Shown here: positions 1-64,000 of the stretch, one piece after another | How the letters are laid out: every line of letters starts with the position of its first letter | Numbering within the stretch: the stretch's first letter is position 1 | From: Acidimicrobiia bacterium | Lineage (GTDB): Bacteria; Actinomycetota; Acidimicrobiia; Spongiisociales; ZC4RG35 | Direction: 5' to 3' | Assembly (NCBI GenBank): GCA_040902845.1 | Contig: JBBDWM010000024.1 | Coordinates: 25,854-89,853, forward strand | DNA: 64,000 nucleotides | The notes under the pieces: model-generated | The model's database searches: none | What the model saw: only the letters and a program-made list of their open reading frames with translations | What the model was told of the DNA's origin: nothing | Program-made: the position numbers and the translations under genes

Positions 1-870
1 TCGCGAGGCCAGGGCAAGAAGAAGCGCCGAGACAGTTGTCAACACACCCATGAGCCTCAATGTGTTCCCGTGCCCAAACCACTTCTCGGAGACCGAGCCC
101 CACGTGATCCTGGCAGCGACGCCAACGAGCCCAACGCCCGCGATCAGAAGTCCCGCCTTGGACGCGGTCCATCCCTGGTCCTCCTCGGCAAAAAGTGGAA
201 GAAAGGTAAACGTTGCGGAAGTCGCCATGCCCGCGAGGCTTCCGTACACCGCGATGTACCGCACGACCAACGGCAGCCGGTCGCTCTCACCCGACCGCGC
301 TATGGGGTGGTGTGTCCCCTCCGGACGGCGCCACATCGCAAGGAGCGCCCCAAAGGGCACGACGAGAAAGGCCGCGATCGCCACCCGCCAGTCCCAGATG
401 GTGGCCACCGTTGTGAGCAACAGCCCACCGATGAAAGTCCCCATCTGGACACCTGACTGCTTGATCCCGGTCACCACGCCTCTGGCTCCGGATGGCAGGT
501 TGTCGACTATCAGGGCGTTTGTGGCGGGGTTGGCCCATCCCTGGGGGATCCCCGTGAACACTGCAACAAGGAGCAGTACCACGTAGGTCGGAGCCAGAGA
601 GATCAAGGTCAGGCTGACGACACCAGCCAACAGCACTCCGATCGTCGAGCGGACGGCGCCGACGCGATCCGTGACCCGCCCCAACGTGGGCGAGAGGAAA
701 GCCCCGGTCAAGGCGGTGGCAGTGACCAGCGCCCCTACCTGCCAACGTGCCACGTCGAAGTCCACTTTGAGGTCGGCTGCTAACACGCCAAACATGACCT
801 GGGGGAAGGTGGCCACAGCCATGGTGGCCGCGGCGACGGCGGCAAGTGAGGCCCTGTTGAATGGACGCAT
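1..870 (-). CDS. MFS transporter, N-terminal 290 aa (gene runs off the window start)
   Basis: Reverse-strand translation from the ATG at 870 gives MRPFNRASLAAVAAATMAVATFPQVMFGVLAADL..., with about 8 hydrophobic helices and the GRVTDRVG / PQGWANP motifs typical of MFS. It is absent from the ORF track because it touches the window edge. GC3 is high. Confidence 0.6.
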   Translation of the reverse strand, partial: MRPFNRASLAAVAAATMAVATFPQVMFGVLAADLKVDFDVARWQVGALVTATALTGAFLSPTLGRVTDRVGAVRSTIGVLLAGVVSLTLISLAPTYVVLLLVAVFTGIPQGWANPATNALIVDNLPSGARGVVTGIKQSGVQMGTFIGGLLLTTVATIWDWRVAIAAFLVVPFGALLAMWRRPEGTHHPIARSGESDRLPLVVRYIAVYGSLAGMATSATFTFLPLFAEEDQGWTASKAGLLIAGVGLVGVAARITWGSVSEKWFGHGNTLRLMGVLTTVSALLLALASR

Positions 871-905
871 CGACCCAACATAGGTGACAACTAGCTTGTC
901 TCCTC

Positions 906-1946
906 ATGTCTACGACACGGATCGCAGTGGGCACCCACAAGGGCGGATATGTAGTCGAGGGCAGCGGCCGCCAATGGTCGATCAAGGAGCCGCTCTTCCC
1001 CGGGTGGAAAGTGACTGCTTTCGGACGGGCCCCGAACGGGACAAATCTGGCCGCGGTCGGGAGCAACTGGTTCGGAGTCGGAATCCACACCAGTTCCAAC
1101 CTCCAGAACTGGGAACAGACCGATAGCCCGCCCGCCTGGCCCGAAGGTGGTGGTCGCAAGATGGAGCAGGTTTGGGCGATTCACAATGACGGCGCTCGTC
1201 TTTGGGCGGGTGTTTCCGAAGCCGGTTTGTTCAGCTCGGACGACGAGGGTCGGACCTGGGCCCCTATCGCCGGCCTCAACGAGCACGAGACCCGACCCGA
1301 ATGGAAGCCGGGGTTTGGTGGCCTGTGCGCCCATCGCATCCTCACGGCTGGCAGCCAGATCTGGGTCGGGATCTCGGCCGTGGGAGTCTTTCGCTCGGAC
1401 GACGGCGCCCATACCTGGCACCCCAAGAACGATGGAGTCCCACCCGCGGGCCTTGCCGGGGGTGCTCCCCGGCCCGATGTCGGTTACTGCGTGCACGGAC
1501 TCGCCCAGGACCCGAATAATCCCAATCGAATCTGGCGTCAGGACCACGCCGGGATGTTCCGCACCAATGATGGTGGAGACACCTGGGAGCTGATCGAGAA
1601 CGGTCTGCCTTCGGGATTCGGATTCGTGATCTGGAGGGACGACAGCAGTGGCAGACTCTTCACGATCCCTCTGACTTCGGACGAGAACCGGGTGCCCGTC
1701 GGCGGAGAGCTTCGTGTCTATGCGTCGGATGACGACGGTGAGAACTGGCAGGTGGCAGGGTCGGGATGGTCGGAAGCCCCTCAGTACACCGGGGTTCTGC
1801 GAGGCGCTTTCGACGGTGACAACCAGGGGCAGTTCTGCTTCGGCACCACCGGGGGGAAGTTGTGGCTCACCGATGACAACGGGAACGGCTGGCAGGAGTT
1901 GGCGCCCAGCTTCCCCCGGATCGACTCGATCCGGCTGCTCTCATGA
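906..1946 (+). CDS. BNR/Asp-box repeat beta-propeller protein (sialidase/Ycf48-like), apparently cytoplasmic
   Basis: It has five Asp-box motifs (SSDDEGRTW, RSDDGAHTW, RTNDGGDTW, ASDDDGENW, LTDDNGNGW) and no signal peptide. Confidence 0.6.
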   Translation: MSTTRIAVGTHKGGYVVEGSGRQWSIKEPLFPGWKVTAFGRAPNGTNLAAVGSNWFGVGIHTSSNLQNWEQTDSPPAWPEGGGRKMEQVWAIHNDGARLWAGVSEAGLFSSDDEGRTWAPIAGLNEHETRPEWKPGFGGLCAHRILTAGSQIWVGISAVGVFRSDDGAHTWHPKNDGVPPAGLAGGAPRPDVGYCVHGLAQDPNNPNRIWRQDHAGMFRTNDGGDTWELIENGLPSGFGFVIWRDDSSGRLFTIPLTSDENRVPVGGELRVYASDDDGENWQVAGSGWSEAPQYTGVLRGAFDGDNQGQFCFGTTGGKLWLTDDNGNGWQELAPSFPRIDSIRLLS

Positions 1947-2206
1947 CTGTCAAGGTCCGACTGCCCCGGATCCTGACTCAGACAGTCAGAGCGGGACTCC
2001 GTCATGAGGTGACAGGAGGCGATGTGGGACAGGTTCTTAACCGCCTGTTCGAAACCGAGCCAGGCCTCCGCAATCACCTGATCGACGAGGACGGCCAGAT
2101 CCGCACCCACGTCCTGGTATTCGTCGACGGTGAACGCGCCGACCTCACCACTCCTGTCCCCGACGGCGGTGAAGTTCAGGTGCTACAGGCCGTCAGCGGC
2201 GGGTGA
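1943..2206 (+). CDS. MoaD/ThiS-family ubiquitin-like sulfur-carrier protein with C-terminal GlyGly
   Basis: The 87-aa protein ends ...VQVLQAVSGG-stop. Its ATG overlaps the upstream stop (ATGA). It has the beta-grasp size and the GG terminus characteristic of MoaD/ThiS/CysO. Confidence 0.6.
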   Translation: MTVKVRLPRILTQTVRAGLRHEVTGGDVGQVLNRLFETEPGLRNHLIDEDGQIRTHVLVFVDGERADLTTPVPDGGEVQVLQAVSGG

Positions 2207-2626
2207 CCCGGCGCCGGGAACGACCCGCGTCGGACGACTGAAGACAAACCAGAGGGCAAACACCCCGACCGCGCCAAGGATGATCCTCAACACGACAACG
2301 TCGATGAGGACGATGGCCGAGAGCCCGAGAGAAAGCGTGATGGCGACGGCAGCGATCCACTTCATGCGGATGGTGAGGCCACCTGAGCGGTAGCCCTTGA
2401 TCATCTTTCCGTACACCGGGTGGTTGACCAGCCATCCGTGGAGCTTGTCGGAGGACATCGAAAAGAAGAAGGCGGCCAGGATCACAAAGTCGAAAGTCGG
2501 AATCCCGGGAAGGAAGCTGATGGCCACGAACCCGAGGCAGATGAGCCCGAGAACCAGATAGATCCCGCGCAGGACACGGCTGCGTGGCTTTCGGGACGCG
2601 ACAGGTTGGTCGACGCTTGGCGTCAC
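2183..2626 (-). CDS. YbaN/DUF454 family inner-membrane protein
   Basis: The 147-aa protein has 3-4 TM helices, with LRGIYLVLGLICLGFVAISFLPGIPTFDFVILAAFFF typical of DUF454. Confidence 0.6.
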   Translation of the reverse strand: MTPSVDQPVASRKPRSRVLRGIYLVLGLICLGFVAISFLPGIPTFDFVILAAFFFSMSSDKLHGWLVNHPVYGKMIKGYRSGGLTIRMKWIAAVAITLSLGLSAIVLIDVVVLRIILGAVGVFALWFVFSRPTRVVPGAGSPAADGL

Positions 2627-2670
2627 CTCGCCAACCTATTGCACGGGGTTTCTGACGGCGAGTCGGGAAA

Positions 2671-2780
2671 ACCGTTTGCCGTTAACCGTTAACCGTTAAC
2701 CGTAAAACGGAGACCACGCAGTACCGGGCTACTCTCGGCGTTGAACGGAAAACGCAGAACGGGAAACGGAAAACGGAACC
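2671..2780. repeat. Inverted arrays of 7-bp-period tandem repeats, (CCGTTAA)n then (AACGGAA/AACGCAG)n, in the divergent ybaN/fba promoter region
   Basis: The first half reads accgtttgCCGTTAACCGTTAACCGTTAACCGTAAAACGG and the second half reads gAACGGAAAACGCAGAACGGGAAACGGAAAACGGAACC. The halves are mutual reverse complements in motif type. The stretch is AT-rich relative to the genome. Confidence 0.7.
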
Positions 2781-3809
2781 ATGCCCATCGTCACGCCCGA
2801 GAAGTACCGAAAGATGTTCCAGGCCGCCCGGGAGGGTGGCTACGCCTTCCCCGCCATCAACGTGGCCGCTTCCACCACCCTGCTGGCGGCCCTCGAGGGC
2901 TTCAGCGAAGCGCGATCCGACGGGATCGTCCAGGTCTCCTACGGCGCAGCCGAATTCGCCTCCGGTCAGTCCAATAAGGACATGCCGACGGGGGCCCGCG
3001 CCCTGGCCGAGTTCGCCCACGTGGTGGCCGAGCAGTACCCGGTGAACATCGCTCTCCACACCGACCACTGCCCAGCCAATCGTGTGGACGGATTCATCCG
3101 TCCCCTCCTCGAGGTGAGCAGGCAACGCAAGGCAGCCGGGCTGGGTCCGCTCTTCCAATCCCACATGCTGGACGCCTCGGACCTACCCATGGAGGAGAAC
3201 CTGGCGCTGGCCGCCGACCTGTTGGCGACCTGTTCCGAACTGGAGATCATCCTCGAGTTGGAAATCGGCATCGTGGGCGGGGTCGAGGACGCCAGCGACA
3301 ACGAAAACATCGACCGGGGGAAGATGTACACCTCGCCCGAGGACATGGTGCGGGTCACCGAGGTCCTCGGCGCCTCAGAGGGTGGCCGATACCTGCTGGC
3401 CGCGGTCTTCGGCAACGTGCATGGTGTCTACAAGCCGGGCGCGGTCAAACTGAGCCCTGCGATCCTCCGCGACGGCCAGGAGGCGGTCGAGGCCGGATAT
3501 GGCGATACGGCTCGTCACTATCTGGTCTTCCATGGGGGCAGCGGCTCGACACTGGAAGAGATCCGGGAGACGCTCGGCTACGGGGTGGTGAAGATGAACA
3601 TCGACACCGACTGTCAGTACGCCTATACCCGACCCATCGTGGACCACGTGATGACCAACTACGCAGGGGTTCTCAAGGTCGATGGCAACGTGGGTGACAA
3701 GAAGACCTACGACCCACGGTCATACATGAGGAAGGGTGAGAGCGGAATGGCGGCCCGGGTGGTAGAGGCGTGCGAGCAACTCCAGTCGTCGGGGAAGACG
3801 ATCGGCTGA
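2781..3809 (+). CDS. fba: Class II fructose-1,6-bisphosphate aldolase
   Basis: The 342-aa protein starts MPIVTPEKYRKMFQAAREGGYAFPAINV and contains HTDHC, matching the actinobacterial Fba length. Confidence 0.9.
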   Translation: MPIVTPEKYRKMFQAAREGGYAFPAINVAASTTLLAALEGFSEARSDGIVQVSYGAAEFASGQSNKDMPTGARALAEFAHVVAEQYPVNIALHTDHCPANRVDGFIRPLLEVSRQRKAAGLGPLFQSHMLDASDLPMEENLALAADLLATCSELEIILELEIGIVGGVEDASDNENIDRGKMYTSPEDMVRVTEVLGASEGGRYLLAAVFGNVHGVYKPGAVKLSPAILRDGQEAVEAGYGDTARHYLVFHGGSGSTLEEIRETLGYGVVKMNIDTDCQYAYTRPIVDHVMTNYAGVLKVDGNVGDKKTYDPRSYMRKGESGMAARVVEACEQLQSSGKTIG

Positions 3810-3810
3810 G

Positions 3811-3993
3811 TTGGGTACCCCACCAGCATCGATCACCTGCGTCGAGTGTGGTGGAACAGCGCACCTCATCTCATTCCTCCCCCCCGACGAAGAGCTGGAG
3901 CCGGGTACGGCTGTCGCCTATCGGTGTGCCGAATGTCTGGATCGTTTCGACGTGGTGTGGGAAGAGGGAGACGACGATGCCTCGCCCGATTGA
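3811..3993 (+). CDS. Zinc-ribbon microprotein (two CxxC pairs), TTG start
   Basis: The 60-aa protein has CVECGG...26 aa...CAEC. It starts 1 nt after the fba stop and its C-terminus overlaps the next gene's start. Confidence 0.4.
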   Translation: MGTPPASITCVECGGTAHLISFLPPDEELEPGTAVAYRCAECLDRFDVVWEEGDDDASPD

Positions 3994-4327
3994 CGCCGAG
4001 TTGGCCAGACACCGCACCGTCGATCTCACCACCATTGGACGGCGGACACGCCAGTCGCGTCGCATCGAGATCTGGTGGTTCTACGTCGAAGGTCGCTTCT
4101 TCATCACCGGAACGCCCGGGGCCAGGGACTGGTACGCCAACTTAAACGCGGACCCCAAGGTGGTCATCCACGTAGGGGGACACGATCTACCTGCAACGGC
4201 CCACCAGGTGAAGGATGCGGAGACTCGAACCAAGGTCTTCGATTCCGCGCTGACCAGGTGGTACTCCAGCCAGGCACAACGGCAACGGTTGATCGATCAG
4301 GCCCCGATGGTGGAAATCAGGTTCTAG
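3977..4327 (+). CDS. F420H2-dependent nitroreductase-family protein (DUF385, Ddn-like split-barrel)
   Basis: An internal ATG gives a 117-aa protein, MPRPIDAELARHRTVDL...RRIEIWWFYVEGRFFITGTPGARDWYANLNADPKVVIH. The long track ORF 3770-4327 has an R-rich spurious N-terminus. Confidence 0.6.
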   Translation: MPRPIDAELARHRTVDLTTIGRRTRQSRRIEIWWFYVEGRFFITGTPGARDWYANLNADPKVVIHVGGHDLPATAHQVKDAETRTKVFDSALTRWYSSQAQRQRLIDQAPMVEIRF

Positions 4328-4392
4328 ACGGCAGCCCCGGCCGCCGCGTCGCGAGACGTTCGAAGTCGGCGTGCAATTGAGGCATTCAACTT

Positions 4393-5043
4393 GTGAGTGA
4401 GTACTCACTCAGTTATCCTCCCCCGCCCGTGACCTCCAAATCCACCAGAGCTGAGCCACTGGCTCCCGACGACCGCCGTCGCGCCATCATCGCCGCCGTC
4501 ATCCCCCTCCTCACCCAGCACGGGGCGGCGGTGACCACCAAGCAGATGGCCGAAGCGGCCGGCATCGCCGAGGGCACCATCTTCCGGGTCTTTCCCGACA
4601 AGGCGGCCTTGATCCACGAGGCGGTCAGATTCAGCATGGATCCGGCACCGGTTGAAAAGGGCCTGTCGGAGATCTCGGCTTCGGCTCCCATCAAGATCCA
4701 GTTGGCTGAAGCCGCCGACATCATCCTGGAACGCTTCGAAGGAGTCATCGCACTGATCACCGCCCTTCGCACCTCACCTTCGAGCGACTCGACCCCGCTC
4801 CCAAGTCCGCCGGCCTTCGTGGCCGAAGCGAATGCAGCCATCAACCATTCCCTGACCGAGTTGTTCGCACGACACCGCGATCTCCTGCGGATCGAGCCTT
4901 CTCGGGCAGCAGCCGCCTTTCGGGCTCTCATCTTCGCCGGCGGCCATCCGATGACGAGCCGAGGACAGAAGCTCACCGTCAGCGAGATCGTCGATGTGCT
5001 GCTCTCCGGGATCCTCGATCCGGTTGTAGAGGAGGTGATCTGA
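4393..5043 (+). CDS. TetR-family transcriptional regulator
   Basis: It has an N-terminal HTH (TTKQMAEAAGIAEGTIFRVFPDKAAL). It precedes, and is stop/start overlapped with, the ABC exporter pair. The true start may be a downstream GTG. Confidence 0.8.
   Translation: MSEYSLSYPPPPVTSKSTRAEPLAPDDRRRAIIAAVIPLLTQHGAAVTTKQMAEAAGIAEGTIFRVFPDKAALIHEAVRFSMDPAPVEKGLSEISASAPIKIQLAEAADIILERFEGVIALITALRTSPSSDSTPLPSPPAFVAEANAAINHSLTELFARHRDLLRIEPSRAAAAFRALIFAGGHPMTSRGQKLTVSEIVDVLLSGILDPVVEEVI
4394..4411. promoter_or_regulatory. 18-bp perfect palindrome TGAGTGAGTACTCACTCA at the TetR start; candidate autoregulatory operator
   Basis: It is a perfect inverted repeat overlapping the annotated GTG of the TetR gene. 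TetR regulators typically bind palindromes in their own promoter. Confidence 0.5.
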
Positions 5044-6776
5044 TGTTGCTTCGTATCGCCAGGGAGTACCTCAGGCCCTACAAGAAATGGCTGACCATCG
5101 TGGTGGTTCTCCAAGCGATTGGGACCATCGCCTCGCTGTATCTCCCAAGCCTGAATGCAGACATCATTGACAACGGCGTAGTGGCCGGAGACACCGCGTA
5201 CATAGTCCGTGTCGGTGTCGTGATGCTGGCCGTCTCGCTGCTGCAGGTGGTCTGCTCTATCACCGCCGTCTACTTCGCAGCACGCACCGCAATGAGCTTC
5301 GGTCGTGAGCTGAGGTCATCGATCTTCCATCGGGTGGCCGAATTCTCGAGTCGCGAGGTGGCCGGATTCGGGGCGCCTTCCCTCATCACTCGAAACACCA
5401 ACGACGTCCAACAAGTCCAGATGCTGGCCCTGATGACCCTCACCATGATGGTGATGGCCCCGATCATGATGGTCGGAGGCGTGATCATGGCGCTTCGCCA
5501 GGATGTCGGCCTCTCCTGGTTGGTCTTGGTTGCCGTCCCGGCCCTCGGGGTGATAGTCAGCTTCATCATTTCCCGAATGGTCCCTGCCTACCGGGTGATG
5601 CAGAAGCGCATCGACACCGTCAACCGGGTGCTGCGGGAGCAAACCTCCGGCATCCGGGTCCTCCGCGCTTTCGTCCGGGAACCGTTCGAAACCGAGAGGT
5701 TTGGACGGGCCAATCGAGAGTTAACAGACGTCTCTGTAACGGTCGGGCGTTGGATGGCCGCCATGTTCCCCGCGGTGATCCTGGTGCTGAACGTCGCATC
5801 CGTCGCGGTGCTCTGGTTCGGCGGCATCAGGGTCGACGCCGGAGTCATGGAGATCGGTTCTCTGACGGCCTTTCTGGCCTATCTGGTCCAGATCCTGATG
5901 TCGGTGATGATGGCGACCTTCATGCTGGTGATGGTGCCCAGGGCATCCGTCTCCGCCGACCGCATCGCCGAGGTGCTCGACACCGAGTCCTCTGTCGTGC
6001 CACCGGCCTCAGGTGTCACCGAGGTCAAAGGACGTGGCGAACTCGAATTGCGCGGTGTTGGGTTCAGCTATCCAGGGGCGAGCCATCCGGTACTCCACGA
6101 TGTCACATTCTCGGCCCGCCCAGGTCAGACCACCGCCATTGTCGGCTCCACGGGCGCTGGCAAGACAACCTTGATCAACCTCATCCCCCGCCTCTTCGAC
6201 ACCACCGAGGGAAGTGTCCTGGTCGATGGCGTCGATGTCCGTGAACTCGATCCCGACACGCTCTGGTCCAAGGTGGGTCTTGTTCCCCAAAAGCCATATC
6301 TCTTCTCCGGAACCGTTGCCTCGAATCTGCGCTACGGAAAACCGGCCGCAACTAAAGAGGAGATGTGGGAGGCGCTCGAGATTGCCCAGGCACGTGACTT
6401 TGTCGAGGAGATGCCAGACGGGCTCGAGGCGCCTATCTCCCAGGGTGGCACCAACGTATCTGGAGGACAACGTCAACGGCTCGCCATCGCTCGGGCGCTT
6501 ATCCGCCGTCCCGAGCTCTACCTCTTCGACGATTCCTTCTCGGCGCTCGATCTCGCCACCGACGCCCGGCTGCGACGCGCTCTGAAACCGACCACGGCCG
6601 ATGCCACCGTCGTGATCGTTGCCCAGCGGGTGTCCACCATTGCCGACGCTGACCAGATCCTCGTCCTCGAGGCTGGGGTGGTTGTTGGGCTCGGTACTCA
6701 CAACTCGCTGTTGGCGACCTGCCCGACATACATCGAGATCGTTGAGTCGCAGCTGAGGGCCGAGGTGGCCTCGTGA
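5043..6776 (+). CDS. ABC transporter permease/ATP-binding protein (type I exporter half-transporter)
   Basis: It has six TM helices followed by an NBD with Walker [10 protein letters not shown], signature [15 protein letters not shown] and Walker [13 protein letters not shown]. Confidence 0.9.
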
Positions 6777-8764
6777 GCGATCGGACGATGAAGGCAACCG
6801 AACGGATCCAGGGTCAGCCCGGCCCGGGTCGAGGCCCCTTCGGCGGTGGAATGATCGGTCAGAAATCCTCAGCCTTCGGCCCTTCAGCCAGACGTTTGAT
6901 GGGCCGCCTGCGACCTCAGCAGGCGAAAGTCATCGCAGTATTCGCTGCCGGAACGATGAGCGTGGCCCTTTCCGCGATTGGTCCCAAAGTCCTGGGCACA
7001 GCCACAGACTTGATATTCGCCGGGGCGATTGGCAGGAGTCTCCCGACCGGGATCACGAAAGCAGAAGCCATCGCCGGAGCCCAGGCTTCGGGCCAGAATC
7101 AGTTCGCCGCTTTGCTCTCTGGGATGAAGGTCGTGCCCGGACAGGGCATTGACTTCGCGGCTCTCGGCCAGGTGCTCATGGTCGTGCTTGCCCTCTATGT
7201 CGGATCGGCACTGCTCGGGTACCTTCAGGGCTTCCTCCTGAACGACGTGGTGCAGCGAACTGTGTTCCGTTTGCGCTCAGACGTCGAAGACAAGTTGAAC
7301 CGGCTCCCGCTCCGCTACTTCGATCGGCAGCCCCGAGGGGAACTACTGAGTCGGGTGACGAATGACATCGACAATGTCTCACAGAGCCTTCAACAGACGA
7401 TGAGCCAGCTCCTGACTTCGCTGCTGACGATCGTGTTCGTAATGGGGATGATGTTCTACATCTCCCCCACCCTGGCGCTCATCGCCCTCGTGACTATCCC
7501 GATCACAATGGTCATCGCAGGGCTGGTCATGCGAAAGTCCCAACGGCAGTTCGTCTCTCAGTGGAGACGCACCGGCAGCCTGAACGCCCAGATCGAAGAG
7601 TCGTTCACCGGGCATTCCTTGGTCAAGATCTTCGGCCGCCAGAAAGAGGTGCAGGCCACCTTCGAGGTTGAGAACGATGGGCTATACGAGGCCAGCTTCC
7701 GGGCCCAGTTTCTCTCGGGGCTCATCATGCCGATCATGATGTTCATTGGGAACCTGAACTACGTGATCATCGCCGTGGTTGGAGGGCTTCGAGTCGCCAG
7801 CGGGACCATGAGCCTCGGCGACGTGCAGGCGTTCGTTCAGTACTCACGCCAATTCACCCAGCCAGTCACCCAGGTCGCCTCAATGGTCAACCTTCTGCAA
7901 TCAGGTGTGGCATCGGCCGAGCGGGTCTTCGAGCTGCTCGACGCCGAAGAGGAAGTTCCGGATGACCACCATCCCAGCATGGTGGGAGAAAGACACGGCC
8001 GTGTCGTTTTCGAAGATGTGTCCTTCAAGTACGAAGAGGACCGCCCCCTTATCGAGGATCTGAGCTTGAACATCGAGCCGGGCCATACGGTGGCCATCGT
8101 CGGCCCCAACGGCGCAGGCAAGACGACGTTGGTGAATCTGATTATGCGGTTCTACGAGCTCGATGAGGGTCGCATCTCGATCGACGGTATCGACATCGCC
8201 CGGCTGCGCCGGTCCGACCTTCGCTCCGGGATCGGCATGGTGCTCCAGGACACCTGGTTGTTCCATGGGACGATTCGGGAGAACATCGCCTACGGGCGGC
8301 CCAACGCGACCGAGGACGAGATCATGGAGGCGGCCCAGGCCACGTTCGTCGATCGCTTCGTCCACAGTCTCCCGGACGGTTACGACACCGTCATCGACGA
8401 CGAAGGCGCAAGCGTCAGCACCGGGGAGAAGCAGTTGATCACCATCGCACGTGCCTTCCTCGCCGACCCCGCGTTGTTGATCCTCGACGAGGCCACCAGT
8501 TCGGTCGATACCCGGACTGAGCTCTTGGTCCAGCACGCGATGGCGGCACTCCGGACCGACCGCACCAGCTTCGTGATTGCCCACCGGCTTTCGACCATCA
8601 GGGACGCCGACCTGATCCTGGTTATGGAACAGGGCCGGATCGTGGAGCAGGGAAACCATTCCGAGCTCATCGCCCTCGACGGGTCCTACGCCACTCTCTA
8701 CAACTCGCAGTTCATGGGATCGGACCAGCCACCGGAGCCCGAGCCGGCGATGAAGGTGGCGTAG
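6773..8764 (+). CDS. ABC transporter permease/ATP-binding protein (partner half-transporter, heterodimeric exporter)
   Basis: It overlaps the first half-transporter by 4 nt. The NBD has GPNGAGKTT, signature [14 protein letters not shown] and [12 protein letters not shown], plus an extended N-terminal extracytoplasmic loop. Confidence 0.9.
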
Positions 8765-8860
8765 GGCTTAGCCCCCTCGATCGCACTCGCTGCGCTCGTT
8801 GGCGATCGGTCCCCCGCTCCGCAGGGGGACAAGCCTTGGGTGCGAAGCCGACCGGCAATC
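8765..8860 (+). terminator. Conserved 3' element with hairpin GTCCCCCGCTCCGCAGGGGGAC (8809-8830); homologous copy at 58712-58800
   Basis: It has a 7-bp GC stem with an 8-nt loop about 45 nt after the ABC stop. The flanks (TAGG.C..GCCCCCTCG ... GAAGCC.CCGACCGGC) align to the region after the SDR gene. Confidence 0.45.
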
Positions 8861-9731
8861 AATCAGCCCAACGATGGACCCGGATCGCCTCGGGATCGAG
8901 GCCGATTCCCCGACAAAAGACCTCGAAATCCTCGGCCGGCACTCCCCGCCATTCCAGGTCGTCGAGAGTCTCCGCTATCGGCACATCGAGGCGAAGGGTG
9001 GTCAGCTCCCGATAGAGGAAAGCCTCTTCGATGTGCTCGCGCAGGGTTGCCGCCAGCTTGTCCGCGCTGCGCACTGTCACCTGCCAGTCGGCAGAATCAG
9101 CCGGGATCAGCTCCAGACGGGGATACCGGAACAGCATGGTGGAGGCCGATTTCGCCCCCCAGCCCGGGAGCCCGGGGACACCATCGGCGGTGTCCCCCAC
9201 CAGGGCCAGGTAATCGGGGATCGACTCCGGATGGATCCCGAACTTCTCGACGACCGCAGCTTCGTCGAGGATCTTCTGCTCACGCCGGTTGTAGGTCACG
9301 ATGCGATCCCCGATTACCAGCTGGCACAGGTCCTTGTCTGGAGTGGCGATGACGACCTGCTCCACATCCTCCACCCAACGAATCGCTGCAGTTGCGAGGG
9401 CGTCGTCGGCCTCGTGCTCGATGTTGCGCCACACCACGACTCCGATCGCCTCCAGGCCTTCCTCGGCGAGGGGGAACTGCACCAGCAACTCGGGATCCAT
9501 GCCGGCCGAGGTCTTGTAGCCGGCGAACATGTCATTACGAAACGACTCGATCACGGTGTCGAAGCTGGCGGCCAAATGGGTGACACCAGGTTCGCGGAGA
9601 AGGGAGAGCGTCGATTCAATGATCCCGAGTGTCGCCCGAATATCGGAGCCGTCACGTGCCAGGACCGACTCCTTGCGACCGAAGTGGGCCCGGAACAGCT
9701 CATAGGTACCATCGAGGAGGTGGAGACGCAC
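8859..9731 (-). CDS. 5'-3' exonuclease (FEN/Pol I N-terminal domain family)
   Basis: The C-terminal 290 aa of the 430-aa track ORF, from a GTG: (M)RLHLLDGTYELFRAHFG...AVAFD...EADDALATAA...H3TH region. The track's upstream 140 aa are R-rich antisense of the plus-strand small gene. Confidence 0.7.
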   Translation of the reverse strand: MRLHLLDGTYELFRAHFGRKESVLARDGSDIRATLGIIESTLSLLREPGVTHLAASFDTVIESFRNDMFAGYKTSAGMDPELLVQFPLAEEGLEAIGVVVWRNIEHEADDALATAAIRWVEDVEQVVIATPDKDLCQLVIGDRIVTYNRREQKILDEAAVVEKFGIHPESIPDYLALVGDTADGVPGLPGWGAKSASTMLFRYPRLELIPADSADWQVTVRSADKLAATLREHIEEAFLYRELTTLRLDVPIAETLDDLEWRGVPAEDFEVFCRGIGLDPEAIRVHRWAD

Positions 9732-10052
9732 GACCCAGATCCTAAGCCCGATGAGGACGTGGACCCCTGGGACACGGTCACGTCTGAGTTCGGGTCGTTG
9801 AGTGATCGACTGAAGGACACCTATCGACGGGTGGCCGCCGACCGCGGCCCATCTGAAGACGAGATCAAAGGAGCGTTTGCAACCCTGATCGGCGCCTGGG
9901 GCCAGGTCGCCGAGTCGGTTACGGGTGCCCTGCGCGACCCGGAGGCGAGAGAGCATCTCAAGAAGGCGGCCAGCTATTTCGCCTCCGCCCTCGGCTCCAC
10001 GGTCAGCGACCTCGGAGACGAGATCAAAGGTCATTCGGACGAAGAGGAATAG
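9721..10052 (+). CDS. Small acidic hypothetical protein (start GTG 9721 or 9760), divergent from the exonuclease
   Basis: It is the C-terminal part of spurious track ORF 8799-10052: ...DPWDTVTSEFGSLSDRLKDTYRRVAADRGPSEDEIKGAFATLIGAWGQVAESVTGALRDPEAREHLKKAASYFASALGSTVSDLGDEIKGHSDEEE. GC3 is about 77% and the composition is protein-like with amphipathic helices. Confidence 0.4.
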
Positions 10053-10072
10053 CTGAGCGCCCTGGATGGAAT

Positions 10073-10876
10073 GTGTCTGATCATCTGATCTCGACAGGCG
10101 AGCTGGTTGAAAAACTCGACGAGGTTGCCCTGTTCGATCTCCGTTGGTCACTCACCGACCCAAGCCAAGGGAGAGGGGCCTATGCGACAGGGCACATCCC
10201 TGGCGCGATCTTCGTCGATCTCGATACCGACCTGACTTCGCCACAAGGAGATGGCCGTCATCCCTTGCCCTCTGCCGCTGAATTCAGCCGAACCCTCGGC
10301 AGGCTCGGAGTTGGCCCCAGTGACGAGATCGTCGTCTACGACGACATGGGCGGCGCCGTTGCCGCCCGGATGTGGTGGATGTTGCGCTCGATCGGCCACG
10401 AAGGTTCACGGCTCCTGGACGGCGGTCTGGGGGCGTGGATCGATGCCGGTCTGCCGGTCATCGATGACGAGACCTACCGAGGCTCCGGCGAGTACCCGGC
10501 CGTCGACGGCTTCACCGGGGTGGTGAACGTGGACCAACTGACCGGCCGCCATCTCATCGATGCCAGAGCTCCTGAGCGATATCGGGGCGAGGTGGAGCCG
10601 GTCGATCCCAAGGCCGGCCATATCCCCGGTGCGGTCAACATGCCCCTCAGTGGCAACCTCGGCCCGAAGGGTCGCTTTCTCGACCGCCTCGACCTTGTCA
10701 ATCGGTACCGGGACACGCCGGTGGACACGATTGTCTCGTGCGGTAGCGGGGTGAGTGCCTGTCAGGTTGCGCTGGCCCTGGTCGTAGCCGGCCATCCGAT
10801 GCCGGACGTCTACATCGGCTCGTTCTCGGACTGGTCCCGCCGTGACCTACCGGTGGCCACGGGCGACCTTCCTTGA
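10073..10876 (+). CDS. sseA: Thiosulfate/3-mercaptopyruvate sulfurtransferase (tandem rhodanese domains)
   Basis: GTG start; it has two rhodanese domains and an active-site loop CGSGVSAC. Confidence 0.8.
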   Translation: MSDHLISTGELVEKLDEVALFDLRWSLTDPSQGRGAYATGHIPGAIFVDLDTDLTSPQGDGRHPLPSAAEFSRTLGRLGVGPSDEIVVYDDMGGAVAARMWWMLRSIGHEGSRLLDGGLGAWIDAGLPVIDDETYRGSGEYPAVDGFTGVVNVDQLTGRHLIDARAPERYRGEVEPVDPKAGHIPGAVNMPLSGNLGPKGRFLDRLDLVNRYRDTPVDTIVSCGSGVSACQVALALVVAGHPMPDVYIGSFSDWSRRDLPVATGDLP

Positions 10877-11832
10877 TCAGCCATAGGGCCCTGGAAGCCC
10901 TCGAATCGTCAGACACCGACGAGCTGCTGCGGGTGATCGACGGTTTGTGCTCGACCCAAGCCTGGGACGGTTTGGTTGAGTTGCGAACCCGGTGTCGAGA
11001 GGCAGTGGAGAGGGGCAAACAAGTGTGGGGCGTTGAGGAGCACATTCGTTATCGCCTGACTCTGGAGGCGCCACCGACCTATGCCGGAGCCGCCGTCTCC
11101 GAAGGCCAATCACGATTTGCCCTGGGGCCTCTTGGCGAGGTCGCTGCCAGCACCAAGACCTGGCAGGAGATGGAGCCTCATCTCGAGATCGGGCCCGAGC
11201 GTCGGACCCTTGCCGCGGAGCGTGTCGTCCGCGGCGAGCGAGTGGAGGAGCCGGGTCTCGACCTGCCCGGCTGGTTGGAAGACTGGGAGCCCCGCTATCA
11301 GGTGGCCACCTACAAGCGGGACAAGGTAGAGGCACCCTCACCTCCCCCACCGAATGTCTCCGAGACTCCCCTTCCCGCTGGTTTTGATCTGGTCGACGAC
11401 CCTCATTCGGAGGCCGCGCTCGCCGATCTGGTTCAGCCTTGGACGGACGAGTCCAACGGGCGTTGTCAGACCACAGCCGTGGCCGGGGACCATCTGGCCG
11501 CCATCCGCTCCCTCGGCGCAACCCTTTGTCGTGAGGCCAGCATCGGCGGCGTCGCCGGTCTGGCCTGGATGGGGTGGGCCGCGGCCTCGGGTGGGGCCCA
11601 CGGCAGGCGACGCGGAGCTGCCGCCGGCCGTCAGCTGGCGTGGTGGGCGACGTCGGTCATGGCCGATCTCCCATGGCCCTGCGCGCCGGACGATCTGGGG
11701 GCGGCAGCGTCTCGGTTTGGCTGGTTCTGGTTCGACGACGGGAGCCCGGGCACTGGGTGGGCCCTGCGTCTCGCCATCGAAGACCCCGACAGCGGGCTGG
11801 CATGGGCGATCTCGGCCGTCGACCTCACCTGA
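10873..11832 (+). CDS. Hypothetical protein, TTG start overlapping the rhodanese stop (TTGA)
   Basis: The 319-aa protein has balanced composition with an E/D/L-rich N-terminus and is translationally coupled to sseA. The antisense ORFs here are R/P-rich artefacts. Confidence 0.5.
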   Translation: MISHRALEALESSDTDELLRVIDGLCSTQAWDGLVELRTRCREAVERGKQVWGVEEHIRYRLTLEAPPTYAGAAVSEGQSRFALGPLGEVAASTKTWQEMEPHLEIGPERRTLAAERVVRGERVEEPGLDLPGWLEDWEPRYQVATYKRDKVEAPSPPPPNVSETPLPAGFDLVDDPHSEAALADLVQPWTDESNGRCQTTAVAGDHLAAIRSLGATLCREASIGGVAGLAWMGWAAASGGAHGRRRGAAAGRQLAWWATSVMADLPWPCAPDDLGAAASRFGWFWFDDGSPGTGWALRLAIEDPDSGLAWAISAVDLT

Positions 11833-11835
11833 CCT

Positions 11836-11890
11836 CTCGTAATTGGGACCCACAGGGCCGCATATGACCCCTGTGGGTCCCAATTACGAG
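11836..11890. repeat. 55-bp palindromic element, copy A: CTCGTAATTGGGACCCACAGGG-11 nt-CCCTGTGGGTCCCAATTACGAG (REP/MITE-like)
   Basis: It has a 22-bp perfect inverted repeat with an 11-nt loop between convergent genes. It generates the MGPTGPHMTPVGPNY-type spurious ORF starts seen in the track on both strands. Confidence 0.75.
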
Positions 11891-11896
11891 GGGGCG

Positions 11897-13441
11897 TCAA
11901 CCCACCACGGTCTCGATGGTGTGCCATCCGGTGGCGCCATTGGGTGCCGGGGGGACGATCTCGTCGGTCTGGAGATCTCCGTCCCCGTCGGTGGCACGCA
12001 CCCGGATCACATAGGCGCCGACGGGGGCGTCCCATTCGATGGACCACTGCCGCCAACTGTTGTCCGACAACGGCTCGGACAGCTCGGCCTCCAACCAATC
12101 GGTGCCCTCACCCAGCTGGACCTCGACCTTCGCGATCCCGCGGTTTGGCGCCCAGGCGACACCGGCGACCTGACGAGGCCCGCCGGGGATCTGCGCCCCT
12201 GGCGGTGGGGTGTCAATCCGGCTCTGGGTCTTCACCGGCGCCTCTTTCGACCAACCTCTCGGCACCCAATAAGCGTCGAAGTCATCCCAACGAGTGAGCT
12301 CGATCTCCGAAATCCACTTGGTCGCCGACACGTACCCGTAGAGACCCGCCACCACCAGTCGGGCCGGGAACCCGTGCTCGAACGGGAGCGGTTCGTCGTT
12401 CATCCCGACTGCAACGAGTGCGTCGCGGCCGTCGTAGGCGACCTCGACCGGGAACCCGACTGTGAAGTCATCAACCGAGCGGCCGACGATTTGCTCCGCA
12501 TCGGGATCGACCCCGGCCCGGTTCAGGATCTCGGTCAGCGGGACCCCGAGCCACTTGGCGTTTCCGACCAGGTTCCCTCCCACTTGGTTGGAGACACATG
12601 ACAGGGTGACGTAGCGCTCCACCATCCGAAGGTCGAGAAGGTCGGCGTAAGTGATGGAGTAGGGACGGTCGACCATCCCCTTGATGGTGAGGGTCCACTC
12701 CGGAAGGTCCACTCTGGGAACGGAGAAGGCAGCGTCGATGCGGTAGAACGCCTCGTTGGATGTGACTACGGGGCTCAGACCTGAGACCCCGAGCTCGGCC
12801 CCGGGAGGCACCGGGCCCACCGCCTGAGCCGGGCCGGGGAGAACAACTTCGGCTCGTCCGGCGACAGCGCGCTTGGCCCGCTCCAGCAGTGCCCGGCCTG
12901 CCCCTGCGGACAACGCGGCCAACCCGAGCACCGCGCTCACACCGACAATGAAAGAGCGACGAGAGGCATCGCGTGGTGGGTCGATGTTTTCGCTCCCGAC
13001 CACCGGTGCCGAGCTCCCGAGCAGCCACTGCAATGAGACCAGACCGGTGATCGCCGCCAGACCTCCCGAGATCATCGCCATCCCGAGACTCACTGCCGGG
13101 TCACGACTCGCAGCCAGGGCGGCCAGCAGCCCAAAGCCGATGAACACCACCATGGCGACCCCGAATTGCTTCCTGGCGACTACGCCTACAGCTGCACCCA
13201 CCAGGATCACCACGAGCGTCATACCGATGAGAAGGGCCAGCTTGTCGTTGGTACTGAAGACAGATATGGCCCAGTGCTTGATCGGCTCCGGAACGATGTC
13301 GATCACCCAGTTGCCAACACCTTCGATCAGCGAGGGAAGGCTCGAGAAGATGCCGGCAGCGAGCTCGGAGACACCGAGGGCGAGGGCCGCGGCTGCGGCC
13401 CCGGACAGAGCGTCTCGGGCTCGTATCGATCTCATTGGCAT
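11897..13441 (-). CDS. Sulfite-oxidase-family molybdopterin oxidoreductase with N-terminal membrane anchor
   Basis: It has N-terminal TM helices, then an Oxidored_molyb domain (LSCVSNQVGG, GMNDEPLPFEHGFPARLVVAGLYGYVSATKWISEIE) and a Mo-co dimerisation domain. The first 17 codons of the track ORF are AT-rich, so the likely start is MPMRSIRAR at 13441. Confidence 0.75.
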   Translation of the reverse strand: MPMRSIRARDALSGAAAAALALGVSELAAGIFSSLPSLIEGVGNWVIDIVPEPIKHWAISVFSTNDKLALLIGMTLVVILVGAAVGVVARKQFGVAMVVFIGFGLLAALAASRDPAVSLGMAMISGGLAAITGLVSLQWLLGSSAPVVGSENIDPPRDASRRSFIVGVSAVLGLAALSAGAGRALLERAKRAVAGRAEVVLPGPAQAVGPVPPGAELGVSGLSPVVTSNEAFYRIDAAFSVPRVDLPEWTLTIKGMVDRPYSITYADLLDLRMVERYVTLSCVSNQVGGNLVGNAKWLGVPLTEILNRAGVDPDAEQIVGRSVDDFTVGFPVEVAYDGRDALVAVGMNDEPLPFEHGFPARLVVAGLYGYVSATKWISEIELTRWDDFDAYWVPRGWSKEAPVKTQSRIDTPPPGAQIPGGPRQVAGVAWAPNRGIAKVEVQLGEGTDWLEAELSEPLSDNSWRQWSIEWDAPVGAYVIRVRATDGDGDLQTDEIVPPAPNGATGWHTIETVVG

Positions 13442-13509
13442 CAACCTAGGGCTGCCCTTGATAACGGGTGCTAAAGCAGAAGAAACATTCAATCAAATAG
13501 GGTGGGGAC

Positions 13510-14115
13510 ATGGAGCTAACCATCGGCGGCGACGGGCTGACCCGTTGTTGGTGGGGAGCAGAGACGGAGGTCTATCGGCTCTACCATGATACCGAGTGGG
13601 GCCATCCGGTGACCGAGGACCGGAGGTTGTTCGAGAAGATCTGCCTCGAGGGTTTCCAGGCCGGTCTGTCCTGGCTGACCATCCTCCGCAAACGCCCCAA
13701 CTTCCGTGCCGGATTCGCCGATTTCGAGATCAAGACGGTGGCAGCGTTCGGAGAGGACGATGTTTCGCGTCTCCTCGCCGACGCCGGCATCGTGCGACAC
13801 CAGGGCAAGATCCGCTCCACGATCAACAATGCCCAGCGCGCCCTGGAGCTCATCGAGGACAAGGGGACGCTCGCCACCTACTTCTGGGACTGGGCTGACC
13901 CAACTGATGAGCCGCCATTGGACATAGCCCCCACGACAGCCACCTCGAGCGCCATCTCCAAGGACCTGAAGAAACGTGGCTGGTCCTTCGTCGGCCCGAC
14001 GACGATCTACGCGTTCATGCAAGCCATGGGGTTGGTCAACGACCATCTCGATGGTTGCCACATTCGGGACACCTGTGCCAAGGAACGACAACGGCTCTTG
14101 AGTCACAGTCGATAG
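13510..14115 (+). CDS. tag: DNA-3-methyladenine glycosylase I
   Basis: The 201-aa protein reads RCWWGAETEVYRLYHDTEWGHPV...EGFQAGLSWLTIL, typical of Tag. Confidence 0.85.
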   Translation: MELTIGGDGLTRCWWGAETEVYRLYHDTEWGHPVTEDRRLFEKICLEGFQAGLSWLTILRKRPNFRAGFADFEIKTVAAFGEDDVSRLLADAGIVRHQGKIRSTINNAQRALELIEDKGTLATYFWDWADPTDEPPLDIAPTTATSSAISKDLKKRGWSFVGPTTIYAFMQAMGLVNDHLDGCHIRDTCAKERQRLLSHSR

Positions 14116-14125
14116 ATTCGCCTTC

Positions 14126-15259
14126 ATGATCGAACGCCCGGCTTTCACCATCGGCATCGAAGAGGAGTATCTCGTCGTCGACCGGGAGTCACGTGATCTC
14201 CTCAGGAGCCCACCGCCCGAGATGTGGGACTCGTTGCGAGAGGTGCTCGGCCCGCAGGTGACTCCTGAGTTCCTCAAGGCGCAGATCGAGGTGGGAACCA
14301 AGGTGTGCACCCGGGTTCAGGACGCCCGCGAGGATCTCGCCAGTCTGAGAACGGACCTTTCGAGCGTGGTGAATGAGTACGGGGCAGCCATCATTGCCGC
14401 TTCCACCCATCCTTTCGCCAACTGGGCCGACCAGGAGACGACCGATCAGCCCCGATACATCAATCTGGCGGCCGACTACCAACAAGTGGCCCGCCAACTG
14501 GTGATCTGTGGGATGCATGTCCACGTCGGAATCGAAGATCCCCATCTCCGGATCGACCTGATGAACCAGGTGAAATACATGCTCCCCCATCTGCTGGCAT
14601 TGACCACCTCGTCCCCCTTCTGGGCCGGTAGCCCAACCGGGCTTCTCGCCTATCGGCTGATCATCTTCAAGAACCTGCCACGGACCGGGCTCCCCCAGGA
14701 TTTCGTCTCGTGGGGTGAGTACGAGCGGACCGTCGAGCTGATGATCGACGCCGGGCTCATCGACAGCCCGAGCAGTCTGTGGTGGGACATTCGGCCCTCG
14801 GGCCGATACCCGACGCTCGAGATGCGAGTGAGTGATGTCTGCACCCGTCTCGACGACGCCATCACCGTGGCCGCCATCTACGTCTGTCTGCTGTCGATGT
14901 TGTTTCGCCTCAGGAAGCAGAACCAGAGATGGCGCACCTATCCCCCGTTTCTGATCGCAGAGAACATGTGGCGCGCCCAGCGCTACGGAACCGAAGGCTC
15001 TTTGGTTGATTTCGGCAAGGGTGAGTTGGTCCCTTTCCCCGATCTCGTCGAGGAGCTCATCGAGACCCTGGCCCAGGACTCGGTGGAGCTCGGTGTCCGC
15101 GACGAGGTCCGGCATGCACGGACCATCGTCCAACAGGGGACCAGCGCCCATCGTCAGCTCGCGACCTACGAGGCTGCGCTCGCCTCGGGAGCGAGTAACG
15201 ACGATGCCCTACGTACGGTGGTCGACGGTCTGATCGAGGACACCCTTTTCGGCATCTGA
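14126..15259 (+). CDS. Carboxylate-amine ligase YbdK / glutamate-cysteine ligase family 2
   Basis: The 377-aa protein reads FTIGIEEEYLVVD...ICGMHVHVGI...WWDIRPSGRYPTLEMRVSD, which are GCS2 hallmarks. Confidence 0.85.
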   Translation: MIERPAFTIGIEEEYLVVDRESRDLLRSPPPEMWDSLREVLGPQVTPEFLKAQIEVGTKVCTRVQDAREDLASLRTDLSSVVNEYGAAIIAASTHPFANWADQETTDQPRYINLAADYQQVARQLVICGMHVHVGIEDPHLRIDLMNQVKYMLPHLLALTTSSPFWAGSPTGLLAYRLIIFKNLPRTGLPQDFVSWGEYERTVELMIDAGLIDSPSSLWWDIRPSGRYPTLEMRVSDVCTRLDDAITVAAIYVCLLSMLFRLRKQNQRWRTYPPFLIAENMWRAQRYGTEGSLVDFGKGELVPFPDLVEELIETLAQDSVELGVRDEVRHARTIVQQGTSAHRQLATYEAALASGASNDDALRTVVDGLIEDTLFGI

Positions 15260-15306
15260 CGGGCCGCGGTACCGTTGCCAAGGCCCCAATCCGGAAGAAG
15301 AAAGCC

Positions 15307-16089
15307 TTGGCCCATCCCATTCGCATCGCCGTTCAACTGCAACCCCAACACGCCGACTACTCCCAGATCAGGGCGGCAGTCGTCAAGGCCGAGGAGTTGG
15401 GAGCCGACATCGTGTTCAACTGGGACCACTTCTACCCACTCAGCGGCGATCCCGACGGGAAGCATTTCGAGTGTTGGACCATGCTTGCCTCGTGGGCCGA
15501 GATCACGGAGCGAGTTGAAATCGGCGCCCTGGTCACCTGCAACAGCTACCGCAACCCGGATCTTTTGGCCGATATGGCGCGCACCGTCGATCATGCCTCG
15601 GAGGGCCGACTCATCTTCGGGATCGGGGCGGGATGGTTCGAACGGGACTATGACGAGTACGGGTACGAATTCGGGACTGCCGGCTCCAGGCTGGCCGACC
15701 TGAGGGCAGCCCTACCCCGGATCGAAGCCCGGTGGCGCCAACTCAACCCCGCCCCCACCCGGAAGATCCCGATCATGATCGGCGGCGGTGGCGAGAGAAA
15801 AACACTCCGCTACACCGCCGAACACGCCGACATCTGGCACGGTTTCGGACAAGCCGAGATCATCCGCCACAAGAACCAGGTCCTCGACGATTGGTGCCGG
15901 CAGTTGGGCCGGGATCCGTCCCAAATCGAACGATCCTGTGGCGCCAACGCGCGCCGCCCTGAATCCGGTGACGCCTTCGTCGAAGCCGGCGCCAACCTGA
16001 TCACCCTGGGTCTAGACGGGCGATCGGGTTACGACCTGGAGCCGGTGGTCGATTGGCTTGCGTGGCGAGACGAGAAGAACCGCGCCTGA
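15307..16089 (+). CDS. LLM-class F420-dependent oxidoreductase (luciferase-like)
   Basis: TTG start; 260-aa TIM-barrel LLM motifs (ADIVFNWDHF, GRLIFGIGAGW). Confidence 0.75.
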   Translation: MAHPIRIAVQLQPQHADYSQIRAAVVKAEELGADIVFNWDHFYPLSGDPDGKHFECWTMLASWAEITERVEIGALVTCNSYRNPDLLADMARTVDHASEGRLIFGIGAGWFERDYDEYGYEFGTAGSRLADLRAALPRIEARWRQLNPAPTRKIPIMIGGGGERKTLRYTAEHADIWHGFGQAEIIRHKNQVLDDWCRQLGRDPSQIERSCGANARRPESGDAFVEAGANLITLGLDGRSGYDLEPVVDWLAWRDEKNRA

Positions 16090-16095
16090 CCGAAG

Positions 16096-16962
16096 CTAGA
16101 CGCTCACCAGCGCCTTGTCGGCGTCGGCCGAGACGAATTCTTGCGTCCTGTCCAGCCACCAAATCATCACGACGCCACCGACGCCTGCAGCGAGACCGCT
16201 CAGTTGATTCCAGGTGAATCCCCCAACCACCGCGTCCCCCATCCCGAAACGCAGGCCGTCGAGAAGGAAGCGCTGGAAGCCATACCAGGCGACCCAGATG
16301 AAGAAGAGTTGGCCGTAGTGAAGCCGGAAGCGGCGGTAGACCAAGAAGAGGACACCCAGCAGCACCGCGGCGCCGATCAGGTCGTAGAGGGCCACATGGT
16401 GATAGATCCCACAAAACCCGTCGGCACCAACCGTCGACTCGGTGCACTCCAGGCCGTTGTGCTGGGGGGCCACGTCGTAACCGGGTCGGATCCCGTAACC
16501 CCACCACGCGGTCGTCGCCCTGCCCAGATGCTCGACAATGGCAAGGTCACCGATCCTCCCTACGACGGTGCCCAGCGCCAGTCCGAACGATGATGCATCC
16601 AGTGTGGCCAGGACCGGCATCCCCAACTGACGCATCCGCCACCCACCGGCGAGGATGCCTCCCAGGAACCCACCCATGATCGAGAAGTTCCCCGCGATCG
16701 GATTCAATGCCTCGAGCAACGGGGTGTCGCCCATGATTTGAGCCGGGGCGGTGGAATAGCGGGCACCGAGCAGGGCTCCGATCAGGCCCCAGGTCAGGCA
16801 TGACTGGTACTTCACCGTGTCGAAGCCACGTTTCTTCAACTCCCGGGTGGCGATCCAGGCACCGGCCACGAACCCGAGAGCGGCAAACACCCCGTGCAGG
16901 GAGAAGTTGATCGGGCCCAGCTCCCAGATCGGGATCGGTGGATAAGTGATCACGGCAAGCAT
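16096..16962 (-). CDS. lgt: Prolipoprotein diacylglyceryl transferase
   Basis: The 288-aa multi-TM protein has the Lgt signature region GxxYxxA...GRIGDLAIVEH. Confidence 0.9.
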   Translation of the reverse strand: MLAVITYPPIPIWELGPINFSLHGVFAALGFVAGAWIATRELKKRGFDTVKYQSCLTWGLIGALLGARYSTAPAQIMGDTPLLEALNPIAGNFSIMGGFLGGILAGGWRMRQLGMPVLATLDASSFGLALGTVVGRIGDLAIVEHLGRATTAWWGYGIRPGYDVAPQHNGLECTESTVGADGFCGIYHHVALYDLIGAAVLLGVLFLVYRRFRLHYGQLFFIWVAWYGFQRFLLDGLRFGMGDAVVGGFTWNQLSGLAAGVGGVVMIWWLDRTQEFVSADADKALVSV

Positions 16963-16971
16963 GGAAGGGGA

Positions 16972-17105
16972 GGGTACTTGGTACTCAGTACTGGGTACTT
17001 AGACCAGACCGAGTCGCAATACGCAATACGCAATACGCAAAACCAAAACGCAATACGCAAAACGCAAAACGGTGAACGGTCAACGGCGAACGGTCAACGG
17101 TCTCG
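16972..17105. repeat. Composite 7-bp-period tandem repeat tract: (NGGTACT)x4, (CGCAATA)x3, CGCAAAA variants, (ACGGYSA)x5, between divergent lgt and a membrane protein gene
   Basis: It reads GGGTACTTGGTACTCAGTACTGGGTACT ... CGCAATACGCAATACGCAATACGCAAAACCAAAACGCAATACGCAAAACGCAAAACGGTGAACGGTCAACGGCGAACGGTCAACGGTC. The strict heptad periodicity shares motifs with loci 2671-2780 and 43272-43331. Confidence 0.75.
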
Positions 17106-17143
17106 GCCAAAGTCGGCCGGCATTGGAGTTAAAGTCCCGCAAC

Positions 17144-18298
17144 GTGAGCGATCTGCTGCCGACTGTGGCTGCCGCCTTGAACACACCTGAGAGTCTCATC
17201 CGACGATCCGCCGCTGCCCGGGCCGCCGCCAACGGCACGACGATCGACGAAGTGCTGGCTGCATGGGCCGGAGGCGCCCCAATCGTCACCGTGACACCGG
17301 CACCGCCCCCGGAAGCCGCCGCGGAGCCCACCCCGTCGCCTGCACCCGTGGCCGCCGCCTCCGTGATCGAGGTCCCAGCCCCGGTTGCCGTGGCCGTCGA
17401 ACCCGCACCGGAGCCGGTGGCGCCCATCGAACCGGTTCCCCTCTCCACGAGAATCCGGAGTGCCAGCAGGGTCGGCGCCTGGACAGGGTCAGTCCTCGGC
17501 CTCACCGGTTTCCTGATCGCTACCACCTGGTGGGCGCAGAACGCCACCGTCATCGGTGGGGGCCCTTACACCCCGGTGATTCAGGCCACATCGACCTCGG
17601 TCATCATCGGTGTCGCCCTGGTCAGCATCGTCTTTGGCGCCATCACCGCCGGGATATCCCGCGCCTCGGCAGCGTGGGCCCATCCCGGAATGCAACTCAG
17701 AAACTCCGCGGCTTCTACCGGGTGGTTGGGCGCCCTGATCGGCTTGCCTCTCGGTGTCGGGGCGGCGGCAATTTTGACGAGTGGCTTCGGGACGCCAGTT
17801 GAGGGTATCGAAGGCATGGTGCAACTCCCCGTGCTCCCGACGCTTGCGGTGATGCTTCTCGGTGGGGCTGTTCTAGGTGGGATCACCGCCGCCGCGACCC
17901 AGTCGGTGGCGGTCCCGGTAGCCGTGGCCGGTGACTCCGATGAGATCGCCAAGGTAAAGAGTCGTCTGGGGGGAGCACTGACGATTCCCGCCGTGGGGCT
18001 GCTCATCCTCGTGTCGCTGGTGCTCCCCTTTGCCTGGGCCCTTATCGAGTCGAGTCACCTGACGTCAGGAGGAGCGGCCGTGGTGGCGATAATCACCGCC
18101 CTCGGTATCCTCGGGTTCGCCTCCCTCGCCGGAACCCGGCCCAATGTCAAGATCAGCCTCGGCGAAGCCATGGTCGCCCTGATCGGGATCGCCACCGTCC
18201 TCCTAATCGTCTTCGCGGTATTGCTCGCTCGAAGCGCTGGAGAGGGACAAGAAGAGGAAACAGGCGAAGAGGCCGCAGTGGCTCTCATCCTCGAGTAG
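17144..18298 (+). CDS. Hypothetical membrane protein with Pro/Ala-rich linker (track start 17072 lies inside the repeat tract; GTG 17144 is more plausible)
   Basis: It has an N-terminal soluble domain, a PAPPPEAAAEPTPSPAPVAA linker, then at least 6 TM helices. The track's N-terminus MNGQRRTVNG is a translation of the ACGGT repeats. Confidence 0.5.
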   Translation: MSDLLPTVAAALNTPESLIRRSAAARAAANGTTIDEVLAAWAGGAPIVTVTPAPPPEAAAEPTPSPAPVAAASVIEVPAPVAVAVEPAPEPVAPIEPVPLSTRIRSASRVGAWTGSVLGLTGFLIATTWWAQNATVIGGGPYTPVIQATSTSVIIGVALVSIVFGAITAGISRASAAWAHPGMQLRNSAASTGWLGALIGLPLGVGAAAILTSGFGTPVEGIEGMVQLPVLPTLAVMLLGGAVLGGITAAATQSVAVPVAVAGDSDEIAKVKSRLGGALTIPAVGLLILVSLVLPFAWALIESSHLTSGGAAVVAIITALGILGFASLAGTRPNVKISLGEAMVALIGIATVLLIVFAVLLARSAGEGQEEETGEEAAVALILE

Positions 18299-18324
18299 GG
18301 CGGCTCACTTCTGGAGGGAACTGT

Positions 18325-19284
18325 CTAGGTCGTATTCACCGACCCGGAGAAATCACCGAGGGCCAGGGCATCGCGCACCGACTCGGCGATCTCCCTCGCC
18401 ACCAGTTCCTGGGCTTCCACGGTTGACGCCCCGAGATGGGGTGTCAACACCACGTTGGGCAGATCGAGAAGTGGGCTGTCCGGTGAGAGCGGCTCGGACT
18501 CGAAGACATCGAGAGCCGCGCCGGCGAGGTGACCGTCGATCAACGCCTGGGCAAGTGCCTCCTCATCGATCACACCCCCCCTCGAGACGTTGACCAAGAA
18601 CGCGCCCGGCTTCATATGGGATATGGCGTCCTCGTCGATCAGGTGCAGGGTCTCATCGGTGAGGGGGACGTGGAGAGAGATGATGTCCCCGTGAGTCAGG
18701 ACCTCGTCGAGTCCGGTCAGAGCAAGGCCAAGGTCGTCTGCGCGTTCCGTGGTCAGATAGGGGTCGTAGACAAGGACTCTCATCCCAAAGGCCCGGCACC
18801 GAATGGCAACCTCGCTCCCGATCCGACCGGCCCCGACCAGGCCCAGGGTGCGGTCCTTGAGCTGCACACCCCTCAGACGCGAGCGCTCCCATTTCCCGGC
18901 GCGCATAGATCGGTCCGCCTCCGCCACCCGTCGGACAACCGAGAGGATCAATGCCATCGTGAGCTCGGCCGCAGCCACCGTATTGCCGGCTGGGGAGTTG
19001 AGGACTGCGATTCCCCGTTCGGTCGCCGCCGAAAGATCGATATTGTCCACCCCGACCCCGGCCCTTCCAACGACTTTGAGCCGCGGGCCGTACGCCAACA
19101 TCTCCCGGGTCACCTTGGTGGCGCTTCTGACCACCAGCCCGTCGGCATCGGCCAGGGCCGCCTGAAAGGCATCGGTCGCCGAGTCGTCGATCCGGATGAC
19201 CTGAAATCGATCGTCCTCCAGCAACGGAGCCAGACCCGACTCGGAGACGTGGTCGGTGACCACGACTCTGAAATGGTCACTCAT
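18325..19284 (-). CDS. D-isomer-specific 2-hydroxyacid dehydrogenase (short SerA-like phosphoglycerate dehydrogenase)
   Basis: It has the NAD-binding motif GLVGAGRIGSEVA and the catalytic R/E/H triad region. It is coupled by 4-nt overlap to the upstream aminotransferase. Confidence 0.8.
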   Translation of the reverse strand: MSDHFRVVVTDHVSESGLAPLLEDDRFQVIRIDDSATDAFQAALADADGLVVRSATKVTREMLAYGPRLKVVGRAGVGVDNIDLSAATERGIAVLNSPAGNTVAAAELTMALILSVVRRVAEADRSMRAGKWERSRLRGVQLKDRTLGLVGAGRIGSEVAIRCRAFGMRVLVYDPYLTTERADDLGLALTGLDEVLTHGDIISLHVPLTDETLHLIDEDAISHMKPGAFLVNVSRGGVIDEEALAQALIDGHLAGAALDVFESEPLSPDSPLLDLPNVVLTPHLGASTVEAQELVAREIAESVRDALALGDFSGSVNTT

Positions 19285-20378
19285 CGGATGACTGCTTCCA
19301 GGTCGTCGAGAAGGAGGTTCAACTCGGAGACGGTGCGGTCACCCATGTGCCCGATCCGGATCGTGGTCTCCTTTAGCTTCCCGTAGCCCGAGCCGATCAC
19401 CCAATTTCGCTCTTTCATGCCCGCCACGACATCGGGACCGGCGAGTCGCGGTGGGAGGCTGATGCAGGACACTGTTGGCGAGCGATGACCTTCGGGGGCA
19501 AACGGCGCCAACCCCAGTCCAGACATGTCATCGATCCACTCGAGCGTTCGCTCCCGCATCGCCGTGTGACGCTTCCACCGCGTCTCGATGCCCTCGGCGA
19601 GGATCCTCTCCAACTGCAACCGCAACGCGTACATCAGCGAGATCGCCGGTGTGGCCGGAGTTTGCAGAGCCTCCAGACTCCGGGTCAATGCAATCAGATC
19701 GAAATAGACACCTTTGTCGGACAGGGTGGCGGAACGCTCCAGCATCGCATCGGAGGCAACCCCGAAGGCCATGCCCGGCGGCAGCGCCAGGGCTTTCTGC
19801 GAACCGGTGAGCACCCAATCGAGAAGCCAATCGTCGGTGCGAACCTCGGTGCCACAGACTCCGGTGACCGAATCCACCAGCAGAAGGGCGCGCTCGTCGC
19901 CTGCCACCACCTGGGCCAGGCCTTCCAGGTCCTGGAGGACCCCGGTGGAGGTCTCCGAATGAGTGACGGTGACCGCGTCATAGACACCTGAGGCCAATCG
20001 ATCGGCGAGTCCTGCGGGGAGGTGATATTCACCCCACGGCACCTCCCATACATCGACGTTCCGCCCACAGGCTGTCGCGATGTCGACAAATCTCTTGGAG
20101 AACGCCCCATTGACCAGGGAGAGAACCTTGCCGTCTCCTACCCCGTTCCTGATCCCGGCCTCCATCAACCCAGTGGCCGAGGAGGTCGAGATGATCACGG
20201 GTCGCTCGGTGAGGAAGACCTGTTTCAGACCGACCTGGATCTCGGCGATCAGGTCCTGGATCGCCGATCCCCGATGACCGATCATGGGATGGGTTTGGGC
20301 AGCCAGCACCTCGGAATCCACCTCAGTGGGCCCGGGTAGGAAGAACCGACCAATCGACGTGGTTGCGTGCTGCCTCAA
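19281..20378 (-). CDS. Class V aminotransferase (serine-glyoxylate / phosphoserine aminotransferase-like)
   Basis: The 365-aa protein has a PLP-lysine region TGSQKALALPPG. Its operon with the SerA-like gene suggests serine metabolism. Confidence 0.8.
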   Translation of the reverse strand: MRQHATTSIGRFFLPGPTEVDSEVLAAQTHPMIGHRGSAIQDLIAEIQVGLKQVFLTERPVIISTSSATGLMEAGIRNGVGDGKVLSLVNGAFSKRFVDIATACGRNVDVWEVPWGEYHLPAGLADRLASGVYDAVTVTHSETSTGVLQDLEGLAQVVAGDERALLLVDSVTGVCGTEVRTDDWLLDWVLTGSQKALALPPGMAFGVASDAMLERSATLSDKGVYFDLIALTRSLEALQTPATPAISLMYALRLQLERILAEGIETRWKRHTAMRERTLEWIDDMSGLGLAPFAPEGHRSPTVSCISLPPRLAGPDVVAGMKERNWVIGSGYGKLKETTIRIGHMGDRTVSELNLLLDDLEAVIR

Positions 20379-20408
20379 GATATGTGCTCCGTTGGTTCCG
20401 AGCCCCCG

Positions 20409-20738
20409 CTATCCGTCGGCCAGGCTCAATGCGAACCGGACGTTATCCACCAACTCCCAACCGACCAATATCGGCTGGCCGCTGAGTCGATGCTCACGAA
20501 GGTGGGGGAGCGCAAATTCGTAGTCACCGTCGTCCACTGGAAGAAACAGCCACTCCTCACCCTCGACCAGCACCGAGAACGAGATCACCTGCTCCAGGCT
20601 TCCTTCGACGGAGATGACAACCCCCCGAGCGGTGCCCGAGGTTTGGGTGCAGGCCATGACCGCCACGAGCGCCACGATTCCGGTCAATCGGGCCGCGGAA
20701 TTCAGAAGGTGGCGGTCGGCGACCTTGGCCGCGGTCAA
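20409..20738 (-). CDS. Small lipoprotein (~109 aa), TTG start overlapping the ctaG stop (TTGA); hidden inside spurious track ORF 20409-21056
   Basis: In frame within the track ORF is ...(M)TAAKVADRHLLNSAARLTGIVALVAVMAC|TQTSG (a signal peptide plus lipobox), then GVVISVEGSLEQVISFSVLVEGEEWLFLPVDDGDYEFALPHLREHRL.... GC3 is about 80%, against about 61% for the competing plus-strand ORF 20367-20894. Confidence 0.45.
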   Translation of the reverse strand: MTAAKVADRHLLNSAARLTGIVALVAVMACTQTSGTARGVVISVEGSLEQVISFSVLVEGEEWLFLPVDDGDYEFALPHLREHRLSGQPILVGWELVDNVRFALSLADG

Positions 20739-21544
20739 CCCGCCCTCAGCGACGATTCCAACCTCTCCCAGTCCCGCTCCTGCTTGGTCCAGCGGAACCA
20801 GATCACCGCAATGGTCCCCCACAACAAAAATCCTCCTCCCAGCTTCATGATGACGCCGGCGATCGTCTGGTCGGCCACCGCGGTGAGGCCGTAGGCGAGG
20901 GCAGCGTCGCCATAGACCGGGTAGATCGGGACCGAGGAAAAGGTGAGAAACGAAGCCGGGACGGTAGGAAGCAGGGACTGGAGGAACAGATAGAGCATCT
21001 GGGCGGGCGGGGTAAGACGCGGGATCGCCGCGGTAGGCGAGAAGATCGGGAGCCACATGAGGATCGCCGCACCGAACAGCCAGGCGTGGACAAAGAAATG
21101 AATCGACCGACTGGTCAGCATCCAGCCCACCAGTTCGGGCCAGTGGATCAGGATAAACGTGGCGTTGAAGATGACGAACGCCGCCACCGGTCGTGCCAGG
21201 GGCCGCAACAGTCGCGCCACCTTCGGGTGTCCGAATGTGGCGTCACCCAGCCAGCGCGGACAGCCCCGAAGCAGCAAAGGCGGCACCACCAGGGCAAGGA
21301 CCATGTGCTCGATCATGTGCAGGGTGAACAAGGCAGTCTCCCCGATGTCGTGGATCGGCCACCCGGAGACCACCAAGAGCAGAGCGAGGGCCCCATACCA
21401 CTGCCAGCGCTGGCCCGCCGTCGCCCGGGGCGCTTCGGGGGCCATCAGCGGCCGGAGACGCTTGTCGGCGTACCAGTACCCGAAACCGAGGACGAAGACC
21501 AACAGCCACAGGTCGAAGTGTGGGTGCCAGGGAGGCAACGGCAT
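20735..21544 (-). CDS. ctaG: Cytochrome c oxidase caa3-type assembly factor CtaG (Caa3_CtaG family)
   Basis: The 269-aa multi-TM protein has the HMIEHMVLALVVPPLLL motif. Confidence 0.75.
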   Translation of the reverse strand: MPLPPWHPHFDLWLLVFVLGFGYWYADKRLRPLMAPEAPRATAGQRWQWYGALALLLVVSGWPIHDIGETALFTLHMIEHMVLALVVPPLLLRGCPRWLGDATFGHPKVARLLRPLARPVAAFVIFNATFILIHWPELVGWMLTSRSIHFFVHAWLFGAAILMWLPIFSPTAAIPRLTPPAQMLYLFLQSLLPTVPASFLTFSSVPIYPVYGDAALAYGLTAVADQTIAGVIMKLGGGFLLWGTIAVIWFRWTKQERDWERLESSLRAG

Positions 21545-21852
21545 CAGGATCCCCTGATGACCAGGACTCCCAGGGCGGCCAGGACCACGGTGTAGAGAGA
21601 AGCGGCCAGCACGAAGCCGCCGGTGAAGAAGCGGCTCAGGGTCGACTTCTCGTACCGGAGATGCATATAGAAGGCCACGACGATCACGAACTTCAGCGTG
21701 GCCAGGATGATGAGTGAGATGGCGTTCAGGGCGCCCAAGTCGTAGGACTTGTTCACGTAGTACATACCCACCTCGATGGCGGTGAGTACCCCCAACAGCA
21801 CCGCGATCTTCCAGTATTGGGCCGGTGTCGGGTGGTGATGCTCCGCGGTCAT
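21544..21852 (-). CDS. Cytochrome c oxidase subunit IV (prokaryotic CoxIV)
   Basis: The 102-aa protein has two TM helices and sits immediately downstream of ctaE. Confidence 0.7.
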   Translation of the reverse strand: MTAEHHHPTPAQYWKIAVLLGVLTAIEVGMYYVNKSYDLGALNAISLIILATLKFVIVVAFYMHLRYEKSTLSRFFTGGFVLAASLYTVVLAALGVLVIRGS

Positions 21853-22478
21853 GCGGGCGGCACCGACAACAGATAGACGACGGTGAAGATGACGATCCAG
21901 ATGATGTCGACGAAGTGCCAGTAGAGGCCGACCAGTTCGAGGTTCATCCCGTGTTTCTCACTGAGCCCACCCGGACGTCGTGAGATGCCCCACAGGGAGA
22001 GAAGCATGATCACACCGATCGCCACATGGGTGCCGTGAAACCCGGTGAGGACATAGAAGGCGGAGGCCGCCGGGTTGGTGGTGAGCTTCATGTCGTTGTT
22101 GACGATGAATTCGGTGAACTCGAAGACCTGGCCGCCGAGGAACACCGCGCCCAGGGCCGCAGTGGCGAACAACCAGGTCCTGGTCCCGTTGATGTCGGCT
22201 CGCGTCAGGGCGTTGTGGGCGAGGACCATCGTCAACGAGCTCATCAACAGGACGAACGAACTGACCGAAGTGAATGGTATGTCGTAGATCTCGGAGGGAT
22301 AGGTGCCGGCAAATCCCGCCCGGTTCGAATACAGCAGGTAGTTCGAGATCAGGGCGCCGAAGAACAGGAACTCCGAGCTGAGGAACAGCCACATCCCGAG
22401 TTTGCGGTTGTCGACACCTGTCGACTCGCGTTCGGGATGATCCAATGGAGCCTCGTGGAGGATCTCAGCCATAGCCAC
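21849..22478 (-). CDS. ctaE: Cytochrome c oxidase subunit III
   Basis: The 209-aa protein reads GMWLFLSSEFLFFGALI ... LYWHFVDIIWIVIF. Confidence 0.9.
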   Translation of the reverse strand: MAMAEILHEAPLDHPERESTGVDNRKLGMWLFLSSEFLFFGALISNYLLYSNRAGFAGTYPSEIYDIPFTSVSSFVLLMSSLTMVLAHNALTRADINGTRTWLFATAALGAVFLGGQVFEFTEFIVNNDMKLTTNPAASAFYVLTGFHGTHVAIGVIMLLSLWGISRRPGGLSEKHGMNLELVGLYWHFVDIIWIVIFTVVYLLSVPPA

Positions 22479-24507
22479 CCTCGTGCTTGTCAGAGTGCTC
22501 CCCGTCGTCGTGTTGGACGAGATGCGGTTCCTCGAGCGGCTCGATCGCCCACCCGACCACCGAGATGAGGCCGATGATGACGCCGACGAAGATCATGGCC
22601 TTGCCCCAGAGTGCCTCGTGGTAGATGATCCCGTAGAAGATGGTCGGGAAAGCGGTGGCCATGAAAAAGGGGAAATATGAGGGATTGGGGAGGTGGATCG
22701 GCGAGGCCGGGTTGAGCTGATCATGCTCGATCTTGGCCACGATCTCATCCGCATCCGGCTTGCGCACCGCCCGCCCATCCGGGTCTTCGTCGTACTTGAG
22801 ATGCCAGAAATGGTCGAGACGGGTAACCACCGGGGGCACCGCGAAGTTGTACTCGGGCGTGGGGTTGGGACTCATCCACTCAACGGTCCTCGCGTCCCAT
22901 GGGTCGAGGCCGGAGAGCTGGCCGCGGCGCTTGCTGGTGACCCAGTTGACGATGAAGATCGCAATGGAGAGGGCGATGATGAAGGCACCCACGGTCACCG
23001 CCAGGTTCCACGGCTCGAGACCGGTCTCCGGTGCGTACTTCCAGGTTCGACGAACCATCCCCTGAAGACCCAACCAGTGCATTGGGGCGAAGGTGAGATT
23101 GAACCCGAGCAACTGGAGCCAGAAATGGGTCTTGCCCAGTTTCTCGTTCATCACCCTCCCGGTGAGCTTGGGGAACCAGTAATAGAGGCCGCCGAAGAGC
23201 CCGAAGATGGCGCCGCCGAACAGCACATAATGGAAGTGGGCCACGATGTAATAGGTGTCTGTCTGCTGCCAGTCCGAGGGGACGACGGCGTGGGTCACCC
23301 CGGAGAGCCCGCCGATGGTGAACATGGCCAAAAACCCGATGGCGAACAGCATCGAGGTGTTGAGCCGTATTCGACCCATCCACATCGTCCCCAGCCAGTT
23401 GAAGATCTTGATCCCGGTGGGAATGGCGATGGTCATCGTCGACAGGCCGAAAGCCGCCTGGGCCACCGGGGTGATTCCCGAGGCGAACATGTGATGGGCC
23501 CACACCCCGAAGCCGAGGAAACCGATGGCGGCGCCGGCAAAGACCACCGCCGAATAGCCGAAGAGGGGTTTGCGCGAGAAGGTGGGGAGGATCTCGGAAA
23601 CCATCCCCATCGCAGGCAGGACCAGGATGTAGACCTCGGGGTGGCCGAACAACCAGAACAGGTGTTGCCACAGAATTGGATCTCCCCCGCCAACGGGGGC
23701 GAAGAACAACGACCCGAACTGACGGTCGAACGTCACCATGAACAGCGCTACCGCGATGATCGGGATTGAGAACAGCAGAAGGAACGCCACAACCATCGAC
23801 ATCCAGACAAACACCGGCATTCGGAGCAGGCGCATCCCCTTGGCCCGCAGGTTGAGGATGGTGACGATGAAGTTGACCGCAGAGACCAAGGAGGCAAGGC
23901 CCAGGATCTGCACCCCCAACGCCCAGTAGTCCATAGCGGTGCCCGGCGAGTAGAGCGGCCCGGCGTTGGGCTGGTAGCCGAACCATCCCCCGTCAGGTGA
24001 GTTGGCAAGGAAGTTGAAGCTGCCGGGTCCTCCCCCGAGAGCCAGGTTGCCGTCGACACCTCCGATGCCATCGACCCCGACCGGGGCCAGAGAGGTGCCG
24101 AAGATGAAGGTCGAATAGAGGAAGATCCCGCCGAAGAGGAAGACCCACCAGGAGAGGGCGTTCAACCTGGGGAAGGCAACGTCCCGCGCTCCGATCATCA
24201 GCGGGAGCAGGTAATTCATGAATGCAGCCCCGGTCGGCATCACGAAGAGAAAGATCATCGTGGTGCCATGCATGGTGAACAGGGCGTTGTAGGCGCCGGC
24301 GGTGAGGAACTCGCTGTTGGCCTGGGCAAGTTGGATCCGAAGCAGCAAGGCCTCGACACCGCCGATGATGAAGAAGGTGAAGGCCGCGTAGCCGTACATG
24401 ATGCCGATCCGCTTGTGATCGACGGTCGTTATCCACGACCAGATACCGGTCTTCGCCGATGGACGGCGAAAGATGGTGGTCTGCGGTCGCTCGGCGGTGG
24501 CGGTCAT
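22465..24507 (-). CDS. ctaD: Cytochrome c oxidase subunit I, with a ~100-aa C-terminal extension carrying two extra TM helices
   Basis: It has GHPEVYILVLPAMG and the conserved heme/CuB histidines. The 680-aa length is about 100 aa longer than a typical CtaD. Confidence 0.9.
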   Translation of the reverse strand: MTATAERPQTTIFRRPSAKTGIWSWITTVDHKRIGIMYGYAAFTFFIIGGVEALLLRIQLAQANSEFLTAGAYNALFTMHGTTMIFLFVMPTGAAFMNYLLPLMIGARDVAFPRLNALSWWVFLFGGIFLYSTFIFGTSLAPVGVDGIGGVDGNLALGGGPGSFNFLANSPDGGWFGYQPNAGPLYSPGTAMDYWALGVQILGLASLVSAVNFIVTILNLRAKGMRLLRMPVFVWMSMVVAFLLLFSIPIIAVALFMVTFDRQFGSLFFAPVGGGDPILWQHLFWLFGHPEVYILVLPAMGMVSEILPTFSRKPLFGYSAVVFAGAAIGFLGFGVWAHHMFASGITPVAQAAFGLSTMTIAIPTGIKIFNWLGTMWMGRIRLNTSMLFAIGFLAMFTIGGLSGVTHAVVPSDWQQTDTYYIVAHFHYVLFGGAIFGLFGGLYYWFPKLTGRVMNEKLGKTHFWLQLLGFNLTFAPMHWLGLQGMVRRTWKYAPETGLEPWNLAVTVGAFIIALSIAIFIVNWVTSKRRGQLSGLDPWDARTVEWMSPNPTPEYNFAVPPVVTRLDHFWHLKYDEDPDGRAVRKPDADEIVAKIEHDQLNPASPIHLPNPSYFPFFMATAFPTIFYGIIYHEALWGKAMIFVGVIIGLISVVGWAIEPLEEPHLVQHDDGEHSDKHEGGYG

Positions 24508-25559
24508 TCGTTGCTCTCCAACCAGATGATCAGATCGTCGATCTCCTGAGCGGTTAGGGCCAGGTTGGGCATGAAGCTACCGGGTTTCACCGAGGGTGGA
24601 TCCGCCAGCCACTCCTTGAGCGCCCCCTCCCGGGTCTCGCCCTCACCGGGCAGGGTGGCTCCGGCAAACACGTTGCGTGAGGCGAAATGGGTGAGCTCGG
24701 GACCGGAGAAGGCGTCGTCGGGAACGATGTTGGGATTGGTGTCAAAACGCACGGTGTGACACTGGATGCATCCCTTGGCCAGGTACACCTGATAGCCGGC
24801 GTACTCGGGACTGCCTTCGGTGGGGAGCGGGGTCGTATCGGCCTGATCGGCCAGCCACCCCTCGTACTCCGCCGGGGGCAGCGCGAGCACCCGGGCCCGC
24901 ATCAACGAGTGGGAGAGGCCACAGAACTCGGCGCACTGACCCCAGAACTCCCCTGGCTCGTCTGCTTGGAGCCGCAACTGGGTGGTCTGGCCCGGAATCA
25001 GATAGCGCTTCCCGTTGAGGGCCGGAACCCAGAAGTTGTGGATCACATCCTCGGACGTCATGTTGGCGCAGACCTCCTGGCCCGCCGGAATCACCATCAC
25101 GTTGGCCGTCGCCACCCCGGCTTCGGGGTAGCGGTACTCGAACCACCATTGATGCCCGATCACCTCGATCTCGATCGCGCCCTCACCGCACTCGGTCAGA
25201 TCGAAGACGGCCGCCGTGGTTGGGACTGCAATCCCGGCCAGGATCAAGGCGGGGATCACTGTCCACAGCACCTCGAGTTTCGGGCTTCCATGAAGCTGCT
25301 TAGCCTCCTTGGCGCCCTCCCGGTCCCGATAGAGAAAGACGGCGACCAGGATCGCCCCCTGGACGAGGATGAAGACCGCGGTTGCGATCCAGAAAACCGG
25401 CCAGAACAGCTCGTCTTCGCGACGGGAGAAAGGCCCCTTCGGGTCCAGCGCCGTCATCGGGGCATCCTCGATACCGATCAGCGAACAGGCGCTGAGAACC
25501 ATGGCGGCCCCGACCAAAATGCCGAGGCGTGCAAGACGTTGACGGGACGGGGCCATCGG
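24504..25559 (-). CDS. ctaC: Cytochrome c oxidase subunit II with fused C-terminal cytochrome c domain (caa3-type)
   Basis: It has the CuA site HNFWVPALNGK...CAEFCGLSHSLM and a C-terminal CIQCH heme-c motif. The likely start is MAPSRQRLARLGILVGAAMVLSAC. The track's upstream 40 aa come from the palindromic repeat. Confidence 0.85.
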   Translation of the reverse strand, partial: PMAPSRQRLARLGILVGAAMVLSACSLIGIEDAPMTALDPKGPFSRREDELFWPVFWIATAVFILVQGAILVAVFLYRDREGAKEAKQLHGSPKLEVLWTVIPALILAGIAVPTTAAVFDLTECGEGAIEIEVIGHQWWFEYRYPEAGVATANVMVIPAGQEVCANMTSEDVIHNFWVPALNGKRYLIPGQTTQLRLQADEPGEFWGQCAEFCGLSHSLMRARVLALPPAEYEGWLADQADTTPLPTEGSPEYAGYQVYLAKGCIQCHTVRFDTNPNIVPDDAFSGPELTHFASRNVFAGATLPGEGETREGALKEWLADPPSVKPGSFMPNLALTAQEIDDLIIWLESNE

Positions 25560-25631
25560 TTCGGCATCATACGGACCTCGCCAACGAGCGACCAACTTCT
25601 GAGCTGTGCCCAGAATTCCGGGGTGAGGCCC

Positions 25632-25686
25632 CCCGTAATTGAGACACAGAGGGGTCACATGCGGACCTGAGGGTCCCAATTACGGG
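25632..25686. repeat. 55-bp palindromic element, copy B (reverse orientation, ~85% identical to 11836-11890), inside the cta operon between the lipoprotein stop and the ctaC start
   Basis: It reads CCCGTAATTGAGACACAGAGGGGTCACATGCGGACCTGAGGGTCCCAATTACGGG. Its reverse complement aligns base-for-base with copy A, with an imperfect stem. Confidence 0.7.
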
Positions 25687-25695
25687 AAGGACCCC

Positions 25696-26529
25696 TCAGG
25701 GGGCCACTGCGTCGATCGCCGAGCTCAGTTCCTCGTCACGGACAGCTCCCTCGAAGGAGGCGGTGACGGTCCCGGAACTGTCGACTACGAACACCCAGGG
25801 CTCCGAGGGCAGACCCCATTCACTGACCGCCGGCACCGCGGTCAACTGGCTCTGGTCGGTCACGGTGAGGTCCTCGTAGATCTCGACGTGGATGAAAGCG
25901 ACGCCGGGGTAGCTCTCGCGGAGGTTCTTGACCTGATCCAGAATGGGCCCACAGGTTGCACTCGCGCAGAACCCCGGGGTGGCGAAAACGATCACCACAG
26001 GATCCCCGCTCATCACCGCTTGGGCGACAGACACTTCGTACATCGCCGGGTCGGGGTCAGGATCCGAGCTGATCTCTGCGAGGTCGGGGTAATCGGCCGA
26101 AATCCGGGTCTCCGAGGCCGGGGCAGTGTCACCGCGCTCGATGACACCAGGATCGTCGACCGCCACCAACCCCATCGGGCCCGCGGTGTCGAATCCCTCG
26201 GCGTCGAGCGTCACCTGGTAGGTGGCTGCCTCGGGGATCATCATCCGGGCCACATAGAGACCTCTGACGTCTTCGACGGTCCACATGAACTCGGTCGGAT
26301 AGGTCTCGATGGGGGCGCCGTTTTGGTCACGAAGGGTGACCGTGGCTGGGTGATCGGGGGAGGCCAGATACTCGTTGGTCTCCTGGTCGATCAACGCGAA
26401 CATGATTCGCTGCTCGCCCACCCCAATGCCGGCTTGCGAGGAAGCGATGATGGCAAACGGAGTCACCGCCTCTGAGGAGCAGGCCCCTACGACAAGTAGC
26501 ACGCCAGCCAGGACCAGGCCACGTCTCAT
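25696..26529 (-). CDS. Lipoprotein with C-terminal thioredoxin-like domain (atypical CxxxxCGP motif); possible CuA/oxidase maturation factor (TlpA/Sco-like)
   Basis: It has the signal peptide plus lipobox MRRGLVLAGVLLVVGAC|SS and the C-terminal stretch VVIVFATPGFCASATCGPILDQ...PWVFVVDSSGTV. It overlaps the ctaB stop by 4 nt and sits directly upstream of ctaC. Confidence 0.55.
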   Translation of the reverse strand: MRRGLVLAGVLLVVGACSSEAVTPFAIIASSQAGIGVGEQRIMFALIDQETNEYLASPDHPATVTLRDQNGAPIETYPTEFMWTVEDVRGLYVARMMIPEAATYQVTLDAEGFDTAGPMGLVAVDDPGVIERGDTAPASETRISADYPDLAEISSDPDPDPAMYEVSVAQAVMSGDPVVIVFATPGFCASATCGPILDQVKNLRESYPGVAFIHVEIYEDLTVTDQSQLTAVPAVSEWGLPSEPWVFVVDSSGTVTASFEGAVRDEELSSAIDAVAP

Positions 26530-27449
26530 CGGATCAGCACGTCCAGCATCACCGAAGCGAATAGCGCAGCGAGATACACCGTCGATGTGGTGAAAAGACG
26601 CATGGCCTCATCCGGGTGGAGATAGACCCTCCAGCAGTCCCAAAGAAACCATGCGCCGAGGCCGATTGCGGCCAGCAGGTAGATCCAGCTCATCCCGGCC
26701 ACCGGAACCAGGAGCAGGGTGACGCCGACCATCACGGCCGTGTAGAGGAGCATCTTCCTTGTCGTTGCCTCCACCCCAACGACCACCGGGAGCATCGGGA
26801 TCCCGGCCCGGGCATAGTCCTCCCGATAGCGGATGGCCAGGGCCCAGAAATGAGGGGGGGTCCAGTAGAACACGATGAAGAACAGAACCCAAGCCGGCAA
26901 GGCGACCCCACCCGTGATCGCCGCCCAACCGACCAATACCGGAGCCGCCCCGGCTGCTCCCCCGATGACGATGTTCTGAGTCGTCGACCGTTTCAGCGCC
27001 ACCGTGTAGACGAACACATAGAAGAGAAGTGCTGCCGTTGAGATGGCGGCGGCCAGCAGGTTGGTTGTGACCCAGAGCCATGCGAACCCTGCGATGCCGA
27101 GGCAAATGCCGAAGACGAGGGCGTTGGTCGGGGCCACCTCGTGTTGGGCCAGCGGCCGACCTTTGGTGCGTCGCATCACCGCGTCGATGTCACGATCGAA
27201 GTAGCTGTTCAGCGCGTTGGCGCCGCCTGCAGACAGTGTGCCCCCGATCAGGGTGGTGATCAGGATCCATGCTCCCGGCCAGGTCCCGGCCGCCAGCACC
27301 ATCGCAGGCACCGTGGTGATGAGGAGCAATTCGATGATGCGGGGCTTGGTCAGCGCCAGGTAAGCCATGACAGTCGACCGGGTGCGTTGGGCGGGCACCG
27401 ACATGACGACGTCAGGTGTGACCGGCGATCCTGGAAGATCAGTCGACAT
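26526..27449 (-). CDS. ctaB: Protoheme IX farnesyltransferase (heme O synthase)
   Basis: The 307-aa UbiA-family protein reads NSYFDRDIDAVMRRTKGRPL ... WTPPHFWALA. Confidence 0.9.
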   Translation of the reverse strand: MSTDLPGSPVTPDVVMSVPAQRTRSTVMAYLALTKPRIIELLLITTVPAMVLAAGTWPGAWILITTLIGGTLSAGGANALNSYFDRDIDAVMRRTKGRPLAQHEVAPTNALVFGICLGIAGFAWLWVTTNLLAAAISTAALLFYVFVYTVALKRSTTQNIVIGGAAGAAPVLVGWAAITGGVALPAWVLFFIVFYWTPPHFWALAIRYREDYARAGIPMLPVVVGVEATTRKMLLYTAVMVGVTLLLVPVAGMSWIYLLAAIGLGAWFLWDCWRVYLHPDEAMRLFTTSTVYLAALFASVMLDVLIR

Positions 27450-27609
27450 CGGTCGGCTCCTGGATCGAGTCTTCCTTCAGTTTTCTTTCTTCGGCCGCTC
27501 TCCGCGCACGGCGCTCCGCCCAGCGCAACGAGAAGATCGCGGCAAGCGCCGGGATCACAAAGATCCCAACTTCATCGATCCCCCAATAGTGGGCAAATAT
27601 GAGCATCAT
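27439..27609 (-). CDS. 56-aa single-TM microprotein between the membrane protein and ctaB (ATGA-coupled upstream, overlaps the ctaB start by 11 nt)
   Basis: It reads MMLIFAHYWGIDEVGIFVIPALAAIFSLRWAERRARRAAEERKLKEDSIQEPTDVD, with one TM helix plus a basic/acidic tail. It forms the tail of the otherwise R-rich spurious track ORF 27439-28485. Confidence 0.4.
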   Translation of the reverse strand: MMLIFAHYWGIDEVGIFVIPALAAIFSLRWAERRARRAAEERKLKEDSIQEPTDVD

Positions 27610-28964
27610 CCGGAAAGGATCAACAACCCGAGTGTGGTGAGAGCCACCATAAGGAGAAGCATCGCGTATTGGGAACGGACCGCGCCCGGTCCGAAGTCTC
27701 CAAGAGCGCGGTCGTGGGCCAGCACCACACCTGTCACATGCCCGGTCACGATCACAGCCATCTGCACGTACCAGATGGGCTCGCTGGTAGTGATGAAGAA
27801 GTCCACCTTGCGGTCGGCTGTCCCGAACAGGTCCCATCCCAGGGCGAAGGGATCGGAAACGGCCGCGATCAACTGCTGGCCCTCGAAAATGATCAAGGTG
27901 AGGTAGTGGGCCACCGCGTAGGCAAGGGCGATTGGAACCAGGGTGTGGGCGAAGCGGGCTGAAACGCGGCGAGCGGTCCAGTCGCCGCCCACCATCCGTG
28001 CCGCCGCCCACGAGGCAACCCAATAAGCAAGACCGATCATTGCGACCGATCCCAACAGAAGGAGGGTCGCTCCCAGCATCGAGTCCGCCATCGCACCGAA
28101 AGCAGACTTGAACCAGGCCGTGCCCGAGGCGCCGTCGTAGGTCACGGTTCCGATCGCCACGCAAACCAAGGCCGCCAGACCGCGCCATTCGGGCAAGACC
28201 GTCAACGCCCGGAGCCAGCCGCGCCACACCAACCGACCGTCCGTACGACGACCCAAGGGTGACAGCGAAGAGATCAACCGGTTGTACGGGGTGAAGGCAT
28301 CGAACACGGTCAAGCCCGTCTCCCGACCGGCGTAAGCCATGGCCGCGAATAGACCGACTGTGTAGACCAGGGCCGCCAATCCGAGAGCTACGGCTGATCC
28401 CGAGCTGTGATTGACCAGCTCCAACCAGGTGAAGGCGAGGAGCAGTGCCGCGGCTGGGAGGACACCGGTGGCATCGAGCAGCCACACCCGCTCGGCCTTA
28501 CCGACTTTGAAGGTGCGCCCCATGGTCCGCCAGGGATTGAGATCGGTGTACCAGTCACCGAGGACCGCGCCAACAAACGGCACCACCAGCCAAAAGACCA
28601 CCCACAACAAGACCGGGGCGATGGAGGGACGAGTGGGATCAGTCGTCAGACCGAAGGCCGCCACCGCTAGTTGCCCGATGACCAGCAGAAGACCGATCAC
28701 TCCCAACACCGGAAGCAGGCCCCTGCGAGGAATGGTCAACCGTGTCGGGTTGTGGCGGGGCCCATCCTGGAGCCTTGGCTCGGGCCAAAGGACCGCAAGG
28801 GCAACGAAGCTGACGACGATGACGACCCCGGCCGCGGCGATAAAGTAGGACACGGGGACCGGCAGGTCGAGACGCCCTCCGATTCCGTGTGCCAGGGCCG
28901 TCCCCGAGTTGAGAAAGACAAGGAGCAAGGCCCCGCCGACAATGCCGGCGCGACGTCTCATCAA
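27606..28964 (-). CDS. Integral membrane protein of unknown function (cleavable-signal-like N-terminus ...TALA|HGIGG, then ~10 TM helices) in the cta/heme operon
   Basis: The 452-aa protein is strongly hydrophobic. It is ATGA-coupled to the upstream lipoprotein and to the downstream microprotein. It does not match CtaA (no Cys pair). Confidence 0.55.
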   Translation of the reverse strand: MMRRRAGIVGGALLLVFLNSGTALAHGIGGRLDLPVPVSYFIAAAGVVIVVSFVALAVLWPEPRLQDGPRHNPTRLTIPRRGLLPVLGVIGLLLVIGQLAVAAFGLTTDPTRPSIAPVLLWVVFWLVVPFVGAVLGDWYTDLNPWRTMGRTFKVGKAERVWLLDATGVLPAAALLLAFTWLELVNHSSGSAVALGLAALVYTVGLFAAMAYAGRETGLTVFDAFTPYNRLISSLSPLGRRTDGRLVWRGWLRALTVLPEWRGLAALVCVAIGTVTYDGASGTAWFKSAFGAMADSMLGATLLLLGSVAMIGLAYWVASWAAARMVGGDWTARRVSARFAHTLVPIALAYAVAHYLTLIIFEGQQLIAAVSDPFALGWDLFGTADRKVDFFITTSEPIWYVQMAVIVTGHVTGVVLAHDRALGDFGPGAVRSQYAMLLLMVALTTLGLLILSG

Positions 28965-29395
28965 GGAGTTACTTGGATCTCGAACAACGGGAGCTGGCTC
29001 TCCTCGAGTTCGACTTCGAAGATGCCCTGAGCATCCGCCTCGAAAGAGATCTCGACCGGGACGCCGGGCTCGGCCTCGTACATGACGTCGTATCCGTGGA
29101 CATGGATCTCGTCGGCGACATCGGTGAGCACCGTGATCTCCACCTGATCGCCAAGTGCGTATTCGAAGAGATCCGGGCCGTCGACCACGCCACCGGCCAC
29201 GGTGACATCGATCTCACGGGTAGTCGTTGTGATCTCAGGAACGCTCGACGGGGGCGCGACCTCGGTGCTGGTGGTCCCGGCGAGCGTCGTGGTCGTGGCG
29301 GGGGTCGATGAGGCTTCAGTGGTAGACGTGCTGGAGGTGTTGTTGCAGGCGGCAATCAGTACCGCTATCAACCCGATCAGGAGCACGGTTCGCAT
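28961..29395 (-). CDS. Lipoprotein with Ser/Thr-rich linker and a C-terminal beta-rich domain (HxH motif; possible metal-binding)
   Basis: It has a lipobox (MRTVLLIGLIAVLIAAC|NN), a TSSTSTTEASSTPATTTT linker, and the domain ...VADEIHVHGYDVMYEAEPGVPVEISFEADAQGIFEVELE. Confidence 0.55.
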   Translation of the reverse strand: MRTVLLIGLIAVLIAACNNTSSTSTTEASSTPATTTTLAGTTSTEVAPPSSVPEITTTTREIDVTVAGGVVDGPDLFEYALGDQVEITVLTDVADEIHVHGYDVMYEAEPGVPVEISFEADAQGIFEVELEESQLPLFEIQVTP

Positions 29396-29596
29396 CCCGG
29401 CAAGCTAGGACGATTCGAGCCGAATGCCGATTCGGTCAATAGGCTCCCCCATAATGCGCCGTGACCCTCGACCGACAGTTTCCGAGGATGTAGACGAGTT
29501 GGCAGCGTCGAATGCTTGAACGTGATTCCATGGCTTCAGCCGGACGGTTCGCCGGGGTACGGGTCAGAGAACGATACGGCACAGCGACCAAGTCGC

Positions 29597-30496
29597 TTAG
29601 CCCACGAAATGGACGATCTCTTCGACCAGACGATCGGCGTGAGTCCAGGGAGCCTCGTGTCGGACACCGACCAGCTCCACGATCTTCGGGTTGGTGACCG
29701 CCGCACCCAACTGGTACTGCCAGGCAGGGGGAACCAACTGATCACGGGTAGGGATCAGGATCAGAGTCTCGGCCTCGATGCGACCCACCCAAGGTCGCGA
29801 ATCGAACCGAAGCAGGGCGAGTGTGGCCTGGGCCCCGGCGTCGGGGTCGCGGCGGTGAGTTTCCTCCCAAAGCCAACGAGCGTGACGCTGCTCGACCGCT
29901 CCGGTTGCGAGGAGGTACCCGGATCGAACTTCCGGAGTGCCGATGCCGGTCAATCGCTCCCAGGCGCGGGCGATCACAGTCCCGATCACGCGCAAGGTCC
30001 GCACCGGCTCGGGATGATGGGTGAACGTTGCGATCAGGACCAGCCGGTCGACCCTGGCCGGGTGTCGATGGGCCAACGATTGGGCAATGGTGCCGCCCAT
30101 CGAATAGCCGACGACCGAGACCACCCCGACACCGAGCCGGTCCAACACACCGGCCATGTCGTCAGCAATCTCGTCCACATCGAACCGGCCCCGCGCCAGA
30201 GGCGCCAAACCGTGACTCCGGTAATCAACCATGATGACCCGATACTTCTCGGCCAGCGTCGGCCCGATGCGATACCACTCGGCCAGCGAGGAGCCGGCCA
30301 GACCATGAATCAGCAGGATTGGCGGCGCCTCATCAGGGCCGAGGTCCCTCACCAGGAATTCCTGGTCGCCGACGAACACCGTGTGCCCGGGGTGACGCCA
30401 CGGATGCTCCTGGGGTGACCTGAAACGAGGACTGACCACCGGGCCGAACAACCGCCAGAGGATGAAACCACCCAAGAGACGACGCAGCAGCCTCAT
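29597..30496 (-). CDS. Alpha/beta-fold hydrolase
   Basis: It has HGLAGS and a GYSMGG nucleophile elbow. Confidence 0.8.
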
Positions 30497-30918
30497 CGGC
30501 CAAGGTCTCCCACCGCGAAAACCAGTTCCGTCACCGGCCGCCCTCCGATTAGATGCTCGTCGATGATCCGATCCAGCTTGGCGACATCCAACCCCGCATA
30601 CCAGGTGCCCTCGGGGTAGACGACACAGATCGCCCCCTGCTCACAGATCCTGAGGCAATCGACCTTGTTCCTGAGCACACGGCCATCGCCCGGCACGGTG
30701 GGAACCGCTTCTGCCCCCGGTATGCCGGACCATGACGGGGGAGCCGAGGTCAGACCCGCCACCTTGAGGCGATTTTTGAGGTGAGCCCACAGGGCACCTG
30801 TCTCTTCCCGCGGCGCGCATTTCGGTGTGGTCTGATCAGCGCAGAGAAAGATGTGATGCTCGGCACCGGGAATGGAGAGAGCCTCGGCAATCGCTTCGAG
30901 ACGTTGCTTGTTATCCAC
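30493..30918 (-). CDS. Thioredoxin-like [2Fe-2S] ferredoxin family protein
   Basis: The 141-aa protein has Cys ligands in [11 protein letters not shown] ... [20 protein letters not shown]. Confidence 0.65.
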
Positions 30919-31011
30919 GCCCAGAAGTTAGAGCACCGCCGCAGATTTGTCGGCACGGGAGCGACGAGAGCTCTGGATTGGATGCCCTCCCCAGTTAGCC
31001 TTTGCAGACTC

Positions 31012-31488
31012 ATGACCGACCTACCGACGTTTCTCACCCCGGCCGCCAAAGAGAAGATCTTGGCGGAGCTCGAGGCGCTCAAAACCGAGGGCCGCAAGGA
31101 GATCGAAGAGAGGATCGCCGAGGCACGCTCGCATGGGGACATCCGGGAGAACGCCGACTACGACGCAGCCAAGAACGACCAGGGCATGATGGAGGCACGG
31201 ATCCGCAAGCTGGAGCATCTTCTCAACACCGCCGAGGTCAGGACGGTAGAGGACACCGGAAGAGTCGAGATCGGGAGCGTCGTGACCGTCGTCGACGGCG
31301 ATGGCGACGAGTTCGATTGCTTCGTTGCACCCCAAGAGAACAAGGTCGGAGGCATGCTGCTCGCCTCTCCCACCAGCCCGCTTGGAGGAGCGCTGCTCGG
31401 GGCATCGGTGGGTGACAAGGTTTCCTACGAGGCGCCTGCCGGAACCTTTCAAGTCTCGATCAAAGCGGTTCGGCCCTTCGAGGGTTGA
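31012..31488 (+). CDS. greA: Transcription elongation factor GreA
   Basis: An internal ATG gives a 158-aa protein with the coiled-coil N-domain ...RIAEARSHGDIRENADYDAAKNDQGMMEARIRKLE. The track ORF 30781 has a spurious N-terminus. Confidence 0.9.
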   Translation: MTDLPTFLTPAAKEKILAELEALKTEGRKEIEERIAEARSHGDIRENADYDAAKNDQGMMEARIRKLEHLLNTAEVRTVEDTGRVEIGSVVTVVDGDGDEFDCFVAPQENKVGGMLLASPTSPLGGALLGASVGDKVSYEAPAGTFQVSIKAVRPFEG

Positions 31489-31531
31489 TCGGGGTTAGCC
31501 TGACGCCGGTTTTCCGTCCGGGGGGTGGGCA

Positions 31532-32935
31532 GTGAGACTCCGACTCAGAAGTCCCCGTCAACTTGCAAAAGTCCTGATCAGCGCGGCGCGCCGCGATCGC
31601 GAGGAAGTGGCCGACTACCTCGACTCCCGACGCGCCGAATGGGAAGCGCTGGCAGGCGCCGCCCCTGGTGACGCCGCCGATGTCCTGGAACAGCTCACCG
31701 AGCAGGATGTGGCGGAACTTCTCACCGAGCTGAGCGCCACCGACGCCGCCGACATCCTCGAGCAGATCTCCCCCGAGCTGGCGGCCGAGCTCGTCGAGGA
31801 CATCTCCATCGAGGACCTGACGGCCGCGGTCAGTGAGATGACGGGCGAGTCCGCAGCCGACCTCCTCTTCGAACTCGACGACGACGTCACGGAGAGCGTG
31901 CTCTCGCTGATGGACGACGAGTCCGAGCAGGAGATCCGAAGACTGCTCCTCTACCCCCAGGACAGCGCGGGCGGTCTGATGACCACGGATATCGCGGTGT
32001 TGCCGATCGGGCTGACTGCTGGCGAGGCGATCGAACGGATCCGAAGCCTCAACGACGAGTTGGAGGACCTCTCATATGTGTACGTGGTCGACGACGAGGG
32101 CCGGCTCAAAGGGGTTATCTCGTTCCGCGACCTCGTCTTCAAGAGGCCCGGAGCCAGCCTCGACGAGGCCATGGTCCCCGACCCGGTCTCGGTCGATGCC
32201 TTCTCAGACCGGGAAGAAGTGGCCGAACTGGCCCAGCGTTATCACCTGTTCGGCATCCCGGTCACCGACGGAAACGGGCGGCTGCTGGGGATGGTGACCA
32301 CCGACGCGGTCATCGAAGCCGTCCAGGATGAAGCGACCGAGGACTTCGCGGCGGCAGTGGGCGCCGGTGTCGGGGAGACGGTGTATACCGATGTCTCCAA
32401 GTCGGTGCGGATGCGCTCTCCTTGGCTCGTCCTCAATCTGGCCCTGTCCCTCGTGGTCGCGCTCGTTATCGAGCAACAGACCGGGATCATTTCGAAAGAG
32501 CCGGTGCTGGCTGCCTTGATGCCGGTGGTTGCGTCGCTTGGTGGCAACAGCGGGAATCAGGCGCTGGCGGTGATGATCAGGTCCCTGGCCTCCGACGATG
32601 TCCCGAGCGCCCAGGTCTCAGGGATATTGCGGAGACACACCGGGACCGGCCTGCTCAATGGGCTCATCCTCGCCCTGGTCGCTGCCGGACTGACCTACTT
32701 GCTGCTCGGTTTCGGCATTTTCCAGACTGAGGCGGATGTCACCACGATGGCGATCATCGTGGCCGTGGCCTCCATGGCCAATCTTGTGATCGCAACTCTG
32801 GCCGGCGCCGCAATCCCTCTCATACTCAGACGGCTCGGTCAGGATCCGGCTCTGGCCTCTTCGATCCTTCTCACCACGATCACCGACGTGGTCGGCTTTG
32901 GTGGTTTTCTGCTGGTCGCCTCCGCCCTGCTCTGA
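31532..32935 (+). CDS. mgtE: Magnesium transporter MgtE
   Basis: It has an N-domain, tandem CBS domains and a 5-TM MgtE domain (GNSGNQALAVMIRSLA). Confidence 0.85.
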   Translation: MRLRLRSPRQLAKVLISAARRDREEVADYLDSRRAEWEALAGAAPGDAADVLEQLTEQDVAELLTELSATDAADILEQISPELAAELVEDISIEDLTAAVSEMTGESAADLLFELDDDVTESVLSLMDDESEQEIRRLLLYPQDSAGGLMTTDIAVLPIGLTAGEAIERIRSLNDELEDLSYVYVVDDEGRLKGVISFRDLVFKRPGASLDEAMVPDPVSVDAFSDREEVAELAQRYHLFGIPVTDGNGRLLGMVTTDAVIEAVQDEATEDFAAAVGAGVGETVYTDVSKSVRMRSPWLVLNLALSLVVALVIEQQTGIISKEPVLAALMPVVASLGGNSGNQALAVMIRSLASDDVPSAQVSGILRRHTGTGLLNGLILALVAAGLTYLLLGFGIFQTEADVTTMAIIVAVASMANLVIATLAGAAIPLILRRLGQDPALASSILLTTITDVVGFGGFLLVASALL

Positions 32936-32951
32936 GCGAGCAGGGGTGCCG

Positions 32952-33467
32952 TCAGCTGCCGAGGACGAACTCGCCTGAGTCGGTGAAGGGGCCTTGGAAT
33001 CGGATGATGGTCCCGCCCACCAGGCTCGCAAAGTGATGCTGCTCGATCAGAGCGACCTCCTCTGCGGTGCGGTCCGCTTCGGCCTTCAGATAGGCGTCGG
33101 CGGCCGCGGCGTCATCGAAGATCTCGGCCCCGTAGGTCGCAATACCCCGTTCGTACAGGTCGCCCAGGAAGTTCTCGAGATCGACGTCCGTGTAGGCACC
33201 GGGCCCGATGACGATGTACACGATCTCGCCGTCGGTCACCGGCTCGCGGGCCACGATCTCATAGGTGCCGACCGATTCACCGACCAGGGTGGTGCTCGTT
33301 TCGTCACCCGAGGCAACAACGGACGTGGTTGGTGACCCCTCCTCCCCTGGATCGGTGACCAAAGAGGAAGTGGTGGTCAGGGCTGCTTCCTCACCGTCAC
33401 AGGCTGCGCCAAGAACGGTCAGGGCAAGCAATGGGACGAGTGACATGGAGATCCGTCGAAGATTCAT
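32952..33467 (-). CDS. Hypothetical secreted lipoprotein
   Basis: It has a signal peptide plus lipobox (LVPLLALTVLGAAC|DG), and the mature part is acidic with a Ser/Thr-rich stretch. Confidence 0.5.
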   Translation of the reverse strand: MNLRRISMSLVPLLALTVLGAACDGEEAALTTTSSLVTDPGEEGSPTTSVVASGDETSTTLVGESVGTYEIVAREPVTDGEIVYIVIGPGAYTDVDLENFLGDLYERGIATYGAEIFDDAAAADAYLKAEADRTAEEVALIEQHHFASLVGGTIIRFQGPFTDSGEFVLGS

Positions 33468-33534
33468 GCCCGGTGAACGTTACCGCGGATGGCAGGGTTC
33501 CCACCGAGAACGAGCCTGGTTAGCCTCCATCCCC

Positions 33535-34944
33535 ATGACACCTGGCAGGTTCGGGGCTGCCATCGTGGCCGTCCTGGTGATGACCGCGGCCTGGATCGTG
33601 GTGGGAGGAGCACCCGCTCCGGTTGAGGCAGCCGTCGTGTGCCCTCCGGTCACAATCGACGACCTGTTCCCGCCCGATACACCACCTCGTCGTCCCACCA
33701 CTCCAACGACTGTTCCCGACGGTGACTCCACAACAACAACAACAACAACCACCACGGGACCGTCGAGCTCTTCGACAACCGCGCCGGTTTCAACTTCAAC
33801 AATCGTAGGTCAGCCGACGACAACCACTCCAGGCCACCCCACCACTTCCCTCCCGACGAGACCGAGGCCAGGGGGATGCACACCCTTCGAGTATCCGCTC
33901 AACTGGCCGGTGGAAAATCGCAGTCAGGTGACATCCAGTTTCGGCGACGATCGTGACCATGGGGCTCGCCACCATGAAGGGATAGATATCCAGGCGCCGA
34001 AGCTGACGCCGGTTGTCGCCGTGGCCGACGGCACGGTGGCGAGAATCACCCAGGAGATTGGGACGGAGAACTGCTGTTCCTTGGTGATCCGGCACGACGA
34101 CGGCTGGCAGTCGGTCTACGTTCACCTCAACAACGATTTGTACGGAACCGACGACGGCATGGGGGTCGGGGTGCGCCCGGACCTGGAGGTCGGCGCGAAA
34201 GTCACAGCCGGTGAGGTCATCGGCTGGGTCGGCGACTCGGGCAACGCCGAGGACAGCGTGGACCATCTTCATTTCGAGTTGCGGACGAGTGACGGAGTTG
34301 CGGTTGACCCAGCGCCGAGTCTGCGGAAAGCACGACTCGAGGCGGAGTTCCCGGAGACGCCGCCTGAATGGCCTTACCTGGACGATGAGACGAGCGCCGT
34401 GCAGTGGGTTGCCGCGAGGCTGCTGACCGAAGGGCTATTCCTGCCGTGCGATGAGTCTGGGCTCGACTTCTGCCCGGACGAGGTAGCCGACCCTGAGTTC
34501 GTCCGCGACATCGCCCGTCATCTCAGTGGCGTGGAGCCGCCACTGCTTGAAGGGCGCCTCCAGGACATGCCTCAGGTTTTCGAGCCCCTAGGCAATGAGC
34601 AACGTGTCATCGACGAGCTGATGGGATGCCCTACCCCCGAGCCGTGTCTCGAACTCGGGGTCGCCGAGTCCGACCTGGCGATGATCGCGGCCTGGGCCGT
34701 CGATCGGATCCAGAGTGCGGTGATCACTAATCCCGAGGTCGTGATCGAAATGGGCCAGTTGGATACGCTGCCCTCGGCTGGAGAGGCTGAAGCCCAACTC
34801 AGGGACAGTGGGCTCATCGGAGCTTGCAGGCCACCACTCGACGGTGGGCAGCTATTGACTCGGGAGAGGGCGCTGACGAGCCTCGTCCTGTGGGTCGTCG
34901 GGCCCGCGATCGATTGCGTGGAGATGAGTCAGCTGAGACGCTGA
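33535..34944 (+). CDS. M23-family metallopeptidase (LytM-like) with signal peptide, Thr-rich linker and a C-terminal domain
   Basis: The M23 motifs are HEGIDI ... GDSGNAEDSVDHLHFE. The linker TTTTTTTTTG is encoded by an ACA/ACC trinucleotide run near 33728-33750. The track ORF 33265 has a spurious N-terminus. Confidence 0.75.
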   Translation: MTPGRFGAAIVAVLVMTAAWIVVGGAPAPVEAAVVCPPVTIDDLFPPDTPPRRPTTPTTVPDGDSTTTTTTTTTGPSSSSTTAPVSTSTIVGQPTTTTPGHPTTSLPTRPRPGGCTPFEYPLNWPVENRSQVTSSFGDDRDHGARHHEGIDIQAPKLTPVVAVADGTVARITQEIGTENCCSLVIRHDDGWQSVYVHLNNDLYGTDDGMGVGVRPDLEVGAKVTAGEVIGWVGDSGNAEDSVDHLHFELRTSDGVAVDPAPSLRKARLEAEFPETPPEWPYLDDETSAVQWVAARLLTEGLFLPCDESGLDFCPDEVADPEFVRDIARHLSGVEPPLLEGRLQDMPQVFEPLGNEQRVIDELMGCPTPEPCLELGVAESDLAMIAAWAVDRIQSAVITNPEVVIEMGQLDTLPSAGEAEAQLRDSGLIGACRPPLDGGQLLTRERALTSLVLWVVGPAIDCVEMSQLRR

Positions 34945-35735
34945 GCAAATGCCCGTGCCAGGTCACTGGTGATCGGGCCTTCGCCGAACGCAAGGTCCCC
35001 AACCATCGAGACCGGCTGGATCTCGCGAATCGTCGACATCGCCATCACCTCCGACGCCGCTTTGAGCCGATCGAGAGGCCATCTCCCCTCGATGCACCGC
35101 ACGCCCAGCCGCGACGCGTCCTCCAGCACCGCACGACGGGTGATCGAATCGAGGATCCCGAGATCGAGAGATGGCGTTTCCAGGACGTCTTCGACCACCC
35201 ACGCCACACAAAACGTAGGGCCCTCGAGCATCAACCCGTCGACGGTGAGCAGGAGGGCATCGTCGAAGCCTTCCTGGGTGGCCCGCCGGCTTGCGGAGAG
35301 GTTCGGCGCATAAGAGAGGACTTTGGCGCCGGCCAGGTCCCAGTCGACCCCGGCCGCATGCCACGGCGCCGCAACAGGCAGGAGCCGTGCCGGGCCACGG
35401 CTCCCGGTCCAGGGATGTGCGAAGACGATCACAAGAGAGGCACCGGGCTCATCCGGGAGAGCCGAGCCTCTGGTCACCACCACCCTGACGGCGCAGTCAG
35501 GACATTCGTCTGCCACGGTCTGGATCCATCGGGAGATATCGGCCCGTGCCGGAAGCTCGATGCCCAAGGCGGCGGCGCTCCTCTCGAGCCGATCGAGGTG
35601 GGCGTCCAATGCGAACGGGACGCCGTGGTAGGCCTTGAGAACCTCGAAGCAGCCATCACCACGGAGAACCGACGAGTCGGTGACTGGGATGCCGTCGCCG
35701 GAGGCCTCGCCATTGATCAGGATCGTCGAGGTCAT
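34929..35735 (-). CDS. Class IV aminotransferase (aminodeoxychorismate lyase / branched-chain or D-amino-acid aminotransferase family)
   Basis: This is the C-terminal 268 aa of track ORF 34929-36428, from MTSTILINGE...DGCFEVLKAYHG. It is ATGA-coupled to nadE. Confidence 0.75.
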   Translation of the reverse strand: MTSTILINGEASGDGIPVTDSSVLRGDGCFEVLKAYHGVPFALDAHLDRLERSAAALGIELPARADISRWIQTVADECPDCAVRVVVTRGSALPDEPGASLVIVFAHPWTGSRGPARLLPVAAPWHAAGVDWDLAGAKVLSYAPNLSASRRATQEGFDDALLLTVDGLMLEGPTFCVAWVVEDVLETPSLDLGILDSITRRAVLEDASRLGVRCIEGRWPLDRLKAASEVMAMSTIREIQPVSMVGDLAFGEGPITSDLARAFAQRLS

Positions 35736-37390
35736 GGCGCCGGCGGCTGGTAGGCGTTGGTGATGGGTAGGCGGCGATCCTTGCCGAAAGCCTTGGTGGT
35801 GATCTTGACCCCGGGAGCAGCCTGTCTTCGCTTGTATTCGTTGCGGTCGACCATCCGACCCACCCGTGCCGCCAACGCCGGGTCGTAACCCTCGGCCACG
35901 ATGTCGGCCACGCTCCAATCGTCTTCGATGTATCGCTCCAGGACCGCATCGAGCACCTCGTACGGGGGCAACGAGTCGGAGTCCTTCTGATCCGGTCGCA
36001 GCTCGGCAGAAGGTGGTTTGTCGATGCTGCTCCGGGGGATCACCTCGCCGTCCTTGTTGCGCCAGCGCGCCAGGTCGTAAACAAGAGTCTTGAAAACGTC
36101 CTTGAGCACCGCGTAGCCACCAACCATGTCGCCATACAGAGTGGCATACCCGGCAGCCATCTCCGACTTGTTGCCAGTGGCCACCACCATCGGCCCATGC
36201 TTGTTGGAGATGGCCATGAGGATCGCTCCACGGGCTCTCGCCTGGAGGTTCTCCTCGGCCACACCAAACGACGTCCCGGTGAACAACGGATCGAGGGTTT
36301 TCAGGAAGGAGGCGTACACATGATCGACCGGCACCTTGTCGATGCGGATGCCGAGATTCGCGGCCAGTTCGACGGCGTCGTCGACGGAATGCTTCGAAGA
36401 GAAGCGCGATGGCATCGCCACCCCCCACACCGCGTCAGGGCCAAGCGCATCGGCTGCGATCACGGCGGTGAGCGCCGAGTCGATGCCTCCGGAGAGACCA
36501 ATGACGACGGATTCGAATCCATTCTTGCGGACGTAGTCACCGAGACCGGTGGTCAACGCCCGATAAACCTCCTCGATCGGGTCGAGAAGTGGAGTCAGCG
36601 ACGTACTGCTGTGTTTCTCCCCGGCCAGCGGGAGGTCGACGACGAACAGATCCTGCTCGAACTGCGGCGAGCGATGAATCACCGTGCCATCAGCACCCAC
36701 GACGATGGAGGCCCCGTCGAAGACCAACTCGTCCTGACCACCCACCAAATTGAGATAGACCACCGGCGTGGACGTGGCTCGAGCCCGTTCGATGATCATC
36801 CGCTCCCGGTCGGCCGCCTTGCCCCTGTGGAACGGGGAGGCATTGATGTTGAGCAGCAGTTGGGCGCCGGAAGCAGCCTGTTGCGTTGGCGGCCCGTCGG
36901 CGACCCAGATGTCCTCACAGATCGAGACACCTGCGACGACCCCGTCGAGCTCCCATGTCGCGTCAGGGCGGGTTCCCACCGAGAAGTAACGGTCCTCGTC
37001 GAAGACCCCGTAGTTGGGCAACAGAACCTTGTGATAGACGCCGGCAACCTTGCCATGCTGGAGGATTGCTGCCGCGTTGGCGACAGTCCGCTCCCGGGCG
37101 TCGGGAGCGCCTCTGACCACCGGGTCGGCGAAGTCGACGAAACCGACCACGACCGCCATTTCTTGTGATCGCTCGGCGAGCCGATCTCGGGCCTCGATTC
37201 CCATTCTGACGAAGTCGCGACGGAGCACCAGATCCTCGGGCGGATAGCCGTTGATGGCCAATTCCGGCAGCAGAAGCAGGTCGGCACTCTCGGCCTCGGC
37301 CCACGCCATCACCTCGGCGATGCGCGCCTCGTTGCCGGCCAGGTCCCCGACCGTGAGATTGAGTTGGCCTCCGGCTACACGGACTGGCAT
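35732..37390 (-). CDS. nadE: Glutamine-dependent NAD+ synthetase (CN-hydrolase + NAD synthetase domains)
   Basis: It has a nitrilase domain then the PP-loop GLSGGIDS. The start is MPVRVAGGQLN. Confidence 0.9.
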   Translation of the reverse strand: MPVRVAGGQLNLTVGDLAGNEARIAEVMAWAEAESADLLLLPELAINGYPPEDLVLRRDFVRMGIEARDRLAERSQEMAVVVGFVDFADPVVRGAPDARERTVANAAAILQHGKVAGVYHKVLLPNYGVFDEDRYFSVGTRPDATWELDGVVAGVSICEDIWVADGPPTQQAASGAQLLLNINASPFHRGKAADRERMIIERARATSTPVVYLNLVGGQDELVFDGASIVVGADGTVIHRSPQFEQDLFVVDLPLAGEKHSSTSLTPLLDPIEEVYRALTTGLGDYVRKNGFESVVIGLSGGIDSALTAVIAADALGPDAVWGVAMPSRFSSKHSVDDAVELAANLGIRIDKVPVDHVYASFLKTLDPLFTGTSFGVAEENLQARARGAILMAISNKHGPMVVATGNKSEMAAGYATLYGDMVGGYAVLKDVFKTLVYDLARWRNKDGEVIPRSSIDKPPSAELRPDQKDSDSLPPYEVLDAVLERYIEDDWSVADIVAEGYDPALAARVGRMVDRNEYKRRQAAPGVKITTKAFGKDRRLPITNAYQPPAP

Positions 37391-37426
37391 TACCGCCACG
37401 ATACGCCTCCCCTTAGCCTGAGCCCT

Positions 37427-47194: not shown

Positions 47195-47475
47195 TGCTCC
47201 ATGGTGGCCCACAACCCGTGCCCGTGAAGCCGGTAGCAATCGACCTCCGCCTTCTCTCGGGGCCCGTCCGAGACCCGAGCCCGGCCGTCGAAATGAACCT
47301 GAAGCATCAGGTGGGTTGCCTTCTGATCGTCGTAACCAAACAACTTTCGAAACACGTAGACGACATAGGCCATTGTGTTGACGGGATCGTTCCAGACGAT
47401 GACCTGCCAGGGTCGGTCGAGATCGGTTTCCTCGCCCGTCTTCGGCGTGATGACTGGGCTGGGTCGGGTCGTCAC
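47191..47475 (-). CDS. clpS: ATP-dependent Clp protease adaptor ClpS
   Basis: This is the C-terminal 94 aa of track ORF 47191-47727, from a GTG: [48 protein letters not shown]. Confidence 0.8.
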
Positions 47476-47494
47476 CAGGCCAATCGTACGCTCG

Positions 47495-48061
47495 TCAGGA
47501 TTCGTCCAGACCGGGGAGAGTGCCGAGGATCGAAGCACGGCACGCTTCCGCGGCCGCTGCCAACTCCGGGTCCCCATATGGGATCTCCGCCACCGCGAAG
47601 GGGGCGCCGACTCCGGCGAATCCGGGCACCGGATCGGGGAAATCCTCGACACCGTTGGCCCGCATGCACCGGCTGAAATCGCTGAGTTGCTCGTTGATCT
47701 CCTGGCGCAACTGGTCTTCGGTGCCAAGGTCGAGCGCCCCGGTGTTCAAGCTCGCCGAGCAAACGGCAAGCGCCTCGGCCACCTCAGGATCCCCGAAGTC
47801 GACGGAAATGATCACCAGATCAAGCCGGGGGCGCCCGGTGGCATCTAAGGGCACTTCCTCGATGACAACGTCGTGCTCTCCAAGACATATCCGGAATGCC
47901 TCGACCGCAGCCCCGGTGGTGGTGGTAATGGTGGTCGAGGTGGTGGTTGGCGCAGTGGTCGAGGTCGACAGCGAGTCGGTGCCCGACGGGCCCTCGAGGT
48001 CGGGTGTGCACGCGGCTCCCACCACGAACAAGGCCAACAGGGCGGCGAGACGTCGAATCAG
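47495..48061 (-). CDS. Lipoprotein with Thr-rich linker and four Cys (start uncertain; non-ATG CTG/ATT abutting the upstream stop)
   Basis: It reads ...[18 protein letters not shown]|TPDLEG, followed by a [16 protein letters not shown] linker and a domain with two Cys pairs. The track ORF's first about 80 aa overlap the upstream Fe-S gene and are R-rich. Confidence 0.5.
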
Positions 48062-50253
48062 AAGGCTCCGGGCTCTGAGGGCCCCACCCCTTCGGCGAGG
48101 ATCATCGCGAGATCCCTGACCTTCACGTCCGCCCTGCCCAATTCCTTGACCCCATCGTCGAGCATGACAAAGCAGAACGGGCAGGCCACGGCGATCTCGT
48201 CGGCCCCGGTGGCAAGAGCCTCCTCCGCCCTCTCGATGTTGACTTTCTTGCCGGTCTGCTCCTCCATCCAGAAACGGGCTCCGCCGGCGCCGCAACACAG
48301 GGCCCGGGTGCCGTGACGGGGCATCTCGACCACCTCGATGTCACCCGAGGCGCCGAGGACGTTCCTGGGCGCCAGATAGATGTCGTTGTGCCGTCCCAGA
48401 TAGCAGGGGTCGTGATAGGCGATCTTCTTGGGTTGGCCGTTCTCCTTGGTCGGGACCGAGAGTCGCCCCTGGCCCAGCAACTCGGCGAGAAGCTGGCTGT
48501 GATGCACCACCTCGTAGTCACCACCGAATTGCGGATATTCGTTGGCGATGGTGTTGAAGCAATGGGCGCACTGGGTGATCACCTTGGTGACGCCGATCTC
48601 GTCAAAGGTTGCGATGTTCTGCAGGGCCAATTGCTGGAAGACGAATTCGTTGCCAGCCCTCCGGGCCGGGTCGCCGCTGCAGAGCTCGGCCCGCCCCAGG
48701 ATGGCGAAGTCGATCCCGGCCTTGTTGAGCAGTCTGGCGAGAGCGACCGAGACGGCGGTGTTTCTGTCGTCGAAGGAACCGGCACAACCCACGAACCAGA
48801 GATAGTCCGCGGTGGTCTTGCCGTTCTCCCCGAAGATCGGCACCTCGAAGTCGAGCTCCTCGGTCCAGGCGGCCCGGCTCTGCTGGCTCATTCCCCAAGG
48901 GTTGGACTGGTTCTCCATGGCTACGAACGCCTTGCCCAGCTCGATCGGGAACTCCGATTCCATCATCGTGAGATAGCGGCGCATGTCGAGGATGCGGTCG
49001 ACGATCTCGATGTTCACCGGGCAAATCTCGTCACAGGCCCGGCAGGTGGTGCAGGCGAAGACCTCTTCGGGGCGCACCCGGTCGAAGAGCGAGTGGTCAC
49101 CTTCCAGCACCATGATCGACGACAACGGTGGGCTGACCCCGGCGGCGGCGGCAGCCACCTCTCCCGTTTTGAGAACGATCTCCCTCGGGTCGAGTGGCTT
49201 GCCGGTGATGTTCGCCGGGCACACGGAGGTGCATCTCCCGCACACGGTGCAGGCGTCGGTGTCGAAGATCTGCTTCCAGGTGAGATCGGCGGCCAGCGAA
49301 GCGCCGATGGTGTCGATGTCGTCGGTCTCGAGGAGATTGGGCATCTCCCGCATCGCACCCTTGGGCCGGGGGTGTGCGGAGAGGAACAGATTTGCCGGAG
49401 AGGTGACCATGTGCCGGAGCTTGGTCACCGGCAGGATCACTAGGAACCCGATGAACGCAAGCACATGGCTGATCCAGAAGATCCGATGCAAGTCGCTCGC
49501 GTTGGTCTCCGGGATCAGAACCGACAGCGGATGGCCTACGAACGACCACACCTCGAAGTCGGGTCTTCCGGCAAGGGAGATCCGGGCGGCTTCGGTGAGC
49601 AGACCGCTGAGCCCCAACACCACCAGGAGCCCCAGGATCAGAGCGTCCTCAGGCTTGGTCTTGGTCCTGAGTCGCTCACTCTGCACCAGGTAACGGTTGA
49701 CGATGGCGAGCGCCAGACCTCCGAGATACGCGAGAGAGGCCAGGTCGAGGATCGCCGAGTAGCCCTGATAGACCGGTCCCTGGAGGAACTTCAGATTGCC
49801 GGGGAGAAGGTGATCGATCTCGAGGGTGACCGTCCCCAGGAAGAGGATGATGAACCCGTAGTAGATGAGGGAATGCATCACACCGGCCCGCGGGTCGCGC
49901 ATCAGGGTCTTCATGCGCAGACCGGAGTCGAAGTCCCTCAGACGGCGCCCCCACATCCCGAGTCTCGATTCGGGCCGACCCCTCTCCCAGGCCGTCGCCC
50001 TTCGGGCCAGCAGATGGAGCGACGTCCAAATGAAGACGGCGACCGTCACGTAGAAGACCAACTGCACCGAGTCGGGGATGTTGCCGAACACCTCCCGTCC
50101 GATCTCGAAGTGGGGCTCCTCGGGGAGGGTCCCCAGCAGACCGAGGGCCAGGGTGGCCAACGCGCCCGCCACCCCGAATCCTTCTATGACATAGGAAACG
50201 GGTGGCCGCCTGGAGGTCGTGATCTCGTCCTGACGCTCCTGGGTGAGGGCCAT
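48058..50253 (-). CDS. Membrane-anchored (Fe-S)-binding oxidoreductase, HdrD/GlcF-like with CCG domains (Rv0338c-like)
   Basis: It has an N-terminal 5-6 TM domain, two 4Fe-4S motifs (CTVCGRCTSVCP and CTTCRACDEICP), and two cysteine-rich CCG regions (including LCCGAGG). Confidence 0.8.
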   Translation of the reverse strand: MALTQERQDEITTSRRPPVSYVIEGFGVAGALATLALGLLGTLPEEPHFEIGREVFGNIPDSVQLVFYVTVAVFIWTSLHLLARRATAWERGRPESRLGMWGRRLRDFDSGLRMKTLMRDPRAGVMHSLIYYGFIILFLGTVTLEIDHLLPGNLKFLQGPVYQGYSAILDLASLAYLGGLALAIVNRYLVQSERLRTKTKPEDALILGLLVVLGLSGLLTEAARISLAGRPDFEVWSFVGHPLSVLIPETNASDLHRIFWISHVLAFIGFLVILPVTKLRHMVTSPANLFLSAHPRPKGAMREMPNLLETDDIDTIGASLAADLTWKQIFDTDACTVCGRCTSVCPANITGKPLDPREIVLKTGEVAAAAAGVSPPLSSIMVLEGDHSLFDRVRPEEVFACTTCRACDEICPVNIEIVDRILDMRRYLTMMESEFPIELGKAFVAMENQSNPWGMSQQSRAAWTEELDFEVPIFGENGKTTADYLWFVGCAGSFDDRNTAVSVALARLLNKAGIDFAILGRAELCSGDPARRAGNEFVFQQLALQNIATFDEIGVTKVITQCAHCFNTIANEYPQFGGDYEVVHHSQLLAELLGQGRLSVPTKENGQPKKIAYHDPCYLGRHNDIYLAPRNVLGASGDIEVVEMPRHGTRALCCGAGGARFWMEEQTGKKVNIERAEEALATGADEIAVACPFCFVMLDDGVKELGRADVKVRDLAMILAEGVGPSEPGAF

Positions 50254-50315
50254 GGCGGCGAGTGTAGAAGTGCCCGCTCCGGAGACCGGCTACCCCGGCA
50301 GAGCGGCCTCAGGTG

Positions 50316-51227
50316 TCAAGAGCCGAAGACCGAGCGTACGAAGAACCAGGTGTTCGACGGGCGTTCGGCAAGTCTCCGGGTCAGATAGGGATACCACTGC
50401 GATCCGAAGGGCAGATATACCCGTAACGGAAACCCGGCGGCGACCAACTCATGTTGCAGCGTTGGTCGGACCCCGTAGAGCATCTGGAACTCGAACGGCT
50501 GGTCCCGATTGGCAGCAAGCTTCCTGGTCAGATCAACGATCGCCTGGTCGTGGGTGGCGATCGCAGGAAGTGCCCCGACCGATCCCATGAGGGTCCGAAC
50601 CTGTTCGGCAAACGCACCGTCGACCTCCGACTTGGACCGCAGGGCGATGCTCGGAGGCTCGACGTAAGCGCCCTTGCACAGCCTGATATGCCCGCCCAGC
50701 GGGATGAGACGCTTCAGGTCGTCGGGAGTGCGTCGGAGATAGGCCTGCAAGGCAAGACCCAGGTTGCCATGTTGTTTCTGAGCCTTTTCATAGAGGTCCA
50801 CCGTGGCCGCGGTGTGACGGGAATCCTCCATGTCAATGGTGACCGTGGTGCCGGTGTTTGTTGCCTGGAGGGCGAGGAGGTCGATCGCTTCGGCAACTAG
50901 GCCGCCGTCGATGTTGAGCCCCAATTGGGTCAACTTCACCGAGATGTTCGCATCCAGATCCTCGACGGCGATGCGCCTCAGGCAGTCCAGGTACTCCTCT
51001 CTTGCCGCGACCGCGGTGTCCCGGTCGCGGACTTCCTCACCGAGGAGATCGAGGGAGACAAGAAATCCCTCGGCGTTGAGGCTCTTGGCTACCCGAACAG
51101 CGTCGTCGAGGTTTTCACCGGCCACGAACCGTCGGGCCAGGGCCTTCCCCGGTTTGGTCCCGGTGACCATTCTCTCCACCGGGCGGGCTTGAGTTGTCGA
51201 GACCACCAGCTTGGAGAAGACACTCAA
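50316..51227 (-). CDS. Proline dehydrogenase (monofunctional PRODH)
   Basis: The 303-aa protein shows a PutA-PRODH-like TIM-barrel sequence (VSLDLLGEEV ... LQAYLRRTPDDL). Confidence 0.8.
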   Translation of the reverse strand: MSVFSKLVVSTTQARPVERMVTGTKPGKALARRFVAGENLDDAVRVAKSLNAEGFLVSLDLLGEEVRDRDTAVAAREEYLDCLRRIAVEDLDANISVKLTQLGLNIDGGLVAEAIDLLALQATNTGTTVTIDMEDSRHTAATVDLYEKAQKQHGNLGLALQAYLRRTPDDLKRLIPLGGHIRLCKGAYVEPPSIALRSKSEVDGAFAEQVRTLMGSVGALPAIATHDQAIVDLTRKLAANRDQPFEFQMLYGVRPTLQHELVAAGFPLRVYLPFGSQWYPYLTRRLAERPSNTWFFVRSVFGS

Positions 51228-52036
51228 CCCTTCCCCCCGAGCTCGGCGGATCGCCTCGCAGCGGCGGCCACCGCATCCTCCACGAGTGCCCGGAACCCGC
51301 GCTCCTCCAGCACGTGCATCGCAGCCGCTGTTGTCCCACCGGGCGACGTCACCTGGGATCGAAGCTCGGCGGGCGTCTTCCCGGTGCTCGTCAGGAGGTG
51401 GCCGGCACCGCGAATCGTCTGGTGAACGAAGTTCTCGGCGATGTCCCTGGGCAGACCCTCCCTCACCGCGGCCTCGGTCAGCGCCTCCGCCAGGAGAAAC
51501 ACGTAGGCCGGGCCGGTCCCCGAGACCGCGGTCACTGCGTCCAGCAGGCTCTCGTCCATGATCCGGACCGATCCCACCGCCCCCAGGACTTCCTCGGCAA
51601 GATCGAGATGCGCAGATCGGGCGTGGGCCCCGGCTGCGATCCCGGTGACACCCTCGCCCACCAGGGCCGGGGTGTTGGGCATCGCCCTCACCACCGGGAC
51701 TGCACCAAGTCGGGACTCGTAGGCCTCTGTGGTGACGCCTGCGGCAAGGGACAGCACCATCTGCTCGGGTGCCACGTGACCTGAAAGCTGATCGAGAAGG
51801 GAGGGAACGTCGCGAGGCTTGACGGCGACCACCACCACCTCACGGCCTTTGATCGTCTCCACCGGGTCGGGTGACACCGTCGAGCCCGAGCCCTCGGACA
51901 GCTGTTGGGCACGTTCGGGGCGGCGAACACAAAGGGCGATGTCACCCGGCTTCCACCCCGCCCGGAACAAACCGGACATGAGCGCTTCACCCATCGCCCC
52001 TACCCCGATGATTGCGACGGATGCGCGCCCGGACAT
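51224..52036 (-). CDS. proC: Pyrroline-5-carboxylate reductase
   Basis: It has the Rossmann motif VAIIGVGAMGEAL and P5CR C-terminal dimerisation motifs. It is ATGA-coupled to PRODH. Confidence 0.85.
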   Translation of the reverse strand: MSGRASVAIIGVGAMGEALMSGLFRAGWKPGDIALCVRRPERAQQLSEGSGSTVSPDPVETIKGREVVVVAVKPRDVPSLLDQLSGHVAPEQMVLSLAAGVTTEAYESRLGAVPVVRAMPNTPALVGEGVTGIAAGAHARSAHLDLAEEVLGAVGSVRIMDESLLDAVTAVSGTGPAYVFLLAEALTEAAVREGLPRDIAENFVHQTIRGAGHLLTSTGKTPAELRSQVTSPGGTTAAAMHVLEERGFRALVEDAVAAAARRSAELGGKG

Positions 52037-52274
52037 CAGGCGAGTATATGGAGAGACTGGTCCTCAGCCGAGCGAGGGATACAGGTCACGCCAACCCGGA
52101 CAACTCGGCTCGGCTGTGGCATGTATCGGACGTACATCAGCAGCCGGTTCGTGCTCTGGCTGGGCGGAAGTCAAATCCAATGCGTCGGGTTCTAGAGATA
52201 CACCTCAGAGAGCAAGAAGTTCGCAAGCGCATCGGCGGGTACCCCCCCTCACAACTGCATAGGGTCAAGTCCGG

Positions 52275-52682
52275 CTAACCAGCAACCGGGTCTCCCCAGC
52301 CGTGCCACCGGTCCAATTCCACGACCACACTGATGGTGGGCACGTCCCGCCGGGAGTAGGGACCCCCTTGATACCGCATGGCAATGCGATCGGCTGCGGC
52401 GAAGTCCACGTCGTCCCGGATCTCCACAGCACTCCCCGAGAGCGAAACATGGGTGTACCAGTCGTCCCCGAGCACGGTGAACGCACACCTGGGGTCTCGG
52501 CGGAGATGCCTGACTCGCATCCCCGCAGCGTCCATGATGAGGAGGATTCGACCGTCCCGCCAGTCATATTCCGTGGCAGCCGTGACGGGGGCGCCATCGC
52601 TTCGGAGAGTGGCGACCACCGCCGGCCTCGCCTGGGAAAGGAACCGCTCGACCTCGGGAGGCAGAGTCAGTCTTGGCATCAC
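52275..52682 (-). CDS. PPOX-class F420-dependent / pyridoxamine-5'-phosphate-oxidase-family split-barrel protein
   Basis: The 135-aa protein reads PAVVATLRSDGAPVTAATEYDWRDGRILLIM. Confidence 0.7.
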   Translation of the reverse strand: MMPRLTLPPEVERFLSQARPAVVATLRSDGAPVTAATEYDWRDGRILLIMDAAGMRVRHLRRDPRCAFTVLGDDWYTHVSLSGSAVEIRDDVDFAAADRIAMRYQGGPYSRRDVPTISVVVELDRWHGWGDPVAG

Positions 52683-52924
52683 TCCTCACTGATGGCTGCG
52701 TTGGGATTCAAATCCCTGACGTCACGGCCAAGCTACCCGATTCCGAAGCTAGGGAAGCAGCTCGGGACCTGCCGTTCGGCTCGGTTTGCGAGTCGGCCTG
52801 TTTTGACGGTGCAGCTCAATCGCGGGATCGCGGCCTGGAGCATCGGGAGCATCCGGGCTCAGGGGACTCCGAACTGCGCGAACCCCCGCGGGATGATTCA
52901 GCCCGCCCATAACGCTATATCCCC

Positions 52925-53560
52925 TCAGCCGAGACGGGATCTGATCAGCTCGACAACTGTGGCCACAGCCCTCGGGTTGTAACCCTCGGGGATGATCAGG
53001 TCGGCGTAACGCTTCGAGGTCTCGACGTATTGAACGTGCATCGGCCGGACGGTCTCGAAGTACTGGCTCACCACCGATTCGACGGTTCGACCCCGCTCCT
53101 CGATATCTCTCTGTAGACGGCGGGCAAGTCGGATATCAGAGTCGGTGTCGACGAAGATCTTCAGGTCGAGCTCGGAGCGAAGCTCGGGCTCCGCAAGCAC
53201 CAGGATCCCCTCGACGACCACCACTTGCGCCGGCTCCACCCGGACCGTGTCATCGGAGCGAAGGTGGACGGCGAAGTCGTACACCGGACGTTCGATCGGC
53301 TCACCCGACCGCAGTGCCAGCAAGTGTTGGACCAGCAACTCGGTCTCCAACGAAGCAGGATGGTCGTAGTTGACCTTGGTCCGCTCCTCATAGGAGTACT
53401 CGGGCATGTGCCGGTAGTAAGCGTCGTGCTGAACCAGGGCGACCTTGCCATCGAGACGTTCGAGGACAGCTTCAGCGATGGTGGTCTTTCCCGAACCCGA
53501 CCCTCCGGCGAGGCCTATAAAAAGAGGGCGATCTGGTTTCCAGGGGCTGCGCTCAGGCAT
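52925..53560 (-). CDS. udk: Uridine kinase
   Basis: It has the P-loop GLAGGSGSGKTT and udk family motifs. Confidence 0.9.
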   Translation of the reverse strand: MPERSPWKPDRPLFIGLAGGSGSGKTTIAEAVLERLDGKVALVQHDAYYRHMPEYSYEERTKVNYDHPASLETELLVQHLLALRSGEPIERPVYDFAVHLRSDDTVRVEPAQVVVVEGILVLAEPELRSELDLKIFVDTDSDIRLARRLQRDIEERGRTVESVVSQYFETVRPMHVQYVETSKRYADLIIPEGYNPRAVATVVELIRSRLG

Positions 53561-53572
53561 GCCCCGGCGACG

Positions 53573-54424
53573 TTACTTGTCGGCTACCCGGCTCCGCAGA
53601 CGGCGGATCTCGTCGTAGACCCCGTCGGTGAGAGTGGTGGAAGCCGGTGCCGATACACCCTTGACCTCAACGGCAACCTTCGCCGAGTGTGAACGGGCCT
53701 CTGCAGCCTTTGATAAATGAACAGGCTCGGGCGCCGCGACCTGCTCGACGAGCAGTTCGGTCTCTGCCGGCTCAACCTCGGGGATGTGCTCCAGCCAAGC
53801 AGGCGTAGCGGCGCCTGGTGCCACATCCTCGGCAAGACGATCGAGCCAGTTCGACTCGCCCTCCTCGGCTACCAGAGCCTCGGCCATCCCGAGACGATTC
53901 AATGTGTGGAAGATACGAACCGCTGTCCCCCGGCCGAGCTTGGCTTCGAGATGATTGAAGGTGAACGGCTGGACCAGATTGACCAGGGCGTGCCAATCCT
54001 CGGGCTGGATGGTTATCGGGCCCTCGATCTCGTGGATGAGACGAACCCCTGTGGCCTCGAAGAGACCGGCGTCCACGACCTCGCCTTCCAATGACCTGAG
54101 CGCCTCGACGTCGGCGAGAACCTCTTCCACAGTCCAACCCTTGATCTCGGGACCGTCAGCCGCCCCCACCGAGAATTGACCGGTCTCGAGCCCGGACAGG
54201 ACATAGAGGATGTCGGCAATACCGCTCCGGTCTCCTCCGAGATAGCTCCCCTTGGCTCCGGTCAACTCGGCACCGGTCACCCTGCCCTCACCAAAGAAAA
54301 CGCGAGCGTGACGCTCGCCTTCGATGTCCAGGGAACCCGTCTTCTTGGTGACCTGCATGATCTGAAGCAGGTCATTGACGCTCCAATCAGCGAGCTGCCC
54401 CGAAAGCTGCATCTGTCCGTCCAT
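53573..54424 (-). CDS. DUF4388 domain protein
   Basis: The start is MDGQMQLSGQLADWSVNDLLQIMQVTKKTGSLDIEGERHARVFFGEGRV, the canonical DUF4388 N-terminus. Confidence 0.6.
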   Translation of the reverse strand: MDGQMQLSGQLADWSVNDLLQIMQVTKKTGSLDIEGERHARVFFGEGRVTGAELTGAKGSYLGGDRSGIADILYVLSGLETGQFSVGAADGPEIKGWTVEEVLADVEALRSLEGEVVDAGLFEATGVRLIHEIEGPITIQPEDWHALVNLVQPFTFNHLEAKLGRGTAVRIFHTLNRLGMAEALVAEEGESNWLDRLAEDVAPGAATPAWLEHIPEVEPAETELLVEQVAAPEPVHLSKAAEARSHSAKVAVEVKGVSAPASTTLTDGVYDEIRRLRSRVADK

Positions 54425-54485
54425 AGATGGGTCCCTGTCCCTTTGGGGGACTATCGGCACTCCCCTCAAGAAGGTTGAGACCTGT

Positions 54486-55046
54486 TCAGCCCTCTTTTCG
54501 TGCCTTCATGGCACGTTTTTGCTCCCGCAGCGTGGCTACGTCGTCGAAGATCGCCACGTCGGCGATGCTCGGCCAGTCCGCTGCTTTCTCCTCCCAGCCT
54601 TCGGGCCTCACCCCGAGGCGTTTGCCCAGCACTCCAACAAAAATACGAGACTTGGCCATTCCAAATCCGGGGAGGGCCTGAAGCCGGCTCAACAGCTCGC
54701 CCCCGTCGGTGGGGGTCTCCCACAGGTTCTCGGCCCTTCCCTCGTATTCGGACGAGATGACCCTGCACAACTCCTGGGTCCGGCCCGCCATCGAGCCCGG
54801 ATAGCGATGGATGGCCGGCGGGCCCCGAAAGACGCTTGCCAACTCCTCGGGATCCCGTCCAGCGATGCGTCCCGCGTCCAGATCCTCCCCGAGACGCTCT
54901 TTGAGTAGCTGGGGGCCGAAAAAGGCACGCTCCATGGGGAACTGTTGGTCGAGAAGCATCCCGATCAGAAGGGCAAGGCCGTCGGTAGCGAGGAGACGAT
55001 TGGCATCCTCGGACTCGGTGAAGGGGAGGCTGTCTGGTCGGTCCAT
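54486..55046 (-). CDS. HhH-GPD superfamily base-excision DNA repair protein
   Basis: An internal ATG gives a 186-aa protein: MDRPDSLPF...LQALPGFGMAKSRIFVGVLGKRLGV (HhH-GPD). The track ORF's N-terminus looks spurious. Confidence 0.65.
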   Translation of the reverse strand: MDRPDSLPFTESEDANRLLATDGLALLIGMLLDQQFPMERAFFGPQLLKERLGEDLDAGRIAGRDPEELASVFRGPPAIHRYPGSMAGRTQELCRVISSEYEGRAENLWETPTDGGELLSRLQALPGFGMAKSRIFVGVLGKRLGVRPEGWEEKAADWPSIADVAIFDDVATLREQKRAMKARKEG

Positions 55047-55257
55047 GGACCGAACCGTAGTTCTCAGAACAGGATGCGAATCAGGACGTAGAGGACCAGC
55101 AACCCGGCCGGGGTGTATGCGGCTATCGAGGTCGGTTGTCTGCCGGGGCCGTTCATACTCATCTGACGTCACCGTATGGTGAAAAGGTTTCAGCGGATAT
55201 GGGGGTTCTCCCCCATAGGACCCTGTCGACTTCGGCAAGAATGTGGGCGGACTGAAC

Positions 55258-56469
55258 ATGAAAGATGACATTTACATAGTCGACGGGTGTCGGACGCCGA
55301 TGGGAAAGCTCGGTGGCCAGCTCTCCCACGTCCGGCCTGACGATCTGGCCGCCCATGCCATCCGTCGACTCATGGCCCGAAACCCCGAGGTCGACTCGAT
55401 GGCCATCGAGGACATCCAGTGGGGCGCCGCCAATCAGGCCGGCGAAGACAACCGCAATGTCGCACGCATGGCGGGGTTGCTCGCCGGGTTGCCCATCGAA
55501 GTCCCGGGGGCCACGGTGAATCGGCTCTGCGGGTCGGGAATGCAGGCTGTCGTTTCTGCAGCTCACGCGCTACGCGACGGTTGGGGAGACCTGATGATCG
55601 CGGGCGGGTCCGAGTCGATGAGCCGGGCGCCTTATGTGGTCACCAAGAGCGACCGGGCATTCCCGACAGGGTTTCCCGACGCCGCCGACACGGTCATCGG
55701 CTGGCGGTTGGTGAATCCGAAGATGAGCGAGCTCTATCCGCCAATCACATTGGGAATGACTGCCGAGATGGTGGCGGAGAAGTACGAGATCTCACGTGAG
55801 GACCAGGATGGCTTCGCCCTCCGCAGTCACCAATTGGCCCTGGAAGCAGTTGCTGCCGGCCGATTCGATGCGGAGATCGAACCGCTCGAGGCCCCGACCG
55901 ACCACCGGCGCCGCGAGATGAGGTCGGTCACCCAGGACGAGGGCCCGCGGCCCGACACGTCTTTGGAGCGTCTCGCCGCTCTGTCCCCGGTGTTCAAGGA
56001 AGGGGGGACGGTCACAGCAGGCAACTCCTCCCCTATGAACGATGGCGCCGCCGCCCTCTTGATGGCCACCGAAGCTGGTGTGGAACGTCACGGTCTCGAA
56101 CCCTTGGCCCGCGTCGTGGCCTCGGCTGCTGCGGGAGTCCACCCCGACGTCATGGGGATCGGCCCGGTCCCGGCATCCGAGAAGGCGCTCGCCAGGGCGG
56201 GGATCGGAGTGGGCGGCCTCGACGTGGTAGAGATCAACGAGGCCTTCGCATCCCAGGCGGTGGCCAGTCTTCGACTTCTCGAGCTCGACGAGGACAAGGT
56301 GAACGTAAACGGCGGCGCCATCGCCATCGGTCACCCGCTCGGGGCCTCAGGGGCGAGGATCCTGGTCACCTTGGTTCACGAGCTGGTTCGCCGTCAGGGC
56401 CGGTACGGCCTCGCCACCATGTGCATCGGGGTGGGACAAGGGATCGCCATGGTCGTCGAGCGTGTCTGA
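55258..56469 (+). CDS. Acetyl-CoA C-acyltransferase (thiolase)
   Basis: It has the active-site Cys NRLCGSGMQAV, a C-terminal GHPLGASGARIL and CIGVGQGIA. Confidence 0.85.
   Translation: MKDDIYIVDGCRTPMGKLGGQLSHVRPDDLAAHAIRRLMARNPEVDSMAIEDIQWGAANQAGEDNRNVARMAGLLAGLPIEVPGATVNRLCGSGMQAVVSAAHALRDGWGDLMIAGGSESMSRAPYVVTKSDRAFPTGFPDAADTVIGWRLVNPKMSELYPPITLGMTAEMVAEKYEISREDQDGFALRSHQLALEAVAAGRFDAEIEPLEAPTDHRRREMRSVTQDEGPRPDTSLERLAALSPVFKEGGTVTAGNSSPMNDGAAALLMATEAGVERHGLEPLARVVASAAAGVHPDVMGIGPVPASEKALARAGIGVGGLDVVEINEAFASQAVASLRLLELDEDKVNVNGGAIAIGHPLGASGARILVTLVHELVRRQGRYGLATMCIGVGQGIAMVVERV

Positions 56470-64000: not shown

Follow-up and report, generated by a model that had tools for sequence, protein, structure and literature searches.

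The window analysed here, by which we mean the whole 64-kb stretch of DNA, carries on its forward strand two adjoining ORFs that encode a 346-aa beta-propeller protein and an 87-aa small protein with the C-terminus ...LQAVSGG (Table 1). The initial annotation had noted that the ATG of the short ORF overlaps the stop codon of the long one, and this is what the sequence reads at the junction (ctcATGActg), an arrangement indicative of translational coupling; relatives of the pair have either the identical ATGA overlap or gaps of at most 10 nt. The GC3 values of the propeller gene (0.75) and the small gene (0.70), in a window of 63% GC, are consistent with both being real genes. A divergent MFS transporter gene is separated from the propeller start by 35 nt, and its full length is seen in another locus of the collection (L001). 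On the other side lies a convergent DUF454/YbaN-like gene that shares 24 nt with the 3' end of the ThiS-like gene; this convergent arrangement is shared by 58 Acidimicrobiia-type loci and by none in other phyla, and the DUF454/YbaN-like gene may lie outside the unit.

Table 1. Features of the locus in window coordinates
Feature	Position	Strand	Basis and remarks
MFS transporter gene, divergent (context)	1..870	-	Pfam MFS_1, E 4e-35; truncated at window edge
Cytoplasmic seven-bladed Asp-box beta-propeller gene, 3B7F family, 346 aa	906..1946	+	ORF, PDB matches, AF2, Foldseek
His143 codon, start of inner strand, top face	1332..1334	+	Invariant, 86/86
His197 codon, equivalent position in next blade	1494..1496	+	Invariant, 86/86
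His214 codon, Q212-x-H214 motif	1545..1547	+	Invariant, 86/86
Arg299 codon	1800..1802	+	Invariant, 86/86
ThiS/MoaD-family beta-grasp protein gene, 87 aa	1943..2206	+	Pfam, AF2 model, Foldseek
ATGA start/stop overlap of the propeller and ThiS-like genes	1943..1946	+	Sequence reading
Tail QAVSGG codons (Gly-Gly at 2198-2203)	2186..2203	+	Homologue alignment, motif count
DUF454/YbaN-like membrane protein gene, convergent (context)	2183..2626	-	Pfam PF04304, E 1e-26

The small protein passes the Pfam ThiS model PF02597 with 27.8 bits against a cut-off of 22.5, as do its counterparts in Ralstonia and Chondrinema and the fusion proteins described below. It scores under the cut-offs of the NCBIfam models SAMP1 (equivalog NF041918, 46.7 bits against 60) and moaD_arch (TIGR01687, 28.7 against 49.5), and no other MoaD model was returned from NCBIfam at E values up to 1. 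A Foldseek search with its AF2 model (pLDDT 88, pTM 0.79) found SAMP1 (TM 0.87) and CysO (TM 0.86-0.88), followed by MoaD-related proteins and MoaD, with Urm1 and the BexX/CysO complex 4n6e also among the matches. Profile and fold, including superposition on SAMP1, CysO and MoaD, thus agree with the beta-grasp assignment first made from the letters of the tail. The activatable-type C-terminus read at that time as SGG is likewise borne out (...AVSGG), and the LQAVSGG tail is invariant across 25 homologues. Among 84 partner ORFs, 83 contain the motif [QHN][AS]x[SAT]GG, and the Gly-Gly forms the exact C-terminus in 69 and is followed by a short extension in 14; the partner ORF in Nonomuraea has no GG. 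The small protein is a carrier of the ThiS/MoaD/CysO/SAMP1 class, of which the activation itself is predicted. Several of its homologues bear the JGI label 'molybdopterin converting factor small subunit'.

The propeller protein matches PDB entry 3b7f over its full length, both as a single sequence (E 6e-33; query 6-342, chain 25-388) and as a family profile (E 5e-100). Its AF2 model (pLDDT 84, pTM 0.86) also finds 3b7f as the best Foldseek match (TM 0.88, rmsd 3.0), and Pfam returns only generic Asp-box or Sortilin-Vps10 matches under the gathering score. Four exact S/TxDxGxxW Asp-boxes (residues 111, 220, 274 and 322) and a near-exact one, SDDGAHTW at 164-171, in which the glycine at position 5 is alanine, make the earlier count of five essentially right, and a degenerate box, SSNLQNW, lies at 63-69. 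It is also evident that the protein has no signal peptide, as had been stated, and no transmembrane segment, the maximum Kyte-Doolittle mean over 15 residues being 0.26 in the first 40 residues. 3B7F is Reut_B4987 of Cupriavidus pinatubonensis JMP134, annotated as 'glycosyl hydrolase, BNR repeat'; the propeller protein of the window aligns with it over the full length at 29% identity, and its function is listed as 'not known' (PMC2716378). In one protein (P0239) the propeller is fused to a Ser/Thr kinase.

In PGAP annotation the propeller goes under the names 'exo-alpha-sialidase' or 'sialidase family protein'. A GH33 sialidase was rejected, for Pfam BNR_2 (PF13088) gives no match, the FRIP/RIP motif is absent from the translation and there is no signal peptide; PDB sialidases reach only about 1e-3 to 1e-5 against the family profile, across Asp-box stretches. 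After 3b7f, the best matches by sequence and by fold are GH74 xyloglucanases, of which only one of the two domains is covered (target-normalised TM 0.16-0.33). A GH74 xyloglucanase was rejected as well, since the GH74 cleft requires two tandem seven-bladed propellers (targets of about 700-790 aa), whereas the present protein is a single propeller of 346 aa.

To see how widely the two genes occur together, genomes were scanned with a 10-sequence propeller alignment. A small-protein gene is adjacent in 84 of the 85 propeller-seeded loci, which come from Acidimicrobiia, Planctomycetota, Rhodothermales and other Bacteroidota, Alpha- and Deltaproteobacteria, Opitutales and Nitrospinaceae. Conversely, all 59 usable carrier-seeded metagenome loci, i.e., those with room for a neighbour, have an adjacent propeller. 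These are independent loci, and a partner found next door in 84/85 and 59/59 of them indicates linkage far beyond chance. Adjacency is kept under inverted gene order in Ralstonia, Burkholderia, Mitsuaria, Cupriavidus, P. aeruginosa and Chondrinema. Rare ThiS-propeller fusion proteins, in which the Ubl domain is N-terminal and the GG internal, occur in two lineages with less than 50% identity to each other. Propeller homologues without an adjacent carrier were found in two Streptomyces strains, Rhodobacter and Fuscovulum, and they keep the same invariant residues. Seen from either gene, the pairing is nearly obligate, and it spans many phyla, so that the expectation of conservation outside this genome holds even outside Actinobacteria. 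The fusions, the gene-order inversions, the 3B7F membership and the weak Moco and DinB_2 links reported below are additions to the initial annotation. In the plasmid collection, the nearest relatives of 3B7F are those of Streptomyces NBC_00184 and Rhodobacter, without an adjacent carrier, and that of Arthrobacter, which is paired.

Residue conservation was counted over 86 propeller-family sequences, the unpaired propellers included. Besides the three histidines and the arginine of Table 1, Trp90 and Trp133 are invariant, and Arg130, Gln212 (83/86), Arg219 and Arg262 are near-invariant. By profile alignment, 3B7F also has His143, His197, Gln212-x-His214, Arg219 and Arg299. The invariant residues are located at the starts of inner strands, which form the functional top face in Asp-box propellers (PMC2716378); the placement of His143 at the start of blade strand A comes from the DSSP pattern of the model and the topology of Asp-box propellers (PMC2716378). 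These His, Arg and Trp residues would therefore form a top-face pocket at the propeller axis, in which the carrier tail may dock and in which Arg299 is a candidate ligand for a carboxylate or thiocarboxylate. The predicted His/Arg pocket resembles a site that binds a small molecule or a tail, and not a ligase.

The neighbourhood of the pair was searched for enzymes that usually accompany such carriers. As the initial annotation had observed, no E1, JAMM or cysteine-synthase gene is adjacent: Pfam finds none within about 12 kb of the pair in the window, and phmmer with E. coli MoaA-E, MoeA and MoeB gives no match in the whole 64 kb, although the window does encode Mo enzymes and XdhC. A JAMM motif scan of the window and locus ORFs, done with a regular expression of low sensitivity, gave no credible candidate. 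ThiF/MoeB is absent from about 85 neighbourhoods of +/-8 kb, MoaE (phmmer with the E. coli and Chondrinema proteins) is absent from the window and from 85 loci of +/-8 kb, and the only MoaE near a pair is on the Chondrinema plasmid. Across about 145 neighbourhoods, Pfam on neighbours, phmmer and the JAMM motif scan brought up no E1, E2 or JAMM deconjugase. Because the lack of adjacent E1, JAMM, MoaE and CysM is general to the family, the earlier view that the pair is not a canonical MoaD-MoaE, ThiS-ThiG or CysO-CysM module is correct.

A conserved third gene is also lacking when ORFs within +/-7 kb are clustered (81 loci) and immediate neighbours are run through Pfam (78 loci), and E1, JAMM, MoaE, rhodanese and CysM were not found in these sets. 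The neighbours that recur are all lineage-specific: DUF454 in Acidimicrobiia, and in Planctomycetota an ECF sigma factor, MoaA or DinB_2. MoaA is the next gene downstream of the pair in 6 Planctomycetota loci, and MoaB/Mog immediately precedes the pair in 3 Rhizomicrobium loci; cysteine desulfurase, SufU, MoaE and XdhC adjoin the Chondrinema pair. DinB_2 directly follows the carrier in 3 loci and is fused to it in a fourth. In Planctomycetota the propeller also lies behind an ECF sigma factor and adjoins a Ser/Thr kinase. The links to Moco genes and to DinB_2 are weak and lineage-specific, and the occasional neighbours suggest a sulfur or thiol flavour. YbaK/EbsC and VOC genes were discarded as chance neighbours; YbaK was seen in 2 loci, and VOC was confined to Rhodothermales and Pseudomonas. 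A link to ergothioneine was likewise dropped: egtB-egtD adjoin the unpaired Rhodobacter homologue and egtD occurs in no other locus.

Among known systems, CysO-CysM of M. tuberculosis and BexX/CysO of Amycolatopsis resemble the present pair in having a small GG-ended ThiS/MoaD carrier (TM 0.86-0.88 to CysO) whose gene adjoins that of the enzyme using it, and in the BexX system the E1 is shared and encoded elsewhere. The partner here is a seven-bladed Asp-box propeller, whereas CysM is a PLP enzyme and BexX a ThiG-like TIM barrel; unlike in CysO-CysM-Mec, neither Mec/JAMM nor CysM is linked to the pair among recurrent neighbours, in about 12 kb of the window or in the motif scan. MoaD-MoaE shares with it a GG-ended beta-grasp carrier and, occasionally here, adjacent Moco genes; the MoaD tail enters the active site of its partner, and by analogy the present tail might do the same. 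The differences from MoaD-MoaE are that MoaE is absent from the 85 loci, the tail is QA[VL]SGG rather than the FPPVTGG of the E. coli protein and MoaD models score under their cut-off. SAMP1 of Haloferax volcanii is the best match by HMM and fold, of equal length and with a VSGG terminus; the present protein is, however, bacterial, falls short of the SAMP1 cut-off and has no linked UbaA-type E1 or JAMM, and the SAMP1 system has no counterpart of the obligate propeller partner. Ycf48/HCF136 and the Vps10 domain of sortilin are Asp-box propellers known in peptide complexes, and Ycf48 with a D1 peptide and sortilin with a PGRN peptide are among the fold matches of our propeller. They offer precedent and support for the gripping of a partner's tail, but the similarity is at the level of fold and repeat only (TM about 0.5, 11-17% identity), and locations and partners differ.

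Taken with the conservation of the Gly-Gly tail and the invariant pocket, the near-obligate linkage leads us to favour, at somewhat less than even confidence, a dedicated and physically interacting pair in which the ThiS-like carrier is activated in trans and the 3B7F-family propeller is its acceptor or effector. An E1 of the MoeB/MoeZ type, with its gene at another place in the genome, would adenylate the Gly-Gly C-terminus of the carrier and probably convert it to a thiocarboxylate; a shared MoeZ that serves several carriers is established for CysO and for the BexX 2-thiosugar system. The flexible QA[VL]SGG tail would then enter the predicted top-face pocket (His143, His197, His214, Arg299, Trp90 and Trp133, with Arg130, Gln212, Arg219 and Arg262), where the activated terminus would be used on a co-substrate, most likely for sulfur transfer, and a metal held by the three histidines may participate. 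The identities of the two proteins, their near-obligate two-way linkage across many phyla, the fusions and the invariant residues are shown directly by the data, whereas the use of an E1 in trans, the entry of the tail into the His/Arg pocket and the sulfur-transfer step are inferred. The function originally suggested, in which the propeller would be the partner in a sulfur-transfer or Ubl-tagging unit, still accords best with the data. Some observations speak against a dedicated pair of this kind: there is no conserved third gene to suggest a co-substrate, the GG of the fusions is internal and would be open to activation only after cleavage, no protease is linked to the pair, the low-sensitivity motif scan gave no JAMM-like candidate although 14 of 84 carriers are extended, the unpaired propellers keep the invariant residues and the Nonomuraea partner has no GG.

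In an alternative reading, the small protein is never activated and serves as a structural or regulatory subunit whose tail plugs or regulates the propeller, itself a ligand- or metal-binding protein or a sensor. Such a role has been proposed for TmoB and for MoaD-like domains that are joined to other enzymes. The GG is internal in the ThiS-propeller fusions, where adenylation is impossible as such, the propellers without a carrier neighbour have the same invariant residues, the kinase fusion P0239 is reminiscent of a sensor domain, ECF sigma and Ser/Thr kinase genes are neighbours in Planctomycetota, and no locus examined has an adjacent E1. A plug, however, would not need a strictly conserved Gly-Gly that is the exact C-terminus in most partners and is the hallmark of activatable carriers; moreover, the extensions past the GG look like pro-forms of processed carriers, and the sulfur-related neighbours favour chemistry, so that we consider a non-activated subunit unlikely. 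We hold it rather unlikely that the small protein is the organism's MoaD, with the propeller as an accessory of Moco biosynthesis that, e.g., chaperones, stores or regulates MoaD or molybdopterin. The MoaA, MoaB/Mog and Chondrinema neighbours, the JGI label and the Mo enzymes and XdhC in the window all point in this direction, as does the fact that SAMP1, the nearest relative of known function, has a part in Moco synthesis too. Yet MoaE, the obligate partner of MoaD, is adjacent in 0 of 85 loci, most neighbourhoods have no Moco genes, the only MoaD model returned is moaD_arch, well under its cut-off, and the tail differs from FPPVTGG of E. coli MoaD. In addition, P. aeruginosa, Ralstonia and Burkholderia presumably have canonical moaD-moaE elsewhere, in which case the carrier of the pair would be an extra paralogue there.

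A protein-tagging unit of the SAMP/TtuB type, in which lysines receive the small protein and the propeller acts as substrate receptor, ligase or main target, accords with the best match being SAMP1, a protein modifier, with the GG terminus and the pro-peptide-like extensions in 14 of 84 loci, and with N-terminal Ubl fusions reminiscent of ubiquitin fusion proteins. It is nevertheless improbable, as known bacterial Ubl operons group the genes for E1, E2 and JAMM together (PMC1779556) and none of these was found in about 145 neighbourhoods, and the invariant His/Arg pocket looks unlike a ligase. By far the least probable reading makes the propeller a glycoside hydrolase of the sialidase or GH74-like kind, with the ThiS-like gene next to it by accident. 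The PGAP names and the GH74 matches would agree with it, but an incidental neighbour does not fit a near-obligate two-way adjacency that survives inversion and fusion, and the protein has neither signal peptide, FRIP/RIP motif nor BNR_2 match, and one propeller instead of the two of GH74.

Carriers of the ThiS/MoaD type are the prokaryotic ancestors of ubiquitin, and their partner enzymes MoaE, ThiG, CysM, TtuA, BexX, Qbs and Pdt each define a distinct sulfur-insertion pathway. A propeller partner, if true, would extend this set by an acceptor of unrelated structure and, very probably, by a new product. It is conceivable, albeit doubtful, that the propeller is the first of a new class of sulfur-carrier-dependent enzymes, whose three-His and possibly metal-containing centre would receive sulfur from the thiocarboxylated tail of the ThiS-like partner; this would imply an undiscovered thio-metabolite or thio-cofactor pathway in at least 7 bacterial phyla, including Pseudomonas aeruginosa, Burkholderia, Ralstonia and Cupriavidus. 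In the literature searched we found no description of a ThiS-like/propeller pair. A crystal structure of the family has been available since 2007 without an assigned function, and among the hosts of the pair are bacteria amenable to genetics (P. aeruginosa, Burkholderia, Ralstonia and C. metallidurans), which makes the question directly testable. The results also correct a widespread annotation error, 'exo-alpha-sialidase', a label from which at least one paper has drawn biology (PMC11538994).

The pairing of the small ThiS-like gene with the Asp-box propeller gene is conserved well beyond Actinobacteria, in many phyla. We used a 10-sequence propeller alignment to search a single genome for each species and kept the best 80 of 538 loci; with MAG taxon labels as deposited, these fall in Acidimicrobiia, Planctomycetota (Phycisphaerae and Pirellulales), Rhodothermales and other Bacteroidota, Alpha- and Deltaproteobacteria, Opitutales and Nitrospinaceae. 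A small-protein HMM finds the partner ORF directly downstream of the propeller in 84 of 85 loci (the genome loci being the best 80 of 538), and the sole exception is a contig that ends 83 nt past the propeller. In the reverse test, using the small protein as a seed in metagenomes, 59 loci extend far enough to show a neighbour, and a propeller adjoins in every one. In the plasmid collection, the source of more distant family members, the partner is absent from 4 of the 14 regions examined. Arthrobacter shows the same gene order as the window; the small gene comes first, still adjacent, in Ralstonia solanacearum, R. pseudosolanacearum (including GMI1000), Burkholderia, Mitsuaria, Cupriavidus metallidurans CH34, one Pseudomonas aeruginosa record and the Bacteroidota species Chondrinema. 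Two lineages of less than 50% mutual identity (P0205/P0329 and P0224) encode a single ThiS-linker-propeller polypeptide that keeps an internal ...SGG. In the window, the ATG of the small gene lies on the TGA of the propeller gene (ctcATGActg, read from the sequence), as the initial annotation had stated. Adjacency that outlasts inversion, together with fusion and this start/stop overlap, is a classic sign of physical cooperation between two proteins, and these two very likely make up some kind of functional unit. One locus (L016, 7992-9289 and 11506-12803) carries the whole pair in two tandem copies with an ADP-ribosylglycohydrolase gene between them.

Coordinates of the pair and its flanks in the window, and of DinB_2 proteins in Planctomycetota loci
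Feature	Position	Strand	Remark
Propeller gene	906-1946	+	346-aa ORF
Small-protein gene	1943-2206	+	87-aa ORF, C-terminal end ...LQAVSGG
MFS transporter gene	35 nt upstream of propeller gene		divergent
DUF454/YbaN-like membrane protein gene	2183-2626	-	convergent; covers last 24 nt of small gene
Class II fructose-bisphosphate aldolase; F420H2-dependent reductase-like protein; TetR regulator; two ABC exporters	past DUF454, in this order		
DinB_2, L057	9075-9932		
DinB_2, L051	9293-9904		
DinB_2, L055	4664-5308		
DinB_2, L066	~9310-9787		

The small protein passes the Pfam ThiS threshold (27.8 bits vs 22.5) and falls below the cut-offs of its nearest curated NCBI model, SAMP1 (46.7 bits, cut-off 60), and of the archaeal-type MoaD model (28.7 bits, cut-off 49.5). 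SAMP1, CysO and a Thermus MoaD-related protein are its closest solved relatives by sequence, and its AlphaFold2 model (pLDDT 88) is a beta-grasp matching SAMP1 (TM 0.87) and CysO (0.86-0.88), with MoaD and Urm1 ranking behind and the BexX/CysO complex also among the matches. The profile and the model both support the earlier assignment of a ThiS/MoaD-like ubiquitin-fold protein with an SGG terminus. The tail LQAVSGG is invariant in 25 close homologues, together with RLPR, EPGLRNH and IR(P/T)HV, and its cross-phylum consensus is [QHN][AS]x[SAT]GG. Of 84 partner ORFs, 69 stop exactly at Gly-Gly and 14 continue past it, by 1 to 24 residues save for one that is fused to a DinB_2 domain. In Nonomuraea gerenzanensis (L092, 5084-5395), the propeller is followed by a ThiS-like ORF that ends in ...VLPALA without Gly-Gly and would be a partner that has decayed or diverged.

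For the propeller, the claim of five Asp-boxes holds for four exact copies and one near-exact copy, to which a degenerate box must be added; the N-terminus has no hydrophobic stretch, in agreement with the reported lack of a signal peptide. Pfam returns only generic Asp-box and Sortilin-Vps10 profiles, all sub-threshold. The structural-genomics PDB entry 3B7F (Reut_B4987) is homologous over the whole propeller (E 6e-33 with a single sequence, 5e-100 with a family profile) and is the top fold match (TM 0.88) of the model (pLDDT 84, pTM 0.86), with GH74 domains, DAIP, Ycf48 and sortilin far behind. It is a seven-bladed Asp-box propeller whose function is entered as 'not known' (PMC2716378). Public annotation labels the small protein 'MoaD/ThiS family protein' and the propeller 'exo-alpha-sialidase'. 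A sialidase or GH74 enzyme was rejected given no BNR_2 catalytic-domain match, no RIP motif, no secretion signal and a single propeller, vs two in GH74 enzymes.

Across 86 propeller sequences Trp90, Trp133, His143, His197, His214, Gly239 and Arg299 are invariant, and Arg130, Gln212, Arg219, Phe238 and Arg262 nearly so. By alignment and model strands, His143, His197, Trp90 and Arg299 each come first in the innermost strand of a blade, at matching positions in successive blades. In Asp-box propellers these strand ends make up the 'top' face around the axis, which varies and bears the function, and the Asp-boxes are found on the other side (PMC2716378). The conserved residues may form one pocket, and three invariant histidines with arginines would point to a catalytic or metal-binding role and not simply to docking. 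Two metagenome proteins (P0239 and P0330, 704 aa) carry a Ser/Thr protein kinase domain N-terminal to a propeller that keeps all invariant pocket residues.

In both ORFs GC3 is biased as expected of real genes (window 63% GC), and another Acidimicrobiia MAG (GCA_040881765.1) carries an identical protein pair. The start codons of the divergent MFS and propeller genes are just 35 nt apart (871-905), with no obvious Shine-Dalgarno ahead of the propeller ATG, which suggests leaderless or overlapping divergent promoters. The window also encodes an XdhC-like Moco-insertion chaperone split over two ORFs and a sulfite-oxidase-type molybdoenzyme (44429-45498 and 11897-13492, both minus strand), so the organism needs molybdopterin; no Moco biosynthesis genes occur within the 64 kb.

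No gene beyond the pair is universal among the immediate neighbours of 78 loci. DUF454 adjoins in 17, all Acidimicrobiia (58 loci including metagenome loci), and the same convergent layout recurs in 58 Acidimicrobiia-type loci, with propeller identity as low as ~50%, and in none of other phyla. An ECF sigma factor (9 loci) and MoaA (6) are neighbours in Planctomycetota, MoaB/Mog adjoins in 2-3 loci (Rhizomicrobium), the Chondrinema pair adjoins cysteine desulfurase, SufU, MoaE and XdhC, and the remaining neighbours are unrelated genes. In a recurring Planctomycetota block (L047, L051, L052, L054, L056, L061 and others, ~5000-10500), a Ser/Thr kinase-TPR gene (-) and an ECF sigma gene (+) precede the propeller and the ThiS-like gene, followed by MoaA or DinB_2; this suggests ECF/kinase control of the pair there. 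DinB_2 follows the carrier in four Planctomycetota loci, as a separate gene directly after it in three and, in L057, fused right after ...AVSGG. The initial annotation's statement that no E1, JAMM or cysteine-synthase gene is adjacent stands: ThiF/MoeB-type E1 and cysteine synthase were found neither in the neighbourhoods nor in the window, and a low-sensitivity JAMM motif scan was negative. MoaE was likewise not found in either, the Chondrinema plasmid apart.

From these comparisons we tentatively favour a carrier-plus-acceptor enzyme pair performing a sulfur transfer. The C-terminus of the small protein would be activated as in other ThiS/MoaD family members, because its Gly-Gly is strict and exactly terminal and it is close to CysO and SAMP1. 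As no E1 is linked, activation would take place in trans, by an E1 encoded elsewhere, as is established for those actinomycete carriers that share one MoeZ. The propeller, a constant partner that is at times fused to the carrier, would receive the tail, and Ycf48 and sortilin, propellers found as peptide complexes among the fold matches, offer a precedent for gripping a partner's peptide.

A housekeeping MoaD with an accessory propeller could explain the occasional Moco neighbours, but MoaE is absent, the MoaD models failed and the tail is distinct; moreover, Pseudomonas, Ralstonia and Burkholderia presumably have separate moaDE operons. The small protein could also be a structural or regulatory subunit, without activation, of a sensor-like propeller; the internal Gly-Gly of the fusions, the kinase-propeller fusion P0239 and the same pocket in unpaired homologues support this, and the strictly terminal Gly-Gly speaks against it. 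SAMP-like protein tagging fits the best matches and the extensions, which resemble pro-forms, yet E1, E2 and JAMM genes are never linked, unlike in catalogued bacterial Ubl operons (PMC1779556). A genuine glycosidase with an incidental neighbour is excluded by the linkage statistics, as well as by the lack of sialidase and GH74 hallmarks.

A propeller/BNR partner is mentioned neither in the 2006 catalogue of prokaryotic ThiS/MoaD neighbourhoods (PMC1779556) nor in the 2007 beta-grasp survey (PMC1949818), and we found no link of MoaD with BNR, Asp-box or sialidase in this sense in the searchable literature. The carrier family is already known; what is new is its structurally unrelated, widely conserved partner. 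The pair can be tested in model bacteria and is therefore of moderate-to-high interest.

On a Rhodobacter sp. CZR27 plasmid (L162, 589-4116), an unpaired propeller homologue is divergent to egtB-egtD (ergothioneine synthesis); egtD occurs in no other locus. On P. aeruginosa pZYPA1927 (L160, 3211-4607), the pair lies amid core-chromosome-like genes (MFS transporter, YciI, YbaK/EbsC, RhtA and PmpM), and by gene order it would correspond to about PA1355/PA1356 of PAO1. PA1356 figures as an adhesion/biofilm factor in one transcriptome paper (PMC11538994), a reading that presumably stems from the sialidase label.

Follow-up and report, generated by a model that had tools for sequence, protein, structure and literature searches.

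Two related hairpin units lie between convergent genes

The 64,000-nucleotide stretch of Acidimicrobiia DNA analysed here (hereafter, the window; GC content of the genome, 63%) contains two intergenic gaps that carry related, hairpin-forming sequences. The first gap, of 94 nt, separates a plus-strand ABC exporter gene (ending at 8764) from a minus-strand 5′–3′ exonuclease gene (ending at 8859), and the second, of 184 nt, separates a plus-strand SDR gene (ending at 58711) from a minus-strand MaoC dehydratase gene (ending at 58896; gene identities from Pfam). A preliminary description of this DNA had placed the two sequences at the 3′ ends of operons, and both do follow gene stops; however, both gaps are convergent, so that each unit lies 3′ of genes on both strands. 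The window has four convergent gaps of 60 nt or more, and a unit is present in two of them. Each unit starts 5–8 nt past the TAG stop codon of its plus-strand neighbor (8762–8764 for copy 1, 58709–58711 for copy 2), from where the sequence continues as GCCCCC(C)TCG. A common TAGG-C start had been described: the TAG indeed precedes both copies, but TAGG amounts to no more than this codon and the base after it.

Copy 1 (8771–8834, plus strand) and copy 2 (58716–58775, plus strand) were both delimited by sequence and by a covariance-model match. In copy 1, a C-tract (8772–8776) followed by TCG leads into a linker hairpin—stem CGATCGC (8778–8784) with GCGATCG (8802–8808), enclosing a 17-nt loop—and then into a second hairpin, GTCCCCCGCTCCGCAGGGGGAC (8809–8830; hereafter, hairpin 2), composed of GTCCCCC, the loop GCTCCGCA, and GGGGGAC, with AAG behind it. 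Copy 2, likewise read on the plus strand, has its C-tract at 58716–58721, again followed by TCG, a linker hairpin CGCCCGACC-GAAG-GGTCGGG (58723–58742), a GGGGCCG extension of the linker that is particular to this copy (58743–58748), and hairpin 2, GTCCCCCCGCTTCGCAGGGGGAC (58749–58771). The near-identity of the second hairpins, on which the preliminary description was built, is thus confirmed. Its view that copy 2 alone has an upstream hairpin does not hold, given the linker stem of copy 1, and the shared element shrinks from the ~100 nt proposed to a homologous unit of ~60 nt, outside of which the regions give no convincing alignment.

No T/U tract follows the hairpin in either copy, on either strand, as had been noted before, and a terminator/promoter scan returned no terminator-like or promoter-like sites at either locus. 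In the window as a whole, a tRNA/tmRNA scan found none of these genes, no DUF559 gene is present, and a generic repeat finder reported chance-level families only, the hairpin pair not being among them. Further candidates from our motif search in the window (18577/18663, 11887/11950, 23684, 38055, and 54700) proved to be coding sequence or unrelated and were discarded.

Two GC-rich intergenic hairpins might resemble each other by chance, particularly in a GC-rich genome that abounds in short G/C palindromes, and taken as a whole, neither region has an exceptional folding energy (z = −0.95 and −1.57 relative to shuffles, i.e., not significantly lower). Against this, the hairpin pattern, with up to three mismatches allowed, matched the window twice where dinucleotide shuffles predicted 0.01 matches, and 0 of 100 shuffles gave two. 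A covariance model (R1), built from a 27-sequence alignment with copy 1 left out, nonetheless recovered copy 1 at 49.9 bits (E = 4.6e-11); copy 2 scored 62.1 bits, and there was no third copy in the window, the next-best R1 match reaching 14 bits. As the same multi-part architecture recurs in more than 100 further copies, coincidence is a negligible explanation.

Nearly invariant tracts flank a covarying linker

The repeat unit follows a common plan: C5–6 and TCG, a variable linker hairpin, and the conserved hairpin GTCCCCC(C)-GCTYCGCA-GGGGGAC, whose 8-nt loop contains a conserved GC..GC mini-stem. In a flank alignment of the listed loci, the order C6-TCG, variable hairpin, conserved hairpin, AAC was common to ~65 copies, and the sequence 5′ of the C-run varied across family copies. 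In the Acidimicrobiia form, the linker is a hairpin of 17–34 nt, variable in sequence and length, the stem of which begins with CG and ends with CG; variants include CGCCCGACC-NNNN-GGTCGGRCG, CGACGC-17 nt-GCGTCG, CGGTCGGCG-AAA-CGCCGACCG, and CGATCACC-TGT-GGTGATCG. In the Chloroflexota form, GGCCCCCCTATG lies directly 5′ of hairpin 2 without a linker hairpin—the linker amounting to only ~6 nt (TATGGT)—and other palindromes are found on the 3′ side.

The variable linker retains its pairing. In the 27-sequence alignment, the linker hairpin was paired in 90% of cells and six of its pairs had double changes, a level of covariation reached by 0 of 500 shuffles. Applied to 455 kb of Acidimicrobiia-type loci, R1 detected 127 units, including reverse-oriented X units (see below), and their alignment—which, being fitted to the model, leans towards it—had compensatory changes at nine of nine linker pairs. 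The GTCCCCC/GGGGGAC stem was unchanged in ~113–117 of the 119 distinct rows of this alignment, an invariance that is partly by construction because exact identity to hairpin 2 was the criterion by which the loci had been retrieved. Read with these caveats of retrieval and model fit, the pattern indicates sequence constraint on the three C/C/G tracts and, for the linker, constraint on shape only. Each unit has three conserved homopolymer tracts (C5–6 ... C5–6, loop, G5–6); the last two make up the invariant GTCCCCC(C)/GGGGGAC hairpin, to which the linker tethers the first.

A dispersed family favors gene 3′ ends without strand preference

Scanning one genome per species for GTCCCCC-N0-1-GC-NN-CGCAGGGGGAC yielded at least 114 loci. 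The unit was found in metagenome-assembled genomes (MAGs) labelled Acidimicrobiia, Acidimicrobiaceae, Actinomycetota, and, in some cases, Acidobacteriota, and the hairpin also in Chloroflexota MAGs. Among the matches listed, copy numbers per genome, all of them lower bounds, were at least 20 in the Chloroflexota chromosome OZ244848.1, at least 12 each in the Acidimicrobiia MAGs DATKEA01 and DASWKK01, and at least 10, in nine loci, in CAVZVJ01. The hairpin was not found in viral contigs, and searching open-access literature for the hairpin strings returned irrelevant primer or miRNA matches only. Rfam gave no match in the window at the gathering score and none on the element at E ≤ 1 in eight loci; the sole Rfam match in those eight loci was an unrelated glmS ribozyme (locus L001).

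Genes were called from codon usage, a procedure by which 92% of the window is coding and which reproduced the Pfam-supported genes. Among the matches listed, ~90% of the copies fell outside genes called in this way. We then denoted a flanking gene as > when on the same strand as the unit and as < when on the opposite strand, with E for the element itself. Among the matches listed, the Acidimicrobiia form was arranged as >E> in 13 cases, <E< in 12, convergent >E< in 17, and divergent <E> in 5; the respective counts for the Chloroflexota form were 7, 10, 8, and 5. Hence, 42 of the 47 classified Acidimicrobiia-form copies in this list adjoin gene 3′ ends, as anticipated in the preliminary description, and divergent gaps are depleted (5/47). 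The unit favors gene 3′ ends as REPs do, and it lacks the strand specificity of an RNA signal.

In repeat-rich MAGs, units are arranged singly, in tandem runs of two to five, as inverted doublets, or in mosaics. The window type, termed Y, has a counterpart, X, with the sequence GTTGTCCCCCC-TTTCSAA-GGGGGGAC-CG..hairpin..CG-AGGGGGGTT. The architecture of X is that of Y in reverse orientation, and X-Y and Y-X pairs form long palindromes. X-Y doublets or arrays occur in L018, L038, L069, L084, L103, L104, and L111; the window holds singlets only.

These arrangements bear on the two RNA-level functions that had been put forward for the hairpins. The units could be lineage-specific, U-less (‘I-shaped’) intrinsic terminators or mRNA 3′-end stabilizers, with polymerase or exonucleases halting at the GC-rich hairpins. 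Their placement just past the stops in the window, in convergent gaps that would suit a bidirectional stop, fits this idea, and so do the preponderance of gene 3′ ends among the Acidimicrobiia-form copies listed, the retention of copy 2 with an unchanged hairpin 2 in four species (see below), and the known co-option of REP elements for such roles (PMC3337134). However, orientation relative to the upstream gene is unbiased (13 vs 12 and 7 vs 10 for the two forms, among the matches listed), the U-tract is missing on either strand, and units also occur in tandem runs and in divergent promoter gaps (L097). Moreover, the conserved loop, 5′ C-run, and 3′ AAC would be superfluous for a terminator, loop and flanking parts are conserved across phyla, and the identical hairpin is found in two phyla in otherwise differing flanks. 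Mycobacterial RNA polymerase has been reported to require a U-tract for intrinsic termination in vitro, which also argues against termination by these hairpins. We therefore regard a terminator or stabilizer family as an improbable account of what defines the unit.

Alternatively, the plus strand might be transcribed into a structured non-coding RNA, either an sRNA derived from the 3′ UTR or a cis-regulatory element. Two adjacent hairpins, the first of them strongly covarying, together with the C-run and AAC, both conserved and single-stranded, would be in keeping with such an RNA. The orientation of the units to genes, though, is random, copies are many per genome and organized in arrays and inverted pairs, units sometimes sit in divergent promoter regions (L097), and units run antisense over the 3′ ends of DUF559 genes. 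With no Rfam family matching and no promoter-like site at either window locus, an RNA function, including the 3′-UTR sRNA suggested earlier, is very unlikely to define the element. Three further classes were considered and set aside: a CRISPR repeat, as the spacing is not regular; an integron attC site, as an array of cassettes is missing and 50 kb separate the copies; and a riboswitch or pseudoknot formed between C-run and G-run, given random orientation and the multi-copy state.

Orthologous gaps are mosaics of several repeat families

Over several kb, the window shares 83–87% nucleotide identity with L086, L108, and L031, and 77–78% with L097, which points to an Acidimicrobiia source. L086, L108, and L031 have retained copy 2 in the corresponding position behind the SDR stop; hairpin 2 is identical throughout, and the spacer beside it is unalignable among these orthologs. 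That hairpin 2 remains unchanged at orthologous sites argues for selection or for homogenization among copies.

The gap of copy 2 additionally contains a second, unrelated palindromic repeat, el2 (GGCGGAAGCTCCGGCCGACCGGCGTCTGTTTGCCCGAGGC ... GGTTGGCCGAGGGCAAAGTCGGCCGGCAT; 58786–58895, no strand assigned), which abuts the stop codon of the minus-strand MaoC gene. Both arms of el2 recur at the non-orthologous loci L103 (1760–1865) and L074, and in the ortholog L031, el2 is absent and an X-type unit stands in its place. The terminal 16-mer of el2 is also present at 17108–17123 of the window, in a divergent gap (16963–17122) that contains heptamer repeats in the window and a Y unit in the orthologous gap of L097. 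The tail GAAGC..CCGACCGGC, thought in the preliminary description to be shared by the two loci, is in copy 2 the start of el2, and copy 1 shows a short resemblance only. Here, GAAGCCGACCGGCA (8845–8858, no strand assigned), beside the stop of the minus-strand exonuclease gene, resembles the outer end of el2, AAGTCGGCCGGCA, the region agreeing at ~18 of 25 positions in a by-eye comparison; it may, with low confidence, be a remnant of el2. Since the presence of el2, X, and Y differs among orthologs, the gaps are mosaics that undergo turnover of several repeat families.

Multi-copy, overwhelmingly intergenic, free of strand bias, arranged singly, in tandem, in inverted pairs, and in mosaic arrays, polymorphic at orthologous sites, and built of invariant tracts and a covarying linker, the units bear out the REP-type reading that the preliminary description had offered as one option. 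The two window sequences thus very probably belong, each as a solo copy, to a dispersed palindromic DNA repeat that is non-coding, rich in GC, and of the REP/BIME/BoxC kind. Such units would accumulate where insertion is tolerated, mostly past gene 3′ ends, and would multiply singly, in tandem arrays, or as inverted doublets, with gain and loss between related genomes and the tracts kept uniform. What counts against this reading is that copy 2 sits at one orthologous site in four species with a perfectly conserved hairpin 2, a retention that fits a selected host function (termination, mRNA stabilization) as well as it fits concerted evolution. In the window, the repeat may incidentally have been co-opted as a 3′ hairpin that serves the convergent genes in both directions.

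DUF559 genes are bracketed by repeat units

At three loci (L038, L084, and L026), units abut genes for DUF559 proteins (PF04480), which are Vsr-like PD-(D/E)XK nucleases. Throughout the listed loci L001–L114, the family hairpin lies within 150 nt on both sides of 12 of ~900 called genes; these 12 include the DUF559 genes of L038 and L084, the others being housekeeping genes. The DUF559 gene of L026, the third and last in this set, likewise has a unit on either side, though the 150-nt screen missed it. We retrieved DUF559 homologs with their contigs (58–91% identity to the Acidimicrobiia DUF559) and obtained ~7 independent Acidimicrobiia contexts: a syntenic sigma70-DUF559-aminotransferase locus present in several species, L198, L199, L200, L204, L205/206, and L084/L038. 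All of them have at least one family unit within ~50 nt of the gene. The usual order is Y-gene-X, in which a reverse unit overlaps the stop codon and a forward unit is often found upstream. L204, encoding the most divergent DUF559 protein, has a variant of the unit whose stem is CTCCCCCC/GGGGGGAG.

A metagenome scan with a DUF559 protein alignment added 80 loci, mostly 45–55% identical. Applying a flank hairpin test (7 bp or more of uninterrupted pairing, with C4 or G4 within the stem) to the 68 loci with enough flank, we found hairpins on both sides of the gene at 47, on one side at 9, and on neither at 12, compared with 2 of 162 control windows located 1–2.2 kb away. At 21 of 65 metagenomic DUF559 loci, a stretch of 22 nt or more in the 5′ flank recurred exactly, in inverted orientation, in the 3′ flank (e.g., CTCCTTCCCCCTCTGGGGGAAGGCTGGGATGGGGGC). 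Because the upstream and downstream loops are complementary, the hairpins constitute an inverted pair. In Methylobacterium, we found an inverted doublet of the proteobacterial type that encloses no gene; the plasmid collection contributed a single unannotated Methylobacterium replicon only. The association of DUF559 genes with repeats seems solid and is consistent; no paper stating such a partnership was found in open-access text, and the association is apparently unreported.

TMECO repeats and ycjD in Escherichia coli

A literature search with strings from the DUF559 flanks led to TMECO/BoxC, the G/C-rich intrastrand triplex motif repeats of Proteobacteria (Holder et al. 2015, NAR, PMC4666352). 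TMECO has the consensus CCCTCNCCC N3-6 GGGNGAGGG N3 GGGNGAGGG and is present in 23 copies in E. coli K-12 and 3610 copies in 262 proteobacterial genomes. It is always intergenic and without strand bias, includes five inverted tandem pairs, and resides at unusually variable loci, near which no mobility gene was found (PMC4666352).

The only DUF559 gene of E. coli K-12 is ycjD. The end of the gene, CCCTCTCCCTGA, is TM-like, and a duplicated ycjD 3′-end fragment as well as TMECO #9 lie within 170 nt downstream. The 5,426 complete E. coli genomes have 1–27 TMECO matches each, and ycjD is present in 3,378 of them; Salmonella lacks TMECO. For a genome-by-genome comparison of ycjD and TMECO, we used a composite query on a sample of 60 genomes. 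All 37 sampled genomes with ycjD had at least eight other TMECO-type matches. Fourteen of the 23 genomes without ycjD (including CFT073 and ST131) had one to six matches, and the remaining nine (including O157:H7) had 9–11; conversely, every sampled genome with at most six TMECO matches (14/14) was without ycjD. The association between ycjD and TMECO is one-way only and phylogenetically confounded. As for the gene itself, in other phylogroups the eefRABCD operon occupies the site of ycjD, and replacement took place at least twice (PMC12817139). The predicted, inverted-repeat-flanked targets of ‘programmed inversion’ show an enrichment of DUF559 proteins (PMC9881135), and the Vsr/DUF559 clade includes a homing endonuclease (PMC3424549).

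A trans-acting protein would presumably spread or maintain the unit, and the DUF559 Vsr-like nuclease is the best candidate because units bracket its genes in related genomes. Extending this to both repeat groups, the unit and the BoxC/TMECO repeats might be the non-autonomous partners of a small stand-alone DUF559 (Vsr-like, PD-(D/E)XK) nuclease—a proposal that we put forward tentatively and consider rather doubtful. The DUF559 gene would then sit in the spacer between inverted cognate units, and solo units and gene-less doublets would spread or persist through the nuclease. The association may mean that the nuclease mobilizes or maintains the units, that the gene homes into unit pairs, or that the units regulate the gene.

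On its own, the window feature is one more intergenic palindromic repeat family. For annotation, it implies that unit sites should be labelled neither as terminators or sRNAs nor as small ORFs, and the unit offers a marker of genome plasticity in the poorly studied soil Acidimicrobiia and Chloroflexota. It also extends the three-tract (triplex-motif, BoxC-like) architecture past Proteobacteria and reveals which parts are constrained, namely the tracts and not the linker sequence. BoxC/TMECO has so far been without a known origin or mobilizing activity; a link to DUF559, if it holds, would be of considerably greater interest than the repeat itself, and would be directly testable in E. coli K-12 via ycjD.

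Comparison with known repeat systems

Intrinsic terminators, including the proposed U-less actinobacterial ones, share with the unit a GC-rich stem-loop just past stop codons, but the unit has neither a U-tract nor an orientation bias, has a conserved loop and flanks, and forms multi-unit arrays. MITEs are recognized by terminal inverted repeats and a target-site duplication, a length below 200 bp, and derivation from an autonomous element; here, the outer ends of X-Y and Y-X doublets are inverted (GTTGTCCCCCC / GGGGGGACAAC or CCCCCCTCG / CGAGGGGGG), and a gene-containing version, Y-DUF559-X, is present.

Like the unit, REPs and REPINs are short, imperfectly palindromic, extragenic, and present in high copy number (Bertels & Rainey 2011, PMC3116915, PMC3337134). 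Both occur as singlets, inverted doublets, and clusters, with possible co-option at gene 3′ ends, and both have one associated gene flanked by inverted cognate repeats. The flanked gene differs, being a PD-(D/E)XK (DUF559, Vsr-like) nuclease here and an HUH tyrosine transposase in REP systems. A RAYT/IS200-like gene gave no tblastn match in ~0.9 Mb of loci plus the window, a weak test made with two Y1 transposase queries, and we dropped a RAYT-driven REP on the grounds of this weakly tested lack of a Y1 transposase match. REP/RAYT systems have a conserved 5′ GTAG-type tetranucleotide beside the palindrome; in our family the positions 5′ of the C-run vary, and the GTAG seen in the window is stop codon context. 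The proposed DUF559 pair would parallel RAYT/REPIN, but with another enzyme fold and with hairpin or triplex DNA as substrate.

The BIMEs of E. coli have IHF, gyrase, and Pol I as protein partners. Enterobacterial BIMEs resemble our arrays in that several palindromic unit types alternate in orientation within one intergenic gap; BIME-like mosaics are formed here by the Y unit plus el2 at 58716–58895 of the window and in L038, L069, and L084. The unit sequences differ between the two groups. Our comparison with BIMEs draws partly on general background and partly on the summary in PMC4666352.

TMECO/BoxC has most in common with the unit. Both are composed of three successive homopurine or homopyrimidine tracts, two arranged as a hairpin and the third tethered by a linker, reading C-C-G on one strand and C-G-G on the other (a Y-Y-R / R-R-Y layout). 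Both are always or nearly always intergenic, strand-unbiased, and present in tens of copies per genome; both form inverted tandem pairs, occupy loci that vary between close relatives, and yielded no transposase in their vicinity; and DUF559 genes are bracketed in both groups. They differ in sequence (GTCCCCCC/GGGGGGAC in the unit vs CCCTCNCCC/GGGNGAGGG in TMECO), in tract length (5–6 nt vs 9 nt), in the linker (a variable hairpin of 17–34 nt in the Acidimicrobiia unit vs 3 nt), and in their hosts (Actinomycetota and Chloroflexota vs Proteobacteria). The unit, reading C5–6 TCG, the 17–34-nt hairpin, and GTCCCCC(C) N8 GGGGGAC, consequently departs from the TMECO consensus. Set beside the ITxF triplex criteria (stems of at least 6, loops of 1–6 nt), the unit has the Y-Y-R order; its tracts of 5–6 nt, its 8-nt hairpin loop, and the 20–34-nt Acidimicrobiia linker lie beyond the published limits for triplex motifs, and the Chloroflexota linker measures 6 nt. 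As the same three-tract logic is combined with another sequence, tract length, and linker, the unit would work in a TM/BoxC-like manner and is not a TMECO member by sequence. In layout, TMECO/BoxC is the closest relative of the unit.

Other repeats in the intergenic gaps of the window

Copy 2 of the hairpin unit (58716-58775) is adjoined by a palindromic repeat, el2 (CCGGCCGACCGGCGTCTGTTTGCCCGAGGC ... GGCCGAGGGCAAAGTCGGCCGGCA; 58786-58895), which is unrelated to the unit family. el2 is absent from L031, an ortholog of the copy 2 region, and recurs at the non-orthologous loci L103 (1760-1865) and L074 (1856-1960). A 16-mer from its terminus is found again at 17108-17123, within a divergent promoter gap (16963-17122) that carries tandem heptamers (CGCAATA and variants) and GGTSAACGG repeats. 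The orthologous gap of a more distant relative (L097, 5149-5331) harbors a unit of the window's type in place of the heptamers, and a CGCAATACGCA stretch at 43275-43299, in a convergent gap, resembles the repeats of the divergent gap. Finally, a perfect inverted repeat of ~23 bp (CTCGTAATTGGGACCCACAGGGG / CCCCTGTGGGTCCCAATTACGAG; 11837-11890) occupies a 64-nt convergent gap and may represent a bidirectional terminator-like hairpin of a different kind.

Units in contigs assigned to other phyla

The full Acidimicrobiia-type unit architecture was also present in contigs binned to other phyla, namely in a MAG labelled Hyphomonadaceae (L022, 595-617; L032, 2281-2303) and in MAGs labelled Acidobacteriota (L001, L108, and others), with L108 sharing 83% identity with the window across 5 kb. 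These occurrences suggest mis-binning, mislabelling, or horizontal transfer. L001 additionally encodes a glmS ribozyme (2322-2475, minus strand; 89.8 bits), which bears no relation to the hairpin repeat. In four Chloroflexota loci (L008, L050, L063, L094), the conserved hairpin has its loop reversed relative to the flanking modules; it looks as if the loop had been inverted between both stem arms.

DUF559 genes bracketed by inverted units

Inverted hairpin units lie on either side of small genes for DUF559 (Vsr-like) nucleases (L084, 5357-5716; L038, 2381-2737; L026, 4563-4883; L115-L207), with hairpins on both sides of the gene in 47 of 68 loci versus 2 of 162 control windows. The units bracketing Acidimicrobiia DUF559 genes belong to the window's own family; those in other phyla are of the TMECO/BoxC type. 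A doublet with no gene inside was found on the 2.8-Mb Methylobacterium bullatum replicon NZ_LR743510.1 (L195, 1490-1640), consisting of inverted proteobacterial hairpin-plus-G-tract units, with BLAST matches at 11 places on this replicon.

In E. coli K-12 (L208; NC_000913.3, 1349800-1352000), the 3′ end of the DUF559 gene ycjD lies inside TM-like CCCTCTCCC sequence and is followed by a duplicated piece of itself and by TMECO #9. Among the 5,426 complete genomes of E. coli, 3,378 carry ycjD. In a sample of 60 genomes, those lowest in TMECO copies were devoid of ycjD.

Follow-up and report, generated by a model that had tools for sequence, protein, structure and literature searches.

The period-7 arrays described here are probably heptanucleotide simple-sequence repeats (SSRs), bacterial microsatellites generated by slippage and tolerated in promoter-proximal, leader and terminator-proximal spacers. 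They were found in a stretch of 64,000 nucleotides from an Acidimicrobiia bacterium, called the window below, at three intergenic sites. At the same sites in related contigs the arrays differ in length and in sequence, and relatives with 0 to 11 units all retain intact genes. The comparison suggests that the arrays are not conserved devices, and nothing in it points to a dedicated protein-binding or switching device.

Period-7 arrays at three intergenic sites

Tandem Repeats Finder (TRF) called six period-7 arrays of 3.4-8.3 copies in the window (Table 1). A self-match scan (28-nt frames, at least 23 matches, periods 4-15) gave 32 positions for period 7, every one within the three loci, and zero positions in the 64 kb for periods 4-6 and 8-15, which therefore serve as an internal control. 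A looser threshold raised period 7 to 60 positions and brought in 22 of period 14, a harmonic of period 7, and 6 of period 6; all other periods stayed at 0. Among the intergenic regions of at least 40 bp in the window, these three alone carried period-7 signal, and the sole other period-7 match (20259-20284, score 31) is weak and coding. The sequence-only reading had reported tandem arrays with a strict 7-bp period in these tracts. TRF and the self-match scan confirm the arrays and the period is real; the word "strict" is slightly generous for arrays with 76-94% match and a single unit of 6 nt. The array units are non-coding: every array with 3.4 or more copies at these loci lies between annotated genes. 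The tracts are AT-richer, as had been stated, with a GC content of 0.49-0.55 versus about 0.63 for the window, and the Pfam matches agree with the earlier description of the flanking genes as two divergent pairs and one convergent pair.

The units at the three loci belong to the families AACGGNN, ACGCANN and GGTACTN. That motifs are common to the loci was borne out by a count of unit pairs with at most one mismatch between non-orthologous sites: there are 17 such pairs, which are partly non-independent, versus 3.8 ± 1.9 in shuffles, and 0 of 2000 shuffles attained 17. At 2671-2780 and 43272-43331 the left and right halves are reverse-complementary in a 4-5 nt core (CCGTT/AACGG and ACGCA/TGCGT, respectively), so the inverted halves noted there before are real. 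Three other kinds of element were discarded. The 7-bp unit and the absence of spacers speak against a CRISPR; the position outside ORFs and a unit length not divisible by 3 speak against a coding repeat; and the lack of terminal repeats and of a transposase, together with units that run on from heptads of the local flanks, speaks against insertion of a mobile element. A search for tRNA and tmRNA genes found none. Rfam gave nothing at the gathering score across the window and, at E<=1, nothing close to that score in the three regions.

Table 1. Genes, arrays and putative promoter elements at the three period-7 loci of the window.
Feature	Position	Strand	Basis	Remarks
DUF454/YbaN	2183-2626	minus	Pfam	divergent from fba
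Conserved 22-nt block TTTCTGACGGCGAGTCGGGAAA / TTKCTGACGGCGAGTCGGNAAA	2649-2670	plus		holds imperfect palindrome CTGAC-N5-GTCGG
Left half-array CCGTTNN, about x6 (CCGTTTG CCGTTAA x3 CCGTAAA ACGG)	2670-2713	plus	TRF, 4.9 copies
AACCGTT x4.9	2670-2703		TRF
TACTCT, putative fba -10 hexamer	2730-2735	plus	TANNNT type	in loop between half-arrays
Right half-array AACGGAA AACGCAG AACGGGA AACGGAA AACGGAA	2744-2778	plus	TRF, AACGGAA x5.0
Class II fructose-bisphosphate aldolase (fba)	2781-3809	plus	Pfam	ATG 2781
Lgt	16096-16962	minus	Pfam	divergent from orf17144
TACCCT, putative lgt -10 box	16971-16976	minus		within lgt-proximal copy of AGTACCN array
GGTACTN x4 (minus strand AGTACCN x4)	16971-17000	minus	TRF	units self-complementary around GTAC
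GGTACTT x4.0	16973-17000		TRF
CGCAAWA x8.3	17015-17071	plus	TRF, CGCAAAA x8.3, score 79	3% indels from single 6-nt unit CCAAAA; spacer between divergent lgt and orf17144 promoters
AACGGTS x5	17068-17102	plus	TRF, AACGGTC x5.0	joined directly to CGCAAWA array
TAAAGT, putative orf17144 -10 box	17130-17135	plus		8 nt ahead of GTG 17144; conserved in relatives
orf17144, membrane protein	GTG 17144	plus		start codon conserved in relatives
162-aa ORF	42728-43216	plus		convergent with DUF4332 gene
ACGCANN x4 half-array (ACGCAGT ACGCATA TCGCAAT ACGCAGC)	43274-43301	plus	read from sequence	one hairpin arm
GCGTTTT x3.4 half-array (reverse complement AAAACGC)	43307-43330	plus	TRF	other hairpin arm
DUF4332 protein	43352-43777	minus	Pfam

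In actinobacteria the -10 element follows the rule TANNNT, and leaderless mRNAs are common. Scans for E. coli-type promoter consensus found nothing at these sites, and the promoter positions that we infer therefore rest on conservation, on the TANNNT rule and on how common leaderless mRNAs are. In the ybaN-fba region, the left half-array lies upstream of the putative fba -10 box and forms the 5' arm of a ladder hairpin. The right half-array ends 2 nt ahead of the fba ATG, so that with the -10 box at 2730-2735 it would be essentially the whole 5' leader of fba, and heptads stand there in place of the GGAG-type ribosome-binding sequences of relatives. The leader of fba in the window would consist of 45 nt of heptads, whereas fba of the related contig L131 looks leaderless. 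At the lgt site, AAGTACCCTC, which L148 and L149 share, lies 7-8 nt ahead of the lgt ATG, and the putative -10 box TACCCT 8 nt ahead of it; lgt would be leaderless or near-leaderless. The GGTACTN array folds on itself as a 13-bp stem via GTAC, and the AACGGTS array ends about 28 nt ahead of the putative orf17144 -10 box. The genes lgt, orf17144 and ybaN all look leaderless, with a TANNNT box 6-8 nt ahead of their start codons; the ybaN box, 6 nt ahead of GTG 2626, occupies 2633-2638 and reads TAGGTT on the minus strand (plus strand AACCTA). On these assignments the arrays would lie upstream of the -35 element, end at it or fall in the 5' leader, and none would lie inside the spacer between -35 and -10.

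At the convergent site, the GCGTTTT half-array lies 22 nt downstream of the DUF4332 stop codon (minus strand). Two short GC hairpins flank the heptad hairpin, at 43240-43261 and 43331-43351. The GGGGGGCCCTTCGGGGCCCCTC hairpin, which follows the 162-aa ORF, is conserved in 5/5 relatives examined and is probably the real terminator of this plus-strand gene; a GAGCC...GGCTC hairpin stands directly after the DUF4332 stop. Heptad hairpins were also seen between other convergent genes. One of them, in L145 (7420-7480; CGCAGTA CGCAGTG CGCACAA CGCAGTA / CGTATAG CGTTTTG CGTATTG), is at a non-orthologous site that falls outside the window, and about 80% identical over 55 nt to 43272-43331 of the window; the element would be dispersed, or the same units would have arisen by convergence. 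The other, in the 1.14-Mb relative L121 (6941-6968), is a palindrome of GTAC heptads, CCGTACCTGGTACCAAGTACTTGGTACGG, with a fold z of -4.4, which lies exactly between two convergent genes and looks like a bidirectional terminator built from heptads.

The same sites in relatives

The sequence-only reading had proposed that repeat copy number be compared at these loci, and the comparison was carried out on the orthologous sites of relatives. About 30 related contigs cover the three sites, and the best protein matches all come from Acidimicrobiia metagenome-assembled genomes (MAGs). For ybaN-fba, a metagenome scan with the conserved 22-nt block gave 21 orthologous regions, to which L121, L122 and L126 were added. 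Nucleotide identity in the flanks is about 84% for the closest relative, and the comparisons are with relatives rather than with the window's own species. The exact Fba protein of the window has no match on record; what is shown is accordingly polymorphism in relatives and not in the window's own arrays, and the copy-number differences are taken from metagenome assemblies.

The layout of the ybaN-fba region is constant in about 25 contigs: conserved block, variable segment, G[CG]TACYYTC box, leader and ATG. The block at 2649-2670 is identical or near-identical in about 25 Acidimicrobiia contigs (L121, L122, L126-L147), always between ybaN and fba, and marks the fixed left boundary of the variable array region. 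It is probably part of the ybaN promoter or an operator, and if it belongs to the promoter it may be the -35 side of a leaderless ybaN promoter. The G[CG]TACYYTC box is present in all orthologous ybaN-fba regions; its TACYYT core agrees with TANNNT and reads TACTCT, the putative fba -10 hexamer, in the window. What stands between the two differs from contig to contig. The variable segment holds (GGTACTT)4 in L146 and 10.4 copies of this unit in L138, decayed GGTACTT copies in L134, L126 and L121, GTACTGA units in L140 and L141, GGTTGTC about x10 in L130, GCGTTTG in L131, GGTGGTA in L132, (CCGTTAT)4 in L145, CCGTTCN in L127 and L133, and GCGTTCT in L147; no array was found in this segment in L128, L129, L135, L136 and L143. 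L140 and L141 are 99.4-100% identical in the flanks and their arrays differ by exactly one 7-bp unit, and L146, L134 and L138, with flanks 95-97% identical, have 4, about 4 degenerate and 10.4 GGTACTT copies, respectively.

The heptads of the fba leader are homologous between contigs and differently homogenised: the leader reads GACGCAG AACGTAG GACGGAA in L127 and AACGCAA GACGCAA TACGTAG GACGGAA in L145, and the window units AACGGAA/AACGCAG correspond to GACGGAA/GACGCAG of these two contigs. In L131 (~1260-1281) the fba -10 box lies 6 nt ahead of the ATG, a leaderless layout. Some units can be followed into the neighbouring DNA. The NNGTCGG units of L130 run on from the adjoining conserved GAGTCGG, and many relatives have AAAACGG beside the conserved block. 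In blastn, homology of the relatives to the window breaks off at the array edges, 2670/2775 and 16983/17144.

Array content varies at the other two sites as well. At the lgt site, L148 and L149 (86% Lgt identity) are without arrays and have GC-rich hairpin sequence instead, and L150 has (GGTACCT)3; the CGCAAWA array at 17015-17071 is absent from all three. The spacers of L148 (9790-9960) and L149 (9850-9990) are GC-rich and contain multiple hairpins, for example TTTCTCCCCCCAGCGAACGGAGTGAGTGTTGGGGGGAGA and GGAGGGGGGCTTGCCC...GGGCGCCCCCTCC, which suggests that repeat or hairpin DNA in general can settle in the spacer upstream of lgt. At the DUF4332 site, L630 (97% amino-acid identity) has (CCGTAAT)3 facing (NAACGG)2, and L631 has the palindrome GTCGTAATAC|GTATTACGAC. 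Three different heptad hairpins thus occupy this site in the window, L630 and L631, and no heptads were found there in L632 and L633.

These data are consistent with replication slippage in intergenic DNA as the source of the arrays and of their turnover. Units of 7 bp would be tolerated between genes because within one they would shift the reading frame. Each array would grow from a local seed heptad. Copies would then be homogenised within the array, whole units gained or lost, and arrays would decay or be replaced. Within-array copies are more alike than orthologous arrays are, which is the signature of slippage-driven concerted evolution. The inverted half-arrays would probably come from inverted duplication or template switching between the arms. 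In this genome they would take up three kinds of position: next to core promoters (fba, lgt and orf17144), in the upstream spacer and in part over the promoter itself; the fba 5' leader, over its full length; and, at the convergent genes, the stretch between two terminator hairpins. From these comparisons we infer slippage and template switching, with weak or no selected function. The arrays are compatible with expression of the neighbouring genes, which they may modulate through leader length or structure, promoter context or 3'-end structure. Three observations fit slippage less well: pure random seeding does not predict the restricted shared repertoire (GGTACYT, AACGGNN, ACGCANN and CCGACTA), arms that remain complementary despite changed sequence could mean selection on structure, and the preference for 7 bp is left without account. 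The restricted repertoire and the co-varying arms keep alternatives based on hairpins, on a binding factor and on phase variation alive.

Hairpins, binding factors and promoter geometry

The inverted halves can form ladder hairpins, in which 4-5 bp helices are separated by internal loops of 2-3 nt, and these fold better than shuffles. The fold z of 43265-43340 is -4.9 (plus strand) and -3.1 to -3.4 (minus strand), and that of 2660-2785 is -2.0/-2.5, or -4.1 for the trimmed fba region. It is possible, though we think it unlikely, that the inverted half-arrays and the self-complementary GTAC arrays are structural elements under selection, kept for an RNA hairpin or a DNA cruciform. Such an element might terminate or stabilise 3' ends between convergent genes or, at fba, form a structure that responds to supercoiling or read-through and holds the -10 box and the ribosome-binding region within it. 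Such selection would agree with arms that change sequence and stay complementary at the fba site (window, L147 with z -4.9, L132 with z -5.5, and L145) and at the DUF4332 site (window, L630, and L631 with z -6.5), with the similar heptad hairpins between convergent genes in L145 (z -4.7) and L121, and with the inverted array pairs in 28% of the 120 listed loci from other phyla described in the next section. However, the fold z at the fba site is near 0 in L131, L130, L129, L128, L136, L143, L134 and L146, and L632 and L633 are without the element; with so many orthologues lacking structure or element, hairpin potential is frequent rather than conserved. The CGCAAWA and AACGGTS arrays of the lgt locus have no partner arm. 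Transcription from the putative -10 box, which lies in the loop, would leave the fba mRNA with a single arm. A search for intrinsic terminators gave a trivial 5-bp stem as the sole terminator-like match and no terminator with a U-tract, and conserved GC hairpins already flank the DUF4332-site element. In addition, pairing is limited to the 4-5 nt core, the spacer mismatches fit independent homogenisation of the arrays, and template switching can maintain palindromes in the absence of selection.

The restricted units common to non-orthologous sites and genomes, together with the location of arrays at promoters and in a 5' leader, could be explained by a factor specific to the lineage, each monomer of which would read about 7 nt of DNA or RNA; a protein of OB-fold or cold-shock type and a nucleoid-associated protein are examples. 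CspB takes one heptamer per protein, and a TAACTGA-binding protein has been speculated (PMC4679880). We regard recognition arrays of this kind as quite improbable, since the unit is freely replaced or lost at one orthologous site, which is unexpected for a required site, and a 7-bp period places successive sites 240 degrees apart on B-DNA. Moreover, no conserved partner gene stands beside the arrays, no known RNA family matches, and control heptads chosen arbitrarily are just as prone to form arrays in other sequence collections. The earlier suggestion of binding arrays for a nucleoid-associated or iteron-type protein finds no support: orthologous sites carry GGTACTT, GTACTGA, GGTTGTC, GGTGGTA, CCGTTAT, GCGTTCT or no units, and there is no replication gene context. 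Iterons were ruled out on the same grounds and by the 7-bp unit; iteron or operator repeats have units of about 17-22 bp or are helically phased, and no rep or regulator gene is nearby. The idea that slipped-strand change acts on these tracts is supported in its mutational part, given the single-unit difference of L140 and L141 and the 4, about 4 and 10.4 copies in L146, L134 and L138, and finds no support in its proposal of phase-variable promoter spacing. If the arrays were contingency loci, gain or loss of units would switch fba, ybaN, lgt or orf17144 through promoter geometry, and the whole-unit copy differences between near-identical contigs and the overlap of arrays with promoter regions of divergent genes would be expected. 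We nevertheless hold such switching to be very improbable. The tracts are neither in an ORF nor, on our promoter assignments, between the -35 and -10 boxes, so that an added unit would change neither the -35/-10 spacing nor the reading frame; where an array ends at the -35 element, the last copy would supply it at any copy number, and an array in the leader leaves the reading frame unchanged. Contingency tracts of high mutability are unlike these arrays, which are short and, with 76-94% match, imperfect. Their neighbours are fba, ybaN/DUF454, lgt, a membrane protein gene and a DUF4332 gene, and of these fba, lgt and ybaN are housekeeping genes rather than surface, virulence or restriction-modification genes. 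The genes also stay intact in relatives with 0 to 11 units.

Heptamer repeats in other bacteria

Slippage-generated SSRs agree with what has been described elsewhere. Among long SSRs, heptanucleotides are reported to be the most abundant class in the majority of prokaryotic genomes, and polymerase slippage has been proposed as the cause of heptamer SSRs (Mrazek 2007, as cited in PMC4679880). In that survey (Mrazek, Guo & Shah 2007, via PMC4679880 and PMC4692102), prokaryotic long SSRs of the heptamer class consist of head-to-tail 7-nt units in a few to about 10 copies, are mostly non-coding, occur many times per genome and are over-represented versus other unit lengths. The arrays here likewise have at least three tandem 7-nt copies, lie in non-coding DNA and are unstable between relatives at orthologous sites, and differ from those repeats in their units (AACGGNN, ACGCANN and GGTACTN). 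No earlier description of heptad arrays specific to Acidimicrobiia was found in the literature searched.

Xanthomonas heptamers are over-represented in intergenic DNA, occur as inverted pairs, are retained at the same site and vary in length and sequence between species (Rehm et al. 2015, PMC4692102). The GGGAATC/GGGGAYT repeats of Xanthomonas and Nostoc resemble the arrays here in their intergenic position near ORFs, same-site retention and variability, and some form inverted pairs that give stem-loops or cruciforms. However, they are G-rich and form G-quadruplexes, which units with no G-runs cannot do, and there is one dominant unit per genome, whereas several unit families occur here (PMC4692102). 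TAACTGA repeats are known from marine Beggiatoaceae, cyanobacteria and some Bacteroidetes, and have prompted speculation about translational regulation or a protein that binds the heptamer (MacGregor 2015, PMC4679880). With 2-6 or more copies, they are mainly intergenic and directly upstream of start codons, as AACGGAA is at the fba ATG. Unlike the arrays here, which have several units and frequent inverted halves and also lie upstream of promoters and at gene ends, they consist of a single heptamer with almost no inverted copies. The GATAGRA family of Chloroflexus is a further example of heptamers (PMC6749651).

The short tandemly repeated repetitive sequences (STRR) of cyanobacteria have units such as CCCCAGT, TTGGTCA and CAACAGT. 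These dispersed intergenic tandem heptanucleotides of Calothrix and Anabaena, as cited in PMC4692102, come in a few unit families per lineage. They belong to another phylum and have other unit sequences, so the likeness is one of kind and not of sequence family.

Arrays of this kind are widespread. The pattern of three AACGSNN units followed by AACGS, scanned in one genome per species, was found at at least 120 loci in very diverse phyla. Among the matches listed, these loci contained 252 arrays of period 7, versus 35 of period 8, 10 of period 6 and 6 of period 9. Pairs of neighbouring arrays were inverted in 45 cases (34 loci), direct in 17 and unrelated in 90, and the occurrence of inverted and composite arrays across so many phyla shows such arrangements to be generic. 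In viral contigs, the control cores ACAGS, AGACS and CAAGS and the test core AACGS were all plentiful among the matches listed, which are lower bounds, so that the cores are not rankable. The idea of AACGG as a special widespread motif was dropped, as the three arbitrary control cores matched viral contigs too. The description of the tracts as a lineage-specific microsatellite-like element is therefore right as to the microsatellite-like character, and the unit repertoire looks lineage-typical; the kind of element spans many phyla and viral contigs.

Two further observations came from these scans. Telomere-like arrays were seen in a Pirellulales MAG ((TTAGGGG)n at L055 7493-7627, running to the contig end) and in a Blastocatellia MAG ((CCCTAAA)n at L025 107-146), which could be eukaryotic contamination or the end of a linear replicon. 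The CAAGSNN pattern matched small IMG/VR contigs of about 4-12 kb (L510-L589; for example L510 1180-1285), each with 2-5 separate (CAAGCTN)n arrays; matches of the other patterns were mostly one per contig. These viral contigs are rich in AAGCTT palindromes and may represent a virus group with its own heptad arrays.

Ladder-hairpin pairs recur from Acidimicrobiia to Gemmatimonadota, Acidobacteriota and Bacteroidota. It is a speculative and improbable reading that heptad arrays, and especially these pairs, form a functional intergenic class, read or made by conserved machinery that works in steps of about 7 nt, with the small unit repertoire of each lineage set by a specific factor and with selection on the complementarity of the arms. 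If so, a structure would enclose the fba -10 box and ribosome-binding region, and convergent genes would have a 3'-end structure.

As probable slippage-generated SSRs, the arrays of this bacterium are an ordinary instance of the known intergenic excess of 7-bp microsatellites in bacterial genomes. Such tracts are not to be taken for operators, iterons or small RNAs in annotation. What the ybaN-fba region adds is a natural series of about 25 contigs in which the array at one site has been re-seeded, expanded, inverted, decayed or lost. With this series, heptad turnover could be measured, and unit identity and the complementarity of the arms examined for signs of selection. The fba leader of the window indicates that an array can replace an entire 5' leader, the Shine-Dalgarno region included, without loss of the gene.

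Follow-up and report, generated by a model that had tools for sequence, protein, structure and literature searches.

A two-domain thioredoxin-fold lipoprotein with a Cx4C-G-P centre, encoded between ctaB and ctaC in an Acidimicrobiia bacterium, is a candidate CuA-maturation factor

The caa3 oxidase operon of an Acidimicrobiia bacterium carries, between ctaB and ctaC, a gene for a lipid-anchored protein that joins a YtkA/FixH-like, Ig-like domain to a C-terminal thioredoxin-fold domain. The family to which this 277-aa lipoprotein belongs is best described as uncharacterized. It is a variant among thioredoxin-fold factors of oxidase assembly, distinguished by a Cx4C-G-P/His centre that is shifted and by fusion to a YtkA-like domain. 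As to its function, the reading that we favor, tentatively, is maturation of the oxidase CuA centre by Sco-like copper handling through Cys188, Cys193 and His214.

To our knowledge, assembly of the CuA centre is understood in only a few model bacteria (Sco, PCuAC, TlpA, CtaK); reviews emphasize that the assembly machinery differs between phyla. The family described here is abundant, lacks a curated model and is inconsistently named, and its hosts are Actinomycetota and Chloroflexota that dominate in the environment and are mostly uncultured, where it is found inside oxidase operons. Should it indeed prove to be a CuA assembly factor, a gap in the respiratory-chain biogenesis of these groups would be filled, Sco could be compared with a second Cys2His site on the thioredoxin fold, one with an independent arrangement, and the family could be annotated consistently.

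The features of the gene and its surroundings in the window, that is, the whole 64,000-nucleotide stretch of DNA analyzed, are collected in Table 1. The codon-position GC content of the open reading frame (0.65/0.47/0.79) is like that of ctaB, ctaC and ctaD, and the antisense frame displays the mirror-image codon GC expected of a shadow frame. An identical protein (100%) is recorded at NCBI as 'MAG: thioredoxin family protein [Acidimicrobiia bacterium]'. This is a confirmed, genuine coding gene. Its start ATG is shared with the stop of ctaB in an ATGA at 26526..26529. The first-pass annotation of this DNA had given the same reading frame, the same placement between ctaB and ctaC and the same coupling to ctaB, all of which the sequence bears out, and both peptides that it quoted are found in the translation, FATPGFCASATCGP at the active-site motif (25945..25986) and WGLPSEPWVFVVD at 25780..25818. 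It was at odds with itself on the spacing of the cysteines: its heading correctly gave CxxxxC, and its text erroneously counted five intervening residues where there are four (C188-A-S-A-T-C193).

The gene lies within a run of ten genes on the same strand, the starts and stops of which mostly overlap, in the order 144-aa lipoprotein, 452-aa membrane protein, 56-aa ORF, ctaB, the gene itself, ctaC, ctaD, ctaE, ctaF and Caa3_CtaG. The ctaC product contains both a CuA motif (CAEFC...H..M) and a heme c motif (CIQCH); the true start of ctaC is probably at 25556, and the protein has a lipobox (LSAC) of its own. Neither in the operon nor in the rest of the 64-kb window did we find Sco (CxxxCP), PCuAC or a CxxC thioredoxin-like lipoprotein.

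Table 1. Features of the oxidase operon and of the 277-aa lipoprotein, in window coordinates
Feature	Coordinates	Strand	Basis
144-aa lipoprotein, operon head	28961..29395	-	Start/stop overlap
452-aa polytopic membrane protein, signal peptide then HGIGG	27606..28964	-	Start/stop overlap
56-aa one-TM ORF	27439..27609	-	Overlaps membrane-protein stop and ctaB start
ctaB (heme o synthase)	26526..27449	-	NF003349 E 1e-119, UbiA E 6e-66
277-aa two-domain lipoprotein	25696..26529	-	ORF and homologue matches
Signal peptide and lipobox, MRRGLVLAGVLLVVGAC17 (Cys17, lipidation site)	26479..26529	-	Sequence
N-terminal Ig-like beta-sandwich, YtkA/FixH-like, residues ~22-125	26155..26466	-	AF2, Foldseek, Pfam in relatives
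Conserved linker and N-terminal extension of the thioredoxin-like domain, residues 126-176	26002..26154	-	Alignments, AF2
Thioredoxin-fold core, residues 177-277	25699..26001	-	AF2 model
Active-site motif F182-A-T-P-G-F-C188-A-S-A-T-C193-G-P195	25945..25986	-	Sequence, alignments
H214-V-E216, at the C-terminus of strand b2; possibly a third ligand or a proton-relay pair	25882..25890	-	Alignments
E243-P244, cis-Pro loop position directly before strand b3	25798..25803	-	Alignments
ctaC, caa3-type subunit II	24504..25679	-	COX2, COX2_TM, Cytochrom_C
ctaD	22465..24507	-	ORF; COX1/COX3/COX4_pro in syntenic loci
ctaE	21849..22478	-	ORF; COX1/COX3/COX4_pro in syntenic loci
ctaF	21544..21852	-	ORF; COX1/COX3/COX4_pro in syntenic loci
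Caa3_CtaG	20735..21544	-	Caa3_CtaG E 2e-42

Structure prediction assigns the C-terminal half of the protein to the thioredoxin superfamily, in line with the thioredoxin-like protein that the first-pass annotation had supposed. The AF2 model was built on 138 sequences (pLDDT 92.6, pTM 0.87), an earlier one on 38 close homologues having been too poor (pLDDT 60.7). It displays the b-a-b-a-b-b-a core of the superfamily (b1 178-182, a1 193-204, b2 211-215, a2 233-238, b3 245-249, b4 254-260, a3 265-273); the active site falls where b1 meets a1, and b3 is preceded by a cis-Pro loop. Both the model and its structural matches, with ResA and CcmG among the best, indicate a fold of the TlpA/ResA/DsbE type, and E243-P244 belongs to a segment that can be aligned with the cis-Pro regions of Thermus thermophilus 3ia1, CcmG (1kng) and Bacillus subtilis ResA.

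In the model, C188 lies in a ten-residue loop after b1 and C193 at the N-terminus of the helix 193-204. The alignment obtained with hhalign against a single ResA sequence was confined to the cis-Pro region, and no meaningful alignment was produced against B. subtilis Sco, for which an approximate query sequence was used; since hhalign thus aligned the cis-Pro region or nothing, the residue-level equivalence of the cysteines is taken from the secondary structure of the model. The first-pass annotation had suggested that a predicted structure be inspected for juxtaposed cysteines and a downstream His. The His is present: H214 is near-invariant in the family and is the only His after C193, residues 215-277 containing none. 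As for juxtaposition, the fold topology suggests that C188, C193, H214/E216 and E243-P244 cluster at the canonical active-site end of the sheet, because each of these residues is found where one of the parallel strands b1 and b2 ends C-terminally, where helix 1 begins, or within the loop that leads into b3. As modeled, a loop cysteine together with a helix-capping cysteine that is followed by Pro would resemble the cysteine geometry of Sco (CxxxCP) more closely than the thioredoxin CxxC layout, in which the second cysteine sits inside the helix.

Conservation singles out the same residues. We aligned 119 diverse representatives (29-64% identity) and 138 further homologues, 257 altogether, in every one of which C188 and C193 are retained, in agreement with the expectation that the cysteines would be conserved in orthologues. 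The only invariant columns among the 119 representatives are P185, likewise unchanged in the 138 further homologues, C188 and C193; conserved at 90% or above are the lipobox Cys, G38, R41, H214, E216, W238, E243, P244, F247, G253, E260 and E267. Position 214 is occupied by His in 110/119 representatives and Asn in the remaining 9/119, and by His in 138/138 of the second set; E216 is kept in 118/119 and 138/138, and E243-P244 in 114-116/119 and 138/138. If Met1 and the lipobox Cys are set aside, richness in His, Met or Cys is confined to three columns, C188, C193 and H214. Of the 150 best representatives, 146 contain the motif F-[AS]-T-P-x-[FY]-C-x-[ST]-x-x-C-G-P and the remaining four are fragments that cover the N-terminus, and CxxC is absent from the 277-aa lipoprotein and from all 257 aligned homologues. 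The claim that the motif is neither the WCxPC of TlpA nor the CxxxC of Sco is therefore upheld for the family as a whole.

How this protein relates to the known thioredoxin-fold assembly factors can be considered from two sides. Sco/SenC proteins (for example, B. subtilis YpmQ and Bradyrhizobium ScoI) are likewise membrane-tethered, extracytoplasmic thioredoxin folds linked to oxidase genes, with two conserved cysteines just before or at the start of helix 1 and one conserved His, so that C188, C193 and H214 look, by sequence conservation, like the Cys2His ligand set of Sco. The arrangement differs, however: the family has Cx4C-G-P throughout whereas Sco has CxxxC-P, its His is located 21 residues past the second Cys, on b2, rather than approximately 85-90 residues downstream in a hairpin, and, unlike Sco, it retains the cis-Pro loop and adds an Ig domain. 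No match to SCO1-SenC (PF02630) was obtained for the 277-aa lipoprotein or for 138 relatives. With TlpA, ResA and DsbE (CcmG), the likeness is one of structure, including the cis-Pro loop, but the active site reads F-C-A-S-A-T-C-G-P instead of W-C-x-x-C, with the cysteines shifted to the loop and the helix cap, and none of the corresponding models (Pfam Thioredoxin_8, AhpC-TSA and Redoxin; NCBIfam dsbE and ResA) matches the protein at E<=1. Of the TlpA/Sco-type identity that had been proposed, the fold thus stands, whereas membership of either family by sequence does not.

These observations bear directly on the closest competitor of the copper-handling reading, which we consider nearly as likely, although doubtful in its own right: a TlpA-like extracytoplasmic reductase that would carry no copper, and in which a Cys188/Cys193 dithiol, cycling with the Cx4C disulfide, would keep the CuA cysteines of CtaC, and perhaps other factors, reduced prior to metallation. 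The structural neighbors, the retained cis-Pro loop, the conserved acidic residues and the His-to-Asn variants all speak for such an activity; the CxxC that defines these reductases is missing from every member of the family. A further group to be compared is the BCP/PrxQ peroxiredoxins, which are defined by a PxxxTxxC motif and by a catalytic Arg ahead of the strand that corresponds to b3. Our protein has P185-x-x-C188 and S190-x-x-C193, places E243-P244 where the Arg would be and, in a further difference, is a lipoprotein encoded in an oxidase operon; peroxiredoxin identity was rejected on the absence of the catalytic Arg and of PxxxTxxC.

The N-terminal portion of the protein, overlooked in the first-pass annotation, adds a second line of comparison. 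The lipobox (VGAC17) retains its Cys17 in 116/119 and 138/138 homologues; the protein is established as extracytoplasmic and lipid-anchored. The strands predicted by AF2 at residues 24-123 form a beta-sandwich, for which Foldseek returned filamin-type Ig domains and which makes up 40% of the protein. Pfam YtkA (PF13115) matches 54/138 full-length homologues and 18/20 isolated N-terminal domains (best E 7.5e-7). Our full-length protein has no such match, and its isolated N-terminal domain scores 14.3 bits (E 0.065) against a cut-off of 25.9. A profile of the domain matches PDB 9ll2, a 'copper resistance protein' (E 4e-5). Residues G133, P137, D156, P159 and Y164 are conserved in the linker that follows, and across residues 18-176 neither alignment contains a column with >=40% His, Met and Cys combined.

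In B. subtilis, CtaK (YtkA) works together with the thioredoxin-fold Sco in CuA assembly (PMC9145763, PMC13344008), and His/Met residues of CtaK, such as His118, have been proposed as copper ligands (PMC9145763). The 277-aa lipoprotein shares with CtaK and with the YtkA domain of YcnJ the YtkA/FixH-like Ig domain and, with CtaK, the status of a lipoprotein linked to the caa3 oxidase. It differs from both in that this domain is fused to a thioredoxin-fold domain and has no conserved His or Met, and thus none of the copper ligands suggested for CtaK.

The family is large and poorly covered by existing models. A sequence search yielded 1756 homologues at E<=1e-3. When representatives of clusters at 50% identity were searched exhaustively with an HMM, 2022 clusters were matched at E<=1e-3, of which 1349 at E<=1e-10; confirmed relatives were present in at least 597 species when a single genome was scanned for each. 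Conservation on this scale far exceeds what chance would produce. With approximately 2,000 such clusters, the family is not specific to this caa3 system, contrary to the possibility raised in the first-pass annotation. Against Pfam and NCBIfam, the full-length protein has no match at E<=1. Among the relatives, Thioredoxin_2 is matched by 55/138, always, like YtkA, near or below threshold; Redoxin is matched weakly by 5/138, and NCBIfam dsbE by 9/119 (E>=5e-5). We found no NCBIfam model that covers the family and, in our literature searches, no paper that describes it; database names range over thioredoxin family, TlpA family, FixH family and hypothetical protein. Three representatives (P0215, P0242 and P0256) are extended at the N-terminus by a further domain, the Cu(II)-binding CopC (E 1e-16 to 1e-18).

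We examined the genomic context of the family by tblastn across the best 80 species loci. In 68 of these, across Acidimicrobiia and Chloroflexota, the homologue is linked to cta genes (ctaC or ctaA/ctaB adjoining). By the strict count, ctaC is directly downstream in 45/80, or about 47 with two more in which the alignments overlap, and it is divergent from the homologue in 2/80; a divergent ctaB is the sole cta neighbor in 19/80, mostly from Chloroflexota. Another 6/80 have no cta gene within 6 kb, and the remaining 6/80, with one flank too short, could not be classified fully. Relatives at 38-41% identity are again found within cox clusters. The link to oxidase genes, which the first-pass annotation had proposed to check by comparison with other genomes, is conserved across both groups, and co-inheritance of the family with A-type oxidase genes in two phyla, despite rearrangements of gene order, is established. 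Beside all the members examined, CcdA/DsbD, Sco and CopD were not found, and the other neighbors are unrelated housekeeping genes. For the TlpA-like reductase, the missing CcdA/DsbD-type electron supplier is a further difficulty, and the fusions to CopC and to the YtkA-like domain suggest metal handling over pure redox chemistry.

All complete adjacent ctaC genes (52/52) encode CxxCH besides the CuA motif. Together with the presence of ResA and CcmG among the best structural matches, this would be compatible with a reductant resembling ResA/CcsX, which would act on CtaC, reducing the CxxCH cysteines in its cytochrome c domain for heme c attachment. We regard such a role as improbable: CxxC is lacking, ResB, ResC and CcdA were not found nearby, the neighbor in Chloroflexota is ctaA-ctaB and not a cytochrome c gene, and the CopC fusions favor copper.

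The exceptions to the oxidase linkage have to be weighed as well. A distant subfamily (31-36% identity; L086, L087, L089 and L090, with the gene at 7001 onward) is located immediately upstream of mfd; in these four loci, oxidase genes were not seen nearby. Such members, the 6/80 loci without cta genes within 6 kb, the weak Redoxin matches in 5/138 relatives and a Cx4C-G spacing reminiscent of BCP/PrxQ could be accommodated by a general envelope thiol protein, for instance a peroxiredoxin-like or stress-related thioredoxin-fold lipoprotein, the position of which in cta operons would be incidental. The cta linkage of 68/80 species loci in two phyla, maintained through changes in gene order, the translational coupling to ctaB, and the occurrence of E243-P244 in place of the peroxiredoxin Arg, with PxxxTxxC also missing, make this explanation unlikely.

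We favor a role analogous to that of Sco because of the conserved Cys2/His set, the co-inheritance with the oxidase, the presence in one chain of the domain types of CtaK and Sco, the Sco-like geometry of the cysteines, the CopC fusions, and the lack of Sco, PCuAC and CxxC thioredoxins in an operon, and in a 64-kb window, where Caa3_CtaG is present. According to this proposal, the lipoprotein, anchored at the outer face of the membrane and co-produced with the caa3 oxidase subunits, would transiently bind copper through the reduced thiols of Cys188 and Cys193 and through His214, and would deliver it to the CuA site of CtaC, with the Cys-x3-Cys of that site in its reduced state; disulfide exchange between the two proteins might also occur. 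The Ig domain could serve as a docking or hand-over module, much as CtaK acts alongside Sco in Bacillus. Both the binding of copper and the choice of CtaC as the recipient are inferred. Against copper handling count the retained cis-Pro loop of oxidoreductases, the Ig domain devoid of CtaK-type His and Met, and the mfd-adjoining subfamily, as well as the replacement of His214 by Asn in 9/119 representatives, which fits hydrogen bonding better than a ligand role. A more far-reaching version, possible but in our view less probable than CuA maturation as such, is that of a one-chain CuA metallochaperone, in which a CtaK-type Ig domain and a Sco-analogous module with an independently evolved Cys-x4-Cys/His site would take the place of Sco as a protein of its own, and perhaps of TlpA/PCuAC, in Acidimicrobiia, Chloroflexota and further lineages that are for the most part uncultured.

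Several observations concern the other genes of the operon. The 144-aa lipoprotein, the C-terminal ~80 residues of which include IHVHGYD, weakly matches the cupredoxin domains of two-domain laccases (E 0.009-0.06) and the CuA region of NosZ, and may, on these sequence similarities, be a copper-binding partner. The 452-aa membrane protein belongs to no Pfam or NCBIfam family and has 2823 homologues, some of them named 'fenitrothion hydrolase' at NCBI; together with the 144-aa lipoprotein, it is located upstream of ctaB in approximately 12 close relatives. An equivalent of the 56-aa ORF (56-61 aa) occupies the corresponding place in related loci (L001 and L003). The three upstream genes (27439..29395) may belong to a shared assembly or copper-supply module.

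Further observations come from individual loci. The relatives that combine CopC, YtkA-like and thioredoxin-like domains are ~505-530 aa long (P0215, P0242, P0256; L091 6001..7593), and the neighbors of the CopC-fused gene in L091, an ABC-transport auxiliary protein and a Mg-chelatase-like AAA/VWA protein, are uninformative. In one Chloroflexota locus (L075), a 615-aa ctaA-ctaB fusion (COX15-CtaA and UbiA; 3937..5784, minus strand) is divergent from the homologue, and similarly long ctaB-containing ORFs appear to be present in sister Chloroflexota loci. Just upstream of the homologue in L086 are an ArsR-type regulator and MerB. Within the window, an Lgt gene (16096..16962, minus strand) is situated ~4 kb past the operon, and Lgt adjoins the divergent ctaB in approximately nine related loci (for example, L025 3980..4888). 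Elsewhere in the window, a 731-aa protein (48058..50253, minus strand) combines a NarI-like membrane domain, two 4Fe-4S motifs and two CCG domains and is an HdrD/DsrK-like membrane iron-sulfur oxidoreductase.

What the first reader, a model, noticed from the sequence alone, without database searches (positions are those of the whole stretch)
27439..29395. Three uncharacterised membrane-associated genes heading the heme O / caa3 operon: HxH lipoprotein, 452-aa membrane protein, 56-aa TM microprotein
Upstream of ctaB and coupled by ATGA overlaps are three unannotated proteins. The first is a lipoprotein with an O-glycosylation-type Thr-rich linker and a beta domain carrying an IHVHGYD motif. The second is a 452-aa polytopic protein whose signal-peptidase site would expose an N-terminal His (ALA|HGIGG), reminiscent of copper-binding His-brace or CopC-like N-termini. 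The third is a 56-aa single-TM peptide whose stop region overlaps the ctaB start. None matches CtaA/CtaM/Surf1. Together with ctaG this looks like an expanded, partly novel assembly apparatus, possibly for copper delivery.
Basis: partly seen in the sequence, partly recalled or inferred. Interest (0 to 1): 0.5.

Follow-up and report, generated by a model that had tools for sequence, protein, structure and literature searches.

The report
Uncharacterised copper-linked trio heading caa3 operon
Three real, conserved genes at the head of a cytochrome oxidase operon encode a cupredoxin-fold lipoprotein, a ten-helix membrane protein of a large unnamed family that begins with an invariant histidine, and a tiny membrane peptide; together they look like an undescribed copper-handling module, but no experiment yet shows what they do.

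The parts
28961..29395 (-). 144-aa lipoprotein: signal peptide with lipobox (LIAAC), Thr/Ser-rich linker, and a C-terminal Cys-less cupredoxin-fold domain (residues ~62-144) with invariant H98-x-H100-G-Y-D103 and G124-x-F-E127-V-E129-L-E131
27606..28961 (-). 451-aa polytopic membrane protein (alternative TTG start at 28964). Predicted cleaved signal peptide (…TALA|H25), 10 TM helices, N-terminus and C-terminus outside. Conserved H25, E181, D276, H352, Q362, S369-D-P, GW.LFGT, H408, H416. Member of a large unnamed family.
   Evidence: conservation. AF2 pLDDT 88.8, pTM 0.88. K+R distribution gives the topology. No PDB sequence or fold relative. Homology to Fer4_5/NapH-type variants.
27439..27609 (-). 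56-aa single-pass membrane peptide: N-terminal (F/L)-A-H7-x-x-G-I-D-E motif, TM helix, basic cytoplasmic stretch, variable acidic tail. ATGA-coupled to the membrane gene and overlapping ctaB by 11 nt.
   Evidence: Equivalent ORFs after the membrane gene in 15+ Actinomycetota loci. pN/pS 0.3-0.5. 64 database homologues, His7 invariant.
26526..27449 (-). ctaB, heme O synthase (context: the next gene of the operon)
   Evidence: PF01040 E 6e-66; NCBIfam NF003349 heme o synthase E 1.3e-119
25696..26529 (-). 277-aa lipoprotein with a C-terminal thioredoxin-like region and a C-x4-C motif (FCASATCGP). Its homologues lie next to the membrane-protein gene in other lineages, so it is probably part of the same functional set.
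   Evidence: NCBI name 'thioredoxin family protein'. Weak thioredoxin matches in the PDB. No Pfam hit. Homologues adjacent to family members in L026, L061, L089, L090.
20735..25679 (-). Rest of the operon: ctaC (24504..25679, COX2 + cytochrome c), ctaD (22465..24507), ctaE (21849..22478), COX4_pro-type subunit (21544..21852), Caa3_CtaG (20735..21544)
   Evidence: ORFs. One-to-one phmmer matches to the genes of L001, L129 and L131, whose products carry these Pfam families.

Best explanation
The three genes form a self-contained envelope cassette that handles copper for membrane or periplasmic copper enzymes. In this Acidimicrobiia clade the cassette has been built into the heme O synthase / caa3 oxidase operon.

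Proposed working, in order:
1. The lipid-anchored cupredoxin-fold protein binds a copper ion at a Cys-less His/carboxylate site (HxH plus ExE).
2. It passes the metal to the outer face of the ten-helix membrane protein. After signal-peptide cleavage, the amino-terminal histidine of that protein, together with E181, D276 and the SDP/GW.LFGT loop, forms an acceptor site.
3. A line of histidines in helices 8 and 9 (H352, H408, H416) carries the ion into or across the membrane.
4. The 56-residue peptide is a one-helix subunit that adds an outward-facing histidine.
5. The thioredoxin-like lipoprotein and CtaG encoded downstream then finish CuA/CuB assembly.

Shown: gene reality, coupling, conservation, cupredoxin fold, topology, invariant residues, the gene partnership, and the genomic contexts.
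Inferred: copper as the ligand, the hand-over, the direction of transport, and the role of the peptide.
For: Reality and coupling: overlapping stops and starts. The same ten-gene order is found in four Acidimicrobiia contigs.

Partnership: a cupredoxin-family gene ends within 400 nt of the membrane gene in 45 of 88 loci with visible upstream DNA. This breaks down as Actinomycetota 18/27, Chloroflexota 14/25 and Proteobacteria 12/27. No other neighbour recurs.

Fold and site of the lipoprotein:
- Invariant HxHGYD and FEVELE motifs. Other phyla carry F.(I/V)E.H instead of FEVELE.
- The HxHG region weakly matches the copper-ligand motif of two-domain laccases.

Membrane protein: the +1 His is invariant after an AxA site, as are E181, D276, H352, H408 and H416, in 29 and in 71 diverse members. 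Topology is N-out with 10 TM helices. Summed mean K+R is 18.8 in the odd (cytoplasmic) loops against 4.5 in the outer segments.

Copper-linked contexts elsewhere:
- sigC, cupredoxin gene and membrane gene beside copper monooxygenase pmoCAB on two mycobacterial plasmids. SigC prevents copper starvation in M. tuberculosis (PMC7924339).
- CopC, a metal-sensitive regulator, HCO subunit III, TlpA and CtaG in M. gallinarum.
- PCu(A)C in Sulfitobacter.
- A multicopper oxidase in Solirubrobacteraceae.
- CopZ-like, CopC-like and ArsR genes in Acidimicrobiia or Actinomycetes loci.
- CuA-type cupredoxins flanking or fused to family members in Chloroflexota and Bacteroidota.
- A Met/His-rich N-terminus in the Poribacteria member.
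- Heavy-metal P-type ATPase directly downstream in Haloferax, and about 1.5 kb upstream on the opposite strand in Haloarcula.

Small peptide: conserved position, invariant His7, purifying selection.
Against: - No metal-binding or transport experiment exists for any family member.
- His, Asp and Glu ligands fit Cu(II) but equally Fe, Zn or Ni. The nearest structural neighbours include the iron-uptake cupredoxins FtrB and EfeO.
- In Rhizobiales and Roseobacteraceae the membrane gene lacks a cupredoxin partner and sits beside nicotinate-catabolism and Liv-type ABC genes. The family is therefore not uniformly copper-associated.
- The metal specificity of the haloarchaeal ATPases is unknown.
- The scaffold descends from, or is sister to, NapH/MauN-type electron-transfer proteins. 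This points to redox chemistry rather than transport.
- Some GenBank entries call close relatives 'fenitrothion hydrolase'. I could not trace that name to data.
- I could not inspect model coordinates, so the spatial clustering of the conserved residues is inferred from topology only.
- Signal-peptide cleavage is predicted, not shown.
Confidence: 0.5

Rival explanations
1. Redox module. The membrane protein is an electron-transfer protein like its NapH/MauN/NosR/CcoG relatives. It would act as a cupric reductase, or as a quinol- or cytoplasm-linked electron donor, with the cupredoxin as its periplasmic redox partner. The conserved transmembrane histidines would hold a redox cofactor (copper or heme) in place of the lost Fe-S clusters.
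For: - Family members L048, L098, L015 and L021 carry CxxCP, FCRYxCP and CxxCxxCxxxCP motifs. They hit Pfam Fer4_5 and NCBIfam NapH/MauN at E 5e-11 to 4e-7.
- The window protein aligns its GDWYTDLNPW onto their VWCYACPW.
- Some variants have fused CuA-type cupredoxins or a GltD-like NAD(P)H flavoprotein insert.
- In Anaerolineae the gene is flanked by a CuA-type cupredoxin and a COX2 + cytochrome c protein without a COX1 gene.
- From established knowledge, CcoG is a cupric reductase needed for cbb3 oxidase assembly.
Against: - The window protein has one cysteine and none of the Fe-S motifs, so the family's known cofactor is gone.
- Its cupredoxin partner lacks the Cys/Met ligands of electron-transfer copper sites.
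- The Fe-S variants with fused cupredoxin have lost H352, H408 and H416. The two features look like alternatives rather than one mechanism.
- No heme-binding four-His pattern is present.
Confidence: 0.2
2. Uptake or handling of another metal, most likely iron. The cupredoxin would be an FtrB/EfeO-type domain and the membrane protein a permease, placed next to heme O synthase because of heme or iron supply.
For: - The ligand set is His/Glu/Asp without Cys or Met.
- Two 'iron transporter' genes lie beside the Haloarcula homologue.
- A DtxR-like repressor lies nearby in a Solirubrobacteraceae locus.
Against: - Named neighbours are mostly copper-related: pmoCAB, CopC, PCu(A)C, multicopper oxidase, CuA proteins, CtaG and TlpA.
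- There are no Ftr1/EfeU REXXE motifs and no Pfam hit to iron permeases.
- A Met/His-rich N-terminus, typical of copper proteins, occurs in one member.
Confidence: 0.1
3. Structural subunits. The three proteins are extra, clade-specific subunits or assembly scaffolds of the caa3 oxidase complex itself, with no metal-trafficking role.
For: Tight translational coupling to ctaB and a shared operon with ctaCDEF and ctaG in four contigs. Small single-helix peptides are common oxidase subunits (established knowledge).
Against: - The cassette occurs without any cta gene nearby in most loci, including close Acidimicrobiia relatives.
- It also occurs beside unrelated copper enzymes and in archaea.
Confidence: 0.07
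4. Membrane-bound hydrolase. The family is an enzyme of the 'fenitrothion hydrolase' (FedA) type, and the conserved His/Asp/Glu residues form a catalytic metal centre.
For: GenBank names three close Acidimicrobiia relatives 'fenitrothion hydrolase'. The label FedA is used for a Burkholderia cenocepacia gene in PMC3417382.
Against: - No data behind the name could be found in the library.
- No NCBIfam model supports it.
- All 60+ plasmid homologues are 'hypothetical protein'.
- The conserved cupredoxin partnership and the metal-gene contexts are not explained by a pesticide hydrolase.
Confidence: 0.04

Closest known systems
NapH / MauN / NosR / CcoG membrane ferredoxin-type proteins (Pfam Fer4_5, NCBIfam TIGR02163)
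   Same: The region of helices 3-5 and the loops between them is homologous through intermediates. Family members L048, L098 and L015 match both the window-family profile (E 1e-20 to 1e-75) and NapH/MauN (E 5e-11 to 4e-7). These proteins serve periplasmic redox or copper enzymes, and CcoG serves oxidase copper supply (established knowledge).
   Different: The window protein has lost every CxxCP and ferredoxin cysteine motif. It gives no direct hit to any of these models. It has five extra C-terminal helices with the SDPFG.GWDLFGT loop, a cleaved signal peptide with His at +1, and a transmembrane His triad.
CopC-CopD and YcnI-YcnJ copper uptake pairs
   Same: The logic matches: a small extracytoplasmic beta-sandwich metal binder is encoded next to a polytopic membrane protein, and a mature N-terminal histidine is a candidate Cu(II) ligand. 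Both are linked to copper supply for respiration (PMC8689200, PMC13344008; abstracts seen).
   Different: There is no sequence relationship: no Pfam CopC, CopD or YcnI hit. Here the N-terminal His is on the membrane protein, not on the soluble partner. The partner is a cupredoxin, not a CopC fold.
Cupredoxin-fold metal binders without a blue-copper site: nitrosocyanin, CupA, FtrB/EfeO-type Cup domains, Pfam Cupredoxin_1
   Different: The window protein does not reach any Pfam threshold. It has no Cys or Met ligands. Its invariant HxHGYD...FEVELE pattern is not the ligand set of any of these proteins.
Known oxidase copper-assembly factors: Sco1/SenC, PCu(A)C, TlpA, Cox11, Caa3_CtaG, CtiP
   Same: The operon position and the presumed purpose are the same. 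Caa3_CtaG and a thioredoxin-like lipoprotein are encoded in the same operon.
   Different: None of the three proteins matches these families. hhalign of the membrane family against Caa3_CtaG gives probability 0.2%.
Multicopper oxidase domain 1 (HxHG copper-ligand motif of two-domain laccases)
   Same: The motif (E/D)-x-H-V/L-H-G-x-D on a cupredoxin strand gives weak profile matches, E ~1e-3, over ~30 residues.
   Different: It is a single 80-residue domain, with no other MCO motifs (no HCH) and no Pfam Cu-oxidase hit for the window protein.

Membership tests
Cupredoxin fold / Pfam Cupredoxin_1 (PF13473) | Greek-key beta-sandwich of the cupredoxin type | tested here: met
Cupredoxin fold / Pfam Cupredoxin_1 (PF13473) | Sequence match above the Pfam gathering score | tested here: not met
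   No Cupredoxin_1 hit for the window protein at E<=1. A Rubrobacter orthologue scores 39.9 against a cut-off of 27.
Type 1 (blue) or CuA copper site | Cys (plus His, His, Met) ligands in the C-terminal loop | tested here: not met
   The folded domain has no Cys. The invariant residues are H98, H100, D103, E127, E129 and E131. Chloroflexota homologues do carry CxxxCxxxHxxM.
Bacterial lipoprotein | Signal peptide ending in a lipobox [LVI][ASTVI][GAS]C | tested here: met
   MRTVLLIGLIAVLIAAC.... The Cys is conserved in most close homologues. Lipidation itself is not testable here.
Histidine-brace-type N-terminal copper site (as in CopC, LPMO, PmoB) | Histidine as first residue of the mature protein after signal-peptide cleavage | tested here: met
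   A-x-A|H is invariant in 29 of 29 diverse members. His is present in 64 of 64 members that have the region.
Histidine-brace-type N-terminal copper site (as in CopC, LPMO, PmoB) | Actual cleavage, and Cu coordination by the N-terminal amine plus imidazole | not testable with these tools
   Needs N-terminal sequencing, EPR or a crystal structure.
NapH/MauN family (TIGR02163) / Fer4_5 | Membrane scaffold homologous to NapH | tested here: inconclusive
   No direct hit for the window protein. The link is transitive: L048 scores 253 bits to the family profile and 42.6 bits, E 5e-11, to NapH/MauN, far below that model's cut-off of 213. The aligned regions overlap.
NapH/MauN family (TIGR02163) / Fer4_5 | CxxCP motifs and two ferredoxin-type 4-Cys clusters | tested here: not met
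   The window protein has a single Cys. TDLNP replaces CYACP, and the FCRYxCP segment is absent.
CopD (PF05425) / CopC (PF04234) / YcnI (DUF1775) | Sequence match to the family model | tested here: not met
   No Pfam hit at E<=1 for any of the three proteins.
Caa3_CtaG (PF09678) | Profile similarity to the operon's own CtaG and its homologues | tested here: not met
   hhalign probability 0.24%, E 0.25.
CtaA/COX15, CtaM, Surf1, Sco1/SenC, PCu(A)C | Sequence match to the family model | tested here: not met
   No Pfam or NCBIfam hit.
Any solved membrane-protein fold | Structural similarity over most of the chain | tested here: not met

The most novel reading that the evidence does not exclude
The 452-aa protein founds a new, widespread class of prokaryotic membrane copper transporters or insertases. 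The class derives from the NapH scaffold by loss of its iron-sulfur clusters. It uses a histidine at its own processed N-terminus as the entry site. It works with a dedicated Cys-less cupredoxin chaperone and, in Actinomycetota, a one-helix His-bearing subunit. It would supply copper to cytochrome oxidases, copper monooxygenases and multicopper oxidases in Actinomycetota, Chloroflexota, Proteobacteria and haloarchaea.
Probability: 0.3. Interest if true: 0.8.

Novelty: new variant of a known kind. Interest (0 to 1): 0.65.

Why it matters
How copper reaches respiratory oxidases and other envelope copper enzymes is only partly known, and the known routes (CopCD/YcnJ, CcoA, Sco, PCuAC, CtaG, CcoG) are missing or incomplete in many phyla. 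This family has thousands of sequence clusters but no Pfam, NCBIfam or PDB entry. Its fixed cupredoxin partner, and its repeated placement beside copper enzymes and copper regulators, make it a concrete and testable candidate for a missing route. Carriers include Haloferax volcanii, Marinobacter lipolyticus and hydrocarbon-oxidising mycobacteria, which I expect to be workable hosts for genetics. It also documents an evolutionary step: a NapH-type iron-sulfur membrane protein turned into a cysteine-free, histidine-lined one.

Tried and rejected
- Pfam and NCBIfam scans of the three proteins returned only noise.
- The AlphaFold-database libraries were not available, so no annotated structural neighbours could be obtained.
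I replaced it with a degenerate DNA pattern for DPxxxxW[DN]LFGT. This biases the loci towards members that keep the motif.
- Relationship to Caa3_CtaG was rejected by hhalign.
- The 'fenitrothion hydrolase' label was followed through four papers and two plasmid searches without finding a sequence or data. It remains unresolved.
- Promoter and terminator scans and Rfam on the region were uninformative.
- A Pfam census of the other window genes lists only the 25 commonest families. It cannot say whether CtaA, Sco or PCuAC are encoded elsewhere in the window.
- A Pfam census of 150 neighbours in other genomes showed no universal partner beyond cupredoxin, COX2 and cytochrome c, PCYCGC and ArsR.
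Full report
**What is in the sequence**

On the minus strand, three ORFs run head to tail into ctaB:

| ORF (window coordinates) | Product |
|---|---|
| 28961..29395 | 144 aa |
| 27606..28961 | 451 aa from ATG (452 aa from the TTG at 28964) |
| 27439..27609 | 56 aa |

- The first junction is TGATG, or TTGA with the TTG start. The second is ATGA. The 56-aa ORF overlaps the ctaB start by 11 nt.
- Downstream in the same direction lie ctaB (PF01040, E 6e-66; NCBIfam heme o synthase, E 1e-119), a 277-aa lipoprotein, ctaC, ctaD, ctaE, a COX4_pro-type subunit and Caa3_CtaG.
- These downstream genes are identified by one-to-one matches to annotated contigs.
- The window derives from an Acidimicrobiia metagenome-assembled genome. 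GenBank calls the 451-aa and 56-aa products hypothetical, and the 277-aa product a thioredoxin family protein.
- None of the three proteins has a meaningful Pfam or NCBIfam hit.

**The lipoprotein**

- It has a lipobox (LIAAC), a Thr/Ser-rich linker and an ~83-residue domain.
- Thirty-two homologues share invariant H98, H100, G101, D103 and G124, F126-E-V-E-L-E131.
- The AlphaFold model of the domain is very confident, with pLDDT ~98.
- The domain has no cysteine, so it is not a blue-copper or CuA protein.
- A Rubrobacter orthologue passes the Pfam Cupredoxin_1 threshold.
- The HxHG region weakly resembles the copper-ligand motif of two-domain laccases.
- Across phyla the first motif is kept (HxHGYD). 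The second motif is F.(I/V)E.H in most lineages and FEVELE in the Acidimicrobiia type. Anaerolineae homologues carry a true CuA-type CxxxCxxxHxxM instead.

**The membrane protein**

- It belongs to a very large family: 4037 hits among the 90%-identity clusters scored, and 3373 representatives of 50%-identity clusters at E<=0.001.
- A degenerate DNA pattern for its most conserved loop retrieved 120 genome loci, essentially all true members. They come from Actinomycetota, Chloroflexota, Alpha-, Beta- and Gammaproteobacteria, Bacteroidota, Gemmatimonadota, Patescibacteria and an archaeon.
- tblastn adds mycobacterial, rhizobial, roseobacter and many haloarchaeal plasmids, all annotated as hypothetical.
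- Lysine and arginine counts place the odd-numbered loops inside. This gives ten helices with both termini outside.
- The histidine right after the predicted A-x-A cleavage site is invariant in 29 of 29 diverse members. It is present in 64 of 64 members that include the region.
- Also conserved are E181, D276 and the S369-D-P...GW.LFGT loop, all at the outer face. H352 and H408 lie within helices 8 and 9, and H416 lies at the inner end of helix 9.

**An unexpected relationship**

- Some family members carry CxxCP, FCRYxCP and CxxCxxCxxxCP motifs.
- These members hit Pfam Fer4_5 and the NCBIfam NapH/MauN ferredoxin-type model, at E 5e-11 to 4e-7.
- In a pairwise alignment, the window protein's GDWYTDLNPW lines up with VWCYACPW of the Poribacteria member, and the FCRYxCP segment is simply missing.
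- The window protein has one cysteine. It is therefore a cysteine-less relative of the NapH/MauN/NosR/CcoG scaffold, extended by five helices. It cannot hold the iron-sulfur clusters that define those proteins.
- Family variants are informative:
  - fused CuA-type cupredoxins in Anaerolineales and Bacteroidota;
  - a GltD-like flavoprotein insert in a Dehalococcoidia member;
  - a Met/His-rich N-terminus in the Poribacteria member;
  - a ~400-residue extracytoplasmic C-terminal domain in some Alphaproteobacteria.

**The 56-residue peptide**

- An ORF of 48-78 codons (most of them 48-61) starts within a few bases of the membrane gene's stop in at least fifteen Actinomycetota loci.
- These ORFs share the pattern (L/I)-A-H-x-G-G, a hydrophobic helix, and then a run of arginines.
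- Sixty-four database homologues exist, called independently by several pipelines. His7 is invariant, and A6, G10, D12, E13 and P20 are nearly so.
- Pairwise pN/pS is 0.3-0.5 even with saturated synonymous sites, and the N-terminal two-thirds is much better conserved than the tail.
- It is a real gene. The positive-inside rule puts the His-bearing N-terminus outside.

**Synteny**

- The full order is lipoprotein, membrane protein, peptide, ctaB, thioredoxin-like protein, ctaC, ctaD, ctaE, ctaF, ctaG. It recurs in contigs whose membrane protein is 72-78% identical to the window's.
- A 69%-identical relative keeps the trio but is followed by cell-division genes. Most other Acidimicrobiia loci lack ctaB nearby.
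- Across 88 loci with visible upstream DNA, a cupredoxin-family gene ends within 400 nt of the membrane gene in 45. This is a lower bound, because the profile is narrow and fused cupredoxins are not counted.
- Clustering of neighbours and a Pfam census of 150 of them found no other recurrent partner. The exception is the COX2 + cytochrome c, PCYCGC and ArsR genes of particular clades.
The genes are not generally syntenic with cta genes, but they are a conserved cassette in their own right.

**Why copper**

Where neighbours are named they are repeatedly copper-related:

| Lineage or record | Neighbours of the membrane gene |
|---|---|
| Mycobacterium dioxanotrophicus and Mycolicibacterium chubuense NBB4 plasmids | sigC, cupredoxin gene, membrane gene, next to copper membrane monooxygenase genes |
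| M. gallinarum plasmid | CopC, a metal-sensitive regulator, heme-copper oxidase subunit III, TlpA and CtaG around the pair |
| Sulfitobacter | PCu(A)C, divergently transcribed |
| Solirubrobacteraceae | a multicopper oxidase upstream |
| Other Actinomycetota loci | CopZ-like, CopC-like and ArsR genes |
| Gaiellales | Caa3_CtaG right after the pair |
| Haloferax volcanii and H. mediterranei | heavy-metal P-type ATPase directly downstream |
| Haloarcula marismortui | heavy-metal P-type ATPase ~1.5 kb upstream on the opposite strand |

- SigC is reported to prevent copper starvation in M. tuberculosis (PMC7924339).
- The metal specificity of the haloarchaeal ATPases is not established.
- Homologues of the operon's thioredoxin-like lipoprotein sit next to the membrane gene in Solirubrobacteraceae and other loci.
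- Against a uniform copper role, rhizobial and roseobacter members lack the cupredoxin and lie beside nicotinate-catabolism and Liv-type ABC genes.

**Mechanism**

The reading I favour (about 0.5) is a copper-handling cassette:

1. The anchored cupredoxin captures copper at its His/carboxylate site.
2. It hands the metal to the processed N-terminal histidine and outer acidic residues of the membrane protein.
3. The histidines of helices 8 and 9 conduct the metal into or across the membrane.
4. The peptide is an accessory subunit.
5. In this clade the cassette feeds caa3 assembly, together with the thioredoxin-like protein and CtaG.

Only the anatomy, conservation and contexts are shown. The ligand, the direction and the hand-over are inferred.

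The main rival (about 0.2) is that the protein keeps the family's redox role, as a cupric reductase or an electron donor to the cupredoxin, with a different cofactor. Lesser rivals are iron or other metal handling, an oxidase-subunit role, and the untraceable 'fenitrothion hydrolase' label.

**Novelty**

I found no paper in the held library describing the family. No curated model or solved structure exists.

It fails the defining tests for CopC, CopD, YcnI, Sco, PCuAC, CtaG, NapH and CcoG, while working, as far as can be told, in the same area. I therefore rate it a new variant of a known kind: accessory metal-handling modules of copper enzymes. There is a real chance that it is a new transporter class.

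Noticed in passing
L098, L104, L049, L015, L021, L048 (genome loci): Family variants that keep NapH-type CxxCP and ferredoxin cysteine motifs. Four have an N-terminal fused CuA-type cupredoxin. L021 has an inserted GltD-like NAD(P)H flavoprotein domain. L048 has a Met/His-rich N-terminus. They look like complete membrane electron-transfer or copper-reducing enzymes and deserve their own study.
   Followed up: partly
window 25696..26529 (-): A 277-aa lipoprotein lies between ctaB and ctaC. It has a thioredoxin-like C-terminal region and an unusual C-x4-C motif (FCASATCGP), and no Pfam hit. Homologues lie directly next to the membrane-protein gene in Solirubrobacteraceae and other loci (L026, L061, L089, L090).
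   Followed up: partly
window 17072..18295 (+): A 408-aa Ala/Pro-rich polytopic membrane protein has homologues lying 0.1-1.3 kb downstream of the membrane-protein gene in three other Acidimicrobiia loci (L081, L097, L031). This suggests a further recurrent neighbour in this class.
   Followed up: partly
L122 and L125 (Mycobacterium dioxanotrophicus and Mycolicibacterium chubuense NBB4 plasmids): The cupredoxin gene and membrane gene follow sigC and lie beside copper membrane monooxygenase (pmoCAB-type) genes. In L122 the next gene is a zf-HC2 protein, and a 353-aa His-rich protein lies upstream.
   Followed up: partly
L033, L087, L067, L068, L045 and others (Chloroflexota and Bacteroidota loci): PCYCGC-motif proteins (PF13798, unknown function) recur two genes upstream of the membrane gene (5 of 150 neighbours). 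The arrangement is PCYCGC protein, CuA-type cupredoxin, membrane protein, then COX2 + cytochrome c, with no COX1 gene adjacent.
   Followed up: partly
window 22465..24507 (-): CtaD is 680 aa, which from general knowledge is long for a subunit I. The C-terminal ~100 residues include a hydrophobic stretch that looks like two extra helices, and an acidic His-rich tail. The relatives are 670-698 aa. This may be a fused small subunit.
   Followed up: no
L025, L042, L075 (Alphaproteobacteria): ~900-aa forms of the family carry a ~400-residue C-terminal extracytoplasmic domain. It has only a weak SBP_bac_5-like match (E 5e-4, below threshold).
   Followed up: partly
L039 and L066 (Marinobacter lipolyticus, Rhodophyticola sp.): A ~400-aa secreted protein precedes the cupredoxin gene and membrane gene in both genomes. 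Its only Pfam match is a sub-threshold hit to SBP56, the selenium-binding-protein family. From general knowledge, SBP56-type methanethiol oxidases are copper enzymes.
   Followed up: no
L128 and L136 (Haloferax mediterranei pHM500, H. volcanii pHV4); L124 (Haloarcula marismortui): In haloarchaea the membrane gene is preceded by an 85-88-aa protein with a C2H2-like zinc-finger motif and one TM helix, instead of a cupredoxin. In both Haloferax species a heavy-metal P-type ATPase and a HiPIP gene follow.
   Followed up: partly
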